A stretch of 64,000 nt of DNA from contig CADCVR010000102.1 of NCBI GenBank assembly GCA_902806205.1, positions 17,640-81,639 of the forward strand, written 5' to 3'. The stretch's first letter is position 1. Every line of letters begins with the position of its first letter. This DNA is from an uncultured Solirubrobacteraceae bacterium (GTDB taxonomy: Bacteria; Actinomycetota; Thermoleophilia; Solirubrobacterales; Solirubrobacteraceae). Made by a program: the position numbers and the translations under genes. Positions 1-64,000 of the stretch are shown piece by piece. A model generated the notes under the pieces. The model saw nothing but the letters and a program-made list of their open reading frames with translations, ran no database searches and had not been told where the DNA came from.

Positions 1-1
1 T

Positions 2-169
2 CTCTCCGCGCTCAACGCCCTCATCCGCCAGCACAACGAGTGGTACCCCGTCGAGCGCGACCTGCCGATGGACCCCCGCACCGGCGACTACGTGCTCGTC
101 CACGGACGCTCGTACAAGCGCGAGCTTCTCGGGCCCGAGTGGATCCTCACGCAGTTTCCGGCGTCCTGA
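2..169 (+). CDS. Hypothetical protein, 3' partial (LSALNALIRQHNEWYPVERDLPMDPRTGDY...QFPAS*)
   Basis: Hand translation of frame 2; GC3-rich codons; open from window edge to TGA at 167-169. Confidence 0.6.
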   Translation, partial: LSALNALIRQHNEWYPVERDLPMDPRTGDYVLVHGRSYKRELLGPEWILTQFPAS

Positions 170-296
170 CTGGCGGCAATGCGCGGGCGAGGAGCCCAAG
201 ACGGCGAGCAGCCATGGTTCCCGGGACGCCAGCGCAGGGCGGGTGCGCCGACGGCCGCCGGCACGGCCGTCGGCGTCCGTTCTCTAACCTGCGTCC

Positions 297-1229
297 ATGC
301 GCAAGCTCATGACCTCCCTCTGCGTCATCGCCGGGATGGGCGCGGGTGCGACCGCCCTCGCCGGCTGCGGCGGCGACGAGGTCGCGGGGCTCGACGTCGC
401 CAAGGCGGCCGCGGCCACCGCCGACAAGGGCACCGCTCGCATCGCGGTGAAGATCAGGGTGGAGGGTGCGGGCCTGCCGTTGCCCGTCGACCTTGACGCC
501 AAGGGGATCACGGCCCTGGGCGCTCCCAAGGGCAGGCTCACGTTCGATCTGGCGCCGCTGCTGGGCATGGCGGGTGCGCCGAAGGGCACCCCGGGAGACC
601 TCGAGGTGCGCTTCGACGGCGGGACGCTGTACGCCAGGCCGCCCGCGCTCGACGAGCTCAAGATCCCGAATGGCAAGCGCTGGGTCTCGCTCCGGCTGCC
701 GAAGCTCGCGTCGGCGCTCGGGCTGCCGACCCGGGGGCTCGGCAAGCTCTTCACGCTCGAGCCTGCCGCGCAACTGCGCGCGCTGAAGGCGGCCAAGGGC
801 CTCAAGGAGGTCGGCAAGGAGGACGTGGGCGGCGCCGAGACCACGCACTACCGGGGCACGTTCAAGCTCACCGACTTCGTCGCGACGCTGCCTCCGGCCG
901 AGCGTGCGGAGGTCGAGCGGGCGATCAAGGAGCTCGAGCGGCTGGGCGGGGACAGCGGCGCGGGCCTCGACGATCCTGTCCCCGCCGACCTCTGGGTCGA
1001 CGAGGAGGGCGTGACCCGCAAGCTGCTGTCCACGGCCAGGCTTCCTGGCCAGAACGGCCAGCCGGGCGGGACGATCAAGCAGAGCTACGTGCTCAGCGAC
1101 TTCGGCGTTGCGCTCGACGCGTCGCCGCCGGCCGCGGGCGAGACCTACGACGCGACGGCCGCGCTCGCCGGGCTGCTGAAGCAGGTCTCGACGTCGGGTG
1201 GCGGGAGCGCGCAGACGCCGACGCCATAG
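297..1229 (+). CDS. Lipoprotein, LppX/LprAFG-like
   Basis: Lipobox LAGC; beta-rich body with LppX-like segments (ETTHYRGT, DLWVDEEG, LSDFG). Confidence 0.65.
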   Translation: MRKLMTSLCVIAGMGAGATALAGCGGDEVAGLDVAKAAAATADKGTARIAVKIRVEGAGLPLPVDLDAKGITALGAPKGRLTFDLAPLLGMAGAPKGTPGDLEVRFDGGTLYARPPALDELKIPNGKRWVSLRLPKLASALGLPTRGLGKLFTLEPAAQLRALKAAKGLKEVGKEDVGGAETTHYRGTFKLTDFVATLPPAERAEVERAIKELERLGGDSGAGLDDPVPADLWVDEEGVTRKLLSTARLPGQNGQPGGTIKQSYVLSDFGVALDASPPAAGETYDATAALAGLLKQVSTSGGGSAQTPTP

Positions 1230-1258
1230 GCGGCGACGTCCGTGTCACAGTCGTCCTC

Positions 1259-1963
1259 GTGAGTGACCGGGTGGGGCGCACGGCGCAGTACGACGTCTTC
1301 GCTGACGAGTTCCGCCGCCACGCAGTGGACGGGTTCTACAACGCCCACTGCGACCGGCCGGCGTGCCTGGCCCTGCTCGGAGTCGTCGCCGGGCGGCACG
1401 TGCTGGACGCCGCGTGCGGCCCGGGGCTCTACGCCGAGGAGCTGGTGGCCCGCGGTGCGCAGGTGACGGGGTTCGACCAGAGCCCGCGCATGGTGGAGAT
1501 CTGCTCTGAACGAGTGCCCGCTGGCGACTTCCGCGTCCACGACCTCGGCGACCCCCTGGACTGGTTGGGTGACTGTTCGGTGGACCTGGCGTTGCTCGCG
1601 CTGGCCATCGAGTACGTCGACGACCGCGTGCAAGCCCTCCGGGAGCTGCGCAGGGTGCTGCGTCCCGGCGGTGCGCTCGTGCTGTCCCGGCAGCATCCGA
1701 CGGCGGACTGGCTGCGCCATGGCGGCAGCTACTTCGACGTGCGGGTGATCGAAGAGGTCTGGAGCAAGGGGTGGGCGGTGCGCTACTGGTTGGCGCCGCT
1801 GCAGCAGACGTGCGAGGAGCTCTTCCAGGCCGGCTTTCTGATCGAGCGTCTGCTCGAGCCCACGCCCTCCCCGGAGGCGGCTGCCCTCGACCCGGAGCGC
1901 CACCGGCGACTGTCTCGAGAGCCGATGGGATTCCTCGCCCTCCGGGCCGTGCGCCGGGATTGA
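1259..1963 (+). CDS. Class I SAM-dependent methyltransferase
   Basis: VLDAACGPG motif I, GFDQS, LRRVLRPGG. Confidence 0.9.
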   Translation: MSDRVGRTAQYDVFADEFRRHAVDGFYNAHCDRPACLALLGVVAGRHVLDAACGPGLYAEELVARGAQVTGFDQSPRMVEICSERVPAGDFRVHDLGDPLDWLGDCSVDLALLALAIEYVDDRVQALRELRRVLRPGGALVLSRQHPTADWLRHGGSYFDVRVIEEVWSKGWAVRYWLAPLQQTCEELFQAGFLIERLLEPTPSPEAAALDPERHRRLSREPMGFLALRAVRRD

Positions 1964-1986
1964 GGACTGCTACCGAGTCGTCGCCG

Positions 1987-2586
1987 TCAGGCGAGCACGC
2001 CCTCGAGGTAGGGCCCCAGCAGCGTCGCGACGGAGTCGGCGCCCATGCCCGGCGGGGCGCTGGGCAGCGTGGCGCAGCTGATGGCCAGGCGCACGACGCA
2101 CTCGGCCAGCAGGCGCGCCTGCTCGGGCGCCATGGGCGCCCAGGCCTGGTCGAGGAAGGCGGCGAGGCGTTCCGTCGCGTGCCCGAGGACCGGCCGGCCC
2201 TGTGTCGTGACGAGCGGCAGCAGCTCGTCGCTGCTCTTCCCCGAGACGATGGAGCGCACGAGCGGGTCGTCGGCGGCCGCGGTGAGGAAGACGTCGAAGG
2301 CAGCCGAGAGGGCGCGGGCCGGCTCGTCGAGATGAGCCTGCACCGCCGCCTCGACGGCCTCGAGGAAGCAGTCGACCTCGCGCAACACGTAGGCCTGCGC
2401 GAACTCCTCGCGTGAGCCGAACGCCTTGTACAGCGTCTGCCGGCTCACGCCGGCCGCACGGGCGACCTCCGCCATCGTCACCGTCGCCCACTCGCGGGTG
2501 GTCAACTGCTCGCGCATCGCATCGAGCAGCGTGCTGCGCAGCAGCTCCCGGGCGGCGACGGCGTAGGGGACGGGCGCCTCGGCCAT
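1987..2586 (-). CDS. TetR-family regulator of the alkB operon (AlkU/AlkX-like)
   Basis: HTH VTMAEVARAAGVSRQTLYKAFGS; lies directly after alkB and rubredoxin. Confidence 0.85.
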   Translation of the reverse strand: MAEAPVPYAVAARELLRSTLLDAMREQLTTREWATVTMAEVARAAGVSRQTLYKAFGSREEFAQAYVLREVDCFLEAVEAAVQAHLDEPARALSAAFDVFLTAAADDPLVRSIVSGKSSDELLPLVTTQGRPVLGHATERLAAFLDQAWAPMAPEQARLLAECVVRLAISCATLPSAPPGMGADSVATLLGPYLEGVLA

Positions 2587-2602
2587 GTGCGGCACCCGGA
2601 CT

Positions 2603-2767
2603 CTAGGCCGCGGGCTCGAAGTCCGGCTTGCTCTCCACGCCGCAGTCCGGACACGGCCAGTCGTCCGGAACCGCGCTCCACCCCGTCCCCGGCGGGAAGC
2701 CCTCGCGCGGATTGCCCTGCTCCTCGTCGTAGGTGAAGCCGCACTCCGGGCAGCGAAAAGCGCTCAC
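2603..2767 (-). CDS. Rubredoxin (54 aa)
   Basis: CPECG...CPDCG pair; GTG start overlaps alkB stop (GTGA); appears only as the tail of the 2603-3718 ORF in the track. Confidence 0.92.
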   Translation of the reverse strand: MSAFRCPECGFTYDEEQGNPREGFPPGTGWSAVPDDWPCPDCGVESKPDFEPAA

Positions 2768-3996
2768 GCGACGAGCCCCGCGGTGTTGTTCTCGCCCCCG
2801 TAGCGGCGCAGCACCCGCTCGCGCCGGCGCGGGTGGATGTTCGCCCGGGTGACGTCGCCGTCGTAATGGTCCAGGACACGGGGGTCCATCACGCGCCGCC
2901 ACAGCGGCGGCACCACCGCCAGCACGATCATCGTCGCGTAGCCCGACGGCAGCTCGGGCGCCTCGTCGAAGTGGCGCAGCGCCTGGAAGCGGCGCAGCGG
3001 GTGCGCGTGGTGGTCGGAGTGGCGCTGCAGGTGATAGAGCAGGACGTTGGAGGACACCCTGTTCGAGTTCCACGAATGCCGGGGCTCCGTCCGCACGTAG
3101 CGGCCGTCCTCGCGCTTGTCCCGCAGCAGGCCGTAGTGCTCGAGGTAGTTGACGACCTCGAGCAGCGAGAAGCCGAAGACCGCCTGGACGAGCAGCCACG
3201 GCAGGACGGCCACGCCGAAGGTCGCGGTGAGCGCGCCGAAGAGCACGACCGTCATCGCCCAGGCGTTGAGGATGTCGTTCTTGATGGTCCAGGGGGAGGA
3301 GCCCCCGCGGCGCAGACGCTCGGCCTCGAGCTCCCAGCTCGACTTGAGCGAGCCCGTCACCGTACGCGGGAGGAACGCCCAGAAGCTCTCGCCCATCCGT
3401 GAGCTCGCGGGATCCTCCGGAGTGGCGACGCGGACGTGGTGGCCCCGGTTGTGTTCGATGAAGAAGTGGCCGTAGCCCGACTGGGCCAGCGCGACCTTGC
3501 TCAGCCAGCGCTCCACGCTCGCGCGCTTGTGGCCGAGCTCGTGCGCCGTGTTGATCGCGATGCCGCACACGCAGCCGACGGTCAGTGCGAGGCCGAGCGA
3601 CTCCACGGCGGACAGCCCGCCGCCCGCCCACAGCCAGCAGGCCACCACGAGCGACGTGTACTGCAGCGGCAGGTAGAGGTACGTGCACCAGCGGTAGTAG
3701 CGGTCCTGCTCGAGCCACTGCACGACGGAGTCCGGCGGGTTCTTGGCGTCGTCGCCCACCAGGTGGTCGAGGAAGGGCATGACGCCGAACACGAACAGCG
3801 GGCCGAAGAACCAGAAGACCCCGAGGCCGGTGACTTCCACGAGACCCCAGGCGATGAACGGCAGCGTGGGTACCAGGAGGCCCAGCAGCCAGGCGTAGCG
3901 CTTGGAGTCGGTCCAGCGGGCGGGCGTCAGCTCGGGTACGCCGCCGTGCACCGCTTCCGTCGTCGTCATCTGGACACCGTAGCCCGTCTTGTCCAC
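2764..3996 (-). CDS. alkB: Alkane 1-monooxygenase
   Basis: His boxes NTAHELGHK, EHNRGHH, NYLEHYGL, LQRHSDHHAHP; multiple TM helices. Confidence 0.97.
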   Translation of the reverse strand: MDKTGYGVQMTTTEAVHGGVPELTPARWTDSKRYAWLLGLLVPTLPFIAWGLVEVTGLGVFWFFGPLFVFGVMPFLDHLVGDDAKNPPDSVVQWLEQDRYYRWCTYLYLPLQYTSLVVACWLWAGGGLSAVESLGLALTVGCVCGIAINTAHELGHKRASVERWLSKVALAQSGYGHFFIEHNRGHHVRVATPEDPASSRMGESFWAFLPRTVTGSLKSSWELEAERLRRGGSSPWTIKNDILNAWAMTVVLFGALTATFGVAVLPWLLVQAVFGFSLLEVVNYLEHYGLLRDKREDGRYVRTEPRHSWNSNRVSSNVLLYHLQRHSDHHAHPLRRFQALRHFDEAPELPSGYATMIVLAVVPPLWRRVMDPRVLDHYDGDVTRANIHPRRRERVLRRYGGENNTAGLVA

Positions 3997-4053
3997 CGAT
4001 ACAACAGCGACGGAGAAATGTTTGACACCGCGTCAGCTCGACAGCGGCGGGAG

Positions 4054-4272
4054 CTACATCCCGACGGTGCGGCGGAAGAGCACCAGGCAGATCACCGCGA
4101 TGATGCCCGACAGCACCGGGATGCCGAGGCCAAAACCGCCGACGATCGCCAGCACCAGGCCGACCACGGCGATCACGCCGAAGGTGCCGCCCGCGGCGGC
4201 CAGGCGGAAGGCGCGGGCTTCACGGTCCTTGCGGGAGACGCGCTTGGGAGAACGGGGCTCGAGGCTGGTCAC
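4054..4272 (-). CDS. Small membrane protein (2 TM)
   Basis: Hydrophobic C-terminal part of ORF 4054-6003; GTG overlaps upstream stop (GTGA). Confidence 0.65.
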   Translation of the reverse strand: MTSLEPRSPKRVSRKDREARAFRLAAAGGTFGVIAVVGLVLAIVGGFGLGIPVLSGIIAVICLVLFRRTVGM

Positions 4273-4595
4273 GCGGACATCGTCGCACGCGCCGGGGTGG
4301 TGCGGTCGGTTGTCGCCCAGGCGGCCAGCCCGACGAGCGCGGCGACGAGCGCGACGGCACCCCAGGTGCCCAGCACGTCGGCCACGAGATGGGAGGCGAC
4401 GAACGCCGCGACGTAGAGCCCGACGAGCGCCGCGGCCACGCCTGCGCCGGCCCTCTCGCGCCAGCGCAGCGCGCACCAGCCGGCGCCCGCGAGCAACACC
4501 ACGCCACCGAGCGGACGGACGCCGGTCGCCTGCGCGACGCCGAAGCCGAGCACCAGCGAGCCGGCGGCCACGGGCCAGGTGGGGAGGTTGCGCAT
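4269..4595 (-). CDS. Hypothetical membrane protein (about 4 TM)
   Basis: MRNLPTWPVAAGSLVLGFGVAQ...; translational coupling to next gene. Confidence 0.7.
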   Translation of the reverse strand: MRNLPTWPVAAGSLVLGFGVAQATGVRPLGGVVLLAGAGWCALRWRERAGAGVAAALVGLYVAAFVASHLVADVLGTWGAVALVAALVGLAAWATTDRTTPARATMSA

Positions 4596-4698
4596 GGCTT
4601 CCAGGGTAGGGCGCCGGGCTTCGCGCCCCGCCGGGGTCGGGCCTGCCCGCCCTCCGGGGCGAGGCGACCGCGCGCGCGTCGGCGCTAGCGTCCGCGCG

Positions 4699-5907
4699 AT
4701 GAGCCCGTTCGACGATCCCGAGACCCTCGAGCGCTTCGCCCGGCTCGCGGTCGGCTTCGCCGCCAACGTCCAGCCCGGCCAGCTCGTACAGGTCAAGTCG
4801 GAGATCGGCAAGGAGGCATTGACCCGCGCGGTCGCCGCCGAGGCCTACCGCACGGGAGCGAAGTACGTCGACGTGGAGTACTTCGACCTGCACGTCAAGC
4901 GCGCCCGCCTCGAGCATGCGGCGCAGGAGACGCTCGACTGGGTGCCGGACTGGCTCGGAGCGAAGCTCCTGGCGCTCTCCGACGCCCACGCCGCACGCAT
5001 CGCGCTCAGCGGTCCGGCCGCACCTCGCCTGCTCGAGGGCATCGATCCCGCGCGCTCGGGCAAGGACCAGCTCCCGGCCCTGAAGGAGACGGGCCCGGTG
5101 GTCAACGCGCGGACGACGAACTGGACGATTCTGCCCTGTCCGACGCGCCCTTGGGCCGAGGAGGTCCACCCGGGGCTCGAGCCCGACGCCGCGTGGGCGC
5201 GGCTCGGCGAGCAGCTGCTGCACGTCTGCCGCCTCGACGAGGACGATCCCGTCGCGGCCTGGCGCGAGCGCGCCGCGGTCCTGGTCGGCGCCGCCGCGCG
5301 CCTGACCGAGCGCCGCTTCGAGGCGGTTCGCTTCCGCGGCGAGGGCACCGACCTGCGGGTCGGCCTGCTGCCCACCTCCACCTGGCTGGCGGCGCAGTTC
5401 ACGACCATCGACGGCCTCGCCCACATGCCGAACCTCCCGAGCGAGGAGATCTTCTGCTCCCCTGACCCCGAACGGGTGGACGGCGTGGTGCGGGCCACGA
5501 AGCCGCTCGTGCTCGGCGGCAGCGTCATCCGCGGCCTCGAGGTGGAGTTCTCCGGCGGCGTGGCCGTTCGCATCGATGCCGAGGAGGGCGCCGACGTGCT
5601 GCGGGGCTACGCCGCCAAGGACGCGGGAGCGGCGCGCCTCGGCGAGGTCGCCCTCGTCGACGGCGATGGCCGTATCGGCAGGCTCGACACGGTCTTCTAC
5701 GACACGCTGCTCGACGAGAACGCCGCAAGCCACATCGCCCTGGGCAACGCGTACAGCTTCGGCGCCGGCAAGGCCGATCAGGACCGGCTGAACCGCTCGG
5801 CGATCCACGTCGACTTCATGATCGGCTCCGACGCCATGGAGGTCGACGGCCTGGCCGCCGCGGGCGGGGAGACGTCCGTCCTGCGCGGAGGGGCCTGGCA
5901 GCTGTAG
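4699..5907 (+). CDS. Aminopeptidase, M29 family (AmpS/PepS/aminopeptidase T)
   Basis: NLPSEEIF, LGEVALV, LLDENAASHIALG, SAIHVDFMIGS motifs. Confidence 0.93.
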   Translation: MSPFDDPETLERFARLAVGFAANVQPGQLVQVKSEIGKEALTRAVAAEAYRTGAKYVDVEYFDLHVKRARLEHAAQETLDWVPDWLGAKLLALSDAHAARIALSGPAAPRLLEGIDPARSGKDQLPALKETGPVVNARTTNWTILPCPTRPWAEEVHPGLEPDAAWARLGEQLLHVCRLDEDDPVAAWRERAAVLVGAAARLTERRFEAVRFRGEGTDLRVGLLPTSTWLAAQFTTIDGLAHMPNLPSEEIFCSPDPERVDGVVRATKPLVLGGSVIRGLEVEFSGGVAVRIDAEEGADVLRGYAAKDAGAARLGEVALVDGDGRIGRLDTVFYDTLLDENAASHIALGNAYSFGAGKADQDRLNRSAIHVDFMIGSDAMEVDGLAAAGGETSVLRGGAWQL

Positions 5908-6072
5908 GACCATCGTCGAGGGCGGATGGTGCGCCCGAGGTGGTTTCCGGCGGGTGCGCGAATATTTCGACCGGCTCCGACTGGCGCCGGTGCGCTGCGA
6001 CACGCCGACGGATCCGAGAGCCGTGGCCCGCGGAACCCGACTGAGCTAGGCTTGGTCACTCGCAGGACCCCA

Positions 6073-6159
6073 GGAGAGGTGCCAGAGCGGCTGAATGGGC
6101 ACGACTGGAAATCGTGTGTGCGTTTGCGCGTACCGAGGGTTCGAATCCCTCTCTCTCCG
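6073..6159 (+). tRNA. tRNA-Ser (anticodon GGA); CCA end not fully encoded (CCT follows)
   Basis: Acceptor GGAGAGG/TCTCTCC, anticodon arm CACGA-CTGGAAA-TCGTG, long variable arm, T arm GAGGG-TTCGAAT-CCCTC. Confidence 0.97.
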
Positions 6160-6558
6160 CCTGGCGTCCTGTCAGAACGGCTCTCAAAAAGAGGCGGGAC
6201 GGGCAGGCCTTCTGGCGCCGTCCGTGGAGGCGGCGTTGTGCGGATGGGCCGCTACTGCGGCGCCCCCGCGCCACCGGTGTCCGTGGCTCGAGAGGCACCA
6301 TGCGAACCACCCCCTCACCACGGTGAGCGTGGCCGCCAGTTGCTCTCGGCCTCGCCGTTGCGCGTCTCAGGAGCGGCACGTTCTCTTCGGCTTCCACCGT
6401 CGCGTGCGAGGTCTGAACAGAGCGCCCGCACATCAGCCACGGCCTCGAAGGGAGTCACCGTGGATGGTCCAGGCGTGGTAGGCGTCGTGGACCGTGACGG
6501 GTGTGCGTGAGGGGCGCCGTCCCCGGAGGGTAAGGCGCCCGTCACGTTGCTGCACCTG

Positions 6559-6717
6559 CTAGTTGTCGGGGGAACCCTCGTCCGGAGCCTCGGCGGGGGT
6601 TTCGGCGGGGGATTCGTTGGGGGCCGGGGCTTTGGTGGGGGCCGGGGCGTCCGGGTCGCTCGCGGCGGGGGAGGGCTCGCCCGGGGTGGGCGATTCTTTG
6701 GAACTCTCGTCGGTCAT
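6559..6717 (-). CDS. Small acidic Pro-rich protein, 52 aa (MTDESSKESPTPGEPSPAASDPDAPAPTKAPAPNESPAETPAEAPDEGSPDN)
   Basis: ATG preceded by GAGGAG at about 8 nt; below the ORF-track length cutoff. Confidence 0.55.
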   Translation of the reverse strand: MTDESSKESPTPGEPSPAASDPDAPAPTKAPAPNESPAETPAEAPDEGSPDN

Positions 6718-6899
6718 CCTGGGCTTCTCCTCGGGTTGGGTGGTGAGGGCGAGCCTACCTCACGAAACCGCAGCGGCGCCTGCCGCGTAAACCCCGCCCC
6801 GGCGCACTCGTGCGACGCTTGGACGACGGGGCGCGCGGCTTCGTCGAAGCAGCTGTTCCGCTTCGTCCTGGCGCGGGCCGCAACGCATAGAGTCGCCGT

Positions 6900-7226
6900 G
6901 TGTCGACGGTCGAGGAGTACGTCGAGGAACTGACCCCCGGCCAGCGCGAGCAGTTCGAGCGCGTGCGCGCGATCGTCAGGCGGCTCGTGCCCGACGCCGA
7001 GGAGACGATCAGCTACCGGATCCCGACGTTCAAGCACCGCGGCAAGTACCTCATCTACTTCGCCGCCTTCCAGAACCACATGAGCGTGTACCCGACCGTC
7101 GGCGCCGTCGAGGCCACGCCGGGCACCAAGGGCACGTTTCGCTTCACCGAGGACAAGCCGGTCCCGCAGGACGTCGTGGTGGATATCGTGACCCACCGGC
7201 TCGCCCAGATCGACCGCCGCCGATGA
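6900..7226 (+). CDS. DUF1801/YdhG-like protein
   Basis: VEEYV...EETISYRIPTF...YFAAFQNHMSVYP pattern. Confidence 0.85.
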   Translation: MSTVEEYVEELTPGQREQFERVRAIVRRLVPDAEETISYRIPTFKHRGKYLIYFAAFQNHMSVYPTVGAVEATPGTKGTFRFTEDKPVPQDVVVDIVTHRLAQIDRRR

Positions 7227-7504
7227 TCGGGACGCGCGTGGTGATTTGGCGTCCTCGGCGACGACGGCACCGGCTCGGCGGCGCTCGTCGCTGCGGCCAG
7301 GTGCTTGGTGTACCGGTCACGCGGCGGCAAGCTCCACCGCGATCCGCGCGCGAGGAGTGATGCGCTCGAAGCATCGTCACCCTGCCGGGCATCGGATCGA
7401 CTCTGCGATGTTCTCGCTGCTGCTCAAAAGAGCTGTCAGCCGACGCTGATGTCCTGAGCGGCAGTGCAGGCGCCCGTCTCAGGCGTCGGCGACTCTTCTG
7501 CTGG

Positions 7505-7894
7505 TCATGACGCCTTGTCCAGGTAGGCCTTGACGAGTCGCTTAGGCGCCCGTGCCAGCCAGGCTTCGACGATCACCTCTCCGAGGTCCGCGACGGTGAT
7601 CGGGTCGAGCCGCACCAGGATCGCCGGGTAGCCATCGAAGTGGGGGGTGGTGAAGAAGACGCTCTCGCCGCTGGCGAGGAATGCCTCCTTTGCGCCCAGG
7701 TGCTCCACGCGGGCGCCGAGGATGGGCCCGTCGGGTGCCTCGCCGCCGAGGGCCTCCAGGTCCGCTCGGCGAAGTGGGCGCTCCCACACGAAGAGCTTGT
7801 CCTTGACCAGCCATTGACGCAGCTCGCGCGAGGTTCGCTCGCTGGTCTCGGGCAGCGTGAGCGCGCGCTGACGCACATTCTCCCAGTTGGCCAC
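7505..7894 (-). CDS. MmcQ/YjbR-family protein
   Basis: [37 protein letters not shown]. Confidence 0.85.
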
Positions 7895-7985
7895 GGCGAC
7901 ACGGTCGCACACCGAGAGAGTCGTCGGCTTCATCTTCGGCCACCTCCTCGGCTTCGAACTGCTGCCACGGTTGAAGCACGTCGGC

Positions 7986-8545
7986 TCAGCCCGTCTGTAC
8001 CGAGCACCGCTTGATGAGGCGTTCGACCCTGGTGTCGAGGCGTTCGAACGCGGACGCTCGTGTTCGCGGTAGACCCGGCCGAAGCCGCGCAGCGGCGTCG
8101 AGCTCGCCGGCGGCGGCCGCCGCCGCGACGCCGCCCAGCCGGCGCAGCTTCCCCCTGCAGCCCGGTGACGCGCTCCGCGTCGAGCGACGCGAGCAGCGCA
8201 TCCCGCGCCGGCCACGCGTGGCGAACCTCGCCCGCGAGCTTGAAGCCATGCAGGCCTTCGAAGCGCGCCTGCAGCGGGCCGAGCACCGGGTCGCGCCGCC
8301 GAGCGCCGTCCACGCCGCACCGTCGGCGGCCGACCGCCGCGGGGTCCTCCTCGCCGTGAGCCTTCCCGGCCACGGGACCGTCGCGCTCTGCCTGGCGGAG
8401 CTCCACGCCCACGGGACCGCCCGTGTCCGTCGAGCAACGCCAGGCGCAGGACGTCGTCGTCGCCGGCCTCGACGGGTCCGAAGCCGACGCCGATGGCTTG
8501 GCGCAGGTCGAACGGCCCGCACGGCTCGAGCGTCAGCGACGGCAC
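7986..8545 (-). pseudogene. Fragmented DNA-3-methyladenine glycosylase II (AlkA-like) pseudogene
   Basis: Recognisable pieces in three different frames: MPSLTLEPCGPFDLRQAIGVGFG; GVELRQ...RRDPVLGPLQARFEGL; KLRRLGGVAAAAAAGELDAA; internal deletions. Confidence 0.65.
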
Positions 8546-8603
8546 GCCTCGAACGCCGGTCCGAACGAGCGCGGATCGCTCTGATGCTCAAAGGCCTTCG
8601 GCG

Positions 8604-8855
8604 TCATTCCGGCGCGTCGACGGCCAGGACGATGTGCCGACGTGAGACCGCGAGAAACGCGTGGTGCTCGGAGCCCCCGCCGTCGAGGCGCTCCACGGTC
8701 ACGTCGGTCAACGGGATGAAGTCGCGCTCGTTGGCGTTCAGGAGGTCTGACATGCGCGAGCGGTAGCCGTCGCGGGCCAGCGTCACCAGACCCCACACAC
8801 GGTGGCTTTCGGTCTCGAGGACGACGCGTTCCTGGCGATGCTGACCCTGGTCCAT
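8604..8855 (-). CDS. Small conserved hypothetical protein (DUF6812-like)
   Basis: RMSDLLNANERDFIPLTDV...FLAVSRRHIV pattern. Confidence 0.7.
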   Translation of the reverse strand: MDQGQHRQERVVLETESHRVWGLVTLARDGYRSRMSDLLNANERDFIPLTDVTVERLDGGGSEHHAFLAVSRRHIVLAVDAPE

Positions 8856-8955
8856 TCCCACATCCTCGCGCACGAGGCGGCGGGAGAGCCGTGCGCGCGA
8901 TCTGCGAGCTACCCCCGGCCTGTACGAGACGCGATCTCGAGACCAGGAGATTCGC

Positions 8956-9090
8956 TTGTTCGCCCGATTGACCATCGCGGCGGCGGTCACCGCCACGGCG
9001 GTGGCGCTTGCTCTCGCCGGGCCCGCGGCTGCCGCCTTCGCGCCGGCCCGCCACCGCGCCGCTCTATCCGGCGGCGGTCTCCGGCCGTAG
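8956..9090 (+). CDS. 44-aa ORF that is almost entirely a Sec signal peptide (possible remnant)
   Basis: AGGAG RBS, TTG start, hydrophobic stretch and AAA-A cleavage site, then only about 17 residues. Confidence 0.35.
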   Translation: MFARLTIAAAVTATAVALALAGPAAAAFAPARHRAALSGGGLRP

Positions 9091-9153
9091 CGGCCGCGCG
9101 TACCCCGGCCGGCGCCCGGATGAGTGCGCACGGGTAGCGTCCGTCGGACACCG

Positions 9154-9936
9154 ATGTCCGCGTTCTCGCCCGTCCGAACCCGCCGCACCTTCGAGGAGGC
9201 GGTGGAGCAGATCGCCGAGCGCATCTCGCTCGGCGAGCTCGCTCCCGGCGACCAGCTGCCGTCCGAGCGGACGCTCGCACAGCAGATGGAGATCTCACGC
9301 CCGACGGTGCGCGAGGCGCTCAAGGTGCTCGCCGACTCGGGAGTCATCGAGGTTCGCCCGGGCTCGGGTGGTGGCGCGTTCGTCCGCAGCGAGTTCGTGC
9401 CCCGCGAGGTCCTGCGGCGCGCCGCCGTGCGCATCGGCGAGGTCGGCGGTGTGCTGGAAGCGCGGCGCCTGCTCGAGCCGCGGGTCGCGCAGCTCGCGGC
9501 GCTTCACGGGCGCGAAGCGGACTTCACCGCGATGCAGCGCACGATCGAGCGGCAGGCGGCGATCGCCCACGCACCCGAGCGCTTCGCGGCCAACGAGGAC
9601 CGCTTCCTCGCCCTCGATGTGCAGTTCCACATCGGGATCGCCCGCGCCACGGGGAACGCGACGATCGTCGGGCTCGTGCGCTCGCTGCTGCGCCAGCTCG
9701 AGATCGCGCGCGACATGGCGCTCCACGTGCCCCGCTCCGTCGAGCGCTCGCTGGAGATCCACCAGGAGACGCTCGACGCGATCCGCTCGGGGGACATGCG
9801 CCGCGTCGACGAGATCATGGACGTCCACCTGGCGCAGCTCGAGGGAACCTGGGAGGAGGAGAGCGGCCGCTCCCTCGTGCGAGCGATCCCGGACTTCCTC
9901 AAGCCCGTGGCGGCGCGGGGCGCCAATCGCCGCTGA
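9154..9936 (+). CDS. FadR/GntR-family transcriptional regulator
   Basis: LPSERTLAQQMEISRPTVREAL wHTH; FCD domain (DVQFHIGIARATGN). Confidence 0.95.
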   Translation: MSAFSPVRTRRTFEEAVEQIAERISLGELAPGDQLPSERTLAQQMEISRPTVREALKVLADSGVIEVRPGSGGGAFVRSEFVPREVLRRAAVRIGEVGGVLEARRLLEPRVAQLAALHGREADFTAMQRTIERQAAIAHAPERFAANEDRFLALDVQFHIGIARATGNATIVGLVRSLLRQLEIARDMALHVPRSVERSLEIHQETLDAIRSGDMRRVDEIMDVHLAQLEGTWEEESGRSLVRAIPDFLKPVAARGANRR

Positions 9937-10029
9937 CGCGGGGTCGGTGCGCTCGTCCGTCGAGCGGATCGCGGTGTGCACCAGGTCTGGTAAGGTAAGC
10001 TGACCAAGACCTTCCCGGGGGAGAACCGC

Positions 10030-13000
10030 ATGGCTGTCGCCGCCGCACCGCCGCCCGCCGTATCCTTGGACGACAAGTACCTGCTCCGCGAAGGTCGCAT
10101 CTTTCTCTCGGGCGTCCAGGCGCTCGTGCGCGTGCCGCTGGACCAGCAGCGAGCAGACCACGCGGCCGGCCTGCACACCGGGACGTTCATCTCGGGCTAT
10201 CAGGGCTCGCCGCTCGGCACGTTCGACCAGGAGCTGCTGCGCATCCGCGGGCTCTGGGCGGAGCACGAGCTCCACCTCCAGCCCGCGGTCAACGAGGAGC
10301 TCGGCGCCACCGCCGTCTGGGGCTCGCAGCTCGCGGCCGGCATGAAAGGCGCGAAGGTCGACGGCGTGGTCGGGCTCTGGTACGGCAAGAACCCGGGCCT
10401 CGACCGCGCGGCCGACGCGATCCGCCACGCGAACCTGTGCGGCGTCGGGCCGACGGGCGGTGCGGTCGCGCTCGTCGGCGACGATCCCGGGTGCAAGTCC
10501 TCCACGCTGCCCAGCGCGAGCGAGGCGATGCTCGCGTCCCTGCTGCTGCCGACGTTGTGGCCGGGCAACGTGCAGGAGGTGCTCGACCTCGGGCGTCACG
10601 CCGTCGCGCTCTCGCGTGCGAGCGGCCTGTGGACGGGCTTCAAGATCGTCACGAACGTCGCCGACGCGGCGGGCACGGCGGAGGTCTCCCCGGAGCGCGT
10701 CACCCCGGTGATCCCGGAGGTCCTGCGCAGCGGGCGCCGCTACGTCCACCGGCCGAACCCGGTGATGCTCGCGCCGGACTCCCTGATCTCCGAGCGCAAC
10801 CTCTTCGACGTCCGCCTCGAGATCGCGCGCGCCTACTCGAGGATCAACGCGCTCAACCGCGTGACCGTCGACGGGCCGGGCGCCTGGCTCGGAGTGGCAG
10901 CGGCGGGCAAGACGTACGCGGACCTCATCCAGGCCTTCGCGGACCTCGGCCTCGACGACCTGTCCCTCAAGGCCGCGGGCATCCGCGTCCTGAAGCTCGG
11001 GATGGTCTGGCCGCTGGAGGAGGCGACCGTCCGTGAATGGGCCCAGGGGCTGCAGGAGCTGCTCGTCGTCGAGGACAAGCTGCCGTTCCTCGAGACCGCC
11101 GTCAAGGACGTGCTCTACGGCGTCAGCGAGCCGCCGCGGGTCGTCGGCAAGCTCGACGAGGAGGGCCGCGTGCTGCTTCCCGCCGAGGGAGAGCTCGACG
11201 CGGACCTCATCGCTCGCGCGATCGCCTCGCGCCTGCGCCTGCGCGACATCCGCGTGGAGTCCGTCGTCGCCCGCATGGCCAAGCTCGAGGAGGCCCAGCG
11301 GGCGAAGCTCGTGCCGCTGCCCGTCGTGCGCACGCCGTTCTTCTGCTCGGGCTGCCCGCACAACTCCTCGACGGTCGCCGCCGACGACGCCCTGGTCGGC
11401 GCCGGCATCGGCTGCCACACGATGGTGCTGCTCAACCGCGACGGCCGCGGCATGATCACCGGCATCACCCAGATGGGCGGGGAAGGCGCGCAGTGGATCG
11501 GCATGTCACCGTTCCTCGAGGAGCAGCACTTCGTCCAGAACCTCGGGGACGGCACGTTCCACCACTCGGGCTCGCTCGCGGTGCGGGCGTCGATCGCGGC
11601 GGGCACCAACGTCACCTACAAGCTCCTGGCCAACGGCAGCGTGGCGATGACGGGCGCGCAGAGGATCCAGGGCGGCATGAGCGTCGCCGAGCTCACGCAC
11701 TGGTTCGCCCTGGAAGGGGTCAAGCAGGTTGTCGTGACGACGGAGGATCCCGCGCGCTACGACGGCGTCGAGCTCTCACCGATCGCCACGGTGCGTCCGC
11801 GCGAGCACATGCTGCAGGTGCAGCAGGAGCTCGCGGGGGTCCCAGGCACCACCGTGCTCATCCACGACCAGGCGTGCGCGGCGGAGAACCGGCGCCTGCG
11901 CAAGCGCGGCAAGCTCGAGGAGCCCAGGAAGCGCGCGGTCATCAACGAGCGCGTCTGCGAGGGCTGCGGCGACTGCGGGTCGAAGAGCTCGTGCCTCAGC
12001 GTGCAGCCCGTCGAGACGGAGTTCGGGCGCAAGACACAGATCCACCAGGCGTCGTGCAACAAGGACTTCTCCTGCCTGGAAGGCGACTGCCCGTCGTTTC
12101 TCACGGTCATCCCCGGCAAGGCCCGCGAGCACGTGATTCCCGCGCCGCCCCCGGATCTGCACGAGCCGGAGATGCTCGTCGACCCGACGGATTTCACCCT
12201 GCGGATGATCGGCATCGGCGGCACGGGAGTCGTGACGGTCTCACAGATCCTCTCGATGGCCGCCCACCTCGAGGGCAAGCACGCGTGGGGGCTCGACCAG
12301 ACCGGCCTGTCGCAGAAGGGCGGCCCGGTCGTCTCCGACGTCCGCCTCTCGACGGAGCCGATCGCCGGGACGAACAAGGCGAGCGCCGCGCACGTCGACC
12401 TCTACCTCGGACTCGATCTGCTCGGCGCGGCGAACCCGAGGAACCTGCGAACCGCGGACCCGGCGCGCACGATCGCGGTCGTCTCCACCGGCGCGGTGCC
12501 CACGGGCAAGATGGTCGTCGATCCCACGGTCGGGTTTCCCGCGCTCGAGGACGCGTTCGCGGCGATCAACGGCCGGACGCGCGCAGCGGACAACGTGTTC
12601 CTCGACGCGCAGCGCCTGAGCGAGCGGCTCTTCGGCGATCACCTGCCGGCGAACATGATCGCGCTGGGCGCGGCGTTCCAGCGCGGTGCGCTGCCCGTCG
12701 CGGCCGGCTCGATGGAGGCGGCGATCCGCCTCGACGCCACCGCGGTGGAGAAGAGCCTCACGGCGTTCGCGTGGGGCCGGGCGTGCGTCGCGGCGCCCGA
12801 CGCGGTCGCGGCGCTCGAGGGCGTCGCCGGCCGGCTCGTCGCGGAGCCGCTGTCCGCGGAGGGCCGGGCGCTCATCGCCCGCGTCGGGGCCCCCGAGGGC
12901 TCCGAGCTCCGGCGGCTGCTCGAGCTGCGCGTGCCCGAGCTCATCGCCTACCAGAGCGCGGAGTACGCCGCGCGCTACGTCGCCTTCGTCGGCGAGGTGC

Positions 13001-13581
13001 TCGAGGCCGAGCGGCGACTCGGCGGCGCCGACGACGGCGCGCTCGCGATCACCGAGGCGGTCGCCCGCATGCACTTCAAGCTGCTGGCCTACAAGGACGA
13101 GTACGAGGTTGCGAGGCTGCACCTCGATGCGCTCGAGAAGATCCGGGCCGAGCACGGGGAGGAGGCGGAGCTTCGCTTCCGTCTCCAGCCCCCGGTGCTG
13201 CGGGCGCTCGGGATGCACCGCAAGCTCGAGCTGGGGGAGTGGTTCGTGCCGGCGTTGGGCGGGCTGCGGCGGATGAAGCGCCTGCGGGGCACGCGGCTCG
13301 ACCCGTTCGGCCGCACCGCGGTCCGCCGCGTCGAGCGCGCGCTGCCCGCCGAGTACGAGGAGGCCGTACGCGGCGCGCTCGCCCACCTGACCCCCGCGAC
13401 CTCGCCGCTCGTCGCCGAGCTCGCAGAGCTCCCCGACGTCATCCGCGGCTATGAGGAGATCAAGCTGCGCGGGGTCGCGCGCTGGCGTGAGGAGACCGCG
13501 AGGCTGCGGGCGCGGATCACCGAAGGCGTGCCGACGGCCCCCGAGGCGCCGTTCGTGCTGCCGTTCACGCTGGTGCGCTGA
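10030..13581 (+). CDS. Fused indolepyruvate/arylpyruvate:ferredoxin oxidoreductase family protein (IorAB fusion)
   Basis: SGYQGSPLG, FCSGCPHNSS, GIGCH, TPP motif GDGTFHHSG, CEGCGDC...CLEGDC ferredoxin, GIGGTGVVT gamma domain, AYKDEYEVARL tail. Confidence 0.95.
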   Translation: MAVAAAPPPAVSLDDKYLLREGRIFLSGVQALVRVPLDQQRADHAAGLHTGTFISGYQGSPLGTFDQELLRIRGLWAEHELHLQPAVNEELGATAVWGSQLAAGMKGAKVDGVVGLWYGKNPGLDRAADAIRHANLCGVGPTGGAVALVGDDPGCKSSTLPSASEAMLASLLLPTLWPGNVQEVLDLGRHAVALSRASGLWTGFKIVTNVADAAGTAEVSPERVTPVIPEVLRSGRRYVHRPNPVMLAPDSLISERNLFDVRLEIARAYSRINALNRVTVDGPGAWLGVAAAGKTYADLIQAFADLGLDDLSLKAAGIRVLKLGMVWPLEEATVREWAQGLQELLVVEDKLPFLETAVKDVLYGVSEPPRVVGKLDEEGRVLLPAEGELDADLIARAIASRLRLRDIRVESVVARMAKLEEAQRAKLVPLPVVRTPFFCSGCPHNSSTVAADDALVGAGIGCHTMVLLNRDGRGMITGITQMGGEGAQWIGMSPFLEEQHFVQNLGDGTFHHSGSLAVRASIAAGTNVTYKLLANGSVAMTGAQRIQGGMSVAELTHWFALEGVKQVVVTTEDPARYDGVELSPIATVRPREHMLQVQQELAGVPGTTVLIHDQACAAENRRLRKRGKLEEPRKRAVINERVCEGCGDCGSKSSCLSVQPVETEFGRKTQIHQASCNKDFSCLEGDCPSFLTVIPGKAREHVIPAPPPDLHEPEMLVDPTDFTLRMIGIGGTGVVTVSQILSMAAHLEGKHAWGLDQTGLSQKGGPVVSDVRLSTEPIAGTNKASAAHVDLYLGLDLLGAANPRNLRTADPARTIAVVSTGAVPTGKMVVDPTVGFPALEDAFAAINGRTRAADNVFLDAQRLSERLFGDHLPANMIALGAAFQRGALPVAAGSMEAAIRLDATAVEKSLTAFAWGRACVAAPDAVAALEGVAGRLVAEPLSAEGRALIARVGAPEGSELRRLLELRVPELIAYQSAEYAARYVAFVGEVLEAERRLGGADDGALAITEAVARMHFKLLAYKDEYEVARLHLDALEKIRAEHGEEAELRFRLQPPVLRALGMHRKLELGEWFVPALGGLRRMKRLRGTRLDPFGRTAVRRVERALPAEYEEAVRGALAHLTPATSPLVAELAELPDVIRGYEEIKLRGVARWREETARLRARITEGVPTAPEAPFVLPFTLVR

Positions 13582-13605
13582 GGCAGCTCCTAAGCTCCGC
13601 TTCCA

Positions 13606-14166
13606 GTGTCCCGTCATGCTGGCCCAGCGCCGCACTCCGCGTCGGCCAAGCCGCTCGCCGACCTCGGCGGCCCCGGCCTCCGGCTGCTGCTGTGCGGCAT
13701 CAACCCGTCGCTGCGCTCGGCGGAGGCCGGCCACCACTTCGCCCGCCCCGGCAACCGCTTCTGGCCGGCCTTGCACCTGGCGGGCATCACCCCCCGGCGC
13801 CTCGCGCCGGCCGAGCAGCACGAGCTCCTGCCGCTCGGCGTGGGGATCACGAACGTCTGCGCCCGCCCTACGCGCCGTGCCGACGAGCTGACTCCGGGCG
13901 AGCTGCTCGCCGGCGCCCTCGCGCTCGAGGCGCTCGTCGCCGGCTGGCGCCCCGGGGTCGTCGCGATCGTCGGCGTCACCGCCTACCGCGCCGCGTTCAC
14001 CCGCCCCCGGGCGGTGCTCGGCGAGCAGGCCGAGCGCCTCGGCGGTCGCCCGCTCTGGGTGCTTCCGAACCCGTCGGGCCTCAACGCCCACCACCGCGTC
14101 GAGGACCTCGCAGGCTGGTACGGCGCGGCCTGGGCGGCCGTGGGACCGGCTGTCCGTGACGTCTGA
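13606..14166 (+). CDS. mug: G/U mismatch-specific DNA glycosylase
   Basis: CGINPS, HHFARPGNRFW, LPNPSGLNAH. Confidence 0.9.
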   Translation: MSRHAGPAPHSASAKPLADLGGPGLRLLLCGINPSLRSAEAGHHFARPGNRFWPALHLAGITPRRLAPAEQHELLPLGVGITNVCARPTRRADELTPGELLAGALALEALVAGWRPGVVAIVGVTAYRAAFTRPRAVLGEQAERLGGRPLWVLPNPSGLNAHHRVEDLAGWYGAAWAAVGPAVRDV

Positions 14167-14347
14167 TGCAGCCATACGGTCCATCGGCCGCCACGGACAG
14201 CGTGTGGTGTGCGCCCGAGCTCAAGCGGGAGCGGGTTCTGGGGTGGTGCGCCCGCGGACTGTGGCGGACGCGCGCTGGGGCTGTTCTTCCGCGCCGCCGT
14301 CGCGCCCGTGTAGGAACGCTTGAGGATCTCGTGCGATGGTGTCTGTC

Positions 14348-14959
14348 ATGAGCACGCCGACCCGCACCGACCGCTCCGCCCGCGCGAACGGCCTGCTCGT
14401 GGTCGCGGCGATGGTCGCGCTGATGTGGCTCCTGGAGATCGTCGACGTCATCGCCGGCCACCGCCTCGACGCCTACGGGATCGAGCCGCGCTCCACGGAG
14501 GGCCTGCCCGAGGTCGTCTCCGCGCCGTTTCTGCATCTCGGCTTCGATCACCTGATCTCCAACACCGTGCCGTTCGCGGTGATGGGCGCCGCGATCGCGC
14601 TCGGCGGGGCGGCGCGGGTGCTGCTCGTCACCGCGATCGTCGGCGTGGTCAGCGGCCTGGGCGTCTGGCTCGTCGCGCCGGAGGGAACGGTCACCCTGGG
14701 CGCGAGCGGCCTCGTCTTCGGCTATGCGACGTACCTGATCTTCCGTGGCCTGTTCAATCGCAGCGTCCTCGAGATCGGCGTGGGGCTGGTGGTCGGGGCG
14801 TTGTGGGGAACGGCGCTGCTCGGCGGCCTGCTGCCCCAGGAGGGGATCTCCTGGCAGGCGCACTTCTTCGGCGCGGTCGGCGGCCTGATCGCTGCTCGGG
14901 CGCTCGCGCGCAGCCGGGGCACGGCCGCGCGGCTCCCGGGTCAGCGCGTCGCGGCCTGA
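14348..14959 (+). CDS. Rhomboid-family intramembrane serine protease
   Basis: HLISN, GASG catalytic Ser, ISWQAHFFG catalytic His. Confidence 0.92.
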   Translation: MSTPTRTDRSARANGLLVVAAMVALMWLLEIVDVIAGHRLDAYGIEPRSTEGLPEVVSAPFLHLGFDHLISNTVPFAVMGAAIALGGAARVLLVTAIVGVVSGLGVWLVAPEGTVTLGASGLVFGYATYLIFRGLFNRSVLEIGVGLVVGALWGTALLGGLLPQEGISWQAHFFGAVGGLIAARALARSRGTAARLPGQRVAA

Positions 14960-14988
14960 TCCGTACCAGGGCGCCGCGCCATCATGTG

Positions 14989-16989
14989 ATGGGCGTGGCC
15001 GTCGCCGACCTCGAAGCCCCCACGGTGCCCGCTGCCGCTCGGGCGGTGCGCCAACGGCTGCCCGGGACCCTGCCGGCCGCCCACGCGGCGCTCCTGGTGA
15101 CAGGGGAAGTCGACGCCTTCGCGCTGACCGGGAGCTGGGCCGGCGTCGCGGCGGTGGTCGGCACCGCGCCGCTGCTGGTCCTCGCCCGCGACGACGACCC
15201 GTTCCTGGCGCTGGACCGGCTCCCCGCGCTCGCTGCCGGCCGCGGCGCCGGCGTCGCGCTCGGCGGCGGCTGGTTCGGTGCGCTGGGCTACGCGCTCGGG
15301 GAGAGGACGGAGCCGACGGTGCCCGCGCCGCCTCGGACGCTCCGGCTGCCCGCGGCGCCCCTCGCGTTCTTCGATCACCTGCTCGTCTGTGATCGCGAGG
15401 GGGGCTGGTGGTTCGAGGCGCTGAGCACCCCGGAGCGCGACGCCGCGTTGCGTGGGCGCCGTGACGCGCTGGCGGCCCGCCTGGCCGCGGCGCCACGGCC
15501 GCGCCCCGTCCGCCTGCGAGGCGTGCGCCTGCGCGCGCCGGGTGCTTCGGGGCACCGGACGGCGGTTGCCGCGTGTCGCGAGCGCATCGGGGCAGGAGAG
15601 ATCTTCCAGGCGAACCTCTGCCTGCACCTCGACGCCACCCTCGACGGGCGCCCCGAGGATCTCGCCGTCGCGGCCGCCGAAACCCTCGCACCGGCACACG
15701 GCGCGCTGCAACGGGGCACTTGGGGTGCGCTCGTGAGCGCTTCACCCGAGCTCTTCCTGCGCCGCACGGGACGAGACGTCCGTACGGAGCCGATCAAGGG
15801 GACTGCGCCGGCCGGGAGTCCGCTCGCGCTGACCGCCTCGGCGAAGGACCGCGCGGAGAACGTCATGATCGTCGACCTGATGCGAGACGATCTGGGGCGA
15901 GTCTGCGAGTTCGGCTCGGTCAGCGTCGGAGAGCTGGCGAAGCCCCGCACCGGTGCGGGGGTGACGCATCTTGTATCTGGTGTCAGCGGGAGGCTTCGGC
16001 CCGACGTCGGCGACGGTGAGCTGCTTCGGGCGACGTTCCCGCCGGGCTCGGTCACAGGTGCGCCCAAGGTGCAGGCGACCCGCGTCATCGCCGAGCTCGA
16101 GGGCTCGGCGCGGGAGCTCTACACGGGCGCGATCGGGTACGCCAGCCCGGTCGCCGGCCTGGAGCTGAGCGTCGCCATCCGGACGTTCGAGCTCGTCGGC
16201 GGGCACGCGCAGCTCGGCGTCGGCGGTGGCATCACGTCCGGCTCGCACCCGGACGCCGAGCTCGAGGAGTGCCTCGTCAAGGCCCGGCCGCTGCTCGCCC
16301 TCGGGGCCGCGGACGCGCCGGCTCTCACCACCCCGTCCGCGCTCGCACTGCCCCCGCCGGCGCTCTCCGACGGACGGAAGCGCCCCGATCCGGCCCGCGG
16401 GGTGTTCGAGACGCTCCGGGTCCTCGACGGCGTCGCCGACCGGCTGCCCGACCACCTCGCCCGCCTGCGGGCCGGTGCGGCGGCGTGCGGCCTCAGGGCT
16501 CCTGGAGACCTGCGATCACAGGTCGTCACCGCGGCGGCGCGGCAGGGCACGGGTCGGCTCCGCCTCGACCTCGCCTTCGACGAGAGCATCGCGATCAGCA
16601 CTGGCCCGCTTCCTGCGACGGACGGCCCGGTCCGCCTCGCCCCGTGCCTCCTGCCCGGCGGACTCGGCGCGCACAAGTGGGCCGACCGGCGCCTGCTCGA
16701 CGCCCTGGCGGTCGCGCTCGGTGCCGTCCCGCTGCTCGTGGACACCGACGGCTCGGTCCTCGAGGCGGCCTGGGCGAGCGTCTGGGCGCAGGAGGGCGAC
16801 CGCCTGCTCACCCCGCCGGCCGACGGGCGCCTCCTCCCGGGCCTCACCCGCGCCGCGCTGCTGGCCGGGGACCCGCGGTGCTCCGAGGAGCCGCTGTCGC
16901 TGACGCGGCTCGGCCGCGCGGACGCGGTCTGGGTGAGCTCCGCGCTGCGCGGGCTCGTCCCGGCGCTGCTGCGCCCTGAGAGCCGCTGA
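14989..16989 (+). CDS. pabB: Aminodeoxychorismate synthase component I fused to class IV aminotransferase (PabB-PabC)
   Basis: GEIFQANL, SPELF, PIKGT, KDRAENVMIVDLMR, PPGSVTGAPK; C-terminal GVFETL, HLARL, HKW, LLPGLTR. Confidence 0.85.
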   Translation: MGVAVADLEAPTVPAAARAVRQRLPGTLPAAHAALLVTGEVDAFALTGSWAGVAAVVGTAPLLVLARDDDPFLALDRLPALAAGRGAGVALGGGWFGALGYALGERTEPTVPAPPRTLRLPAAPLAFFDHLLVCDREGGWWFEALSTPERDAALRGRRDALAARLAAAPRPRPVRLRGVRLRAPGASGHRTAVAACRERIGAGEIFQANLCLHLDATLDGRPEDLAVAAAETLAPAHGALQRGTWGALVSASPELFLRRTGRDVRTEPIKGTAPAGSPLALTASAKDRAENVMIVDLMRDDLGRVCEFGSVSVGELAKPRTGAGVTHLVSGVSGRLRPDVGDGELLRATFPPGSVTGAPKVQATRVIAELEGSARELYTGAIGYASPVAGLELSVAIRTFELVGGHAQLGVGGGITSGSHPDAELEECLVKARPLLALGAADAPALTTPSALALPPPALSDGRKRPDPARGVFETLRVLDGVADRLPDHLARLRAGAAACGLRAPGDLRSQVVTAAARQGTGRLRLDLAFDESIAISTGPLPATDGPVRLAPCLLPGGLGAHKWADRRLLDALAVALGAVPLLVDTDGSVLEAAWASVWAQEGDRLLTPPADGRLLPGLTRAALLAGDPRCSEEPLSLTRLGRADAVWVSSALRGLVPALLRPESR

Positions 16990-17184
16990 GAACCCGCTCC
17001 CCAGTGGCGGCGCATCGCGCCCCCGAGTGCGTAGAGCGCGTTCAATCCTGCCTTAAACTGGACGTAACGCTAACCGGCGTCTTTTGGTGGATCGCGGGCT
17101 ATCGTGCCGCTTCGCGCACCCGATCAGGACGGTCGAGCACCGGTCAAGGATGGCGGCAGCCGCCGCGGAGGAGCCCCAGGAGTC

Positions 17185-18576
17185 ATGCGGAGAGAGGTGG
17201 TCGCCAGAGCAGGAGTGGTTGCCGTGCTGGTCCTCGCTCTCGTGCTGCTCGCCCTCGTCCTGCTCCGAGGCGGTGGCGGGGGATACGAGATCGACGCCCG
17301 CCTGGCCAACGCGGGCAACCTCGTGAAGGGCAACCTCGTCACGGTCGCCGGCGAGGAGGTCGGCAAGGTCAAGGAGATCCGCCTCTCCGACGACGGACTG
17401 GCCGTGGCGCGCCTCTCGGTGGACGACGAGTACGCGCCGCTGCGCCAGGGCACCCGCGCGGTCGTCCGCAAGCGTTCGCTGTCGTCCATCGCCAACGACA
17501 TCATCGAGCTCCAGCTCGGCGAGGGCGACGCGCCCGACATCGAGGAGGGCGGCACGATCACGGCCGTCAACACGGAATCCGATGTCCCTCTCGACGCGGT
17601 CTTCAACACCTTCGATCCCGTGGCCCGCGTGGCGGTCGGCAAGACCTTCAAGCTCTTCCGCGACTTCAACCGGGGCAAGGAGGAGCGCGCTCGCGCGGCG
17701 TTCATGTACCTCAATCCCGCGCTCTCGTCCTCGAGCCGCCTGTTCGCCGAGCTCGATCGCAACAAGCCCGACCTCGAGCGCTTCATCACCGCGACGGCCT
17801 CGCTGACCACCGACCTGAGCGCCCGCGACGACGAGCTCGCCGGTCTGGTGACCAATCTCGGCACCACCATGCGCGCGCTCGCCTCCGAGCGTGAGAGCCT
17901 CGGCAGCGCCCTGGACCAGCTGCCGACGTTCCTTCGCCGTACGAACACGACGTTCGTCAACCTGCGGGCCTCACTCGACGACCTGGACCCGCTCGTCACC
18001 GCCGCCACGCCCGTGGTGCGCGACAAGCTGCGCCCGCTCTTCGCGGAGCTGCGCCCGTTCGCGGCGGGGGCCGAGCCGACCGTGCGGGACCTGTCGCGCA
18101 CGATCCGCCAGCCCGGAGCCGACAACGATCTCGTCGACCTGCTGGAGCGCCAGCCCGCCGTCGACCGGATCGCCAACGCCAAGGCACAGCGCAACGGGCG
18201 TGAGCGTGAGGGTGCGTTCCCCGCGATGCGCCGTGCGGCGCAGGGCGCCAGCCCCCAGCTCGGATTCCTGCGGCCCTACGGGGTGGACCTCGTGGGCTGG
18301 TTCGACGACTTCAGCGCCTCGGGTGCCTACGACGCCCTCGGCTCGTTCTCTCGCGCGGGCCTGCAGGTCAACCAGTTCACGTTCAACCCGCTGCTCGACA
18401 GGGTCCTCCCGGTGCCGGGTGCGTTGCGGCCGCTGCTCGAGAGCGAGTCGCTGGCCACGGGGCGCAACAACCGCTGCCCCGGCTCCATCGAACGGCGTGC
18501 CGGCGACGGCACGAACCCCTACAAGCCGTCGGCGGACTTCAACTGCGACGCGAGCCAGGTTCCGATCGGGAGATGA
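17185..18576 (+). CDS. MCE/MlaD-family protein 1
   Basis: N-terminal TM; NAGNLVKGNLVTVAGEEVGKV MCE domain; long helical region; AGGAG RBS. Confidence 0.9.
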   Translation: MRREVVARAGVVAVLVLALVLLALVLLRGGGGGYEIDARLANAGNLVKGNLVTVAGEEVGKVKEIRLSDDGLAVARLSVDDEYAPLRQGTRAVVRKRSLSSIANDIIELQLGEGDAPDIEEGGTITAVNTESDVPLDAVFNTFDPVARVAVGKTFKLFRDFNRGKEERARAAFMYLNPALSSSSRLFAELDRNKPDLERFITATASLTTDLSARDDELAGLVTNLGTTMRALASERESLGSALDQLPTFLRRTNTTFVNLRASLDDLDPLVTAATPVVRDKLRPLFAELRPFAAGAEPTVRDLSRTIRQPGADNDLVDLLERQPAVDRIANAKAQRNGREREGAFPAMRRAAQGASPQLGFLRPYGVDLVGWFDDFSASGAYDALGSFSRAGLQVNQFTFNPLLDRVLPVPGALRPLLESESLATGRNNRCPGSIERRAGDGTNPYKPSADFNCDASQVPIGR

Positions 18577-20153
18577 CCCGCGTCCTCGTCACGCTCCTGT
18601 TCGCCGCCGCGGCCATCGCGGGTCTCGTCGTGCTCACCTGGAGTGGGGACGAGGACTCCGGCGGCCTGCAGTACCGGGTGGAGCTCGACAACGCCTCGGG
18701 CCTGACCCAAGGCGCGGACCTCCGCGCCGCGGGCGTGAAGGTCGGCTCGATCCGGAAGCTGGATCTCGAGGCGAGGACGGCCCGGGCCATCGCCACCGTC
18801 GACGTCGCGCGCCCCGAGTTCGGAGGCTTGCGGAGCGACGCGACGTGCGAGATCAAGCCGCAGTCGCTCATCGGCGAGTACTACATGGACTGCGATCCCG
18901 GGACCGCCTCGCGGAAGCTGCCCGACGGCGGCACCGTGCCGATCGAGCGGACCATGGGCACCGTCTCGCCCGACCTCGTGATGAACGTCCTGCGCAAGCC
19001 CTACCGGCAGAAGCTGCAGGTCGTCCTCTCCGAGCTCGGCGCGGGCTTCGCGGCGCGTGGCGGTGACGTCAACGAGACCATTCGGCGCGCGATCCCCGCA
19101 CTGCGCGAGACCGACGAGGTCCTGCGGCTCCTGAGCGAGGAGCGCCGGACGATCGCGCAGCTGACCCGCGACGCGGACACGGTCGTCGGGCGCCTGGACG
19201 ACAACAAGTCCGACGTCGCCCGCTTCGTCTCGGCGGCCCGCGACACCGCCGAGATCTCGGCCGACCGCCGCGACGAGCTCGCCGGCACGATCCGCCGGCT
19301 GCCGACCTTCCAGCGCGTCCTGCGCCCGACCCTCCGCGATCTCGGGGTGGCGGCGAGGCGCCAGACGCCGGCCCTGAGCGACCTTCGCGCGGCGGCGCCC
19401 TCGCTGACCACGCTGCTCAACCGCCTCGGTCCGTTCGCGGACGCCGCGCTTCCGGCCGTCCGCGGGCTCGGCCGGGCCTCCGCGACGGGAACGCCCGCGG
19501 TCAAGGACGCGCGCGGGACCGTCCGGACGCTGCGAAGCGTGGCGGCGACGGCCAAGGAGCCGCTCACGAACCTCCGCTTCGTCCTCGAACACCTCGACGA
19601 CCGCAAGAACGCCGTCGAGAAGAACCCGCTGTCGCCCGGCGGCGCGGGCTTCACCGGCCTTGAGGCGATCCTCCAGTACTTCTTCACCCAGTCCCAGGCG
19701 ACCAACCTGTTCGACGACCGCGGCTACATCTTGAAGCTCAACGCACTCGTCAACGAATGCTCGAACTACACGAACGGTTCGACCGCCCTGAAGGAGCCGG
19801 AGCGGACGAAGCGCTGCTCGGCCGCGCTCGGGCCGGGCGGCAAGTTCGAACCGACGCCGTCCACCGCCTCGGCAAGCGCCGCCAAGGGACAGCCCGCCGC
19901 GGACGCCCCCCGCACGCCGCCCACGCCGGCGACCCCGGATGCAGGGTCGCCAGCCCCTCCGGTATCGCCCGGCCGGCCCGGTGCGCCACAGCCGCAGGGC
20001 AAGCCGTCGCTTCCCCTCCCGCTCGACCCGGGAACCCTTCCGGAGCTCGAGCTGCCCGGCGTCGGCAAGGTCCGAGTTCCCGACCTCGGCGGCTCCGGCT
20101 CCTCACGCGCTCCCGGCGCCTCCGCCGACCTCCTCGACTACCTGCTCGGCTGA
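18573..20153 (+). CDS. MCE/MlaD-family protein 2
   Basis: NASGLTQGADLRAAGVKVGSI; Pro-rich tail; ATGA coupling. Confidence 0.9.
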   Translation: MTRVLVTLLFAAAAIAGLVVLTWSGDEDSGGLQYRVELDNASGLTQGADLRAAGVKVGSIRKLDLEARTARAIATVDVARPEFGGLRSDATCEIKPQSLIGEYYMDCDPGTASRKLPDGGTVPIERTMGTVSPDLVMNVLRKPYRQKLQVVLSELGAGFAARGGDVNETIRRAIPALRETDEVLRLLSEERRTIAQLTRDADTVVGRLDDNKSDVARFVSAARDTAEISADRRDELAGTIRRLPTFQRVLRPTLRDLGVAARRQTPALSDLRAAAPSLTTLLNRLGPFADAALPAVRGLGRASATGTPAVKDARGTVRTLRSVAATAKEPLTNLRFVLEHLDDRKNAVEKNPLSPGGAGFTGLEAILQYFFTQSQATNLFDDRGYILKLNALVNECSNYTNGSTALKEPERTKRCSAALGPGGKFEPTPSTASASAAKGQPAADAPRTPPTPATPDAGSPAPPVSPGRPGAPQPQGKPSLPLPLDPGTLPELELPGVGKVRVPDLGGSGSSRAPGASADLLDYLLG

Positions 20154-21673
20154 TGAAGCGCCGTCAGAGCTCCGCATCCGTCGCCGCCAACCCGATCCTC
20201 ATCGGGGCGGTGACCACCGTCGTCCTCTTCGTCGCCGTCTTCCTGGCCTACAACGCGAACAAGGGCTTGCCGTTCGTTCCGACCTTCACGCTGAAGGTCG
20301 AGGTTCGCAACGCCCAGCGGCTCGTGGTGGGCAACGAGGTGCGCGAGGGTGGCGAGCGCGTGGGGCAGATCGCGTCGATCGACCCGTTGCGCCTCGACGA
20401 CGGCCGCCTCGGCGCCCAGATCGAGCTGCAGCTCGACCGCAAGTTCTCGCCGATCCCCGACGACACCCGCTACGTCATCCGTTCCAAGGGCACGCTCGGG
20501 CTGAAGTACGTCGACCAGATCCGCGGGCAGTCGCCGAGCGCCTATCGGGAGAACAGCGTGGTGGCGGCCGGGCCGGACGCCACCACGCCCGAGCTCGACG
20601 ACTTCTTCTCGACCTTCGACGCGCCCACGCGCGAGAACATCCGCCGCAACCTCGACACCTACGGCGCCGCCCTCGCGGGCCGCGGCGTGGAGCTCAACCG
20701 GACCTTTGCGGCACTGCCCGAGCTGCTCGAGGACCTCACGCCGGTCATGCAGACCCTGAGCGCGCCGAGCTCCGAGCTCCGCGGCTTCTTCGGCGAACTC
20801 GCGGACTTCACCCGGATCGCGGCCCCGGTCGCGCAGGACCTGGCCGCGGGGTTCACCACGGGGGCGAACACCTTCGAAGCGCTCTCGCGCAACCCCGAAG
20901 CGCTCGACGAGACGATCGCCGAGTCGCCCGAGACCCTCGACGTGGCCATCCGTGAGCTCCCCGTGCAGCGCGGGCTGTTCCGCGCTCTGGCGCAGATCGC
21001 CGACGAGGCCACGGGCGCCGCCTCGGAGCTGCGCACGAGCGCCCCCGTCGTCTCCCGTGCCCTGGCCGTCGGCACCGACGTGCTGCCGGAGACGACGCGG
21101 CTGAGCGACGACCTGCGCGGCTCCCTGCGGGCACTTGGAGACCTCGGCCGCTCTCCGCTGGCGAACCTGACGCTCCGGGGCCTGCTGACCACGACGGGGA
21201 CCGCCAATCCCACCCTTCAGTACCTCGGCCCGCACGTGACGGTCTGCAACTACTGGAACTTGTACTGGACCCTGATCGCCGACCATCTGTCCGAGCGCGT
21301 ACCGAGCGGCACGCTTCAGCGCATCCAGGTCAAGGAGGTCCCGCCCGGCCAGCGCAACGGCTTGTCGAGCTTCGGTGCGGCGCGCCCCGCCGACGGTACG
21401 GGAGCGCTCGGTGGCCCGGGGCCTGACCCGGCGGCCCTGCACTTCCAGCAGTACGGCCGGGCCGTCGACGAGCAGGGGAAGGCCGACTGCGAGAACGGTC
21501 AGCGCGGCTACCTCAACCGCGTCGCCGAGGGGGCGCCCGCCGACCTCAACATCGCGGTGGACGCCCGCACCCCCGGGAACCAGGGGCCGACGTTCTCCGG
21601 CAAGCCGGCGGTGCCCGCAGGACAGACGTTCAGCGCCGAGCCTGCCGGCCGTGCACCGCAGGTGACCCCGTGA
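20153..21673 (+). CDS. MCE/MlaD-family protein 3
   Basis: NAQRLVVGNEVREGGERVGQI; TGATG coupling. Confidence 0.9.
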   Translation: MKRRQSSASVAANPILIGAVTTVVLFVAVFLAYNANKGLPFVPTFTLKVEVRNAQRLVVGNEVREGGERVGQIASIDPLRLDDGRLGAQIELQLDRKFSPIPDDTRYVIRSKGTLGLKYVDQIRGQSPSAYRENSVVAAGPDATTPELDDFFSTFDAPTRENIRRNLDTYGAALAGRGVELNRTFAALPELLEDLTPVMQTLSAPSSELRGFFGELADFTRIAAPVAQDLAAGFTTGANTFEALSRNPEALDETIAESPETLDVAIRELPVQRGLFRALAQIADEATGAASELRTSAPVVSRALAVGTDVLPETTRLSDDLRGSLRALGDLGRSPLANLTLRGLLTTTGTANPTLQYLGPHVTVCNYWNLYWTLIADHLSERVPSGTLQRIQVKEVPPGQRNGLSSFGAARPADGTGALGGPGPDPAALHFQQYGRAVDEQGKADCENGQRGYLNRVAEGAPADLNIAVDARTPGNQGPTFSGKPAVPAGQTFSAEPAGRAPQVTP

Positions 21674-23235
21674 CGCGCCGGCGCGGATCGCGCAACCCGA
21701 TCCCGATCGCCCTCGCGCTGATCGCGGTGATCCTCGTCGGCTCCTACCTGGCCGTGGCCAAGGACGTCCCGCTTCTCAACGAGCCCTACGTCATCCGCGC
21801 GGCGTTCAAGGACTCCAGCGGCATCAAGAAGGGATCGCCCGTGCGGATCGCGGGCGTCGAGGTCGGTGAGATCTCCAAGGTCGAGCCGACGGGCAAGGGC
21901 GCCCGCTCGGCGACCGTCGAACTGGCGATTCGCGGCGAGGGGCGGCCGATCAAGCGTGACGCGACCGCCAAGATCCGCCCGCGCATCTTCCTCGAGGGCA
22001 ACTTCTTCGTCGAGCTCTCGCCGGGCCGTCCGGGCACCGCCGAGCTCGACGACGGCGGCATGCTGCCGGTCGAGCAGACCGCGAACCCCGTGCAGCTCGA
22101 CCAGGTGCTCAAAACGCTCAAAGCCGACGTGCGCGCCGATCTGCGGCGCACGTTCGCCGAGCTGGCGGGCACCGAGGGCAACGGCGGCGCCAAGGCGTTC
22201 AACCGCTCACTCGACTACCAGCCCGCCGCGTACAAGTTCTCCGCGATCGTCTCGGAGGCGCTGCTGGGCGAGAAGCCCGACGACCTCGGGCGCTACATCA
22301 GCGCGCAGGGTGCGGTCTCCGAGGCTCTGGACGCAGACCGGCAGGCGCTCAGGGACCTCGTCACGAACTTCAACGTCACGACCGCTGCGCTGGCCGACCG
22401 GGAGGCCGACCTGCGCGTCGCGCTGCGCGAGCTGCCCGTCACGCTGCGCGCCGCGCTCCCGACGCTGTCGGCGCTCAACGCCGCGTTCCCCGCGGTGCGC
22501 TCCTTCTCGCGTGCGGCACTGCCCGGCGTGCGCTCCACCGGGCCGACGGTGGACGTGGCGCTCCCGCTCGTGCGGGAGCTCCGCGGACTCGTCGGCCCCG
22601 GCGAGCTGCGCGGGCTCTCGGAGGATCTGCGGACCGCCACCCCCCCGCTGGCCCGCTTCGCCCGGGCGTCGGTGCCGGTGCTCGAGCAGCTGCGCGAGCT
22701 GGCCTCCTGCACGAACGAGGTCCTCGTGCCCTTCGGCAACGACACGCTCGAGGACGAGGCGTTCCCGGCGGAGGGCAAGGTCTTCGAGGAGATCCCCAAG
22801 TCGCTCGTCGGCCTGGCGGGCGAGAGCCGCTCCACTGACGCGAACGCCCAGTGGTTCAAGGTTCTCGGGACGGGCGGCCTGGAGACCCTGACGCTGGGCA
22901 ACGGCCTCTTCGGCTCCACGGCCTCCAAGATGCGCGGCGTCAACCCGCCGCCGCAGACGACGCGCCCCCCGCTCGAGGCCGACCAGCCCTGCGAGAACCA
23001 GCAGGCCCCCGACCTGCGGACCAAGCCGGGCGCCCCGCCGCGGAGCGTGCCGACCGACAACTCCTCCCCCGCTGTCCGCAAGCGCACCGCCAAGGCGCAG
23101 TCCGTCGCCGTCGAGGTGCTCCGTGACCAACTGCGGGCCGAGGGCAGCGACCTCGAGGTCGTCGACAAGCCGATCACGCGAGATGAGCTGCTGGGCGGTC
23201 TGCGCGCCCTCAAGGTCCGGGGGGCCGGCAAGTGA
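21670..23235 (+). CDS. MCE/MlaD-family protein 4
   Basis: DSSGIKKGSPVRIAGVEVGEI. Confidence 0.9.
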   Translation: MTRRRGSRNPIPIALALIAVILVGSYLAVAKDVPLLNEPYVIRAAFKDSSGIKKGSPVRIAGVEVGEISKVEPTGKGARSATVELAIRGEGRPIKRDATAKIRPRIFLEGNFFVELSPGRPGTAELDDGGMLPVEQTANPVQLDQVLKTLKADVRADLRRTFAELAGTEGNGGAKAFNRSLDYQPAAYKFSAIVSEALLGEKPDDLGRYISAQGAVSEALDADRQALRDLVTNFNVTTAALADREADLRVALRELPVTLRAALPTLSALNAAFPAVRSFSRAALPGVRSTGPTVDVALPLVRELRGLVGPGELRGLSEDLRTATPPLARFARASVPVLEQLRELASCTNEVLVPFGNDTLEDEAFPAEGKVFEEIPKSLVGLAGESRSTDANAQWFKVLGTGGLETLTLGNGLFGSTASKMRGVNPPPQTTRPPLEADQPCENQQAPDLRTKPGAPPRSVPTDNSSPAVRKRTAKAQSVAVEVLRDQLRAEGSDLEVVDKPITRDELLGGLRALKVRGAGK

Positions 23236-24644
23236 TCCTGACCCTGCGAAAGAACGTGGGCTACATCGTCGCCCTCGTCGTCCTGGCGGCGATCGCCCTG
23301 GCCGTCGCCGCGTACGTCCTCGCACAGCAGGGCGCGCGGATCCCCGTCCTGTCCGAATCCCCGGTCCGGATCTCGGCGGTGCTCGACAACGCCCAGGCCG
23401 TGACTCCCGGGCAGGGCCAGACCGTGCAGGTCGCGGGCGTGCAGGTCGGCAAGATCGCCGAAGTCGAGCTCGTCGACGGACGCGCCAGGCTCGGGCTCGA
23501 CATCGAGCCCAAGTGGATCGAGGCGGGCCTCATCCGGACCGACGCACGGGCGCTGCTCCGGCCACGCACGCCGCTGAAGGACATGTACCTCCAGGTGCTC
23601 CCGGGCTCGTGGGACAAGGGCGAGGCGATCCGTGAAGGCTTCTCGATACCGCTGCAGAACACGCTGACCGACGTCGACCTCGACGAGATCCTCTCGGCGC
23701 TCGACGGTCGAACCCGCGACTATCTGACCCTGCTGATCAACGGGACGGGCGAAGGCCTGAAGTTCCGCGGCGGTGACCTCGCCGAGGTCTTCCGCCGCTT
23801 TGAGCCGACGGCCCGCGACCTGGGGCGGGTCAGCCGCGCGGTGGCCGAGGAGCGTGTGGCGCTGCGGCGGGTCGTCAGCTCGCTGGCCGGCCTCAACGGC
23901 GAGCTCGCCGAGCGCCCGGAGGACCTCTCGGGCCTGGTCACCGCCGCCGACGCGACGTTCGGCGCGTTCGCCTCCGAGGACGAGAACCTCAAGGAGACCG
24001 TCTCGGAGCTCCCCGAGACGCTGCGACGCGTCACCCGGACCCTCCGCGACGTGGGGCCCTTCGCCCGCGAGCTCGGTCCGGCGACGCGCGCGCTGACGCC
24101 GGCCGTCCAGGCGCTTGATCGCAGCAACGCGCGCGTGCAGCCCTTCGCCCGGCAGGCGACGCCGATCGTCCGCAAGCAGATCCGGCCGTTCACGCGGGCG
24201 GCGCAACCGCTCGTCCGCGACCTCGCGCCCGCGGCGACCGACCTCGCGGCGCTCGCTCCCGAGCTCCGGCGCAGCACCCGCGTGCTCAACCGCTTCTTCA
24301 ACCTCTTCGCCTTCAACAAGGACGGTCGGGAGGGCCCGGAGAAGGCGGGCCGCGACGAGGGCTACCTGTTCTGGCTGGCCTGGGTCACCCACCAGGGGTC
24401 GAACCTCATCAACATCGACGACGCGAACGGGCCGATGCGCCCGATCTTCCTGACGGGCACCTGCTCCGCGCTCACCTCGCTCGTGGAGGGTGAGCCCGAG
24501 CTCGAGTTCGCCATGGGCATCTCGCCGCTGCTGGCGACGGTCTGCGACGACCCGCAGACGGCGTCGGTGCGGCTCGGCGAGGTCAAGAAGCGGACGGCGG
24601 CGGCCGCGAAGGCCCGCGCCGCCGCGGCGGGAGACGGGCGCTGA
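23232..24644 (+). CDS. MCE/MlaD-family protein 5
   Basis: NAQAVTPGQGQTVQVAGVQVGKI. Confidence 0.9.
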   Translation: MILTLRKNVGYIVALVVLAAIALAVAAYVLAQQGARIPVLSESPVRISAVLDNAQAVTPGQGQTVQVAGVQVGKIAEVELVDGRARLGLDIEPKWIEAGLIRTDARALLRPRTPLKDMYLQVLPGSWDKGEAIREGFSIPLQNTLTDVDLDEILSALDGRTRDYLTLLINGTGEGLKFRGGDLAEVFRRFEPTARDLGRVSRAVAEERVALRRVVSSLAGLNGELAERPEDLSGLVTAADATFGAFASEDENLKETVSELPETLRRVTRTLRDVGPFARELGPATRALTPAVQALDRSNARVQPFARQATPIVRKQIRPFTRAAQPLVRDLAPAATDLAALAPELRRSTRVLNRFFNLFAFNKDGREGPEKAGRDEGYLFWLAWVTHQGSNLINIDDANGPMRPIFLTGTCSALTSLVEGEPELEFAMGISPLLATVCDDPQTASVRLGEVKKRTAAAAKARAAAAGDGR

Positions 24645-26092
24645 TGCAGAAGACCCCGTTCAGCTTCGCGCGGCTGGCGACGATCACCCTGTTCACGCTG
24701 TCGTGCTTCGGCCTGCTGTGCTTCCTCTGGATCGCCTTCGGCGGTTCGGTGCCGCTGCAGGCCAAGGGCTACCGCGTGAAGATCTCCTTCGACGATGCCC
24801 AGCAGCTCGCCGACCAGGCCGACGTCCGCGTGGCCGGCGTGCCGATCGGCAAGGTCGTCGGCAAGGGGCTCGATCCCCGGGGCAACCGCACCCTCGCCGA
24901 GATCGAGCTCGAGCCCCGGTACGCGCCGCTGCGCTCCGACGCCCGGGCGATCCTGCGCCAGAAGACGCTGCTCGGCGAGACCTACGTCGAGCTGACCCTG
25001 GGCTCCAAGACCGCGCAGCCCATTCCCGAGAACGGCCGCCTGCGCGACGGTCAGGTCGCCGACTCCGTCGACTTCGACGAGTTGCTGGACACGTTCGACG
25101 CGCCGACCCGCCGGATCTTCCAGCAGTGGCAGGCCTCGCTGGCCGACGCGAGCGAGGGGCGCTCGCAGGAGATCAACGATGCACTGGGCTCCCTTCCGGA
25201 GTTCGCGGAGAACGCGGAGTCGGTCGTCGACACGCTGGGCAAGCGACGCGAGGCGCTCGGCGCGCTGACCCGCGAGACCGGCCGGACGTTCGAGGCGATC
25301 ACCCGGAACGAGGGCGCGCTTCAGAACCTGATCACCGACAACGCGCGCACGTTCCGCACCCTGTCGGACCGCCGGGAGCGCCTGGCGGAGTCGATCGTCG
25401 CGTTCCCGACGTTCCTGCGGGAGTCGCGCGCGACGTTGCGGCGACTCTCGCGCTTCTCGCGGGACACGACCCCGCTCGTGCGCGATCTCGGTCCGGTGCT
25501 CGCCGACGCCCAGCCGACCCTGGTCTCGCTGCGTGGGCTCTCACCGGACCTGCAACAGCTCTTCACCGATCTGCGGCCGCTGATCTCCGCGGGGCGCACC
25601 GGGTTCCCGGCGCTGAGCCGCGTGCTGCGCGGCATCGATCCCACCCTGGCCTCGACAGGGCCGTTCTTGCAGCAGCTCAACCCGATCCTCGAGTACCTCG
25701 AGACCCAGCAGTCGACCGTCTCGGACTTCCTCGGGGTCCCGCCGGCCGCCTTGAACTTGAAGGTCCCGGCCCGGCCCGGGAGCCAGACCAACGGGCACGC
25801 GCTCCCGCAGATCATCGTCACCGGCACCCAGTCCCTCCCCGCGATGAACCGTACGCCGGACAACCGCGGCAACGCCTACTACCCGCCCGGCGCGCTGGCC
25901 GGCCCGGGCCTGAAGGACCCTTCGAAGTTCATCCTGCCGAGCTTCGACTGCGCCAACAGCGGGGTCAAGGCGCCGACGCGGACGCCGGGCTGCGATCAGT
26001 CCGGCCCGCAGAAGTTCCAGGGAAAGCTCCAGAAGTTCCCGCAGCTCGAGCAGAACGCGCCGGGCGGCGTCTCGCGGTCGGAGGGGCGCTGA
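24644..26092 (+). CDS. MCE/MlaD-family protein 6
   Basis: DAQQLADQADVRVAGVPIGKV. Confidence 0.9.
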   Translation: MQKTPFSFARLATITLFTLSCFGLLCFLWIAFGGSVPLQAKGYRVKISFDDAQQLADQADVRVAGVPIGKVVGKGLDPRGNRTLAEIELEPRYAPLRSDARAILRQKTLLGETYVELTLGSKTAQPIPENGRLRDGQVADSVDFDELLDTFDAPTRRIFQQWQASLADASEGRSQEINDALGSLPEFAENAESVVDTLGKRREALGALTRETGRTFEAITRNEGALQNLITDNARTFRTLSDRRERLAESIVAFPTFLRESRATLRRLSRFSRDTTPLVRDLGPVLADAQPTLVSLRGLSPDLQQLFTDLRPLISAGRTGFPALSRVLRGIDPTLASTGPFLQQLNPILEYLETQQSTVSDFLGVPPAALNLKVPARPGSQTNGHALPQIIVTGTQSLPAMNRTPDNRGNAYYPPGALAGPGLKDPSKFILPSFDCANSGVKAPTRTPGCDQSGPQKFQGKLQKFPQLEQNAPGGVSRSEGR

Positions 26093-26157
26093 GCCCGACG
26101 CCGCTCGGGTTGGTTACCAGCGTGGGGCGACCCTCTACCTCGGATATCCTGGGGTGC

Positions 26158-26349
26158 ATGGAACGACGCGTTCGCTCGCTCACGCAGCGCGCCCAGCGCG
26201 AGGCGGCCCGGATGGGAAGCACTCAGGGAGCCGGCGAGGCCGCAGCGGGGGCCGGCGCAGCCCCTGCGCCGCGCGCGACACGAGGGCTCTCCCGCGGCGG
26301 GCTGACCAAGCGCGCGGCGCAGCTGCTCGCCGGCCGCCGGGCCCGCTGA
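26158..26349 (+). CDS. Possible small basic hypothetical protein (63 aa)
   Basis: ATG start and fills the intergenic gap; no family recognised. Confidence 0.35.
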   Translation: MERRVRSLTQRAQREAARMGSTQGAGEAAAGAGAAPAPRATRGLSRGGLTKRAAQLLAGRRAR

Positions 26350-26394
26350 CCGCTTTCGCCTGCTTTCTCACCCCGGCGGGCGCCTCGCCTCCTC

Positions 26395-27192
26395 CTAGTG
26401 CTCGCCGTCCTTCTGGGTGAGCTTTCCGTGCACCTTCGCCTTCAGCGAGTCCGGGACGAGCGCGCCGGCTTTCGCCTGCACCTTGTTGACCAGTGAGCCG
26501 GCGACGACCTTCTCCTCGCCCTTCATCATCGCCTCGAAGCCCTGCCGGGCGACCTTGTCGGCCGGGTCGCGCTTGGCGGCCATGGTCGCGTCCTCGAGGT
26601 CGGCGCGCTCGAAGAACTCCGTGTCGGTCGGTCCCGGCATGAGCGACGTGACGGTCACGCCGGTGTCCTTGAGCTCCTCGCGGATCGCCTCGGCGAAGGA
26701 CTGCGTGAACGACTTCGACGCGTTGTAGACGGCGTGGTGGGCGCCGGGCGCCGTCGAGGCGATCGAGGACGTGATCAGGACCCGGCCCTCCCCACGCTCG
26801 ACCATCCCGGGCAGGATCCGCTTGGCCAGATGGACCGTCGAGCGCACGTTGAGATCGATGAGCCTGAGCTCCTGGTCGAGCTCGGTCTCCGACGCGAACT
26901 TGCCGCCCGCGCCGATGCCCGCGTTGAGCGCGAGAGCGTCGACCGCGCGTGGGCGCGCGAGGACGAAGCGGGCGAGCTCCTCGACGCCATCAGCGCTGGC
27001 CAGATCGACCCGGACCGATTCGACGTGGGTCCCGAGGCGCTCGAGCTGCCTTGCGGCCTGCGTCAGCTCGGCGTCCTCGGCGGCGACGACGAGGTCGAAG
27101 CCGTGCTCGGCGAACTGCCTGGCGAGCTCGAGGCCGATGCCGCTGGAGGCTCCCGTGACGACGGCGAGGGGAGTGGGTGGCGTGATGCTCAT
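26395..27192 (-). CDS. Short-chain dehydrogenase/reductase
   Basis: TGASSGIG, NAG, YNASK. Confidence 0.95.
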   Translation of the reverse strand: MSITPPTPLAVVTGASSGIGLELARQFAEHGFDLVVAAEDAELTQAARQLERLGTHVESVRVDLASADGVEELARFVLARPRAVDALALNAGIGAGGKFASETELDQELRLIDLNVRSTVHLAKRILPGMVERGEGRVLITSSIASTAPGAHHAVYNASKSFTQSFAEAIREELKDTGVTVTSLMPGPTDTEFFERADLEDATMAAKRDPADKVARQGFEAMMKGEEKVVAGSLVNKVQAKAGALVPDSLKAKVHGKLTQKDGEH

Positions 27193-27308
27193 CTCCGACG
27201 GGTTCCCGAAGCGGAGGCGGTCAATCCCGAAGGCTTCGAGAACGTGGACCCGAGGTGCGCGCGATGCGCGCCTTGACCTGGGTCGGGCCCGTCGGTAGGA
27301 AGGACGCC

Positions 27309-28058
27309 TTGACCCAGACTACGGAGGGACTCGTCGCGCTCACGGGCGTCCGCAAGTCCTTCGGCGACCACGTCGTCCTGGACGACATCAATCTGACGAT
27401 CCGCCGCGGCGAGGCGATCGTCGTCGCGGGCCCGTCCGGGTCCGGCAAGTCGACGATGTTGCGCTGCGTCAACGGCCTGGAGACGATCGACGGCGGCTCG
27501 ATCACCGTCGACGGCCAGCGCATCGACACCGCCGGGGGCGGCCTGAGCGTGCTGCGCCGCGAGATCGGGATGGTCTTCCAGTCGTTCAACCTCTTCCCGC
27601 ACATGACCGTCGAGCGCAACGTGATGCTCGCGCCGGTCAAGGTCCGCGGCCTTGCCGAGGCCGACGCCCGAACGCGGGCGCACGAGCTGCTCGGGCGGGT
27701 CGGCATCCCGGAGAAGGCCCGCGACTATCCCGCCGACCTCTCCGGCGGTCAGCAGCAACGCGTCGCGATCGCCCGCGCCCTGGCGATGGACCCCAAGCTC
27801 ATGCTCTTCGACGAGCCGACCTCGGCGCTGGACCCGGAGGTCATCCGTGAGGTCCTCGACGTCATGCGCGACCTCGCCCGCTCCGGGATGACGATGGTCG
27901 TCGTCACCCACGAGATGGGCTTCGCGCGGGAAGTCTGCGACCGGCTGGTCTTCATCGACGGGGGCCGCATCGTGGAGGAGGCGCCGCCCGAGGAGTTCTT
28001 CAACGCTGCCAAGTCGGACCGGGCGCGCGAGTTCGTCGACAAGATCATCCACCACTAG
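27309..28058 (+). CDS. Polar amino acid ABC transporter ATPase (GluA-like)
   Basis: GPSGSGKS, LSGGQQQRVAIARAL, FDEPTSALDPE. Confidence 0.95.
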   Translation: MTQTTEGLVALTGVRKSFGDHVVLDDINLTIRRGEAIVVAGPSGSGKSTMLRCVNGLETIDGGSITVDGQRIDTAGGGLSVLRREIGMVFQSFNLFPHMTVERNVMLAPVKVRGLAEADARTRAHELLGRVGIPEKARDYPADLSGGQQQRVAIARALAMDPKLMLFDEPTSALDPEVIREVLDVMRDLARSGMTMVVVTHEMGFAREVCDRLVFIDGGRIVEEAPPEEFFNAAKSDRAREFVDKIIHH

Positions 28059-28070
28059 AGGAGGAGCACG

Positions 28071-28985
28071 ATGGGACAGCAACGAACGCGACGATGGGCA
28101 GCCGCCTTGGCGGCCTGCTCGATCGCGCTGGGCGTCGCCGCCTGCGGGGACGAGGAGGAGGAGGCACCGGGAGCCGGGGCCTCCACGCCGGCGGCGACCA
28201 GCACCACGCCGCCCGAGAAGTTCGCAGCCGACACGACGATGGGCAAGCTGCAGAAGAAGGGCGAGATCACGATCGGCGTCAAGTACGACGTGCCGCCGTT
28301 CGGCTTCAAGAACCCTTCCACCGGCGACATCGAAGGGTTCGACATCGACTTCGGCAAGGCGGTGGCCGATGCTCTCGGCGTCAAGCCCAAGTACATCGAG
28401 GCGATCTCGGACAACCGCATACCGTTCATCACCGACGGCACCGCCGACCTGATCCTCTCGACGATGACGATCAACGAGGAGCGGGTGAAGGAGATCAACT
28501 TCACCGATCCGTACTTCATCGCCAAGGGGCGCATCCTGCAGAAGAAGGGCGGGGACATCGGCGGCGTGGAGGACCTCGCGGGCAAGCGGGTCTGCACGGC
28601 GCTGGGCTCGACCTACGAGGAGACGCTGAAGAAGGAGGCCCCCAAGGCCAAGCTGCGTCTCGTCGACTCGTACTCCGAGTGCCTCGAACTCGTGCAGAAC
28701 GGTGGCGTGGACGCGGTCAGCACCGACGACGTGATCCTCACGGGCATGATCATCCAAGACGACTCGCTGGAGCTCGTCGAAGGCGAGGAGCTCACGACCG
28801 AGCCCTACGGCGGGGGCCTGAAGAAGGGCGACACGGAGTTCACGGAGTTCCTCAACGGGGTGCTCGAGAAGTACGAGTCCGACGGCCGCTGGAAGGCCGC
28901 CTACCAGAAGTGGCTCGGCCAGTACACCGGCGAGAAGGCAGAGCCGCCGACCCAGACGCTCGAGGACGTCGTCCCCGCCGCCTAG
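28071..28985 (+). CDS. Glutamate-type ABC substrate-binding lipoprotein (GluB-like)
   Basis: Lipobox VAAC; IGVKYDVPPFG, EPYGGG. Confidence 0.92.
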   Translation: MGQQRTRRWAAALAACSIALGVAACGDEEEEAPGAGASTPAATSTTPPEKFAADTTMGKLQKKGEITIGVKYDVPPFGFKNPSTGDIEGFDIDFGKAVADALGVKPKYIEAISDNRIPFITDGTADLILSTMTINEERVKEINFTDPYFIAKGRILQKKGGDIGGVEDLAGKRVCTALGSTYEETLKKEAPKAKLRLVDSYSECLELVQNGGVDAVSTDDVILTGMIIQDDSLELVEGEELTTEPYGGGLKKGDTEFTEFLNGVLEKYESDGRWKAAYQKWLGQYTGEKAEPPTQTLEDVVPAA

Positions 28986-29037
28986 GCGACGAGGCGCTGC
29001 ATCGAGTGTCACGCCCGTATGCCCTGACCCGCAGGGC

Positions 29038-29208
29038 CTAGGAGCCTGTTGAAGAATCCGCGCACCCGCAGCGAACCACCTCGCGCGCACCAGCCGCCAC
29101 CCGATGACGCATCAATTCCAACCAGGATTGATCATGTCAACGGTCGTCGCCTGGCACGGGCGATGCGGCCCGCTGCGGCCACGCGGCTATTCATCACCAG
29201 GCTCCTAG
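29038..29208. mobile_element. MITE/REP-like end-to-end palindromic element, 163 bp flanked by CTAG on both sides
   Basis: Ends CTAG-GAGCCTG...CAGGCTC-CTAG; arms 29038-29119 and 29125-29208 pair at 62 of 81 aligned positions (manual count). Confidence 0.7.
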
Positions 29209-29224
29209 GCGCAGCGCGCGCGCC

Positions 29225-29878
29225 GTGATCAACGTCCTCACCGACAACCTCGACGACTTCGCCTCCGGCCTGTGGGTCACCACCCGCCTGGTCGCCGGCA
29301 GCTTCGTCGTGGCGCTCGTGCTGGGAACGCTGGTCGCGGCGCTGCGCGTCTCGGCCTCCGGGGCGCTTCGGCGTGTGGGCACCGTCTACGTCGAGATCTT
29401 TCGCAACGTCCCGCTGCTGGTCCTGCTGTTCATCGCCTTCCCCGGCGTGCTGCGCGGCGGCGTGGACATCTCGCCGTGGACCTCGGGCATCATCGCGCTC
29501 GGCGTCTACACCTCCGCCTACGTCGCCGAGGTGCTGCGCTCCGGCGTGGCGGCGGTGAGCACCGGGCAGCTGGAGGCCGGCCTGTCGCTCGGTTTCACGC
29601 CGGTCTCGGTGCTGCGGCGCATCGTGCTGCCGCAGGCGTTTCGCACCGTGATCGGGCCGCTCGGCTCGATCACCATCGCGATGATCAAGAACTCGGCGAT
29701 CGTCGGCGCGTCGATCGTCGCGCTGCCCGACATCCTCAAGGAGGCGCGGATCGTCAACTCGAACACGTTCCAGACCACCGAGGCGTTCTTCTGGGCGGCT
29801 GCCTGCTACCTGCTGCTCACCGTCACGCTCACCTTCGTCTTCCGCGGGCTCGAGTCCCGCTACGCCATCCGGCGGTAG
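29225..29878 (+). CDS. Amino acid ABC permease (GluC-like)
   Basis: FRNVPLLV, AEVLRSG...GQLEAG EAA motif. Confidence 0.93.
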   Translation: MINVLTDNLDDFASGLWVTTRLVAGSFVVALVLGTLVAALRVSASGALRRVGTVYVEIFRNVPLLVLLFIAFPGVLRGGVDISPWTSGIIALGVYTSAYVAEVLRSGVAAVSTGQLEAGLSLGFTPVSVLRRIVLPQAFRTVIGPLGSITIAMIKNSAIVGASIVALPDILKEARIVNSNTFQTTEAFFWAAACYLLLTVTLTFVFRGLESRYAIRR

Positions 29879-29884
29879 GACGGC

Positions 29885-30676
29885 ATGGGCTACCTCCTCG
29901 ATCCCGACAACTGGGAGTGGGTCTTCACGGGCAACAACGCCCGGTTCCTCCTGGAGGCCTTCGCGACCAACGTGCAGATCGCGGTGATCGCGATGGTCCT
30001 CGCGCTGGCGCTCGGTCTGGTGCTCGCGCTCATGGCGATCGCCACCCTGACCCCGGTGCGCCTCGCGGCCAAGGTCTGGGTGGACGTCTTCCGGAACATC
30101 CCGCTGATCCTGCTGATCCTCTACCTCGCGCTGTCGCTGCCGGAGTCCGTGCGCGACTTCTGGGTCGACGCCGCACCGGGCTTCCTGCCCGAGGCGCTGC
30201 GCTCGCAGTTCGTGCTCGCCGGCATCGGCGGCCTGGTGCTCTACAACTCGGCCGTGCTGGCCGAAGTCTTCCGTGCGGGGATCCTGTCGCTGGACTCGGG
30301 GCAGCGTGAGGCGGCCGCGGCGCTCGGGCTGACCTACCGCCAGCAGATGCGCCTCGTCGTCCTGCCGCAGGGGCTGCGCCGCATGGTGCCCGCGACCGTC
30401 TCCCAGCTCATCACGCTCAACAAGGACACGACGCTGGTCTCCATCATCGCCATCCAGGAGGTCGTGCGTTCGGGCCGCGTGCTCACCCAGACCGCGGGCA
30501 ACCCGTTCACCGGCGGCGGGGTCACCGCCCCGATCCTGCAGGTGATGATCTTCATCGGCGTGCTCTTCGTGATCGTCAACTTCGCCCTGTCGCGCCTCAG
30601 CGGCCGCCTGGAGGTTCGCGAGGGGCGCCGCACCGCCGTGAAGAAGCCTCCCGTCGCCGAGCCGGCGGCGGCGTGA
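29885..30676 (+). CDS. Amino acid ABC permease (GluD-like)
   Basis: FRNIPLIL, AEVFRAG...GQREAA, LNKDTTL. Confidence 0.93.
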   Translation: MGYLLDPDNWEWVFTGNNARFLLEAFATNVQIAVIAMVLALALGLVLALMAIATLTPVRLAAKVWVDVFRNIPLILLILYLALSLPESVRDFWVDAAPGFLPEALRSQFVLAGIGGLVLYNSAVLAEVFRAGILSLDSGQREAAAALGLTYRQQMRLVVLPQGLRRMVPATVSQLITLNKDTTLVSIIAIQEVVRSGRVLTQTAGNPFTGGGVTAPILQVMIFIGVLFVIVNFALSRLSGRLEVREGRRTAVKKPPVAEPAAA

Positions 30677-31608
30677 CGGCGGCCGTGGCCCTCGCGGACG
30701 TCCGCGCGGCGGCCGCACGACTGGCCGGCGTGGCGGTGCGCACCCCGGCGGTGCGCCTGCCCGGCACCGACGTGTGGCTGAAGCTCGAGTCGCTCCAGCG
30801 CACCGGGGCGTTCAAGTTCCGCGGCGCGTTCAACCTCGTCGCCCAGCTGGAGCCCGAGCAGCGCGGCCGCGGCCTGGTCGCCGCCTCCTCGGGCAACCAC
30901 GCGCAGGCGCTCGCGCTGGCAGCCCGGCTCCACGGGGTGCCCGCGACGGTCTTCATGCCGACCGACGCCCCCGCGGTCAAGCGCGCCGGAGCGGAGCGGC
31001 TCGGCGCCCGCGTCGTCGCCTACGAGCGTCTGGTCGACGACCGTGACGCGCTCGTCGCGGCGTTCGCCGAGGAGACGGGCGCGGTCGTCGTGCCCGCCTA
31101 CGACGACGCACGGATCGTGGCGGGCGCCGCAACCGCCGCCCTCGAGCTGCTGGAGGACGTGTCCGGGCTGGAGGCGCTCGTCGTTCCCACCGGTGGAGGG
31201 GGCTCGCTGGCGGGGTGGTCGGTCGTCGCGCCGCCGGAGGTCGAGCTCTACGGGGCCTGCCCGGCGGCCGCCGACGCGCCGCGGCGCTCGTTCCTCGCGG
31301 GTGCCCGCGAACGGGTGGTCGTGCGTCCTACGATCGCCGACGGCCTGCAGGTCGCCGTGCCCGGCGCGCTGAACTTCGCCACCTGGATGCCGCGCGTGCG
31401 CGACGTGGTGACCGTCGAGGACGCCGAGGTCGAGGCGGCGCTGCGGACGCTCGCGTTCCACGGCAAGCTCCTGGCCGAGCCGAGCGGCGCCGTCGCGCTG
31501 GCCGGGGTGCTCTCCGGCCGGCTCGCCCTCGACGGCCGGCGCGTCGGCGTGCTCGTCTCGGGCGGGAACGCCGACCCGGCGCTGCTGGCCCGGGTGCTGG
31601 CGAGCTGA
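30673..31608 (+). CDS. PLP-dependent Ser/Thr dehydratase-family ammonia-lyase, no ACT domain
   Basis: KLESLQRTGAFKFRGA, SSGNHAQ, EPSGA, SGGN. Confidence 0.92.
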   Translation: MTAAVALADVRAAAARLAGVAVRTPAVRLPGTDVWLKLESLQRTGAFKFRGAFNLVAQLEPEQRGRGLVAASSGNHAQALALAARLHGVPATVFMPTDAPAVKRAGAERLGARVVAYERLVDDRDALVAAFAEETGAVVVPAYDDARIVAGAATAALELLEDVSGLEALVVPTGGGGSLAGWSVVAPPEVELYGACPAAADAPRRSFLAGARERVVVRPTIADGLQVAVPGALNFATWMPRVRDVVTVEDAEVEAALRTLAFHGKLLAEPSGAVALAGVLSGRLALDGRRVGVLVSGGNADPALLARVLAS

Positions 31609-31732
31609 TCGCCCCGAGCCCGCGGCTCCCGAAGTCTGACGCGGGTCGAGTGCCGGACGACGCCCGAGGGGCGGGGTCAGATCGGCGCTCGGCCAGGAGC
31701 ACCGCGTCATGCGCATCTGCCAGCCTCGCGGG

Positions 31733-32185
31733 ATGTCCCACACGCTCCGCCCGGCCCGCCACGAGGACGTCGACCCGATGCTCGCCGCCTACGAGTGGCT
31801 CTTCGCTCCGCCGGGCTCCCAGCCGGCGCAGTGGCATCCCGAGCGCGCGCGGGAGACGCTCGCCTGGCTCGTCGACGCCGACGGCGCCACGGCGCTCGTC
31901 GCCGAGGCCGTTCCCGGCGCGCTCGTGGGACTCTGCACGGTGGCCCTCGACGTCCGCTCGGTGCGTTACGGGCAGCGCGCGTGGGTCGAGGATCTGGTGG
32001 TCGACCCGGCGCGACGCTCCACCGGCGTCGGCAGGGGGCTGCTGGACGCGGCGAAGGCGTGGGCGCGCGAGCGCGGCGCGACGCATCTCGAGCTCGATTC
32101 GGGCGACGCGCGCACCGCAGCGCACCGCTTCTACGAGCGGGAGTCCCCGAGCTGGACGACGCGGTGCTTCGGCTGGGCGCTGTGA
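31733..32185 (+). CDS. GNAT-family N-acetyltransferase
   Basis: VEDLVVDPARRSTGVGRGLL; AHRFYERE. Confidence 0.9.
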   Translation: MSHTLRPARHEDVDPMLAAYEWLFAPPGSQPAQWHPERARETLAWLVDADGATALVAEAVPGALVGLCTVALDVRSVRYGQRAWVEDLVVDPARRSTGVGRGLLDAAKAWARERGATHLELDSGDARTAAHRFYERESPSWTTRCFGWAL

Positions 32186-34212
32186 GCGTTCCCGGCGTGA
32201 GTCCCGTGCCCGACCCCGAGCAGAGCCGCGTCGAAGCGCTGGCCGCCGACCTGCGGCGCCTGCGGGAGCGGTACTACGCCGGGGAGCCCGAAGTCGACGA
32301 CGTCACCTACGACGGGCGGGAGGACGAGCTGCGCGCGCTCCTGGCCGCCCGGCCGGAGCTCACCCCCGCCGACAACCCGCTCGAGCAGGTCGGCGCCGCC
32401 CCGCGCGGCGGCCGCCGCGCGATCCGCCACGCGCGGCCGATGCTCTCGCTCGCGAAGGTCAGTCCCGACGCGCGCGCGGAGGGCGTGCGGGAGTTCGTCG
32501 AGCGCTTCCCGGGCCAGCCGCTCCGGGTGACGCCCAAGCTCGACGGCGTCTCGCTCTCGGTCGTCTACGAGGACGGCGCACTGGCCTACGTCGCCACGCG
32601 CGGTGACGGCACGACCGGGGAGGACGTGACGCACGCCACGCGCCACGTCGTCACGAACCTTCCCCGGACGCTCGACGGGGTGTCCGGCCGCGCGGAGGTC
32701 CGCGGCGAGGCGGTGATGCTCGGCTCGGTCTTCGCCGCCTACAACGCGGGACACCCGGACAAGCCGCTGGCCAACCCGCGCAACGCGTGCGCGGGCACCC
32801 TGCTGCAGAAGGACCCCGAGGCCGCCGCCGCGGAGGGTCGGGTGCTTCACTTCTTCGCCTTCGACGCCGACGGCCCACCGGTCTCCGCGCTCCCCGCGCA
32901 CGGCTTCGCGGTTCCCGAGGTCGCGAAAGTCACGGGCGCCGATGCGGTGCTCGCGGTCATCGCACGCATCGAGGCCGGGCGCACGGCGAACGACTTCGAC
33001 ATCGACGGCGCGGTGGTGCGTCTCGACGACGAGCGCGCCTACGCCGCGGCGGGCAGTCGCTCGAACACCCCGCGCGGCGCGGTGGCCGTCAAGCTCGCCG
33101 CCGAGGAGCGTGAAACGCTCCTGCGCGACGTCGCCTGGGAGGTCGGCCCGGGCGGTAAGGTCGTCCCGCGCGCGGTGCTCGAACCGGTCTTCGTCGGCGG
33201 GACCACCGTCTCGAGCGCGACCCTCGCCAACCAGGAGGTGCTCCGCAGCCGGGGAGTGAAGGTCGGGATGCGGGTGCTCGTGCGCCGGGCGGGGGACGTC
33301 ATCCCGTTCGTCAGTGGCCCCGCACCCGGTCCGCAGCCCGACGGGATGCGGGACGCCGAGATCCCGGCGAACTGCCCCTCCTGCGGCACCGCCCTCGACG
33401 AGCGCGGCAACTCGCGGGAACTGCTCTGTCCGAACCTCGACTGCCCGGCGCAGACCCTCCGCCGCCTGCAGTGGTGGGCCGGCCGGGCGGCCGCCGACAT
33501 GGAGGCCGTCGGCGCGACCTGGATCGCCCGCCTGTACGCGGACGGCAAGCTCGCCTCGCCCGCGGACTTCTACGCGCTCGGCGTCGACGACCTCCTGGCC
33601 TACGACGGCATGGGGGAGGTGAGCGCGAAGCGCTTCGTCGACTCGGTCGAGCGCTCCAAGGCGCTCGGCATGCGTCGCGCGCTGATCGGCTTCGGGATCC
33701 GCCACGCGCGCGAGGGCGTCGCCAAGCGCCTGGCCCTGGCGGGCTACGAGCGCGTCGAGGACGTCGCTGCGGCCGGCGCCGAGGAGCTCGCGACCGTGAA
33801 GGACATCGGCGCCGTGGTGGCCGCGTCGATCGAGGAGTACTTCGGGCGCGACGACGTCACGGCGATGCTGGAGCAGCTTCGCGGCCACGGCGTCTCGCTC
33901 GACGTGCGCGACGAGGACCGCCCCGTCGACGTGGCCGAGGCGGGGGAGACGCCGCTCATGGGCGCGACGGTCGTCGTCACCGGCGCCCTCGTGCACCCCG
34001 ACACCGCCGAGAAGGTGACCCGGCCCGCGTTCATCCGGCTGCTCGAGCGCGCGGGCGCGACGAGCGCGACGTCGGTCTCGGCCGCGACGTCGTTGTTGAT
34101 CACGGGCGACGACGTGGGCGCGCAGAAGACGGCGAAGGCCGCCAAGCTCGAGGTCCCCGTCGTCGACCAGGCCGCCGTCTGGCAGTGGCTGCGCGAGGCG
34201 GGCGTGGCGTAG
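32182..34212 (+). CDS. ligA: NAD-dependent DNA ligase, divergent LigA
   Basis: KLDG, TRGDG, EVRGE, NPRNA, RRAGDVIP, CPSC...C...C Zn finger, HhH repeats, BRCT. Confidence 0.9.
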   Translation: MSVPGVSPVPDPEQSRVEALAADLRRLRERYYAGEPEVDDVTYDGREDELRALLAARPELTPADNPLEQVGAAPRGGRRAIRHARPMLSLAKVSPDARAEGVREFVERFPGQPLRVTPKLDGVSLSVVYEDGALAYVATRGDGTTGEDVTHATRHVVTNLPRTLDGVSGRAEVRGEAVMLGSVFAAYNAGHPDKPLANPRNACAGTLLQKDPEAAAAEGRVLHFFAFDADGPPVSALPAHGFAVPEVAKVTGADAVLAVIARIEAGRTANDFDIDGAVVRLDDERAYAAAGSRSNTPRGAVAVKLAAEERETLLRDVAWEVGPGGKVVPRAVLEPVFVGGTTVSSATLANQEVLRSRGVKVGMRVLVRRAGDVIPFVSGPAPGPQPDGMRDAEIPANCPSCGTALDERGNSRELLCPNLDCPAQTLRRLQWWAGRAAADMEAVGATWIARLYADGKLASPADFYALGVDDLLAYDGMGEVSAKRFVDSVERSKALGMRRALIGFGIRHAREGVAKRLALAGYERVEDVAAAGAEELATVKDIGAVVAASIEEYFGRDDVTAMLEQLRGHGVSLDVRDEDRPVDVAEAGETPLMGATVVVTGALVHPDTAEKVTRPAFIRLLERAGATSATSVSAATSLLITGDDVGAQKTAKAAKLEVPVVDQAAVWQWLREAGVA

Positions 34213-34292
34213 GCGCGCGGCGGCGCTCGCGCTACCCGTCGCCGGGGCACAGCCGAAAACGAGATCCGGCGGGTGCCGGGCCCTAGCCTCGC

Positions 34293-35261
34293 GTGATGCT
34301 CGCCGCCTACGCCGCCCGCCAGAACCCCGAAGAACCGCTCGCGGGTCTGGAGGTCGGGGAGGTCCCAGAGCCGGAGGTCCCGCAGGGATGGACGACGGTG
34401 ACGGTGCGCGCCGCGTCGCTCAACCACCACGACCTGTGGTCGCTGCGGGGGGTCGGGCTGCGCGCGGAGGCCCTGCCGATGGTCCTCGGCTGCGATGCGG
34501 CCGGCATCGACGAGGACGGCGAGGAGGTCGTCGTGCACGGTGTCGTCGCGTCAGACGGGTGGAGTGGCGACGAGACCCTCGACCCCAAGCGATCGCTGCT
34601 TTCGGAGCGGCACCCGGGGACCTTCTCAGAGCGTGTCGCGGTGCCGCGCCACAATCTCATCGCCAAGCCCGCGGCGCTCTCCTTCGAGCACGCCGCCTGC
34701 CTTCCGACGGCGTGGCTGACGGCCTACCGGATGCTCTTCACCCGTGCCGCAGCCGCCCCGGGCTCGACGGTCCTGGTGCAGGGTGCCGGCGGCGGCGTCG
34801 CGACGGCGGCGATCGTGCTCGGCGCCGCGGCGGGCATCCGCGTCTGGGCGACGAGCCGCTCGGAGGAGAAGCGCGCCCGCGCGCTCGAGCTCGGTGCCGA
34901 CCGGGTCTTCGAGCCGGGAGCGCGGCTGCCCGAGCGCGTCGATGCGGTGATCGAGACCGTCGGCCAGGCGACCTGGGCCCACTCGCTGCGCGCGCTCAAG
35001 CCGGGCGGGGCGCTTGTCGTCTCGGGCGCCACGAGCGGCGACGCCCCGTCCGCCGAGCTCAAGCGCACGTTCTTCCTCCAGCTCCGCGTGCTCGGCTCGA
35101 CGATGGGATCGCGCGACGAGCTCGCCCGCCTGGTCCAGCTGTGCGCCAGCGGCGCCGTGACGCCGCTGATCGACTCGACGATGCCGCTGGCCGCCGCCCG
35201 TGACGGATTCGCCGCGATGGCCTCCGGCGAGCTGTTCGGCAAGGTCGTCTTCACGGTCTGA
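34293..35261 (+). CDS. Zinc-binding dehydrogenase / NADPH:quinone oxidoreductase (MDR family)
   Basis: ASLNHHD, PTAWLTAY, VQGAGGGVA, LGSTMGS. Confidence 0.92.
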   Translation: MMLAAYAARQNPEEPLAGLEVGEVPEPEVPQGWTTVTVRAASLNHHDLWSLRGVGLRAEALPMVLGCDAAGIDEDGEEVVVHGVVASDGWSGDETLDPKRSLLSERHPGTFSERVAVPRHNLIAKPAALSFEHAACLPTAWLTAYRMLFTRAAAAPGSTVLVQGAGGGVATAAIVLGAAAGIRVWATSRSEEKRARALELGADRVFEPGARLPERVDAVIETVGQATWAHSLRALKPGGALVVSGATSGDAPSAELKRTFFLQLRVLGSTMGSRDELARLVQLCASGAVTPLIDSTMPLAAARDGFAAMASGELFGKVVFTV

Positions 35262-35267
35262 GGTATC

Positions 35268-35474
35268 TCAGTCCAGCCGGAAGCCGATCTTCACCGTCAC
35301 CTGGAAGTGGGAGAGCGTCTGGTTCTCGATGTGGCCTCGCGTCTCGACGACCTCGAACCACTCGAGGTTGCGAACGGTCTCGGCGGCCTTGGCCACGGCC
35401 ACGCGCACGGCCTCCTGAATGCTCTCGGTCGACGAGCCGGTGACCTCGATGCTCTTGTAGACGTGATCGGACAT
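35268..35474 (-). CDS. Dodecin (flavin-binding)
   Basis: [11 protein letters not shown]...WFEV...FQVTVKIGF. Confidence 0.95.
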
Positions 35475-35557
35475 GGATCCTCCTCGTGGGATGTCGGCGG
35501 TGCAGGCCCCCTACCGCACCCGGCCGCAGCTCACGCCCGGAGCCGACGACCTCGGGG

Positions 35558-35827
35558 CTACGCGGCGTACCGGCGCTGCGCGCGGGCACGGGCCTTGACG
35601 GCCTCGGTCTCGCGGTCCTTCGGGGGTGCGCTCGTCGTCAGCCCGTCCAGCAACTCACGGGAGGCCGCCGTGACCGCCTCGACGGCGCGCGCGAACACCT
35701 CCTCGTTGGCCTGCGACGGTTTCGTCGCGCCGCTGATCTTGCGGACGTACTGCAGCGCGGCGGCGCGAATCTCGTCGTCCGTGACGGCGGGCTCGAAGTT
35801 GTGCAGGGTGCGGATGTTCCGACACAT
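35558..35827 (-). CDS. DUF2277 family protein
   Basis: MCRNIRTLHNFEP...AALQYVRKISG. Confidence 0.9.
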   Translation of the reverse strand: MCRNIRTLHNFEPAVTDDEIRAAALQYVRKISGATKPSQANEEVFARAVEAVTAASRELLDGLTTSAPPKDRETEAVKARARAQRRYAA

Positions 35828-35877
35828 GCCCCCCAGCGTAGAAGCGCGGGCGCCGCAGCGCCACCTGCGGTCCTACG

Positions 35878-36471
35878 ATGCAGGGCGTGAGCATCACGGT
35901 GGAAGGCCCGGGACCTCCCGTCCGGGAGATCGACCTGCCGGCGGCTGAGGCCGCGGCCCGCGCGCTGCTCGTCGCGCTCGGAGTGGACTTGAGCACTCCG
36001 GGCATCGCCGACACCCCGCGTCGCGTGGCCACCGCCTACGCCGAGCTGTTGACCCCGGTGCCGTTCGTCGCGACGACGTTCCCGAACGACGAGGGCTACG
36101 ACGAACTGGTCGTCGCGCGGGACATCCCGTTCCACTCGCTCTGCATGCACCACATGCTCCCGTTCCACGGCGTCGCCCACGTCGCCTACCTGCCGGGGGA
36201 GCGAATCGTCGGGTTGTCGAAGCTCGCCCGGGTCGTCGAGTCGTTCTCGCGCGACCTGCAGGTGCAGGAGCGCCTGACGATGCAGGTCGCGGGGTGGATG
36301 GAGGAGACGCTGAGACCCCGCGGCGTCGGAGTCGTGCTCGAGGCCGAGCACGCCTGCATCGCGCTGCGCGGCGTACGCAAACCCGGCTCGCGGGCGGTGA
36401 CGTCGGCGCTGCGCGGCCTCCTCCGCGACGACGCGCGGACGCGGAACGAGTTCCTGACGCTCGTGCGCTGA
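35878..36471 (+). CDS. folE: GTP cyclohydrolase I
   Basis: TPRRV, SLCMHHMLPF, GLSKLARVV, QVQERLT, HAC. Confidence 0.93.
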   Translation: MQGVSITVEGPGPPVREIDLPAAEAAARALLVALGVDLSTPGIADTPRRVATAYAELLTPVPFVATTFPNDEGYDELVVARDIPFHSLCMHHMLPFHGVAHVAYLPGERIVGLSKLARVVESFSRDLQVQERLTMQVAGWMEETLRPRGVGVVLEAEHACIALRGVRKPGSRAVTSALRGLLRDDARTRNEFLTLVR

Positions 36472-36509
36472 CATTCGCACGGACGTGCGGATGGGCTAGG
36501 CTGCAGTGC

Positions 36510-36866
36510 GTGAGCGACGACGGGTGCGACCTGCTGTGCCTCGATCTCCCGAAGGCCGAGGCGATCCGCCTCACGTTGCCGGACGCGGGCCGGCTCGCCG
36601 CCTGGGCGGACGCGGCGAAGGCGCTGACGGACCCCACCCGCCTCTCGATCGTGCTCAGCCTGAGGGAGGGCGGCGCCACCTGCGTCTGCGACCTGGCCTG
36701 GATCGTCGGGCGTCCCGAGAAGCTCGTCTCCCACCACCTGCGCCTGCTCAGGGCCGCGGGCGCCGCGAGCTCGCGGCGTGACAGGCGGATGGTCATGTAC
36801 GAGCTCACTCCGGCCGGGCACACGCTCGTCGACGGCCTGCTGCGGGCGGCGGAAGCGGTGAGATGA
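36510..36866 (+). CDS. ArsR/SmtB metalloregulator, CadC-like
   Basis: CDLLC N-terminal pair plus CVCDLA; VSHHLRLL helix. Confidence 0.88.
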   Translation: MSDDGCDLLCLDLPKAEAIRLTLPDAGRLAAWADAAKALTDPTRLSIVLSLREGGATCVCDLAWIVGRPEKLVSHHLRLLRAAGAASSRRDRRMVMYELTPAGHTLVDGLLRAAEAVR

Positions 36867-37591
36867 GCACCCTCGCCGAGCTGGACGTGACCGGCGACGC
36901 CCCGGCGCCGGCTCCCCTGACGCGGGCCGCCTACGCCGCCCTGGCGGGACGGGTGAAACTGCTGTCGTGGCTGTCGCTGGCGTGGATGACCGTCGAGGGC
37001 GTCGTGGCGCTCGTCGCCGGCTTCTCTGCGGGCTCGATCGCATTGGTCGGATTCGGCCTGGACTCCGTCGTCGAGGGCGTGGCAAGCGTGGTGATCATCT
37101 GGCGCTTCACAGGCGGTCGCGTCTTCTCCGAGGCGGCCGAGCGGCGCTCGCAGACGCTCGTCGCGTGGCAGTTCTTCCTGCTGGCGCCCTACGTCGCCGC
37201 GGAGTCGGTGCGCGGGCTCCTCACGGGCGAGCGCCCGGACGTGACCGAAGTGGGCATCGCGCTCGCGGTCGGCTCGGTCGTCCTCATGCCGCTGCTGGGT
37301 CTCGCCAAGCAACGGCTGGCCGATCAGCTCGGCTCCGCGGCGACGCGGGGCGAGGGCCGGCAGAACATGCTCTGCGCGTACCTCGCGGGAGCGCTGCTCG
37401 TCGGTCTGCTCGCCAACGCGCTCCTCGGGGCCTGGTGGCTGGACGGTGCGGTGGGGCTGCTCATCGCCGCGGTCGCCGTCAAGGAGGGTCGGGACGCGCT
37501 GCGCGGCGACGGCTGCGGCTGCTGCGCCTCACCGCTGGAGGGCGCACTCGTGGCCGACGACGAGAGCTGCCCGGAAGCGTGCTGCCGATGA
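36863..37591 (+). CDS. CDF-related cation transporter lacking the cytosolic C-terminal domain
   Basis: SIALVGFGLDSVVE, LGSAATRGEG, WWLDG; Cys-rich tail CGCC...CPEACC. Confidence 0.8.
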   Translation: MSTLAELDVTGDAPAPAPLTRAAYAALAGRVKLLSWLSLAWMTVEGVVALVAGFSAGSIALVGFGLDSVVEGVASVVIIWRFTGGRVFSEAAERRSQTLVAWQFFLLAPYVAAESVRGLLTGERPDVTEVGIALAVGSVVLMPLLGLAKQRLADQLGSAATRGEGRQNMLCAYLAGALLVGLLANALLGAWWLDGAVGLLIAAVAVKEGRDALRGDGCGCCASPLEGALVADDESCPEACCR

Positions 37592-38502
37592 GCGGGCACG
37601 CGCATCCCCACGCGGGACACGTCCACGCGCCGTCGCCCGGTGCCGACCGCGGGAAGCTCGCGTTCGCCCTCTCGCTGATCGTCGGCTTCATGCTCGTCGA
37701 GGTCGCCGCCGGCCTCGTCGCGGGGTCGGTGGCGCTGCTCTCCGACGCCGCGCACATGGTCACCGACGCCGGATCGATCGCGCTGGCGCTGACCGCCGCC
37801 CGTCTGGCCGCCCGCCCCGTCAGCGCCGGCTTCACCTTCGGCCTCAAGCGCGCCGAGATCCTCTCCGCCCAGCTCAACGGCGCGGCGCTTCTAGTGCTCG
37901 CCGCGGTGCTGGCCTGGGAGTCCCTGGGTCGTCTCGGCGGGGGCGGGCCGGATGTCGAGGGCGCCGTCGTCGTCGTGGTCGGCGCGCTGGGCGCGCTGGT
38001 CAACGTCGCCGCTGCCTGGTCGCTGGCGCGCGCGGAGCGCCGCTCGCTGAACCTCGAGGGCGCCCGCCAGCATCTGCTCGCCGACCTCTACGGTTCCCTG
38101 GCCGCGATCGTCGGCGGCCTGGTCGTCCTGCTGGCCGGCGTCCGGGAGGCCGATCCGATCGCCGCGCTCGTCGTGGTCGCGCTCATGCTGCGCTCGGGCT
38201 GGAGCCTCGTGCGCGCGAGCTCGCGCGTGCTGCTCGAGGCGGCGCCGAAGGGTCTCGACACGGAGGCGATCGGACGCGCGCTGTGCTCGCACCCGGGCAT
38301 CGTCGAGGTCCACGACCTGCACGTGTGGGAGCTGACGACGGACTTCCCGGCGCTCTCGGCTCATGTCCTGGTGGCGCCGGGCGACGACTGCCACGGCCGG
38401 CGCGTGGAACTCGAGCGCGTGCTGCGGGAGCGCTTCTCCATCGCGCACACGACGCTGCAGGTCGACCACGAGCACCGCGACGAGCTGCTGAACCTGAGCT
38501 GA
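37588..38502 (+). CDS. Cation diffusion facilitator (CzcD/ZitB-like)
   Basis: His-rich N-terminus, LLSDAAHM, HLLADL, HDLHVW, HTTLQVDH. Confidence 0.93.
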   Translation: MSGHAHPHAGHVHAPSPGADRGKLAFALSLIVGFMLVEVAAGLVAGSVALLSDAAHMVTDAGSIALALTAARLAARPVSAGFTFGLKRAEILSAQLNGAALLVLAAVLAWESLGRLGGGGPDVEGAVVVVVGALGALVNVAAAWSLARAERRSLNLEGARQHLLADLYGSLAAIVGGLVVLLAGVREADPIAALVVVALMLRSGWSLVRASSRVLLEAAPKGLDTEAIGRALCSHPGIVEVHDLHVWELTTDFPALSAHVLVAPGDDCHGRRVELERVLRERFSIAHTTLQVDHEHRDELLNLS

Positions 38503-38582
38503 CGAGCCGCCGAGGCCATCGGTTCACGACGGCCCGCGCGGCGCCTCTCGTGTGACCGTCGATGTGCTCGGCCAGAACGCAA

Positions 38583-38611
38583 GGAGGCCCAGGCGCGTTG
38601 CCTGGGCCTCC
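38583..38611. terminator. GC-rich hairpin between convergent genes
   Basis: GGAGGCCCAGGC-GCGTT-GCCTGGGCCTCC, perfect 12-bp stem. Confidence 0.6.
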
Positions 38612-38652
38612 GGAGGGACAGGGTGATGGCGCTCCGTCAAGGAGTGCCGGGA

Positions 38653-39345
38653 CTACGCGCCGGTGTCGACCGTGATCTTGGCGGTGCCGATGACCAGCCC
38701 TTCCTTGAGCGCGTCGATGCCGAAGGTCATGTTGAGCAGGTCGGCGGCCTCCTGCTTGAGCTTGACGGTCGTGCCCTCGAGCACGGCCTTGGAGCCGTCG
38801 GCGTTCGTCCGCAGCGGCTGCAGCGTGCGGCCGTCGAGGAAGAACAGCGGCGCGTCGGCGACTGCCTCTTCGCCGTCGACGGAGACGTCGCCGGTGAGGA
38901 CTGACTTGCCGGGGTCGACGTCGAAGTTCTCGAGCTCGACCTTCTTGCCGCCGGCCTCGAGGCTCAAGCCGGCGTTGTCGTGGTTGATGAGGCCCTGGAC
39001 GTAGGGCATGACGCCGGAGTCGGGGCTGTAGTAGGTGACGTTGCCGCCGGTGATCGGGAAGGTGGCGACGCCGGCCTTGGAGATCGTCGCGTCGCCGACC
39101 GGGCCGGGCGTGACCTTCAGCGAGGTGAGGGCCTCGACGAAGCCCTCGTCGAGTGTGACCTTCGTGGTCCTGCCGCTGAGGGAGTCGATCTGGGCGGCGG
39201 GCTTGGGCTTGTCGCCGGAATCGGACTTCGCGGCGGCGCCGGGGGTCGAGGTGGTCGTCTCCTCGTCGTCGCCGCACGCGGCGGCGGTGAAGGCGAGGGC
39301 GCCTGCAGCAAGCAGGGCGGAGGGGAGTCGGAAGTTCATACTCAT
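38653..39345 (-). CDS. Secreted lipoprotein of unknown function (beta-rich)
   Basis: Lipobox AAAC followed by acidic/Thr linker; FPITGG, NFDVDPG. Confidence 0.8.
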   Translation of the reverse strand: MSMNFRLPSALLAAGALAFTAAACGDDEETTTSTPGAAAKSDSGDKPKPAAQIDSLSGRTTKVTLDEGFVEALTSLKVTPGPVGDATISKAGVATFPITGGNVTYYSPDSGVMPYVQGLINHDNAGLSLEAGGKKVELENFDVDPGKSVLTGDVSVDGEEAVADAPLFFLDGRTLQPLRTNADGSKAVLEGTTVKLKQEAADLLNMTFGIDALKEGLVIGTAKITVDTGA

Positions 39346-39525
39346 AGATGACGCCGCAGACGCCCGACCGGATCACATCTCAACACTCAAAGGGGTGTTC
39401 CGCGCCGGTTCGGCCTGAAGGACTTCAGGGCTCCGACCCCGGCCGGGCGGTGGCCGCTGCGTCGCGCCGGGGCCGCGAGCCTTCGAATCTGCTCACGTGG
39501 GCGTGACGCGCGCCACACTGGGGTC

Positions 39526-40923
39526 GTGGGATTCTCGGCGTCCGAAAGGCAGGCCCCGGACGCCGACGCGCGCTGGCGCTTCGGCCTCTTCTCGGCGCTG
39601 TTCGCGCTCTCGCTGATCTTGCACCAGCTCTGGTGGGACGGCTTCGAGGTCCCGGGGTTGCACTTCGGCGTCATCATCGCCGCGTTCTGGGTTCTCATGC
39701 GCCCGACGTCCGTCGCGCGCCTGCTGGCCCTGCTCGCGCTGGAGGTGGTGGCCGTGGCGCGCGACATGCCCGGGGCGGGAAGCCACACGCTGCTCGCCGC
39801 CGTGTGCGGAGCGTCGATCCTCCTCTACGCCGCATGGACGGCGGCCTCCACGCGGCGCCTGCCCGACGCCGCTGCCTGCTTCGAGCGCGTCGCGCCCTTC
39901 CTGCGGGTCGCACTCATCGTCCTCTATGCGGCGGCAGCGCTGGCGAAGATGAATCCCGGCTACTTCGACGCCCAGATCAGCTGCGCGGCGGCGATGGTGC
40001 CGAGCGTCGTCGGGTTCGCCCTTGGACTGGTCGACGTGAGGTGGCTCCCCGGACCGGCGATGTGGGGCAGTGTGCTCGTCGAGGCGACGCTGCCGCTGCT
40101 GCTCGTCCTGCCGCGCACCCGGGTGGCCGGCCTGATCCTCGGCGCGACGTTCCATCTTGTTCTCGCGCTCGCGGGCAACGTCCCGTTCACGTCGCTCGTC
40201 CTCGCGTTCTACGTCGCGTTCCTGCCGCCCGGCGTGGCGACGCGGATGCGCGCCGTCGCGCTCGAGCGCCGGCCGGTCTGGGCCGGCGCATGGGCTTGGC
40301 GCGCAGTGCTCGCGACGCTTGCGGGCCTCTGGACGCTCGGCGGGATCGCGACGGAGGTGGAGCCCACGTCGGCCACCACGGCGGTCGCGTGGGGCACCCG
40401 CCTCGTCGTGGTGGCGGTCATCGGGGTCGCCGGGATGCTCGCGCTCGCCGTGCGGCGCGCCGGTGACCGGCCCGGGCGCCCTCCGCGGCTCGGGCTGCGC
40501 GTCACTCATCCGGCTCTCGTCGCCGGCATCGTGCTGCTCGGGCTCAACGCCGCCGCGCCGTATCTCGGGCTGAAGACCGAGAGCGCCTTCACGATGTTCT
40601 CGAACCTGCAGACGGAGGCCGACGACTGGAATCACGCGTTCGTACCGCAGGCGGTGCGCCTGTTCGGCTACCAGGAGGAGCTCGTCACCGTCACCGCGTC
40701 GAACGACCCGCGCCTGCTGCGGCGCACGAGCCAGGGGACCCGGATGGTGCGCTTCGAGCTCGAGCGCCACCTGCGGCGCAACCCCGGCGTGCGCGCGATC
40801 TGGACCGACCGCGCCGGGGGGTCGCATACCGCGGCCAGGGCAGAGAGCCCATGGCCGGTCGCCCTCGTCGACAAGGTCGCGAAGTTCCGCGACGTGCGGG
40901 CGCCCGAACGGCGCGGCTGCTGA
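39526..40923 (+). CDS. Multi-pass membrane protein, HTTM-like, with soluble C-terminal domain
   Basis: About 10 TM segments; AALAKMNPGYF, FHLVLAL, FTMFSNLQTE...NH. Confidence 0.65.
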   Translation: MGFSASERQAPDADARWRFGLFSALFALSLILHQLWWDGFEVPGLHFGVIIAAFWVLMRPTSVARLLALLALEVVAVARDMPGAGSHTLLAAVCGASILLYAAWTAASTRRLPDAAACFERVAPFLRVALIVLYAAAALAKMNPGYFDAQISCAAAMVPSVVGFALGLVDVRWLPGPAMWGSVLVEATLPLLLVLPRTRVAGLILGATFHLVLALAGNVPFTSLVLAFYVAFLPPGVATRMRAVALERRPVWAGAWAWRAVLATLAGLWTLGGIATEVEPTSATTAVAWGTRLVVVAVIGVAGMLALAVRRAGDRPGRPPRLGLRVTHPALVAGIVLLGLNAAAPYLGLKTESAFTMFSNLQTEADDWNHAFVPQAVRLFGYQEELVTVTASNDPRLLRRTSQGTRMVRFELERHLRRNPGVRAIWTDRAGGSHTAARAESPWPVALVDKVAKFRDVRAPERRGC

Positions 40924-40950
40924 CCCGCAGCCGGCGGCTCGGCGAACTTA

Positions 40951-41114
40951 GCGCTCCGATTCCGAAGTTCCGTGGCAGCATCCGGGCGCCTCGCCGGGCC
41001 GTGCCGCCCGGCGACGGCCCCGCAAGTACGCCCGGTACGAGCAGGGCCGTCGCCGAACGCCACGGCGCGCCGATCCATCCCGGATCCTGCGACGGAACTT
41101 ACGAATCGGAGCAC
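40951..41114. repeat. 164-bp end-to-end imperfect palindrome between convergent genes
   Basis: Arms 40951-41029 and 41035-41114 pair at 63 of 79 positions (manual count), 5-nt loop. Confidence 0.8.
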
Positions 41115-41861
41115 TCAGCCCGCCAGGTTCCTGCGCCGCAGTGACCACATCTGCGAGGCGCGCTCCAGTTCAAGCGCCGCGGCCCAGGGCAGTGCAGGCG
41201 GGCCCGTGCTCGCCCGCATGGAGCGCGCGGTACGTCGGGCGAGCTCCGGATCGCTCGCCGGGACGGCGGCGAGCTCCAGCGCGGTGGCGTCGACCCGGTC
41301 GGCCGGTACGGCGGTCCAAGCGAGGCCGAGCTCGACGGCCTGTGCCCCGGTGACGGTGGCGCCGAAGAGCTGCATGGCGTTGGCGGTCTCCCGCCCGGCC
41401 GCGCGCGAGAGAAGCAGCCCGTGGCCGCCGCCCGGATGCAGGCCGATCGGCAGGAACCCCGAGAGGAGCTTCGCGTCGGCGGCGACGACGCGCAGGTCGG
41501 TGGCCAGCGCGAGGTTCAGTCCCGCGCCGAGCGCGCCGCCGCGGATCGCCGCGATCGTCGGGGGCTCAAGCGTCCCCATGCGGGCGAAGGCGCGGTAGAT
41601 CGTGCCCATGTCGCGGTAGGCGGCCGGGGCGGCCGGATCCTCGCCGGCGGCGGCGAGCGTCGCGCGGTCGCCGCCGGCGCAGAAGTAGGGACCCTCGCCG
41701 CGGACGACGACCGCGCCGATCCCCGGGTCGCCGTCGATCGTCTCGCAGGCCTCGACCATGGCCTCGGCCATCGCGGGGGTCAGCGCGTTGCGCCGCTCGG
41801 GCGCCCGCAGGGTCACGACGGCGATGCCGTCCCGGCGTTCCAGCGTGAGCTGTTCGGACAT
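41115..41861 (-). CDS. Enoyl-CoA hydratase/isomerase family protein
   Basis: RRNAL, FCAGGD, ALGAGLNLALATDLR. Confidence 0.92.
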   Translation of the reverse strand: MSEQLTLERRDGIAVVTLRAPERRNALTPAMAEAMVEACETIDGDPGIGAVVVRGEGPYFCAGGDRATLAAAGEDPAAPAAYRDMGTIYRAFARMGTLEPPTIAAIRGGALGAGLNLALATDLRVVAADAKLLSGFLPIGLHPGGGHGLLLSRAAGRETANAMQLFGATVTGAQAVELGLAWTAVPADRVDATALELAAVPASDPELARRTARSMRASTGPPALPWAAALELERASQMWSLRRRNLAG

Positions 41862-41919
41862 CTCCCGGAGCCTACGGCCGCACGCTGCAGCTGCCGTCGG
41901 GCGACCGCACGCGACAGGC

Positions 41920-42462
41920 TCAGGCGATCTCGCGCAGCGCTCCGGTGTCCACGTCGTAGACGAAGCCGCGGACGTGGTCGCGGTACGGCACGAAGGGGCT
42001 CTGCCGGACGCGCTGCACCGAGCTGCGCACGTCGAGATCGAGGTCGGTGAACGTCTCGACGGCCCAGCTCGGCTTCGTGCCGGTCTCCTCGAGCAGCTCG
42101 AGGCGCAGATCGTCCTCGGTGAAGGTGAGCATGCCGCAGTCGGTGTGGTGGACGAGGATGATCTCGCGCGTGCCGAGCTTGCGCTGGGAGATCGTCAGCG
42201 AGCGGATGACGTCATCGGTGGCGACGCCACCGGCGTTGCGGATCAGGTGGGCGTCCCCGGGCTGCAGCCCGAGGATGCCGAAGAGGTCCAGGCGGGCGTC
42301 CATGCACGCCACGACCGCCACGCGCCGCGCCGGTCGTGGCGTCCGCAACGGCGCCTCGAACGTCGTGGCGTGCCCGACCGCGCTGGCGACGAGCTCGTCG
42401 ATGACCGACGAGCCGGCAAGCTCTCGACGGCGATCGTGGTGGTTCCAGGCTGCGGCGGTCAC
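41920..42462 (-). CDS. Beta-class carbonic anhydrase (start uncertain)
   Basis: ACMDARL, IRNAGG, HHTDCGM zinc ligands. Confidence 0.93.
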   Translation of the reverse strand: MTAAAWNHHDRRRELAGSSVIDELVASAVGHATTFEAPLRTPRPARRVAVVACMDARLDLFGILGLQPGDAHLIRNAGGVATDDVIRSLTISQRKLGTREIILVHHTDCGMLTFTEDDLRLELLEETGTKPSWAVETFTDLDLDVRSSVQRVRQSPFVPYRDHVRGFVYDVDTGALREIA

Positions 42463-42519
42463 CGCTCAGATGATGCCCGCTCGGCCCGCCGAGCAGCTCA
42501 GGTGACGCCGCCGCTGCCT

Positions 42520-43608
42520 TCAGCAGATCCGCGGCAGCGGATCGCCGGCGAGCATGTCGACCACGCGGTTGCCACCGAAGGCGGTGTTCAGCAGCACCAT
42601 GCCCGGAGCCGTAGGGTCCTCCCGGAGCTCGCCGACGACCGCGGCGTCTCCGCCGAGCGGATGCCCACGCAGCGCGGCGAGCGCCGCCTCGACGCCGGCG
42701 GGGCCGACGACGGCCACGAGCTTGCCCTCGTTGGCGACGTACAGCGGGTCGATGCCGAGGATCTCACAGGCGCCGTGGACCTCCGGGCGGATCGGCAGCG
42801 CGGCCTCGTCGAGATCGACCGCGAGCTCCGTCGCGAGCGCCAGCTCGGCGAGGACCGTGGCCAGCCCCCCGCGCGTCGGGTCGCGGAGCCAGCGGACCTC
42901 GTCGGTGGCGTCGAGCAGGGCCGCCGTCAGCTCGTTGACCGAGGCGGTGTCGCTGCGCAGGTCGGTCTCCAGCTCGAGCTCGCCCCGGGCGACCATGATC
43001 GCCATCCCGTGATCGCCGAGGGTTCCCGAGACGATGACCTTGTCGCCGCTGCGCACCTGCTCCGGAGCGAGCACGATGTCACGCTCGTGCACGCCGACGC
43101 CCGCCGTGGTGATGTAGAGCCCGTCCGCCTTGCCGCGCTCGACGACCTTGGTGTCCCCGGTCACGATGGCGACTCCCGCCCGAGCGGCGGCGCCGGCCAT
43201 GGACTGGGCGATGCGCTCGAGTTCCGCGGTGGCCAGCCCCTCCTCGAGGATGAACGAGGCCGACAGCCACAGCGGACGGGCGCCGGCCATCGCCAGGTCG
43301 TTGACGGTGCCGTTGACCGCGAGCTCGCCGATGTCGCCGCCGGGGAAGAAGCGCGGCTTGACCACCGATGCGTCGGTGGTGAACGCCAGGCGCGGCGCCG
43401 TGCCCTCGACCTGCAACAGCGCCGAGTCGCCGAGCGCGTCGAGTGCCGGGTTGGTGAACGCCCGGCGGAAGACCATCTCGATCAGCGTGTGGGAGGACTT
43501 GCCGCCGGCACCGTGGGCCAGCGTGATCTGCTGGTCCATCAACTTGACGTGCGGGCGCCGGCGGCGACGCTCGATGGCGTCGAGGACGTCCTCCTCCGAA
43601 CGGCTCAC
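42520..43608 (-). CDS. hypE: Hydrogenase maturation protein HypE
   Basis: ITLAHGAGG, GGDIGELAVNGTVNDLAM, RDPTRGG, ANEGK, C-terminal LPRIC. Confidence 0.97.
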   Translation of the reverse strand: MSRSEEDVLDAIERRRRRPHVKLMDQQITLAHGAGGKSSHTLIEMVFRRAFTNPALDALGDSALLQVEGTAPRLAFTTDASVVKPRFFPGGDIGELAVNGTVNDLAMAGARPLWLSASFILEEGLATAELERIAQSMAGAAARAGVAIVTGDTKVVERGKADGLYITTAGVGVHERDIVLAPEQVRSGDKVIVSGTLGDHGMAIMVARGELELETDLRSDTASVNELTAALLDATDEVRWLRDPTRGGLATVLAELALATELAVDLDEAALPIRPEVHGACEILGIDPLYVANEGKLVAVVGPAGVEAALAALRGHPLGGDAAVVGELREDPTAPGMVLLNTAFGGNRVVDMLAGDPLPRIC

Positions 43609-44735
43609 GCGACGGAAGCCGGCTCGGGCGTGCGCCGTCCGGCGTGACGCCCGTAGTTGTAGTAGGCCGCGCAGGCGCCCTCGCTGGAGACCATGCACGT
43701 CCCGATGGGCCGATCCGGCGTGCACGAGGTCCCGAAGACCTTGCACTGCCAGGGCTTGATGACGCCCTTTAGGACCTCGCCGCACTGGCAGGCCTTGGGG
43801 TCGGCGACGCGCACGCCGGGAATGTCGTAGCGCACTTCCGCGTCCCAGACCGCGAGCTCGTCGCGAAGCTTCAGCGCGCTCTGGGAGATGAAGCCCAGCC
43901 CCCGCCACTCGAACGTCGTTCGCAGCTCCATCGTCTCGGCGATCGCCTTCAGCGCCAGGGGATTGCCCTCCTCGCGAACCACGCGCGAGTACTGGTTCTC
44001 CACCTCGGAGCGCCCCTCGGCGAGCTGGCGCATGAGCATGTAGACGCCCTGCAGGATGTCGAGCGGCTCGAATCCGGAGACCGCGATCGGCAGGTCGTAG
44101 TCCCGGCTGATGAACTCGTAGGGACGCGTCCCGATCACCGTCGAGACGTGGCCGGGCCCGATGAAGCCGTTGAGGCGCAGGTCGGGGGAGTCCAGGATCG
44201 AGCGGATCGCCGGGATGATCGTCACGTGGTTGGCGAAGAGCGAGAAGTTGGTGATCCCCTCCGCCCGAGCGCGCAGCAGGGTCACGGCCGTCGACGGGGT
44301 CGTCGTCTCGAAGCCGATGGCGAAGAAGACGACCTCGCGGTCCGGGTTCTCGCGCGCGATGCGCAGCGCGTCGAGCGGCGAGTAGACCATCCGCACGTCC
44401 GCTCCGCTGGCCTTGGCGTCGAGCAGCGACCCCTGGCTCGCGGGCACGCGCATCATGTCGCCGAAGGTCGTGAAGATGACTTCCGGGCGCTTGGCGATGG
44501 CGATGGCGTCGTCCTGGCGGCCCATCGGGATGACGCACACCGGGCATCCCGGTCCGTGCACCAGTTCGATCTCCGGCGGCAGGAGGTCCTCCACGCCGTG
44601 CTTGTAGATCGTGTGCGTGTGGCCGCCGCAGACCTCCATGAACTTGTAGTTGCGGCCGGGTTCGGCCAGCCCGGCGATCTGCTCGGCGACGCGCTTGGCC
44701 ACCTCTCCGGAACGGAACTCGTCGACGAATTTCAT
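43605..44735 (-). CDS. hypD: Hydrogenase maturation protein HypD
   Basis: MEVCGGHTH, GPGCPVC, GFETT, CMVSSEGAC. Confidence 0.98.
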   Translation of the reverse strand: MKFVDEFRSGEVAKRVAEQIAGLAEPGRNYKFMEVCGGHTHTIYKHGVEDLLPPEIELVHGPGCPVCVIPMGRQDDAIAIAKRPEVIFTTFGDMMRVPASQGSLLDAKASGADVRMVYSPLDALRIARENPDREVVFFAIGFETTTPSTAVTLLRARAEGITNFSLFANHVTIIPAIRSILDSPDLRLNGFIGPGHVSTVIGTRPYEFISRDYDLPIAVSGFEPLDILQGVYMLMRQLAEGRSEVENQYSRVVREEGNPLALKAIAETMELRTTFEWRGLGFISQSALKLRDELAVWDAEVRYDIPGVRVADPKACQCGEVLKGVIKPWQCKVFGTSCTPDRPIGTCMVSSEGACAAYYNYGRHAGRRTPEPASVA

Positions 44736-46090
44736 GTGGGGCTTCCTATCGCTTCGAGGATCAGGTGGTAGATCGTGGCCTGCGTCTCCTGCACGCGGGC
44801 CACGTCGTCGCTGGGCACCAGGAGCAGGTGGTCCAGCCAGTCGAATTCGCCGATCAACCCACCGGGGTGGGCGACGATCGCGCAGGTCTTCATCCCGCGA
44901 TGGTGGGCGGCGGCGAGCGCTTGCAGAAGGTTCTCGGACGACCCGTTCACCGAGAGGGCGATCGCGACGTCCCTGCTGTGTCCGAGGGTCGTGATCTGGC
45001 GGGCGAAGACGTTCTCGTAGCCGTCGTCGTCAGCCAGTGCCGTAACGGTGGCCGCGTCGTTGCCCAGCGCGAACGCGGTCCAGCCCTGGTTCAGCAGGTC
45101 GCCGGCGAAGTCCTGGGCGGCGGCGGCCGAGCCGCCGTTGCCGAACGTGAGCACGCGGCCGCCGGTCATCAGGCGCCTGCGGATCTTGCCCGCGCACCGT
45201 TCGATCTCGGCGACATCGAGTTCGCGCCTGAGCAGCAGGATCTCGCGTCCCTTCTGCGCGATCGACTCGCGGACGTCGCGGAGGGCCACGTCGATGTCGC
45301 GCTCGACGCGCTCGAGGAAGGGGTAGAGCGACGACGCGGGGACAGGGCCTTCCCCGGGGCCGGCGTCGAGGCGCTCGAGCGCCACGCCGGCGTGGCAGAG
45401 CAGGAGGTCACCCTGGGTGACTTCCTCGATCAGATCGCACGCGACATCTTCGCGGAGCCCGTCGATGTCGACGGTGGCGCCGTGCTCGGTCAGGGCGACG
45501 ACGCGGCCCGGGAGCGCGATGTCGCCGCAGGTGATGCAGGCCTCCTCGAGCAGTCCCGGGTGTTCGAAGAAGACCTGCACCAGCTCACACAGGAGCTGGT
45601 AGGCGACCTGCTGGACCTCTTGAACGACGTGGGGATCCGAGGAGTCGACCGTCAGCACGTGGTCGGCGCGGGGGGCCGTGCCCCCGGGGCCGACGAGCGC
45701 GACGGTCAGGGCGCCGCGCCGGGCGCCCGCGTCGAGAAAGGCGCGGGCGGGCTCGTCGACCGGCCCGTGCGTGAGGCTCAGGGCGATGTCGTCGCCCCCG
45801 AAGATCTGGGCACGCTGCGTCGCCCCCGTCGGATCGTTGGACGGCGCGAGCGCGGGAAACGAGCGCTTGCCGGCGACCGTGGGGTGCATGAGGGCGACGG
45901 CGACGCGCGCGGCGTCGGTCGCCGCGCTGGCGGACCCGTGGGCCAGCAGCACGCCGCCGCGGCCCAGGGACCGCGCGACGTCGTGGCAGGCGCGCGTGAG
46001 GCGCTCGCCGTGCTCGTCGAGGAAAGCGCTGAGCGCCCTCTCGCGATCGACCAGACGGGCGGTGAAGGGCGTGACGCCAGCCGCCGTCAC
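44732..46090 (-). CDS. Triple fusion: GmhA-like SIS domain, HypC/HupF-like domain, GmhA-like SIS domain
   Basis: N-terminal SIS (ALMHPTVAGKRSFPAL, VQEVQQVAY); central CITCGD...DLLLCHAGVAL; C-terminal SIS (FGNGGS, ALGND, SVNGSSEN, RVQETQ); no stop between them; GTGA overlap with hypC. Confidence 0.8.
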   Translation of the reverse strand: MTAAGVTPFTARLVDRERALSAFLDEHGERLTRACHDVARSLGRGGVLLAHGSASAATDAARVAVALMHPTVAGKRSFPALAPSNDPTGATQRAQIFGGDDIALSLTHGPVDEPARAFLDAGARRGALTVALVGPGGTAPRADHVLTVDSSDPHVVQEVQQVAYQLLCELVQVFFEHPGLLEEACITCGDIALPGRVVALTEHGATVDIDGLREDVACDLIEEVTQGDLLLCHAGVALERLDAGPGEGPVPASSLYPFLERVERDIDVALRDVRESIAQKGREILLLRRELDVAEIERCAGKIRRRLMTGGRVLTFGNGGSAAAAQDFAGDLLNQGWTAFALGNDAATVTALADDDGYENVFARQITTLGHSRDVAIALSVNGSSENLLQALAAAHHRGMKTCAIVAHPGGLIGEFDWLDHLLLVPSDDVARVQETQATIYHLILEAIGSPT

Positions 46091-46365
46091 TCGATCTTGC
46101 TCCCCTCGAGCTCGGCGAGCTCCTCGTGCCAGGGGTCGCCCAACTGGATCAGGAACTCCAGCGTCGACTTCGCCTCCTCCTCGTCGATCTTCGACATGGC
46201 GAAGCCGACGTGGATGAGGACCCAGTCCCCGACGTCGACGGCGTCCGGACCGTCGGCCAACAGGCCGACGTTGACCGCGCGGCGGACGCCGGAGACCTCG
46301 GCCTTGGCGATGTTGGTCTTCACGTCGACCCACTCGATGATCTGTCCGGGGATTCCTAGGCACAT
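46087..46365 (-). CDS. hypC: Hydrogenase chaperone HypC
   Basis: MCLGIPG, GDWVLIHVGFAM; AAGGAG RBS. Confidence 0.97.
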   Translation of the reverse strand: MCLGIPGQIIEWVDVKTNIAKAEVSGVRRAVNVGLLADGPDAVDVGDWVLIHVGFAMSKIDEEEAKSTLEFLIQLGDPWHEELAELEGSKIE

Positions 46366-46490
46366 GGTGTTCTCCTTGCCGCGATCGCGGCCTGTCCGAA
46401 GCTGATCCCGGCATCGTCGCGCGAGATGTTGGAAAAGGGGGCCTTCTGAGACTAGGACCACGCGCAAGCCATGGTTCGGGTCACATGGTA

Positions 46491-46507
46491 GATGTAGCGG
46501 ACACACA
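46491..46507. promoter_or_regulatory. Candidate operator motif, copy 1 (GATGTAGCGGACACACA)
   Basis: Matches TG-N9-CACA pattern seen upstream of three other locus units. Confidence 0.35.
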
Positions 46508-46688
46508 CCGCGGGACCACGCCGGCCGGCGCGGCTACTTGGCGCGACGGGGGTCGCCCGTCCGCTCTGCTTCGAACACTCAGCTGGTGTTGCTCCGCGCA
46601 CCGGTCCAGGCCGCGCCTCCCGCAAGATCGCGTGCAGTGCAGGAGATTCTTTGCCGTGGGCGACGGCCTGGCGTACCGTGGCCGCGCC

Positions 46689-47225
46689 ATGACACGCCAA
46701 TTCCAGCCTGCCGTCACCGATCTGCGCCGCGCCATCGACGGCCTCTCCGGTCGAACCCGCGAAGCCATGCTCGAGGGCATCGAGTGCGAGGCCGTGATCA
46801 CCGGCGGTTACATGGACAACGATGGCGGGGTCTGCCCGATGCTCGCCGCCCACCGGCAGGGGGCGCGCGCCAACTTCGTCCTCTTCGCCGGGGCGTGGGA
46901 CCACTTCACCGGTGTGGACGGCCTCAGCATCACCCGCCGCGCCACTCCGCGCGAGCTCGGCGCCCTGGTCGCCCAGCTCGAGGAGAGCCTGCAGAGCGAG
47001 GGGCCGCTGTCGGACCTGGCGGCTGCGATCGCCGATCACAAGGCCCTCGCGCGTGCCCGCCGTGACCCCGGGCCGTGGTCCGACCTGGCGGCCGCGATCG
47101 CCGACCATCAGGTGCTCGCCCGTGCCCGTCGCGAGCGCGAGGCGTCCGGCGTCGGCCTCGACTGGCTTCACGGCGGGGACGACGCTCCGGTGGTGGAGCC
47201 GCAGCGGAGCCTCGCCCTGGCGTAG
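46689..47225 (+). CDS. Hypothetical protein with internal 23-aa tandem duplication
   Basis: GGVCPMLAAHR motif; GPxSDLAAAIADHxxLARARR twice (69-bp unit at 47001 and 47070). Confidence 0.75.
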   Translation: MTRQFQPAVTDLRRAIDGLSGRTREAMLEGIECEAVITGGYMDNDGGVCPMLAAHRQGARANFVLFAGAWDHFTGVDGLSITRRATPRELGALVAQLEESLQSEGPLSDLAAAIADHKALARARRDPGPWSDLAAAIADHQVLARARREREASGVGLDWLHGGDDAPVVEPQRSLALA

Positions 47226-47402
47226 GGGTCCTGGGGCGTGTCGCGGCGGTCTCGGCCGCCGCTCGGGCGCTCTCGGGGCGGACCGCCCGCGCGCGGACGC
47301 GGGGCTGCGCTGGATGCCGGCCGCGAGACGGTCGGGGCCGGCCTCCGACCGTGTTAGGTCCCCGACACTGTGTTCGACGCACTTAGCCGCGTTCTTCGCC
47401 GG

Positions 47403-47419
47403 TGTGTATGGTCGCCACA
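47403..47419. promoter_or_regulatory. Candidate operator motif, copy 2 (TGTGTATGGTCGCCACA)
   Basis: GGTGTG-N9-CACACC inverted repeat 65 bp upstream of hydrogenase pair 1. Confidence 0.45.
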
Positions 47420-47484
47420 CCTAGCGGTGAGCGCGGGCGCACGTTGCGCCCGCTGCGCCGTGCCGAACCAGGAGAAGCGGGAAG

Positions 47485-48783
47485 ATGTCTTACGACGAAG
47501 TGGCAGCAGACCCCCTGAGCAACCCGGTCGGGGGCCCGGACCCTGACGACAACATCATCCACCTCTTCTGGCTCCAGGGCATGGGCTGCGACGGATGTAC
47601 CACGGCGCTGCTGGCGGCCAACCGTCCCTCCTTGGAGGAGATGGTGCTGGGAACCGTGCCTCGCATCCCGCGGATCATCCTGCACCACCCGATGCTCGAC
47701 GACGACTCCGGTCCCGATTTCATGAGCGCGTACCGGCAGGCCGTCGAGGGAACGCTGGGAGCGCCGTACGTCGTGGTGCTCGAGGGGTCGATCCCCGACG
47801 ATCAGAGCTTCCCGGGGGAGGGATACTTCGCGGCACTGGGTGTCGCCGCCGACGCCCCGCAGGGAATGCGCGCCACCGGGCGCCCGGACCAGCCGCTGCG
47901 CGTCAGCGACTGGGCGTGGGCGATGGCCCGCCGCGCAGAGGCCTGCTTCTCGATCGGCACGTGCGCCACCTGGGGCGGCATCCCGGCGGCCGCGGGCAAC
48001 ATCACCGGTTCCATGGGCTTCATGGACTACCTGGGCAGGGAGTATCGCTCGGCCCGGGGGTTGCCCGTCGTCAACGTTCCGGGGTGCGCTCCGATCGGCG
48101 ACAACTTCACCGAGACCCTGATGCAGGTGCTGTTGTATTTCGACGGGGCCGTGAAGCTGCCGGAGTTCGACGAACTCGGCCGTCCCGAGTGGATGTTCGC
48201 CGAGACGGTGCACCGGCACTGCATGAAGGCCGGGTACTACGAGGAGGGCGTGTTCGCCCACGAGCCCGGCGACAACGAGTGCCTCGTCGAGATCGGCTGC
48301 TGGGGTCCGGTGGTGCAGTGCAACATCACCGAGCGCGGCGCGATCAACCACACGGGTGGCTGCATGATCGCGGGCGGGGCGTGCATCGGCTGCACGATGC
48401 CCGGTTTCCCGGACAAGTACAGCCCGTTCTACAAGGCGCCTCCGGGCTCGGCGGTCTCGGGCACCGTCTCGCGGATCTACGGCGGTGGCATCCGCCGGCT
48501 GCGCCGCCTGTCGATGACGGCCGGCAACCACACGCCGATCTGGGACCGCGCTGACCACATCCCCTCCGCCTGGGGGATCGCCGCAGGCCAGAAGACGCCA
48601 GCCCAGAAGGTCAACGCGTACTTCTACAAGAAGTTGCAGTACAAGGGCACCGTCAACCACTCCGCGCGCAACAAGAAGCAGCCGCAGCCCGGGAGCCGTG
48701 ACATCCTCAAGCAGAAGGGCGTCGACATGAGCGCGAGCGTCCCCGTGCTGGGCGAACGGGTCGTCACCCGGGAGGAGCTGTGA
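47485..48783 (+). CDS. [NiFe]-hydrogenase small subunit, paralog 1 (group 1l-like, no Tat signal)
   Basis: CDGC, GTCATWGG, PGCAP proximal; HRHC...ECL...GC distal; QC...GGC...CIGC medial. Confidence 0.95.
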   Translation: MSYDEVAADPLSNPVGGPDPDDNIIHLFWLQGMGCDGCTTALLAANRPSLEEMVLGTVPRIPRIILHHPMLDDDSGPDFMSAYRQAVEGTLGAPYVVVLEGSIPDDQSFPGEGYFAALGVAADAPQGMRATGRPDQPLRVSDWAWAMARRAEACFSIGTCATWGGIPAAAGNITGSMGFMDYLGREYRSARGLPVVNVPGCAPIGDNFTETLMQVLLYFDGAVKLPEFDELGRPEWMFAETVHRHCMKAGYYEEGVFAHEPGDNECLVEIGCWGPVVQCNITERGAINHTGGCMIAGGACIGCTMPGFPDKYSPFYKAPPGSAVSGTVSRIYGGGIRRLRRLSMTAGNHTPIWDRADHIPSAWGIAAGQKTPAQKVNAYFYKKLQYKGTVNHSARNKKQPQPGSRDILKQKGVDMSASVPVLGERVVTREEL

Positions 48784-50477
48784 TGCACGCCGTGAGCCAG
48801 CAGGGCGCCGGTCAGCTGCGGCGCATCGACTTCGATCCCGTGGCCCGGGTGGCAGGTGGCCTCGCTCTGCGCACGGTGGTCGACACCGAGCGTTTCGAGG
48901 TCGTCGAGGCCAGCATGCTGGCCACGATGTACCGCGGCTACGAGGTGCTCCTCCGTGGCCGCGACCCGCGCGACGCGGTCTTCGTCTCCAGCCGCGCGTG
49001 CGGCGTCTGCGGCGGTGCGCACGCATGGACGTCCGCGCTGGCGTGCGAGATGGCCTACGGCTCTGCCCCGCCCGCCATGGGCATCGTGGCGCGCAACTGG
49101 CTCTCGGCGCTCGAGGATCTCTGCGACCTGCCGCACCACCTCTTCCAGCGCGCCGGCCCGGACTTCTCCGAGCCGCTCGTGCGCCAGACCAGTCCCGAGC
49201 TGTGGGCGCGTGCGCAACAGACCCCGGCAGCCAACGTCGCGACGCACGGGTACGGCCTGGTGTCGGAGATCATGACGGCGATGACGCCGTTCAGGGGCGG
49301 CCTCTACCGCAGGGCGCTGGAGCTGACGCGCGTCGCCAAAGAGGCCTACGGGCTCGTGGGTGGCAAGCATCCGCACCCCCAGACGACCACGCCCGCCGGG
49401 GTCAGTGCGCTGATCGACCCCTCCGACCGGAACCTGACGTTGCTGCGGATCGACAAGTTCCTGGACTACAGTCGCGAGGTGGCGGCGGTCTGGGACGATC
49501 TCGCCGATTTCTTCCTCACGGCCGATCCCCGCTACGCCGACGTGGGCGCCGGGCCGAAGAACTTCTTCGATTTCGGCCGGTGGGACGACCCGTTCGCCTA
49601 CGATGCCACGTTCGAGAACGCCCCGGTCTGGGGTGAGCGGCGCTGGTCGACTCCCGGCGTGATCGTCGACGGGCGATTGCGGACCACGAATCTCCACCAG
49701 ATCGACGGCGGCGTCGAGGAGTTCGTCGACCGCTCCTTCTACGAGGACTGGAGTGCCGACGGGGGCGTCTACGCCACGGACCCGGCGGGCAACAACGTGT
49801 CCGCCCGCCATCCCTGGAACAAGGAGACACTCCCGCAGCCGGGCGGCCCCAACCTCAACGGGCAGTACTCGTGGTCGACCGCGCCGCGCTGGGACCGCCT
49901 CGCGATGGAGACCGGTGCCGGCGCGCGCATGTGGATCACCGCGATGGCGCGCAAGCAGCCTCACTCACGGTTTGTCGAGTCGACGGGCCACAGCCTCGTC
50001 ATGCACATGCCCCAGGCCGCGCTGCCGGAGGCGACGCTCGAGTGGCTGGTGCCCGAGCGCTGGAATGCGTTCGAGCGCAATCGGGCGCGGGCGTACTCGC
50101 TCGTCCATTCGACGCTCGTCGCCTACGAGAACGTCTTGATCGGCTACGACCTCGCCCGCATCGGGGGCCCCGACGCCCGGACCTTCACCGAGTACGAGAT
50201 CCCCAAGGGCGGCGTCGTCGGCGTGGGCTACTGGGGCGGCCCCCGCGGTGCCATCAGCCATCACATGGAGATCGACAACCGCGTGATCCGCAACTACCAG
50301 ATCCTCGCCGGCTCCACGTTCAACGCCTCGCCGATGGACCCGTTCGGCACTCCCGGACCGTGCGAGGCGGCGGTGATGGGCACGCCGCTTCTCAGTACGC
50401 GGCAGCCCGAGCGGTACCTCGACGCGATGCGTGCCGTCCGCAGCTTCGATCCCTGCATGTCCTGCGCGACGCACTGA
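48783..50477 (+). CDS. [NiFe]-hydrogenase large subunit, paralog 1, lacking C-terminal extension
   Basis: L1 RACGVCGGAH, GPRG canopy Arg, L2 FDPCMSCATH followed directly by TGA. Confidence 0.95.
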   Translation: MHAVSQQGAGQLRRIDFDPVARVAGGLALRTVVDTERFEVVEASMLATMYRGYEVLLRGRDPRDAVFVSSRACGVCGGAHAWTSALACEMAYGSAPPAMGIVARNWLSALEDLCDLPHHLFQRAGPDFSEPLVRQTSPELWARAQQTPAANVATHGYGLVSEIMTAMTPFRGGLYRRALELTRVAKEAYGLVGGKHPHPQTTTPAGVSALIDPSDRNLTLLRIDKFLDYSREVAAVWDDLADFFLTADPRYADVGAGPKNFFDFGRWDDPFAYDATFENAPVWGERRWSTPGVIVDGRLRTTNLHQIDGGVEEFVDRSFYEDWSADGGVYATDPAGNNVSARHPWNKETLPQPGGPNLNGQYSWSTAPRWDRLAMETGAGARMWITAMARKQPHSRFVESTGHSLVMHMPQAALPEATLEWLVPERWNAFERNRARAYSLVHSTLVAYENVLIGYDLARIGGPDARTFTEYEIPKGGVVGVGYWGGPRGAISHHMEIDNRVIRNYQILAGSTFNASPMDPFGTPGPCEAAVMGTPLLSTRQPERYLDAMRAVRSFDPCMSCATH

Positions 50478-50491
50478 GGCGGGCCAAGCGG

Positions 50492-50517
50492 CGACGGGTG
50501 ACCGCGGTCACCCGTCG
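50492..50517. terminator. Perfect 26-bp palindrome between convergent genes
   Basis: CGACGGGTGACCGCGGTCACCCGTCG equals its own reverse complement. Confidence 0.6.
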
Positions 50518-51095
50518 GCCTCGGGTACGGCCTCTTCGGGAAGCGCCTCCTCGCAGGCCCGGACGAAGAAGCCGTACAGCCAAGGCCGCTTGAGCTCGGC
50601 GGGGTCCCCCTCGACGGGGCCCTCGAGCTCGCGGAGGTAGTCCTCGATCGTGCGTCGCGCCAGGAAGTGGCGCACGTGGCCGCCGGGGCCCGGGACACGC
50701 CAGCTCTTCGCGAGCTCGTCGTCGGGACTCGGCTTGCCGAGCGGCTCCGACCGGGCTATGTCGCCGCACGCCTCCGCGATGGCTTGCGGCCAGTTCCCTG
50801 CCCTCGCGTGGTACTCGCGCAGCATCTCCGGGATCCAGTCAGCGGGCCGGCGGGCGGGCTCGAAGTACTCCGCCTCGACGAGGCGGCTCAGGTATCCGGC
50901 CTGGCGCAGGCGGTTGTCCAGATCGAACGGATTGTCGCCGGCGAGCGTCTGGTCGCGCGTCTCCAGCACCTCGGCGATGAATCCGGGTGGTCGCTCGCCG
51001 CGCCGCTCCTCGACGCGCGCGAAGACGGCTTCGACCAGCGTCTGCATGACCAGCCCGGTGTCGACGGGAAGCAGCCCGCCGGGTTCGCTCATCAT
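50508..51095 (-). CDS. Hypothetical helical protein between the two hydrogenase pairs
   Basis: 195-aa ORF with typical codon style; no family recognised. Confidence 0.75.
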   Translation of the reverse strand: MMSEPGGLLPVDTGLVMQTLVEAVFARVEERRGERPPGFIAEVLETRDQTLAGDNPFDLDNRLRQAGYLSRLVEAEYFEPARRPADWIPEMLREYHARAGNWPQAIAEACGDIARSEPLGKPSPDDELAKSWRVPGPGGHVRHFLARRTIEDYLRELEGPVEGDPAELKRPWLYGFFVRACEEALPEEAVPEADG

Positions 51096-51183
51096 CGTTC
51101 GAAATCCCCATCTGCGCGAGTGAGTGCGCGACCGCGGCGCTACCTTAAGTCTTGCGCCAAGTTCACAGCACCGGAAGGTCCTA

Positions 51184-51200
51184 TGTGTAGTATGCACACA
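51184..51200. promoter_or_regulatory. Candidate operator motif, copy 3 (TGTGTAGTATGCACACA)
   Basis: TGTGT-N7-ACACA palindrome 31 bp upstream of hydrogenase pair 2. Confidence 0.45.
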
Positions 51201-51231
51201 GCGCAGTCAACGCTGGGAGGAGAGCAAGTCT

Positions 51232-52581
51232 ATGGCCCCTGTTAGGGATGCCCGCGGGAACGAGATGCGTCTGCAGACGGTGCCGCACGGCGGCGGCGTC
51301 TTCGGAGCTAACCGACAGCCCGGTCTGGGCGGTCACGGAGGAAGCCCGAACGGACCGCTGAACGAGGTTCACGTCTTCTGGATCGCCGGCATGAGCTGCG
51401 ACGGCTGCACGATCGCCGCAAGCGGTGCCACCAACCCCTCGGTCGAGGACCTGCTGCTCGGCCGCATCCCCAACCTGCCGAAGGTGATCCTGCATCACCC
51501 CGTGCTCTCCCCGGGAGCCGGCACGGAGTTCATCCGGCCCTTCAAGCAGGCCGTCAACGGCGAGCTCGGAGCGCCCTACGTCGTGGTGCTGGAGGGCTCC
51601 GTCCCCGACGACCAGGCCTTCCCGTCCGACATCGGCTACTTCTCGGCGATGGGCGCGGGCGGCTTCGACCCCGAGTCCGAGACCGATCAGCCCAACCGCG
51701 TGACGGACTGGCTGTGGAAGCTCGCACCCGGAGCCGCCGCATACGTCGCCATCGGCACGTGCGCGACATGGGGCGGGATCCCGGCCGCCGCGGGCAACAT
51801 CACCGGCTCGATGAGCCTGACGGACTACTTGGGCCAGGACTACCGCTCCGCCCTGGGCGTGCCGGTCGTCAACGTTCCGGGCTGCGCACCCGTCGGCGAC
51901 AACTTCACCGAGACGGTCGCGGCCGTGCTCATGTTCCTGCAGAACCTCGCGCCGGTGCCGAAGTTCGACGAGTTGGGCCGTCCGGCGTGGCTCTTCGGCG
52001 AGACCGTGCACCGTCACTGCCCCAAGGCGGGCTACTATGAGGAGGGCGTCTTCGCCGAGGAGTTCGGCGACAACGAGTGCCTCGTGGAGATCGGCTGCTG
52101 GGGCCCGGTGGTGCAGTGCAACATCACCGAGCGCGGCGCGATCAACCACATGGGTGGCTGCATGGTCGCGGGTGGCCCCTGCATCGGCTGCACCATGCCC
52201 GGCTTCCCGGACAAGTACAGCCCGTTTCTGAAGGCGCCCCCAGGCTCCTCTATCTCCGGGGGGATCTCCAAGGTCACCGGTGGCGGGATCCGGCGCCTGC
52301 GTCGCCTGTCGATGAAGAAGGGCAACCGCACCGGAGTCTGGGACAACGCCCACGAGGTGCCGTCCGGCTGGGGCCGTGCGCACGGAGACAAGGGCCCGGT
52401 CGACAAGGCCAACGGGTTCTTCTACGAGAAGCTGCAGTACCGCGGCTCGGTCAACCACGCCAAGCGCAACAAGAGGCAGCCGCTGCCCCAGAGCCGCGAT
52501 ATCCTGAGACAGAAGGGCGTTGACCTCACCGCGAGCGTCGATGTACTTGGCGAACGGGTCAAGACCCGGGAGGAGCTGTAA
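51232..52581 (+). CDS. hylS: [NiFe]-hydrogenase small subunit, group 1l-type
   Basis: AGMSCDGC; full Cys/His set for three Fe-S clusters; GGGAGGAG RBS; no twin-Arg signal. Confidence 0.9.
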   Translation: MAPVRDARGNEMRLQTVPHGGGVFGANRQPGLGGHGGSPNGPLNEVHVFWIAGMSCDGCTIAASGATNPSVEDLLLGRIPNLPKVILHHPVLSPGAGTEFIRPFKQAVNGELGAPYVVVLEGSVPDDQAFPSDIGYFSAMGAGGFDPESETDQPNRVTDWLWKLAPGAAAYVAIGTCATWGGIPAAAGNITGSMSLTDYLGQDYRSALGVPVVNVPGCAPVGDNFTETVAAVLMFLQNLAPVPKFDELGRPAWLFGETVHRHCPKAGYYEEGVFAEEFGDNECLVEIGCWGPVVQCNITERGAINHMGGCMVAGGPCIGCTMPGFPDKYSPFLKAPPGSSISGGISKVTGGGIRRLRRLSMKKGNRTGVWDNAHEVPSGWGRAHGDKGPVDKANGFFYEKLQYRGSVNHAKRNKRQPLPQSRDILRQKGVDLTASVDVLGERVKTREEL

Positions 52582-52584
52582 ACC

Positions 52585-54504
52585 ATGTGCTTCAAGAATC
52601 TGCCGATCGAGTTCGATTCGCAGGGCAACGCGACGCTGAAGCAGGGCGTCGCAAACCCCTACACCTACACCGAGACGCCGGCGCCCACGCCCATCGAGGA
52701 CGATCCGGAGCGGATGCGGGAGCTGTTTGCGCGCAACGGTGCGATCCGGCGCGTCGACTTCGACCCGGTGACCCGCGTCGCGGGAGCGCTCGCCTTCCAC
52801 ACGGTGGTCGATCTCGACAGTCGTGAGGTGCTCGAGACCGCCTCGATGGCGACCCTGTTCCGTGGCTACGAGGTCATCCTCCAGGGCCGTGATCCGCGCG
52901 ATGCGATCAACATCTCCAGCCGGGCCTGCGGCGTGTGCGGCGGCGTGCACGCCACGACGTCCGCCCTGGCGTGCGAGATGGCCTTCGGCATCTCGCCGCC
53001 GCCGATGGGCGTCGTGGCGCGCAACCTGCTGCTCTCGACGGAGTACCTCTACGACCATCCGATCCACTTGTCGCTGCTCGCCGGTCCGGACTTCTCCGAG
53101 GAGGCGGTGCGCGAGACCAACCCGGAGATCTGGACGCGCGCCGAGAACACGCGCACTCAGGGCCGTGAGGTGCACGGCTATGAGTTCATGTCGGAGCTGA
53201 TGACCGACCTGACGCCGCTGACCGGCAAGCTGTACCTCGAGGGCCTGTACTACACGCGTCTCGCGCGCGAGGCGTACGTGCTCATCGGCGGCAAGTACCC
53301 TCACCCGCACACGGTCGTGCCCGGCGGCGTCAGCACGACGATCGACCCCTCCGACCTCAACGAGATCATGCTGCGGGTGGTCAAGTACTTCGACTACGGC
53401 CGCAAGACCGTGGCCATCTGGAACGACATCGCGGAGTTCTTCTACGACGTCAACCCGAAGTACAAGGACATCGGGACCCGTCCGAAGAACATGGTCGAGC
53501 CCGGCCAGTGGGACGATCCGTTCGCCTACGACGCCAGCTATGAGAACTGCGACGACTGGGGCCGCCGGCGCTGGGCGACCCCCGGCGTGCTCGTCGACGG
53601 AGAGCTCGTCACCACGAGCCTGCAGATGGTCAACGCGGGCGTCGAGGAGTTCGTCGAGCACGCCTTCTACGAGGAGTGGACCGGCAACGGCTCCGGCAAC
53701 GAGTACTACAAGTTCCCGACCGATCCGGCCGGCAACCCGTTGTCGCCGTACCACCCGTGGAACAAGGAGACGATCCCCAAGCCGACCGCGACCAGCTGGA
53801 AGGAGAAGTACTCCTGGTCGACGGCCCCTCGCTGGGATCGCATGGCGATGGAGACGGGGGCCTACTCGCGGATCTGGACGGCGGCGATGACGCCGAACTA
53901 CCGTCAGAGCAACTACATCGAGCCCACCGGGCACAGCCTCAAGATCCACCTGCCCAAGGCCTCGCTGCCCAACACCGAGATCGAGTGGAAGATTCCCGAG
54001 GTCTGGGGTGCCTTCGAGCGCAATCGCGCGCGCGCCTACTGCATCCTGTACACGGCGGCCATCGCGTACGACAACCTCCTGCTGGCCTACGACCTGCTGC
54101 GCAAGGGCGGGCCGGACGCCAAGATGTCGACGCCGTTCAAGGTGCCGAAGGATCACCGCATCGGCGTCGGGTTGTGGAGCGCCGGCCGCGGCTATCTGAC
54201 CCATCACATGGAGATCGACAAGGGCGTCATCAAGAACTACCAGATCCTGACCCCCTCGACGTGGATGGCGTCGCCGAAGGACCCCTTCGGCAACCCGGGG
54301 CCCTACGAGGAGGCGGTCATGGCCACGCCGCTGCTGGAGAACTACGAGAAGCCCGAGGACTTCAAGGGCATCGACGTGCTCCGGGCGATCCGCAGCTTCG
54401 ACCCGTGCATGCCGTGCACCACGCACATCCACTCCGACGACCGGACGATCACCCGCGAGATCATCAGCTGCGCATGCGGCGCGACCGGAGACCATGAGCA
54501 CTAG
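52585..54504 (+). CDS. hylL: [NiFe]-hydrogenase large subunit, group 1l-type, with 25-aa cleavable extension
   Basis: MCFKNLPIEFD N-terminus, L1 RACGVCGGVH, L2 FDPCMPCTTH plus IHSDDRTITREIISCACGATGDHEH. Confidence 0.9.
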   Translation: MCFKNLPIEFDSQGNATLKQGVANPYTYTETPAPTPIEDDPERMRELFARNGAIRRVDFDPVTRVAGALAFHTVVDLDSREVLETASMATLFRGYEVILQGRDPRDAINISSRACGVCGGVHATTSALACEMAFGISPPPMGVVARNLLLSTEYLYDHPIHLSLLAGPDFSEEAVRETNPEIWTRAENTRTQGREVHGYEFMSELMTDLTPLTGKLYLEGLYYTRLAREAYVLIGGKYPHPHTVVPGGVSTTIDPSDLNEIMLRVVKYFDYGRKTVAIWNDIAEFFYDVNPKYKDIGTRPKNMVEPGQWDDPFAYDASYENCDDWGRRRWATPGVLVDGELVTTSLQMVNAGVEEFVEHAFYEEWTGNGSGNEYYKFPTDPAGNPLSPYHPWNKETIPKPTATSWKEKYSWSTAPRWDRMAMETGAYSRIWTAAMTPNYRQSNYIEPTGHSLKIHLPKASLPNTEIEWKIPEVWGAFERNRARAYCILYTAAIAYDNLLLAYDLLRKGGPDAKMSTPFKVPKDHRIGVGLWSAGRGYLTHHMEIDKGVIKNYQILTPSTWMASPKDPFGNPGPYEEAVMATPLLENYEKPEDFKGIDVLRAIRSFDPCMPCTTHIHSDDRTITREIISCACGATGDHEH

Positions 54505-54543
54505 GACGTCCGCGGGCACGCGCACCGGAGGCCGATAGCCCCA

Positions 54544-55017
54544 GTGCGCGTGCTCGTCTGCGGGGTCGGCTACCGGTTTCTGCGCGACGGGGCGCTCGGT
54601 CCCTACATGTCAGACACCCTGTCGGCGCGTGCCACCGAGCGGGTGGAGGTCGAGGACCTCGGCTACCACCCGGTCGGTTTCACGCAGAACTTGCAGGAGC
54701 GGCCGGACTACGATCGGATCGTGTTCGTGGCCGCGGTCGATCGCGGTCGCGCGCCCGGGACGATCAAGGCGTATCGCTATGATCATTGCCTGCCCTCCTC
54801 CAAAGAGGTCCAAGAGCGTGTCGGCGACTCCGTGACAGGTTCGATCTCGCTGGACAACCTGCTGATCGTCTCTGAGGCGTTCAAGGCGCTGCCCGACGAC
54901 GTCTGGGTCGTGGAGGTCGAGCCGGCCGACGAGACCTGGGGCGAGGGGTTCAGTCCCATCGTCGAGGCGAAGCTGCCGGAGATCACGGAGACCATATGGA
55001 ATTTGACCAAGCCGTAG
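54544..55017 (+). CDS. Hydrogenase maturation protease-like protein, degenerate metal site
   Basis: VLVCGVGYRFLRDGALG, IVFVAAVDRGRAPG, WGEGFSP; HybD/HycI-fold pattern with substitutions. Confidence 0.8.
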   Translation: MRVLVCGVGYRFLRDGALGPYMSDTLSARATERVEVEDLGYHPVGFTQNLQERPDYDRIVFVAAVDRGRAPGTIKAYRYDHCLPSSKEVQERVGDSVTGSISLDNLLIVSEAFKALPDDVWVVEVEPADETWGEGFSPIVEAKLPEITETIWNLTKP

Positions 55018-55943
55018 CTGAATTGGACACCCTCGTCGGGACCCTCGAACGGGAGGGCGACACGCGGGCGCTGATGCTGCTCGATCTGATGGACGCCGTG
55101 CACCGGCCCGCGCTCGAGCTGATCGTGGCCGGCGACTCCCGCCACCCCGTGGCGCACGCCCTGCTCTCCATGTACGACCTCGCGCCGCTCGACGAGTACG
55201 TGCAGGTCGAGGAGGCGCTCGACGAGATCCGCCCCTACATCGAGTCGCACGGCGGCGGCCTGGACCTGCTCGATGTCGAGGCGGACGAGGGCATCGTCCA
55301 CGTACGCCTGCACGGCTCGTGCCACGGATGCGCGGGCTCGGCGATCACCCTGCGGCGCGGCGTGGAGGAGAAGCTTCGCGAGCGTCTGGACTGGTTCACC
55401 GGGGTCGTCGCCCACGAGGACGACGACGCCGCCGAGACGGCGGAGGGACCGGAGGACGGCATCGCCGCCAAGCTGCTGAAGATCGAGCACTTCAACAGCG
55501 ACATCAAGGCTGCAGGACCCCTTTTGCCGAGTGCTCCCGTCGGCGCGGCCGGTCAGCCGGCCGACCCTTCCGGCGGCACCCTGCTGCAGATCGAGGGCAT
55601 CCGTCGAGAGAAGGTCGGCAGGCCGGTGTTCGTCGAGGCCGGCGCGCTCGCCGACCTGCCGCCGGGCGGGTCGAAGGCCGTCGACGTCGACGGGAACTCG
55701 ATCCTCATCATCAACGTCGACGGCGAGCCGTACGCGTTTCGGAACGTCTGCCCCGTCGACGGGCGGTCGGAGCTCTACGGCGGACACGTCACGGGCTCCG
55801 TCATCGTCTGTCCGTGGCACAACTGCGCCTACGACGCGCGCTCCGGCAAGCGCGTGGACGACCAGCCCCAGGAACCCGCGCTGGCGGTGGTGCCGATCGC
55901 GGTCCACGACGGCATGCTGCAGGTGGCGGCGAACGTCGCGTGA
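54996..55943 (+). CDS. NifU-like plus Rieske-like Fe-S protein (HhyE/HucE-like)
   Basis: IRPYIESHGG...GSCHGC NifU motif; CPV...CPWH Rieske-like motif. Confidence 0.85.
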   Translation: MEFDQAVAELDTLVGTLEREGDTRALMLLDLMDAVHRPALELIVAGDSRHPVAHALLSMYDLAPLDEYVQVEEALDEIRPYIESHGGGLDLLDVEADEGIVHVRLHGSCHGCAGSAITLRRGVEEKLRERLDWFTGVVAHEDDDAAETAEGPEDGIAAKLLKIEHFNSDIKAAGPLLPSAPVGAAGQPADPSGGTLLQIEGIRREKVGRPVFVEAGALADLPPGGSKAVDVDGNSILIINVDGEPYAFRNVCPVDGRSELYGGHVTGSVIVCPWHNCAYDARSGKRVDDQPQEPALAVVPIAVHDGMLQVAANVA

Positions 55944-56431
55944 GCACCGCGATCCCCTCCGAGGCGCCGGGCGTCCGCGCCCGGCGCGTGCTCGTCGCGG
56001 GCGTCGGGAACGTTCTTCGAGGCGACGACGGGTTCGGGCCGGCGGTGACCGAAATGCTCGGTGACCTCCCCGAGGGCGCAGACGTCGTGGAGACGGGGAT
56101 CGGTGGCATCGCCCTTCTGCAGGAGTTGATGCGGGGCTACGACGGCCTGATCCTGATCGACGCGGTCGAGCGTGGCGCCGACCCGGGAACCGTCTTTCTC
56201 ATAGAACCGGAGGTCGACATGGGTGTCCACGTCCCGGACATCCACCTCGCCAACCCGCACCGTGTGCTGTCGATGGCCAAGACAATGGGGGTGCTGCCCG
56301 CCCGGGTGGTGATCGTCGGCTGTCAGCCGCTGGACGTCGAGGAGATGTGCCAGGGGCTCTCCCCGCCGGTGCAGCGTGCTCTCGCCCCCGCCGTTACCAG
56401 GATTCAGGAGATCGTCGATGAATGGCTTTGA
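55940..56431 (+). CDS. Hydrogenase maturation endopeptidase (HybD/HupD family), intact
   Basis: GVGNVLRGDDGFG, LIDAV, DIHLANP. Confidence 0.92.
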   Translation: MSTAIPSEAPGVRARRVLVAGVGNVLRGDDGFGPAVTEMLGDLPEGADVVETGIGGIALLQELMRGYDGLILIDAVERGADPGTVFLIEPEVDMGVHVPDIHLANPHRVLSMAKTMGVLPARVVIVGCQPLDVEEMCQGLSPPVQRALAPAVTRIQEIVDEWL

Positions 56432-57311
56432 CTCAATCGCGGAGATGCGCCAAGCGCTCGCCGGGCAGCGCTACCTGGCCGACGAGGGCCTGGCGACCGT
56501 GGCGTTTCTCGCCTTGCGGCTTCGACGCCCTCTGCTCGTGGAAGGTGAGCCCGGCGTCGGGAAGACCGAGCTTGCGAAGGCCCTTGCGGCGGCCACCGGC
56601 GCACCGCTCATCCGCCTGCAGTGCTATGAGGGGATCGATGTCCACCAGGCGCTGTACGACTGGGACTACCCCCGGCAGCTGCTGCAGTTGCGCGCGGGGG
56701 GATCCGCGCCGCTGTACTCCGAGGAGTTCATGCTCCGCAGGCCGCTGCTCGAGGCGCTCGCCTCCGATCCGGCGCGCCCCGCCGTGCTGCTGATCGACGA
56801 GCTCGATCGCGCCGACGACGAGTTCGAAGCGTTCCTGCTCGAGTTCCTGTCCGACTTTCAGGTGACGATCCCCGAGCTCGGAGTCATCAAGGCCGCGGCG
56901 CCGCCGACCGTGATCATCACGTCGAACCGCACCCGCGACCTGCATGAGGCACTCAAGCGCCGCTGCCTGTACCACTGGATCGACCACCCCGACCTCGCTC
57001 GAGAGGTGGCGATCGCCCGCGCTCGCCTGCCCCACATCAGCGAGCGCCTCACCACCCAGGTGTGCAGCTTCGTCCATGAGCTGCGGTTCCTGGACCTCTA
57101 CCGCTCACCCGGGGTGGGCGAGACCCTCGACTGGGCCGAGGCCTTCCACGTCCTGGGGCGCCAGCAGATGGACGCTTCCACGGCCGACCGGACGCTCGGC
57201 ACGCTGCTCAAGGAGCGCGACGACATCGAGCGCATCCGTGGCAAGCCGGTGGAGGCGCTGATCGACCGCGCCAATGGCGTCCCGAAGGATGGAGCCAGCG
57301 GTGACCATTAA
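56418..57311 (+). CDS. MoxR-family AAA+ ATPase (CoxD-like)
   Basis: GEPGVGKT, RLQCYEG, LLIDELDRAD, TSNRTRDLHEALKRRC. Confidence 0.93.
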   Translation: MNGFDSIAEMRQALAGQRYLADEGLATVAFLALRLRRPLLVEGEPGVGKTELAKALAAATGAPLIRLQCYEGIDVHQALYDWDYPRQLLQLRAGGSAPLYSEEFMLRRPLLEALASDPARPAVLLIDELDRADDEFEAFLLEFLSDFQVTIPELGVIKAAAPPTVIITSNRTRDLHEALKRRCLYHWIDHPDLAREVAIARARLPHISERLTTQVCSFVHELRFLDLYRSPGVGETLDWAEAFHVLGRQQMDASTADRTLGTLLKERDDIERIRGKPVEALIDRANGVPKDGASGDH

Positions 57312-58587
57312 ATCTGACCAGCTCGGCCCGCCGTCCGGCCAGCCCGTCCTCGCCGCTGCAGTAGGGCTCGCGCGCGTGCTGCGCACCTTCGGGATGTCGG
57401 CGAGCGTGGACAGCGAGCACGTCTTCATGCGCGCACTCGCAGAGATCGACGTGCGAGAGCGCGACGCCGTCTACTGGGCCGCCCACGCCGCGTTCGTGCA
57501 CGGTCCCGATGAGCGCCCCGTGTTCGACGTCGTCTTCGAGCGCTTCTGGGAGGGCCGGGCGCTGATCCTCGAGGAGCGCGGTGCCGAGCACGGCGAGGAC
57601 GACGCGCGCATGAGCGGTTCTCACCACGGTGGCGAGTCACTGCCGCAGTTCGGCGCCGAGGGGGAACAGGCGTCTCCTCTGGACGGCGACAACAACCGCG
57701 CCACGCGCGAGATCCCCAGCCCTGACGGCAACGAGGGCAAGAGCAACCAGGAGATCGGCGTCCTGGCCGCCTGGAGTGCCCAGGACACGGCGAGCGAGGA
57801 AGAGCGGCTGAAGTACCAGGCCGACGAGCTCGCGGCGCTCCGTCAGCTGGCTCACGAGATCAAGCGTGCCGCACCCGAGCGGCGCTCCCGGCGATGCAAG
57901 CCGGCGCCCGGCGGGGACCGGCTTGACGTCCGCGGGACCCTGCGCGGCTCGCTGGCGACCGACGGCGAAGCGTTCCGGCTGTCGTTCACCGCGCCGACGC
58001 TCCGTCCGAGACGGCTGCTGTTCCTCTGTGACGTCTCGGGGTCGATGGAGCGCTACTCGCGCGTCCTGCTCGCCTCGCTGAAGGCGGCGGTCGGCGCGAC
58101 GCGGAAGGCGGAGGCCTTCGTCTTCGCCACGCGCCTGACGCGACTGACCCGGTCGCTCGATGGTCATGACCTGGAGCGCGCGCTCGATCATGCACGCGCC
58201 GCGATCCCCGACTGGTCGGGGGGCACGCGGATCGGGGCGGCGCTCGAGGAGTTCAACCACAGCTACGGTCGTCGCGGGTTCGCACGCGGCGCGATCGTCA
58301 TCGTGGTCAGCGACGGCTGGGATCGAGGCGACCCCGAGATCCTGGCCACCGAGGTTCGCCGGCTGCAGCTTCAGGCCCGGCAGCTGGTCTGGATCAACCC
58401 CCGCCCCATGACCGTCGATCAGCAGCCGCTCGCGATCGGCATGCGCGCGGCGATGCCGTACGTCGACGAGTTCGTCGCCGGACACGATCCGAGGGCCATC
58501 GCCGGGCTTGCCCGGTTGATCGGCGGTCTCGGCGCCGACCGCCCGCAGCGCGCGGTGGTTCCACGCGCTGCTCCAACCGTCGCCTGA
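57301..58587 (+). CDS. VWA-domain protein (CoxE-like)
   Basis: DVRGTLR, CDVSGSMERY MIDAS, FATRLT, WSGGTRIG, VSDGWD, WINP. Confidence 0.92.
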   Translation: MTIKSDQLGPPSGQPVLAAAVGLARVLRTFGMSASVDSEHVFMRALAEIDVRERDAVYWAAHAAFVHGPDERPVFDVVFERFWEGRALILEERGAEHGEDDARMSGSHHGGESLPQFGAEGEQASPLDGDNNRATREIPSPDGNEGKSNQEIGVLAAWSAQDTASEEERLKYQADELAALRQLAHEIKRAAPERRSRRCKPAPGGDRLDVRGTLRGSLATDGEAFRLSFTAPTLRPRRLLFLCDVSGSMERYSRVLLASLKAAVGATRKAEAFVFATRLTRLTRSLDGHDLERALDHARAAIPDWSGGTRIGAALEEFNHSYGRRGFARGAIVIVVSDGWDRGDPEILATEVRRLQLQARQLVWINPRPMTVDQQPLAIGMRAAMPYVDEFVAGHDPRAIAGLARLIGGLGADRPQRAVVPRAAPTVA

Positions 58588-58595
58588 CGCCAACG

Positions 58596-58632
58596 GTCGC
58601 CTGACGCTCGCTTCGAGCGGGCGTCAGGCGAC
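58596..58632. terminator. 17-bp stem hairpin between convergent genes, overlapping a 17-bp tandem duplication (58573-58606)
   Basis: GTCGCCTGACGCTCGCT-TCG-AGCGGGCGTCAGGCGAC. Confidence 0.65.
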
Positions 58633-58701
58633 GCGGCTTCGTCGGGCTCGACGCTCCCGGGCTGCTTTCCGGGCACTACCGGTGTAGCGCCCGGAACGCG
58701 C

Positions 58702-59139
58702 TCAGCGCTGTCGCAGCGGCTCGCCCGTGCGCTCGGCGCCCGCGTTGCGGGCCACAGAGAGCAGGCCGAGTCCCAGCGCCGCGGAGCCCGAGACCAGGTG
58801 CAGCACGTTGTCCAATTCGCCGGCGCCGTTCATCGAGATGATCTGGAGGCTGTTCGCGAATCCGAGGAACGTCGCCAGGAGGTAGACCAGGCCACCACCG
58901 ATCAGCGCTCCTTCCGTTACCGGCCGGCTGACCTGCGAGACGATGATGAGGTAGATGCCGATCGCCAGGTGCACCACGTTGTGGAACGGGTTGATCGCGA
59001 AGCCCAACAGCGCATCGTCGGTGTTCTGCACGAAGTTGCCGAATCCCGTGATGAAGAACCCGATCACACCCGCTGCCGCGTAGACGGCCCCCACCACGAG
59101 TGCTCCGGCCTGCGCGAAGCCCTTGTTGCTCAGATCCAT
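58702..59139 (-). CDS. DUF4383-like 4-TM membrane protein
   Basis: FAINPFHNVVHLAIG and DNVLHLVSG motifs. Confidence 0.82.
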   Translation of the reverse strand: MDLSNKGFAQAGALVVGAVYAAAGVIGFFITGFGNFVQNTDDALLGFAINPFHNVVHLAIGIYLIIVSQVSRPVTEGALIGGGLVYLLATFLGFANSLQIISMNGAGELDNVLHLVSGSAALGLGLLSVARNAGAERTGEPLRQR

Positions 59140-59248
59140 ACTTGAATTCTCCCCCGCTAGGTGTCTCGAACACCTTACTGCGTCCACCCACCGGGAGGGA
59201 GAAAATCGAACGGCGCGGTTTCCACGGCGGTCTCGCACGCGTGCGGCA

Positions 59249-59279
59249 GTCGTGCCGCGACTGTCGTGCCGCGACTGTC
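59249..59279. repeat. 14-bp tandem repeat x2.2 (GTCGTGCCGCGACT) in divergent promoter region
   Basis: Direct inspection. Confidence 0.75.
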
Positions 59280-59493
59280 CCTCCGCCTTGTCGCAGGCTC
59301 CCACGCGGGTTGAAGACGTCGGCCGCGAGGGGCCGGCGGGACACGCGGCCGTCCGCGATCCGACCGCGGTGGCAGCGGGTCGGCCGTTGCGCCGGGCTCG
59401 TCCGGCCGCAATCCGTCAGCTTCAGCGGGAAACCCCGGTTTTCGGCGCCTTCGCCCGCCCCGAAGGGGTCAGGAGCGACAGGTCGGCGCGATA

Positions 59494-59510
59494 GGTGTTG
59501 CAAACACACA
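59494..59510. promoter_or_regulatory. Candidate operator motif, copy 4 (GGTGTTGCAAACACACA)
   Basis: GTG-N9-CAC, 23 bp upstream of the small TM gene array. Confidence 0.4.
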
Positions 59511-59533
59511 GTCGTTGTGTCAGGCTCGCTCCA

Positions 59534-59821
59534 ATGAGAGCCCTTGCCGTGCAGAGCGTCGAATCACAGTCTTATACGGGGTGGTGGACCGGCTTGATCA
59601 TCGGCTTCGTCGTCGTCTGGGTCGTCGTCATCCTCGTCGGCACCATCCTGATGTACGCGTCGCGCATCGCCGACCAGGCCAAGGAGGGGATCGCGCGAAT
59701 GGATGAGGCCCGCGCCACCACGCTCCCGATCTGGGAGCTGCAGGACCTCAACGTCGCTGCGACGGGTATTTGGAAGGCGGTCGAGTCCACTCGGCCCGTA
59801 CTCGAGGAGAAGATCAGATGA
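59534..59821 (+). CDS. Small single-TM coiled-coil protein A (HylTM-like)
   Basis: One TM helix followed by amphipathic helix; ATGA coupling to next gene. Confidence 0.75.
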   Translation: MRALAVQSVESQSYTGWWTGLIIGFVVVWVVVILVGTILMYASRIADQAKEGIARMDEARATTLPIWELQDLNVAATGIWKAVESTRPVLEEKIR

Positions 59822-60108
59822 CGGTGCTTGCTCTGACCGAGGACGAACGGGTCTTCTGGTACATAGCCCTGGGCATGGGGCTCGTAGTGATCCTGGTGGT
59901 CATCGTGCTCCTGTCCCTGCTGATCTCGCTCGTGCGGGACATCGACGAGGGAGTGGTCACGCTCTGGACGGTGACCAAGCGCCTGGCGACCAACACCACC
60001 GGCGCGTACCAGCTCGCCGGCACGGCCTCGATCCTGCGCGCGTTGCGCGAGGAGTGCCTGCGCCAGGACAAGATGCTCACCGAGCGCAACGGGATGGCAA
60101 GACGATGA
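59818..60108 (+). CDS. Small single-TM coiled-coil protein B (HylTM-like)
   Basis: WYIALGMGLVVILVVIVLL...VRDIDEGV...KRLATNT. Confidence 0.8.
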   Translation: MTVLALTEDERVFWYIALGMGLVVILVVIVLLSLLISLVRDIDEGVVTLWTVTKRLATNTTGAYQLAGTASILRALREECLRQDKMLTERNGMARR

Positions 60109-60377
60109 GCAAGACACTGCTGACGGTCCTCACCGTCGTCGAGATCGTGGCGCTCGTGGCCATCCTCGCGGCCTACTTGCTCGTCGTCGCCAAGCAACTT
60201 CGCTCGATCTCTTCGACGCTGGCCGAGGTCGCATGGGGAGCCCGCGCCGTCGAGCGTCAGTTGCGGGCGGTCCGCTCCAACGTCGGGCAGATCAACGCAG
60301 CGTTGGGAGACGTCGCCGGCGCCCTGCCGGGCGTCATCGACAAGGTCGAAGACCTCAACCGAGGAGCGCGCGTCTGA
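60105..60377 (+). CDS. Small single-TM coiled-coil protein C (HylTM-like)
   Basis: VAILAAYLLVVAKQLRSISSTL...INAAL. Confidence 0.8.
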   Translation: MSKTLLTVLTVVEIVALVAILAAYLLVVAKQLRSISSTLAEVAWGARAVERQLRAVRSNVGQINAALGDVAGALPGVIDKVEDLNRGARV

Positions 60378-60625
60378 TGACCCTTTGGTGGATCGGCAAC
60401 ATCATCTTCCTCGTCGTCGTGATCCCGGTGGTGGCCGTGATCCTCGGCCAGGTCTTCGCCCCCGTCAAGCAGATCGGGGTCTACGCCGACGACATCGCCG
60501 TGCACGGGGCCCTCTTCGGCCCCCACCTTGACGCGTTGCAAGAGCTCGGGACGACCCGCGAGCTCGTGCGCAGGATTTCCCCCGAGCTCGAACGCTACGT
60601 TCGAGCGCTCGACCAGATTCGCTAG
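60377..60625 (+). CDS. Small single-TM coiled-coil protein D (HylTM-like)
   Basis: LWWIGNIIFLVVVIPVV...IGVYADDI; TGATG coupling. Confidence 0.8.
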   Translation: MTLWWIGNIIFLVVVIPVVAVILGQVFAPVKQIGVYADDIAVHGALFGPHLDALQELGTTRELVRRISPELERYVRALDQIR

Positions 60626-60634
60626 GAGACATTC

Positions 60635-61027
60635 ATGAGTGCAGCCCCCGTCGTCACGCTCATCGGTGTAGCGCTCACCGTGGTAGTGATCGCGCTCTAT
60701 TTGATCGGGATCGCGTTGATCCTGAAGCGCGTGCACGCCCGCCTGGTGACCATTCTGGGTGCCGTCGTCGAGGTCAGCGAGAAGTCCGCCCCGGCAGGAG
60801 ACGTGATCGCCGGGATCAACGCTGACCTTGCCCGCGGGCATTCAGCCGTCGGTGCCGCTGTCGAGCGCCTCCAAGAGCGTGTCGCGGCCGACGACGACTT
60901 GAATCGAGGCGGAGACCCGCTGCCCGCCGCGCGCGGCGGCAGCGTGGCAGCCCCGCCGCCCGGCGGCCGCGGCGGCAGCGTGGCAGCCCCGCCGCCCGCC
61001 GACCGCGGCGGATGGTGGCAGCGCTGA
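60635..61027 (+). CDS. Single-TM coiled-coil protein E (HylTM-like) with duplicated RGGSVAAPPP tail
   Basis: VIALYLIGIALILKRV...INADL; 36-bp unit at 60932 and 60968. Confidence 0.8.
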   Translation: MSAAPVVTLIGVALTVVVIALYLIGIALILKRVHARLVTILGAVVEVSEKSAPAGDVIAGINADLARGHSAVGAAVERLQERVAADDDLNRGGDPLPAARGGSVAAPPPGGRGGSVAAPPPADRGGWWQR

Positions 61028-61142
61028 GTTTGTAGCGTCCCGGCGCACAGAAGGTGGTCGGCGCTGAGCGAGACCTCCCGGGGCCCCGCCGCTTTCCGGC
61101 GGGGAAGCGGGCAGGTGAGCAGCCGACCGGTGCATGGTCGGT

Positions 61143-61193
61143 GGGTCACCCGGGCGACACCCGCTTGGGGTCACCCGGGCGACACCCGCTTGG
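61143..61193. repeat. Perfect 25-bp tandem duplication (GGGTCACCCGGGCGACACCCGCTTG x2)
   Basis: Direct inspection. Confidence 0.8.
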
Positions 61194-61439
61194 CGAGCGT
61201 CGCTCGACCCCCGCAGCGTCTCGTCATGCATAGGCCGGCGAGGTGAAGCGCGCACCCCCGGCGACCGCGAGCCAGGTCGAGTCGAGGTGGCCGCACACAC
61301 TGCCTGATCCTGCACGCGCCGTTTTCAGCTCCTATCGATTCCGACCGTCAGACAGCCGGCACCCTAGGCGCCAAGCGGCGTGCGCCCTCAAACCGCGCTC
61401 ACATCAACCTACGAGAAGCGCCGTTTTCACGGCTGCTGG

Positions 61440-61781
61440 GGGTTGCAGCGGGCGGTTGCGAGGACGTTGAGCGCGGCACCGAGGGGGAGGTGGTCGCCGC
61501 CGTTGGCCGAACTGGCGTGAGCGTGATGTTTGGTGGACCAACGGGGTACACAGATGCCGTCGACACCTCGACGTGGGTGGTCGCTGAGCTCGATACGTGG
61601 CGCACGGTCGGTGCGGTCGTCGAGCGCGTCGCTTCTGAGGCTCAGCGCCAGACCGATTTGCTCGAAGACCTTCGGCGGCTCGGGATCGATGAGATTTCGC
61701 ATCGCAAGGGGCAGCGCTAACCTGACTGTCGCCGTCGATCACAACACCGGCCGCCTGGTTCGGGCGGCGGCTGGCCGCGAC
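61440..61781 (+). pseudogene. ISL3-family transposase remnant
   Basis: WRTVGAVVERV...LGIDEISHRKGQR*, then shifted LTVAVDHNTGRLV...GRD; TAC changed to TAAC creates stop and frameshift. Confidence 0.85.
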
Positions 61782-61954
61782 CCCGCCGGGCATTCCCGGA
61801 CTTCCCAACTCCTCCTGCCGACAGTCAATCACCCACGACTGCGCCGTCGCGGACGCCCTGGAGACGCTCAGCAGTCCCGCGCCATCCACTCCGCGGGAGG
61901 GCGAGACCAATCGACTGCCACGCCCGGGTTATTCCGGGCGCGTCCCACCGCCCG

Positions 61955-62653
61955 CTATCCGCCGCTCTCGAACGTCGACACGATCCGGTCGAACACTGGG
62001 AGGTACTTCTCCAGGCGCCGCGCGGGGAGCGTCTGAAACACCATGGTGATCAGCCGGCCTTCCTTGAAGAGGAAGTAGTGGACGTGACCTCCGGGCTCGC
62101 CGGTCGCCGTGTCGAAGGTGTAGTCGTAGCGGTAGCCCGGCAGCCCGGCCAGGACGAGCGCGCGGGGCTGGTTCATCAGACGGACCCGCCCGTCGGCGCG
62201 GACCAGGCGGTCGGTGAGGTCGCGAACGATCGACAGCGTCTCCCGAGTGACCTCCAGGCCGACGGGCGTCACGCGGACGAGCATGGACACGGCTCGTCCT
62301 TCGGCGACGATCAGTTCGACCTGCGGGTCGTCCGAGGGCACGCGCGACCAGGACCTGGGGTAGGCGATCGAGAAGGGCACCTCGGCATTGCGACTGCGGA
62401 AGCGTACGTAGCCCGCGGGATCGGGTTCGGCCTGGGCTTTCGGCGGCGAGGCCGCGGTGGTCGACGGCGCGGCGGCGGGGCCAGACGCCTGCGGCGCGGG
62501 CGACGACACGACAGCTCGGCCGACGGCCGCCGCTGCGATCAGGACCACGACGCCGGCAGCGATCACCAGCATCAAGGGGGACCGCGTCGCGCGGGCGAAG
62601 GTCGTGCGCAGGCTGCGGCCCGGTGAGGGGTCCGGAGGGCCGGAAGCGCTCAT
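61955..62653 (-). CDS. Membrane-anchored protein with PsbP/DcrB-like extracellular domain
   Basis: TM, Pro/Ala linker, FSIAYPRSW, LAGLPGYRYDY, FDRIVSTF. Confidence 0.65.
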   Translation of the reverse strand: MSASGPPDPSPGRSLRTTFARATRSPLMLVIAAGVVVLIAAAAVGRAVVSSPAPQASGPAAAPSTTAASPPKAQAEPDPAGYVRFRSRNAEVPFSIAYPRSWSRVPSDDPQVELIVAEGRAVSMLVRVTPVGLEVTRETLSIVRDLTDRLVRADGRVRLMNQPRALVLAGLPGYRYDYTFDTATGEPGGHVHYFLFKEGRLITMVFQTLPARRLEKYLPVFDRIVSTFESGG

Positions 62654-63078
62654 GGGGCGGGGTGGTCAGGCGCTCCGGAAGGGTTCCGATCTACGACGGG
62701 CTCATGCGGAGGCTCTTGCGGAGGAGGTGCGATCGGCGTCTCGAGTGACGTCTCGCGAACGGCGTGTGCCCCGAGTTGGAGGTCCTTCAGCGATGCGAGC
62801 AGTCCGCGCGTCGTATCGGGTTCACGCCCTGTCGGGTGGGCCTCGAGGAGCTGTGTCGCCTTCAACTGAAGGTCCTTGAGGAACGAGACGAGCATCGTCA
62901 TCAGCCCCATGAGCAGGAGCAGGACCACCGCCCCGAATACGAGCGCTACGGTCGCGACCGTGTTGGTCTCGACGAGGGCGACGGTCGCGATCCCGCCGCC
63001 GATCAGAACGACGACGGCGATCGCGACCACGCCGAGGGACCGGCGAACACGCCGGTCCCTCAGTGCGGCCGCGAGCAC
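62650..63078 (-). CDS. 2-TM membrane protein with repeated LKDLQL segment
   Basis: Two hydrophobic helices; SFLKDLQLKA and ASLKDLQLGA; ATGA coupling. Confidence 0.65.
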   Translation of the reverse strand: MLAAALRDRRVRRSLGVVAIAVVVLIGGGIATVALVETNTVATVALVFGAVVLLLLMGLMTMLVSFLKDLQLKATQLLEAHPTGREPDTTRGLLASLKDLQLGAHAVRETSLETPIAPPPQEPPHEPVVDRNPSGAPDHPAP

Positions 63079-63082
63079 AGTC

Positions 63083-63835
63083 TCACCGGTTACAGCTCCG
63101 CGTGCGACCGAGGAGGTTCAGCAGTCGGCTGCAGTCGATCGAGTTCGCGTGCCCGTTGATGGTGTTCGGACCCGTGCCCCCGACCAGATCGAGCACCGTG
63201 GACAGATCGCTTCCGATGGGCCTAGCGATGTCCTGGACGTCCTCCGCCCGGCGGTTGATGCCGGCCACCTCGGGCTCGATCTGGTTCACGTCAGCGAGGA
63301 TCGTGCTGGCGTTGCCACGGATTCCCCTGGCGCTCGCGTTGATCGAGTCGGTGAGGGAGTTGATCGACCGCGCGCTCGCGTTGATCGACCGAGCGTTGCC
63401 GCCGATCGCGAGCACGGACGTGTTGATGGCCGCTGCGCTCGATCCGATCCCGTTGACCGTGGTGTTGATGGGAGTGACGTTCCCGTTGATCGTGGTCGCG
63501 GTCTGGTTGATCGTGGTCGCCGTGCGCAGGATCGTCTTCGCGATCCTGTCGATGTCCTTGGCGGCCGCGAGGGTGTCTGACAGCTGCCCGGTCAACGGCA
63601 TCGCCGCCCGCTTGATCTGACCCGAGATCACGGCCGTCCGTGCCGCGAGCGCGATCGCCTCGGTGTCCGTGCCGATGTCGTTGACCTCGGGCTTGATGAT
63701 CGCCACGCTGTCATCGATCTGGTTGGCGGCGACGAGCGTGCCCGTCAGCATCAACACAGCGGCCAGGGCCCACACGACGATCAGGATCAGGATCGCGGGC
63801 GCGAGCCCGCGGGTTCCCCTGAGAATGCTCAGCAT
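63083..63835 (-). CDS. TM-anchored long Ile/Asn heptad coiled-coil protein with terminal Cys pair
   Basis: About 15 heptads (e.g. INQTATT INGNVTP INTTVNG...); IDC...SC at C-terminus; AAGGGG RBS. Confidence 0.8.
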   Translation of the reverse strand: MLSILRGTRGLAPAILILIVVWALAAVLMLTGTLVAANQIDDSVAIIKPEVNDIGTDTEAIALAARTAVISGQIKRAAMPLTGQLSDTLAAAKDIDRIAKTILRTATTINQTATTINGNVTPINTTVNGIGSSAAAINTSVLAIGGNARSINASARSINSLTDSINASARGIRGNASTILADVNQIEPEVAGINRRAEDVQDIARPIGSDLSTVLDLVGGTGPNTINGHANSIDCSRLLNLLGRTRSCNR

Positions 63836-63848
63836 CGCCAGATCCCCT

Positions 63849-63998
63849 TTAGCACTCGGGGCTGGGGCGGACTTGGGTGGGCACTGGGAGATCCAGCACG
63901 TTCGACTCGCAGATGCTTGTCAGGTGCGAGTTGACCGAGTTCAGCCCACTGTTGATCGCCGTTGCGTCCTCATCGATCGGCCTGAGGATCTCGTTTGC
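63849..63998 (-). CDS. Partial paralog of 63083-63835 (C-terminus only; runs off window)
   Basis: Hand translation ANEILRPIDEDATAINSGLNSVNSHLTSICESNVLDLPVPTQVRPSPEC*. Confidence 0.7.
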   Translation of the reverse strand, partial: ANEILRPIDEDATAINSGLNSVNSHLTSICESNVLDLPVPTQVRPSPEC

Positions 63999-64000
63999 CC

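What the first reader, a model, noticed from the sequence alone, without database searches (positions are those of the whole stretch)
59534..61027. Five coupled single-TM coiled-coil microproteins: candidate heteromeric membrane stalk
Seen: five 82-130-aa genes (four joined by ATGA/TGATG overlaps, implying fixed stoichiometry), each with one TM helix then heptads. Known: five small TM genes (HylTM) were reported with group 1l, function untested; group 2a Huc uses a membrane-attached coiled-coil stalk (HucM) to move menaquinone. Inference: a heteropentameric quinone conduit or anchor for a hydrogenase with no cytochrome b.
Basis: partly seen in the sequence, partly recalled or inferred. Interest (0 to 1): 0.65.

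Follow-up and report, generated by a model that had tools for sequence, protein, structure and literature searches.

The report
Detached HylTM membrane-stalk genes of hydrogenase
The five tiny membrane-protein genes are real. They belong to the published but never tested HylTM1-5 set of air-scavenging group 1l hydrogenases, here moved out of the enzyme operon. The same five-gene kit also sits in carbon-monoxide dehydrogenase clusters, so it is probably a shared membrane dock for trace-gas enzymes.

Summary
Five translationally coupled genes (95, 96, 90, 82 and 130 aa) each encode an N-terminal transmembrane helix followed by a heptad-periodic cytoplasmic helix.

They are not new in kind. They match, position for position, the five single-pass ORFs that lie between HylS and HylL in other Actinomycetota and in Acidobacteriota. 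That arrangement is the published definition of HylTM1-5. A 2026 paper already models HylTM1-5 as a membrane scaffold.

- **Neighbouring enzymes.** Both tandem hydrogenases in the window show the group 1l marks: a 4-Cys proximal-cluster motif and a C-terminal HylS extension.
- **Co-occurrence.** In an even sample of 401 Actinomycetota genomes, all 21 genomes with a 1l-type large subunit carry the family, against 12 of 380 others.
- **What differs here.** The set is detached, about 5 kb downstream of HylL, behind MoxR/VWA genes and a reverse-strand DUF4383 gene.
- **A second set.** A paralogous set lies next to uvrA and falls in a CO-dehydrogenase-type clade.
- **Link to CO dehydrogenase.** Most named loci of the family (52-54 of 80) lie inside coxMSL/coxG clusters. 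I found no publication describing this.

Best reading: a heteromeric membrane anchor or stalk for the hydrogenase. A quinone-conduit role is untested.

The parts
59534..59821 (+). g1, HylTM1-type (class A): 95 aa with an N-terminal TM helix then a cytoplasmic helix
   Evidence: ORF and TM helix. Family HMM E=2.6e-36. Best blastp hit is TM1 of an HylS-TM1-5-HylL locus (3.7e-11).
59818..60108 (+). g2, HylTM2-type (class A): 96 aa with the conserved WTVxxRxAxNT motif. ATGA overlap with g1.
   Evidence: It lacks the C-terminal tri-Cys motif that the g2-type members of L137 and L143 carry.
60105..60377 (+). g3, HylTM3-type (class B): 90 aa. ATGA overlap with g2.
   Evidence: AF2 model is a single helix, residues 2-88, pLDDT 84. 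Best blastp hit is TM3 (1.3e-12).
60377..60625 (+). g4, HylTM4-type (class A): 82 aa starting with the invariant MTLWWIGN. One-nt TGATG overlap with g3.
   Evidence: AF2 model is a single helix, residues 3-81, pLDDT 76.
60635..61027 (+). g5, HylTM5-type (class B): 130 aa with a variable Gly/Pro/Ala-rich tail that holds an 11-aa direct repeat
   Evidence: AGGAG lies 8-12 nt upstream of the start.
51124..52581 (+). HylS2, small subunit of the second group 1l-type [NiFe]-hydrogenase. The true start is probably the ATG near 51232.
   Evidence: Pfam. It has a C-D-G-C proximal-cluster motif and about 75-80 aa beyond the end of the 5AA5 small subunit.
52585..54504 (+). HylL2, large subunit (639 aa)
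   Evidence: Pfam. Nearest solved structure is the 1h enzyme 5AA5. It is 40% identical to the genome's own 1h large subunit and 55-72% identical to other 1l-type large subunits.
47485..50477 (+). HylS1 and HylL1, a first tandem 1l-type hydrogenase. HylL1 is 57% identical to HylL2.
   Evidence: HylS1 has the C-D-G-C motif and the same conserved C-terminal extension.
54544..56431 (+). HycI-like protease, the NifU-Rieske protein HylE (54996-55943) and the HupD protease
   Evidence: Pfam.
56376..58587 (+). MoxR-type AAA+ ATPase and a VWA (CoxE-like) protein
   Evidence: Pfam, VWA_CoxE 2e-54. They are conserved between HylL and the five-gene set in Thermoleophilia loci.
58702..59304 (-). DUF4383 membrane protein on the opposite strand. 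It separates the five-gene set from the hydrogenase operon.
   Evidence: Pfam 5.7e-17. It is a recurrent neighbour of the set in relatives.
61955..63835 (-). Three membrane-anchored neighbours: a PsbP-like protein (61955-62653), p142 (62650-63078) and p250 (63083-63835). The N-terminal parts of p142 and p250 weakly resemble class A.
   Evidence: p142 scores E=3.9e-4 against the g2 model and p250 scores E=2.1e-5 against the g4 model.

Best explanation

**Proposed mechanism.** The five proteins are made in fixed proportion. This is inferred from the ATGA/TGATG coupling. Each inserts N-out/C-in by one TM helix. This is inferred from the positive-inside rule. Their long heptad-periodic cytoplasmic helices then pack into a heteromeric coiled-coil stalk.

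**Composition of the stalk.** It holds two paralogue classes in the order A-A-B-A-B. The genes also behave as two sub-modules, g1-g2-g3 and g4-g5.

**Role of the stalk.** The stalk holds the cytosolic (HylLS)2 enzyme at the membrane. Contact is probably through the conserved C-terminal extension that both HylS proteins of this window carry. The NifU-Rieske protein HylE may also take part. This would bring the distal FeS cluster close to the menaquinone pool in an enzyme that has no cytochrome b.

**Shown versus inferred.** Shown here are gene reality, family membership, strict co-occurrence with 1l enzymes, enzyme-specific clades and helical architecture. Physical assembly, the docking surface and any part in quinone access are inferred.
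For: 1. **Homology to the published arrangement.** HylS-TM1-5-HylL loci were found in Actinomycetota (L098, L099, L104) and in Acidobacteriota (L137, L143). Their five ORFs map to g1..g5 in order. L137 and L143 carry a C-terminal CPGCPxC tri-Cys motif, as the paper describes for one HylTM.
2. **Co-occurrence.** All 21 of 21 genomes with a 1l-type large subunit have a g4-family hit, against 12 of 380 others (Fisher p=7e-27) and 4 of 41 1h-only genomes. In the Acidobacteriota sample, 5 of 5 1l-type loci have a set beside them.
3. **Independent layouts keep the genes near the enzyme.** The sets lie downstream, divergent from HylS, convergent with HylL, interposed, or split. In 7 of about 9 split loci g4-g5 sit directly beside HylE.
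4. **Enzyme-specific clades.** In the tree of the five concatenated proteins the window set falls in a hydrogenase clade (SH-aLRT support 100). Context labels cluster far more than in shuffles.
5. **Architecture.** There is one TM helix per protein. K+R is near 0 on the N side and about 2 just after the TM. Periodicity is 3.4-3.5. AF2 monomers are single long helices.
6. **Enzyme features.** There is no hydrogenase cytochrome b in the genome. Both HylS proteins have the 1l extension, which includes a conserved FYxKLQY stretch.
7. **Published model.** An AlphaFold model of the Hymenobacter enzyme shows the same idea (PMC13554262).
Against: - No experiment exists for any member of the family.
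- No multimer model could be run here, so assembly and docking are not shown.
- In this window the set is a separate transcription unit. It lies 5 kb from HylL, behind a reverse-strand gene.
- The genome has a second set far from any hydrogenase.
- The family is more often linked to CO dehydrogenase than to hydrogenase among the named loci, so its function cannot rest on a hydrogenase-specific contact alone.
- No Cys or His is conserved, so the proteins cannot relay electrons themselves.
- Direct comparison with the Hymenobacter roseosalivarius HylTM sequences was not possible.
Confidence: 0.62

Rival explanations
1. The stalk is a quinone conduit, working like HucM. The five helices would enclose a hydrophobic channel or chamber that lifts menaquinone out of the membrane to the distal FeS cluster of HylS. 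This adds a further function to anchoring; it does not replace it.
For: - The enzyme lacks a cytochrome b.
- In CO dehydrogenase clusters the set lies directly after coxG, the protein shown to extract menaquinone (PMC12202499; gene order).
- The published model speaks of 'tube-like' structures.
Against: - No structural or sequence evidence for a channel was obtained, because monomer models are single helices.
- The soluble helices are amphipathic with ordinary heptad character.
- No similarity to any Pfam family was found, at a reporting limit of E<=1.
- CO dehydrogenase clusters that carry the set also keep CoxG, so the set does not replace the quinone extractor there.
Confidence: 0.2
2. The proteins are an assembly or maturation platform that works with the MoxR AAA+/VWA pair (like CoxD/CoxE). 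They would form a membrane site where the chaperone pair finishes or loads the metalloenzyme, and would not be a permanent subunit.
For: - MoxR and VWA_CoxE genes lie between the hydrogenase genes and the set in this window and in its Thermoleophilia relatives.
- coxD and coxE accompany the set in CO dehydrogenase clusters.
Against: - Of 20 1l-type loci from other families, only one has MoxR/VWA nearby, while 16 have the TM set.
- The five Acidobacteriota loci with a set beside the hydrogenase gave no MoxR or VWA hit.
- Most form-I CoxL genomes must have coxD/E but lack the set.
Confidence: 0.1
3. These are general envelope or stress membrane proteins (DUF948-like) that happen to lie near the hydrogenase, with no functional tie to it.
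For: - The set is a separate transcription unit.
- A second set lies beside uvrA.
- The recurrent neighbours are other membrane proteins: DUF4383, a PsbP-like protein and p250.
- g3 has weak DUF948 hits.
Against: - All 21 of 21 genomes with 1l enzymes carry the family, and it is almost absent elsewhere.
- Adjacency holds in several independent layouts and in two phyla.
- Clades follow the partner enzyme.
- DUF948 scores are far below the cut-off, and only 5 of 55 members hit at all.
Confidence: 0.05

Closest known systems
HylTM1-5 of group 1l [NiFe]-hydrogenase clusters (Ortiz et al., bioRxiv 10.1101/2020.08.06.239558; AlphaFold scaffold model in PMC13554262)
   Same: - There are five small single-pass TM proteins of low mutual identity (18-33% here).
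- They are tied to 1l-type HylS and HylL.
- They are collinear, one-to-one homologues of the five ORFs in HylS-TM1-5-HylL loci of two phyla.
- The predicted role is the same: a membrane anchor.
   Different: - The set is not between HylS and HylL. It is a detached unit about 5 kb downstream, behind MoxR/VWA and a reverse-strand DUF4383 gene.
- No tri-cysteine motif is present.
- One set sits beside two tandem 1l enzymes.
- Homology to the Hymenobacter proteins themselves could not be checked.
Five-gene TM sets in actinobacterial Mo-Cu CO dehydrogenase clusters (coxMSL-coxG-g4-g5-g1-g2-g3, or g1..g5-coxMSL). I found no publication on them; earlier AI notes of this scan mention them.
   Same: They belong to the same five families with the same A-A-B-A-B make-up, the same TM-plus-long-helix build and the same translational coupling. 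This genome's second set (contig C58) belongs to this clade.
   Different: - The partner enzyme is unrelated (molybdenum-copper CODH with CoxG).
- The gene order is often circularly permuted.
- g5 is much longer in the Thermoleophilia type.
- They form separate clades from the hydrogenase-linked sets.
HucM stalk of the group 2a hydrogenase Huc (M. smegmatis; structures 7UTD and 7UUS appear among the large-subunit hits). Its role is stated from my own knowledge.
   Same: It works alike in concept: a helical, membrane-associated stalk that couples a cytosolic high-affinity hydrogenase without cytochrome b to menaquinone.
   Different: - The window proteins gave no Pfam match that reaches a cut-off, and no direct comparison with HucM was made.
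- HucM is one protein forming a homo-oligomer, not five different N-terminally anchored proteins.
- It serves a different hydrogenase group.
- A lipid or quinone chamber is shown for HucM and is only conjecture here.
CoxG, the menaquinone-extracting partner of Mo-CODH (PMC12202499)
   Same: It is a membrane-tethered accessory that links a soluble trace-gas enzyme to the quinone pool. It is the immediate gene neighbour of the set in CO dehydrogenase clusters.
   Different: It has an SRPBCC lipid-binding fold with a C-terminal anchor and is unrelated in sequence. It is absent from the hydrogenase locus of this window.

Membership tests
HylTM1-5 (group 1l hydrogenase-associated single-pass proteins) | Five small ORFs, each with one predicted TM helix | tested here: met
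   The proteins are 95, 96, 90, 82 and 130 aa, with one hydrophobic segment each.
HylTM1-5 (group 1l hydrogenase-associated single-pass proteins) | Low identity among the five (12-30% in the paper) | tested here: met
   Pairwise identity is 18-33%. Profile comparison gives two classes, {g1,g2,g4} and {g3,g5}.
HylTM1-5 (group 1l hydrogenase-associated single-pass proteins) | Genes lie between the HylS and HylL genes | tested here: not met
   In the window HylS2 and HylL2 are adjacent (52581/52585) and the set starts 5 kb after HylL2. The interposed layout exists in L098, L099, L104, L137 and L143, with ORFs homologous to g1..g5 in order.
HylTM1-5 (group 1l hydrogenase-associated single-pass proteins) | Genetic association with a group 1l enzyme | tested here: met
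   All 21 of 21 Actinomycetota genomes with a 1l-type large subunit have the family, against 12 of 380 without. In Acidobacteriota, 5 of 5 1l-type loci do.
HylTM1-5 (group 1l hydrogenase-associated single-pass proteins) | C-terminal tri-cysteine motif in one member | tested here: not met
   No such motif occurs in g1-g5; g2 has a single Cys. The motif CPGCPxC is present in the g2-type ORF of L137 and L143.
HylTM1-5 (group 1l hydrogenase-associated single-pass proteins) | Sequence homology to the H. roseosalivarius type proteins | not testable with these tools
   No route to that genome or its proteins was open. The group 1l part of Table S7 is cut off in the stored copy.
Group 1l [NiFe]-hydrogenase (the neighbouring enzymes) | Proximal FeS cluster with four Cys, where 1h has an Asp | tested here: met
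   HylS1 and HylS2 read C-D-G-C. The 1h reference 5AA5 and the genome's own 1h small subunit (contig C79) read C-D-G-D.
Group 1l [NiFe]-hydrogenase (the neighbouring enzymes) | C-terminal extension of HylS relative to 1h (the paper says about 100 aa) | tested here: met
   The alignment to 5AA5 ends at residue 408 of the 485-aa HylS2 ORF, leaving about 75-80 extra residues. The C79 small subunit (357 aa) has none.
Group 1l [NiFe]-hydrogenase (the neighbouring enzymes) | Separate clade from 1h, with less than about 40% large-subunit identity | tested here: inconclusive
   Identities are bimodal: 53-72% to 1l-type and 39-46% to 1h-type large subunits. No tree with named reference sequences was built.
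DUF948 (PF06103) | Score above the Pfam gathering cut-off (37.2 bits) | tested here: not met
   g3 scores 16.7 bits. Only 5 of 55 g3-family members hit at E<=0.01.

The most novel reading that the evidence does not exclude
The five-protein set is a universal, exchangeable 'trace-gas coupling module'. It would be a heteromeric membrane stalk, built from an ancestral A-B-A-B set that expanded to A-A-B-A-B. Evolution has plugged it into two unrelated atmospheric-gas oxidoreductases, each with its own co-evolved version: the group 1l [NiFe]-hydrogenase and the Mo-Cu CO dehydrogenase with CoxG.

On this reading the genome runs two such stalks. One lies beside its two tandem Hyl enzymes. The other is encoded in trans beside uvrA and serves its CO dehydrogenase on another contig. 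The g4-g5 pair would contact the electron or quinone hand-over protein, which is HylE in one system and CoxG in the other.
Probability: 0.4. Interest if true: 0.8.

Novelty: new member of a known kind. Interest (0 to 1): 0.5.

Why it matters
How high-affinity, cytochrome-b-less enzymes that live on atmospheric H2 and CO pass electrons to the respiratory chain is only solved for Huc (HucM) and for mycobacterial CO dehydrogenase (CoxG). Group 1l is reported as the dominant hydrogenase in Antarctic desert soils, and its coupling is known only as a prediction.

This window shows three things:
- The predicted HylTM anchor can be encoded apart from the enzyme genes.
- One Hyl-type set can accompany two tandem enzymes.
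- The same protein kit is kept by certain CO dehydrogenase clades.

This offers a single, testable candidate for the missing membrane link of two major trace-gas sinks. It also points to culturable carriers, such as Pseudonocardia, Amycolatopsis and Rhizocola, in which the set could be deleted.

Tried and rejected
- **Pfam scans.** Scans of all five proteins and of 55 g3 homologues gave nothing above a cut-off. The weak DUF948, T4SS_pilin and Baculo_PEP_C hits were rejected as TM or coiled-coil noise.
- **Locus search.** The first related-loci run with nine g4 sequences failed because no stretch was conserved enough. A tighter alignment worked, but it samples only loci that carry MTLWWIGN, so its context counts are biased. 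Even genome samples were used to correct for this.
- **Hymenobacter HylTM sequences.** They could not be reached. The group 1l rows of Table S7 are cut off in the stored copy. HylS-TM1-5-HylL loci from two phyla served as stand-ins.
- **Promoter and terminator scan of 58500-62000.** It gave nothing above chance.
- **Fold search of the monomer models.** It was not run, because single long helices give meaningless matches.
- **No multimer prediction is available.** The hetero-oligomer is therefore not tested.
- **Spurious-ORF reading.** Rejected on codon bias and on conservation across two phyla.
- **Idea that the uvrA-linked set serves the second hydrogenase.** Rejected in favour of a CO dehydrogenase partner, because that set lies inside the CODH-type clade and the genome's cox cluster on contig C28 has no set of its own.
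Full report

g1/g2 and g2/g3 overlap as ATGA. g3/g4 overlap by one base (TGATG). g5 follows after 9 nt with an AGGAG site.

Third-position GC is 0.81-0.90 and second-position GC is 0.35-0.55 in a window of 71% GC. Each product has one strongly hydrophobic N-terminal segment.

In profiles of 81 homologues per family, K+R is about 0 before the TM helix and about 2 in the 15 residues after it. By the positive-inside rule this puts the C-terminal part in the cytoplasm. The hydrophobic periodicity of that part peaks at 3.40-3.50 in all five families.

AlphaFold2 monomers built on alignments give a single unbroken helix. g3 spans residues 2-88 (pLDDT 84) and g4 spans 3-81 (pLDDT 76). The 'one TM helix then heptads' description therefore holds.

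**2. What stands around the set?**

Upstream on the same strand lie two tandem [NiFe]-hydrogenases: HylS1/HylL1 (47485-50477) and HylS2/HylL2 (51124-54504). After them come a HycI-like protease, a NifU-Rieske protein, HupD, a MoxR AAA+ ATPase and a VWA_CoxE protein. A DUF4383 gene on the opposite strand (58702-59304) then separates this operon from the five genes.

The genome has a third large subunit on contig C79. The C79 small subunit reads C-D-G-D at the proximal-cluster motif, like the 1h structure 5AA5, and has no C-terminal extension. Its large subunit has the 1h motif RICGICGDNH.

Both window small subunits read C-D-G-C and run about 75-80 residues past the end of 5AA5. These are the two sequence marks given for group 1l in Ortiz et al., Supplementary Note 1. 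HylL2 is 40% identical to the C79 large subunit and 53-72% identical to a distinct set of large subunits in other genomes. No hydrogenase cytochrome b is found in the genome.

**3. Are the five genes HylTM?**

The paper defines HylTM1-5 as five single-pass ORFs between HylS and HylL. [quoted passage not shown] I could not reach the Hymenobacter sequences.

I therefore searched an even sample of 401 Actinomycetota genomes with HylL2 and fetched the 1l-type loci. L098, L099 and L104 have exactly the published layout. Their five ORFs are assigned by family HMMs to g1, g2, g3, g4 and g5 in that order.

A sample of 301 Acidobacteriota genomes gave two more such loci, L137 and L143. There the second ORF ends in CPGCPxC. 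It also gave three loci with four-gene A-B-A-B sets.

By blastp, the best hits of window g1-g4 among the ten TM ORFs of one actinobacterial set (Act_TM1-4 from L099, Act_TM5 from L104) and the L137 set are TM1-TM4, position for position. g5 is assigned by HMM only.

The window set therefore belongs to the HylTM family. Two published features are not met here: the interposed position and the tri-Cys motif.

**4. How tight is the link to the enzyme?**

- In the Actinomycetota sample, all 21 genomes with a 1l-type large subunit have a g4-family hit, against 12 of 380 others (Fisher p=7e-27).
- Of 41 genomes with only 1h-type large subunits, four have a hit, and three of those hits are linked to CO dehydrogenase.
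- Sixteen of 20 fetched 1l loci have family genes within 9 kb.
- The layouts differ. The set can be co-directional downstream behind MoxR/VWA (this window, L007, L017-L028), divergent from HylS (L008, L014), convergent with HylL (L018) or interposed.
- It can also be split, with g1-g2-g3 next to HylS and g4-g5 directly beside the NifU-Rieske gene (L105, L107, L109, L110, L125, L133, L134).

Adjacency kept across such rearrangements argues for function with the enzyme.

**5. The module is not hydrogenase-only.**

The genome holds a second collinear set on contig C58, directly after uvrA. Relatives place the set immediately upstream of coxMSL (L011-L013).

A scan of species genomes for MTLWWIGN gave 80 named loci, 79 labelled Actinomycetota and one (L043, a 2-kb contig) labelled Thermoanaerobaculia. 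Of these, 52-54 lie in CO dehydrogenase clusters with coxG, coxD-like MoxR and coxE-like VWA genes. Another 8-11 lie beside hydrogenase genes. The rest are of other or unknown context, often on short contigs.

In Actinomycetes and Acidimicrobiia the order is coxL-coxG-g4-g5-g1-g2-g3. This is a circular permutation at the same g3|g4 junction where the hydrogenase sets split.

Only two CoxL clades carry the set, roughly 10 of about 85 form-I-like CoxL genomes in the sample.

A tree of the five concatenated proteins separates hydrogenase-linked from CODH-linked sets. The window set lies in a hydrogenase clade (SH-aLRT support 100). The C58 set lies inside the Thermoleophilia CODH clade (support 99). 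This genome's cox cluster on contig C28 has no set of its own. The C58 set is therefore probably its partner, encoded in trans. That last step is an inference.

I found no paper describing TM sets in cox clusters. 'HylTM' occurs in two works only (three held copies), and the CoxG paper does not mention such genes. Earlier AI notes of this scan reach the same view. I treated them as leads and reached the cox link before reading them.

**6. Internal structure of the set.**

Profile-profile comparison gives two paralogue classes: A = {g1, g2, g4} (probability 96-98%) and B = {g3, g5} (97.6%). Cross-class probabilities are 9-87%, highest for g1-g5 (87%) and g1-g3 (76%). The set is therefore A-A-B-A-B, and the four-gene Acidobacteriota sets are A-B-A-B.

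No Cys or His is conserved, apart from one His in g2. The proteins are therefore unlikely to carry a redox cofactor in this lineage.

**7. Mechanism and rivals.**

The best-supported reading is a heteromeric membrane anchor or stalk for the cytosolic Hyl enzyme(s), as the published AlphaFold model proposes.

- A quinone-conduit function is possible but untested.
- A MoxR/VWA-linked assembly role is weakened, because most 1l loci with the set lack those genes.
- A generic envelope role is hard to square with the strict co-occurrence.

Assembly, docking surface and topology remain inferences.

**8. Verdict.**

The thing itself is a member of a published but functionally untested family, in a detached layout.

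The added value lies in four points: the detached arrangement, the two tandem 1l enzymes with one Hyl-type set, the second CODH-type set in trans, and the sharing of the module between two unrelated trace-gas enzymes.

Noticed in passing
window 47485-54504: Two group 1l-type hydrogenases stand in tandem. HylL1 is 57% identical to HylL2 and lacks the N-terminal stretch of about 50 aa (MCFKNLPIEFD...) that other 1l large subunits conserve. A third, 1h-type enzyme lies on contig C79.
   Followed up: partly
own genome, contig C58:66862-68244 (outside the window): A second collinear five-gene set lies directly downstream of uvrA. It clusters with CO-dehydrogenase-linked sets, whereas the genome's cox cluster (C28:25300-33198) has no set beside it.
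   Followed up: yes
window 61955-63835 (- strand), continuing past the window end: A PsbP-like membrane-anchored protein, a 142-aa protein and a 250-aa single-TM helical protein with repeated 'IN' segments flank the set. A paralogue of the 250-aa protein lies at C102:82395-82985. The same neighbours, together with DUF4383, recur beside the set in relatives, including CODH-linked ones (L010, L016, L119, L120, L131). The N-terminal parts of p142 and p250 weakly match class A profiles.
   Followed up: partly
window 60900-61010 (g5 C-terminus): An 11-residue direct repeat, RGGSVAAPPP(G/A), lies in a Gly/Pro/Ala-rich tail. g5 tails vary greatly in length among homologues, from 75 to about 240 aa.
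   Followed up: no
L105, L107, L109, L110, L125, L133, L134: In split layouts the g4-g5 pair sits directly beside, and in the same direction as, the NifU-Rieske (HylE) gene. In cox clusters the same pair directly follows coxG. This hints that g4-g5 contact the electron or quinone hand-over protein.
   Followed up: partly
L137 and L143 (Acidobacteriota); L098 and L099 (Actinomycetota): The C-terminal tri-Cys motif CPGCPxC lies in the second ORF (g2 type) of the interposed sets in Acidobacteriota. It is reduced to a single Cys in the actinobacterial sets. The paper assigns the motif to 'HylTM4', so the numbering or the carrier may differ.
   Followed up: no
L141 and L142 (Acidobacteriota): Two large-subunit-like genes stand in tandem behind one small subunit. 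They are 40-45% identical to HylL2, and no TM set is nearby. This may be a further hydrogenase subtype.
   Followed up: no
L007, L008 and L024: ParA/CbiA-like ATPase genes, a PadR regulator and a DUF1059 gene recur near these hydrogenase loci, as the legend of Ortiz et al. Fig. S5 also lists.
   Followed up: no
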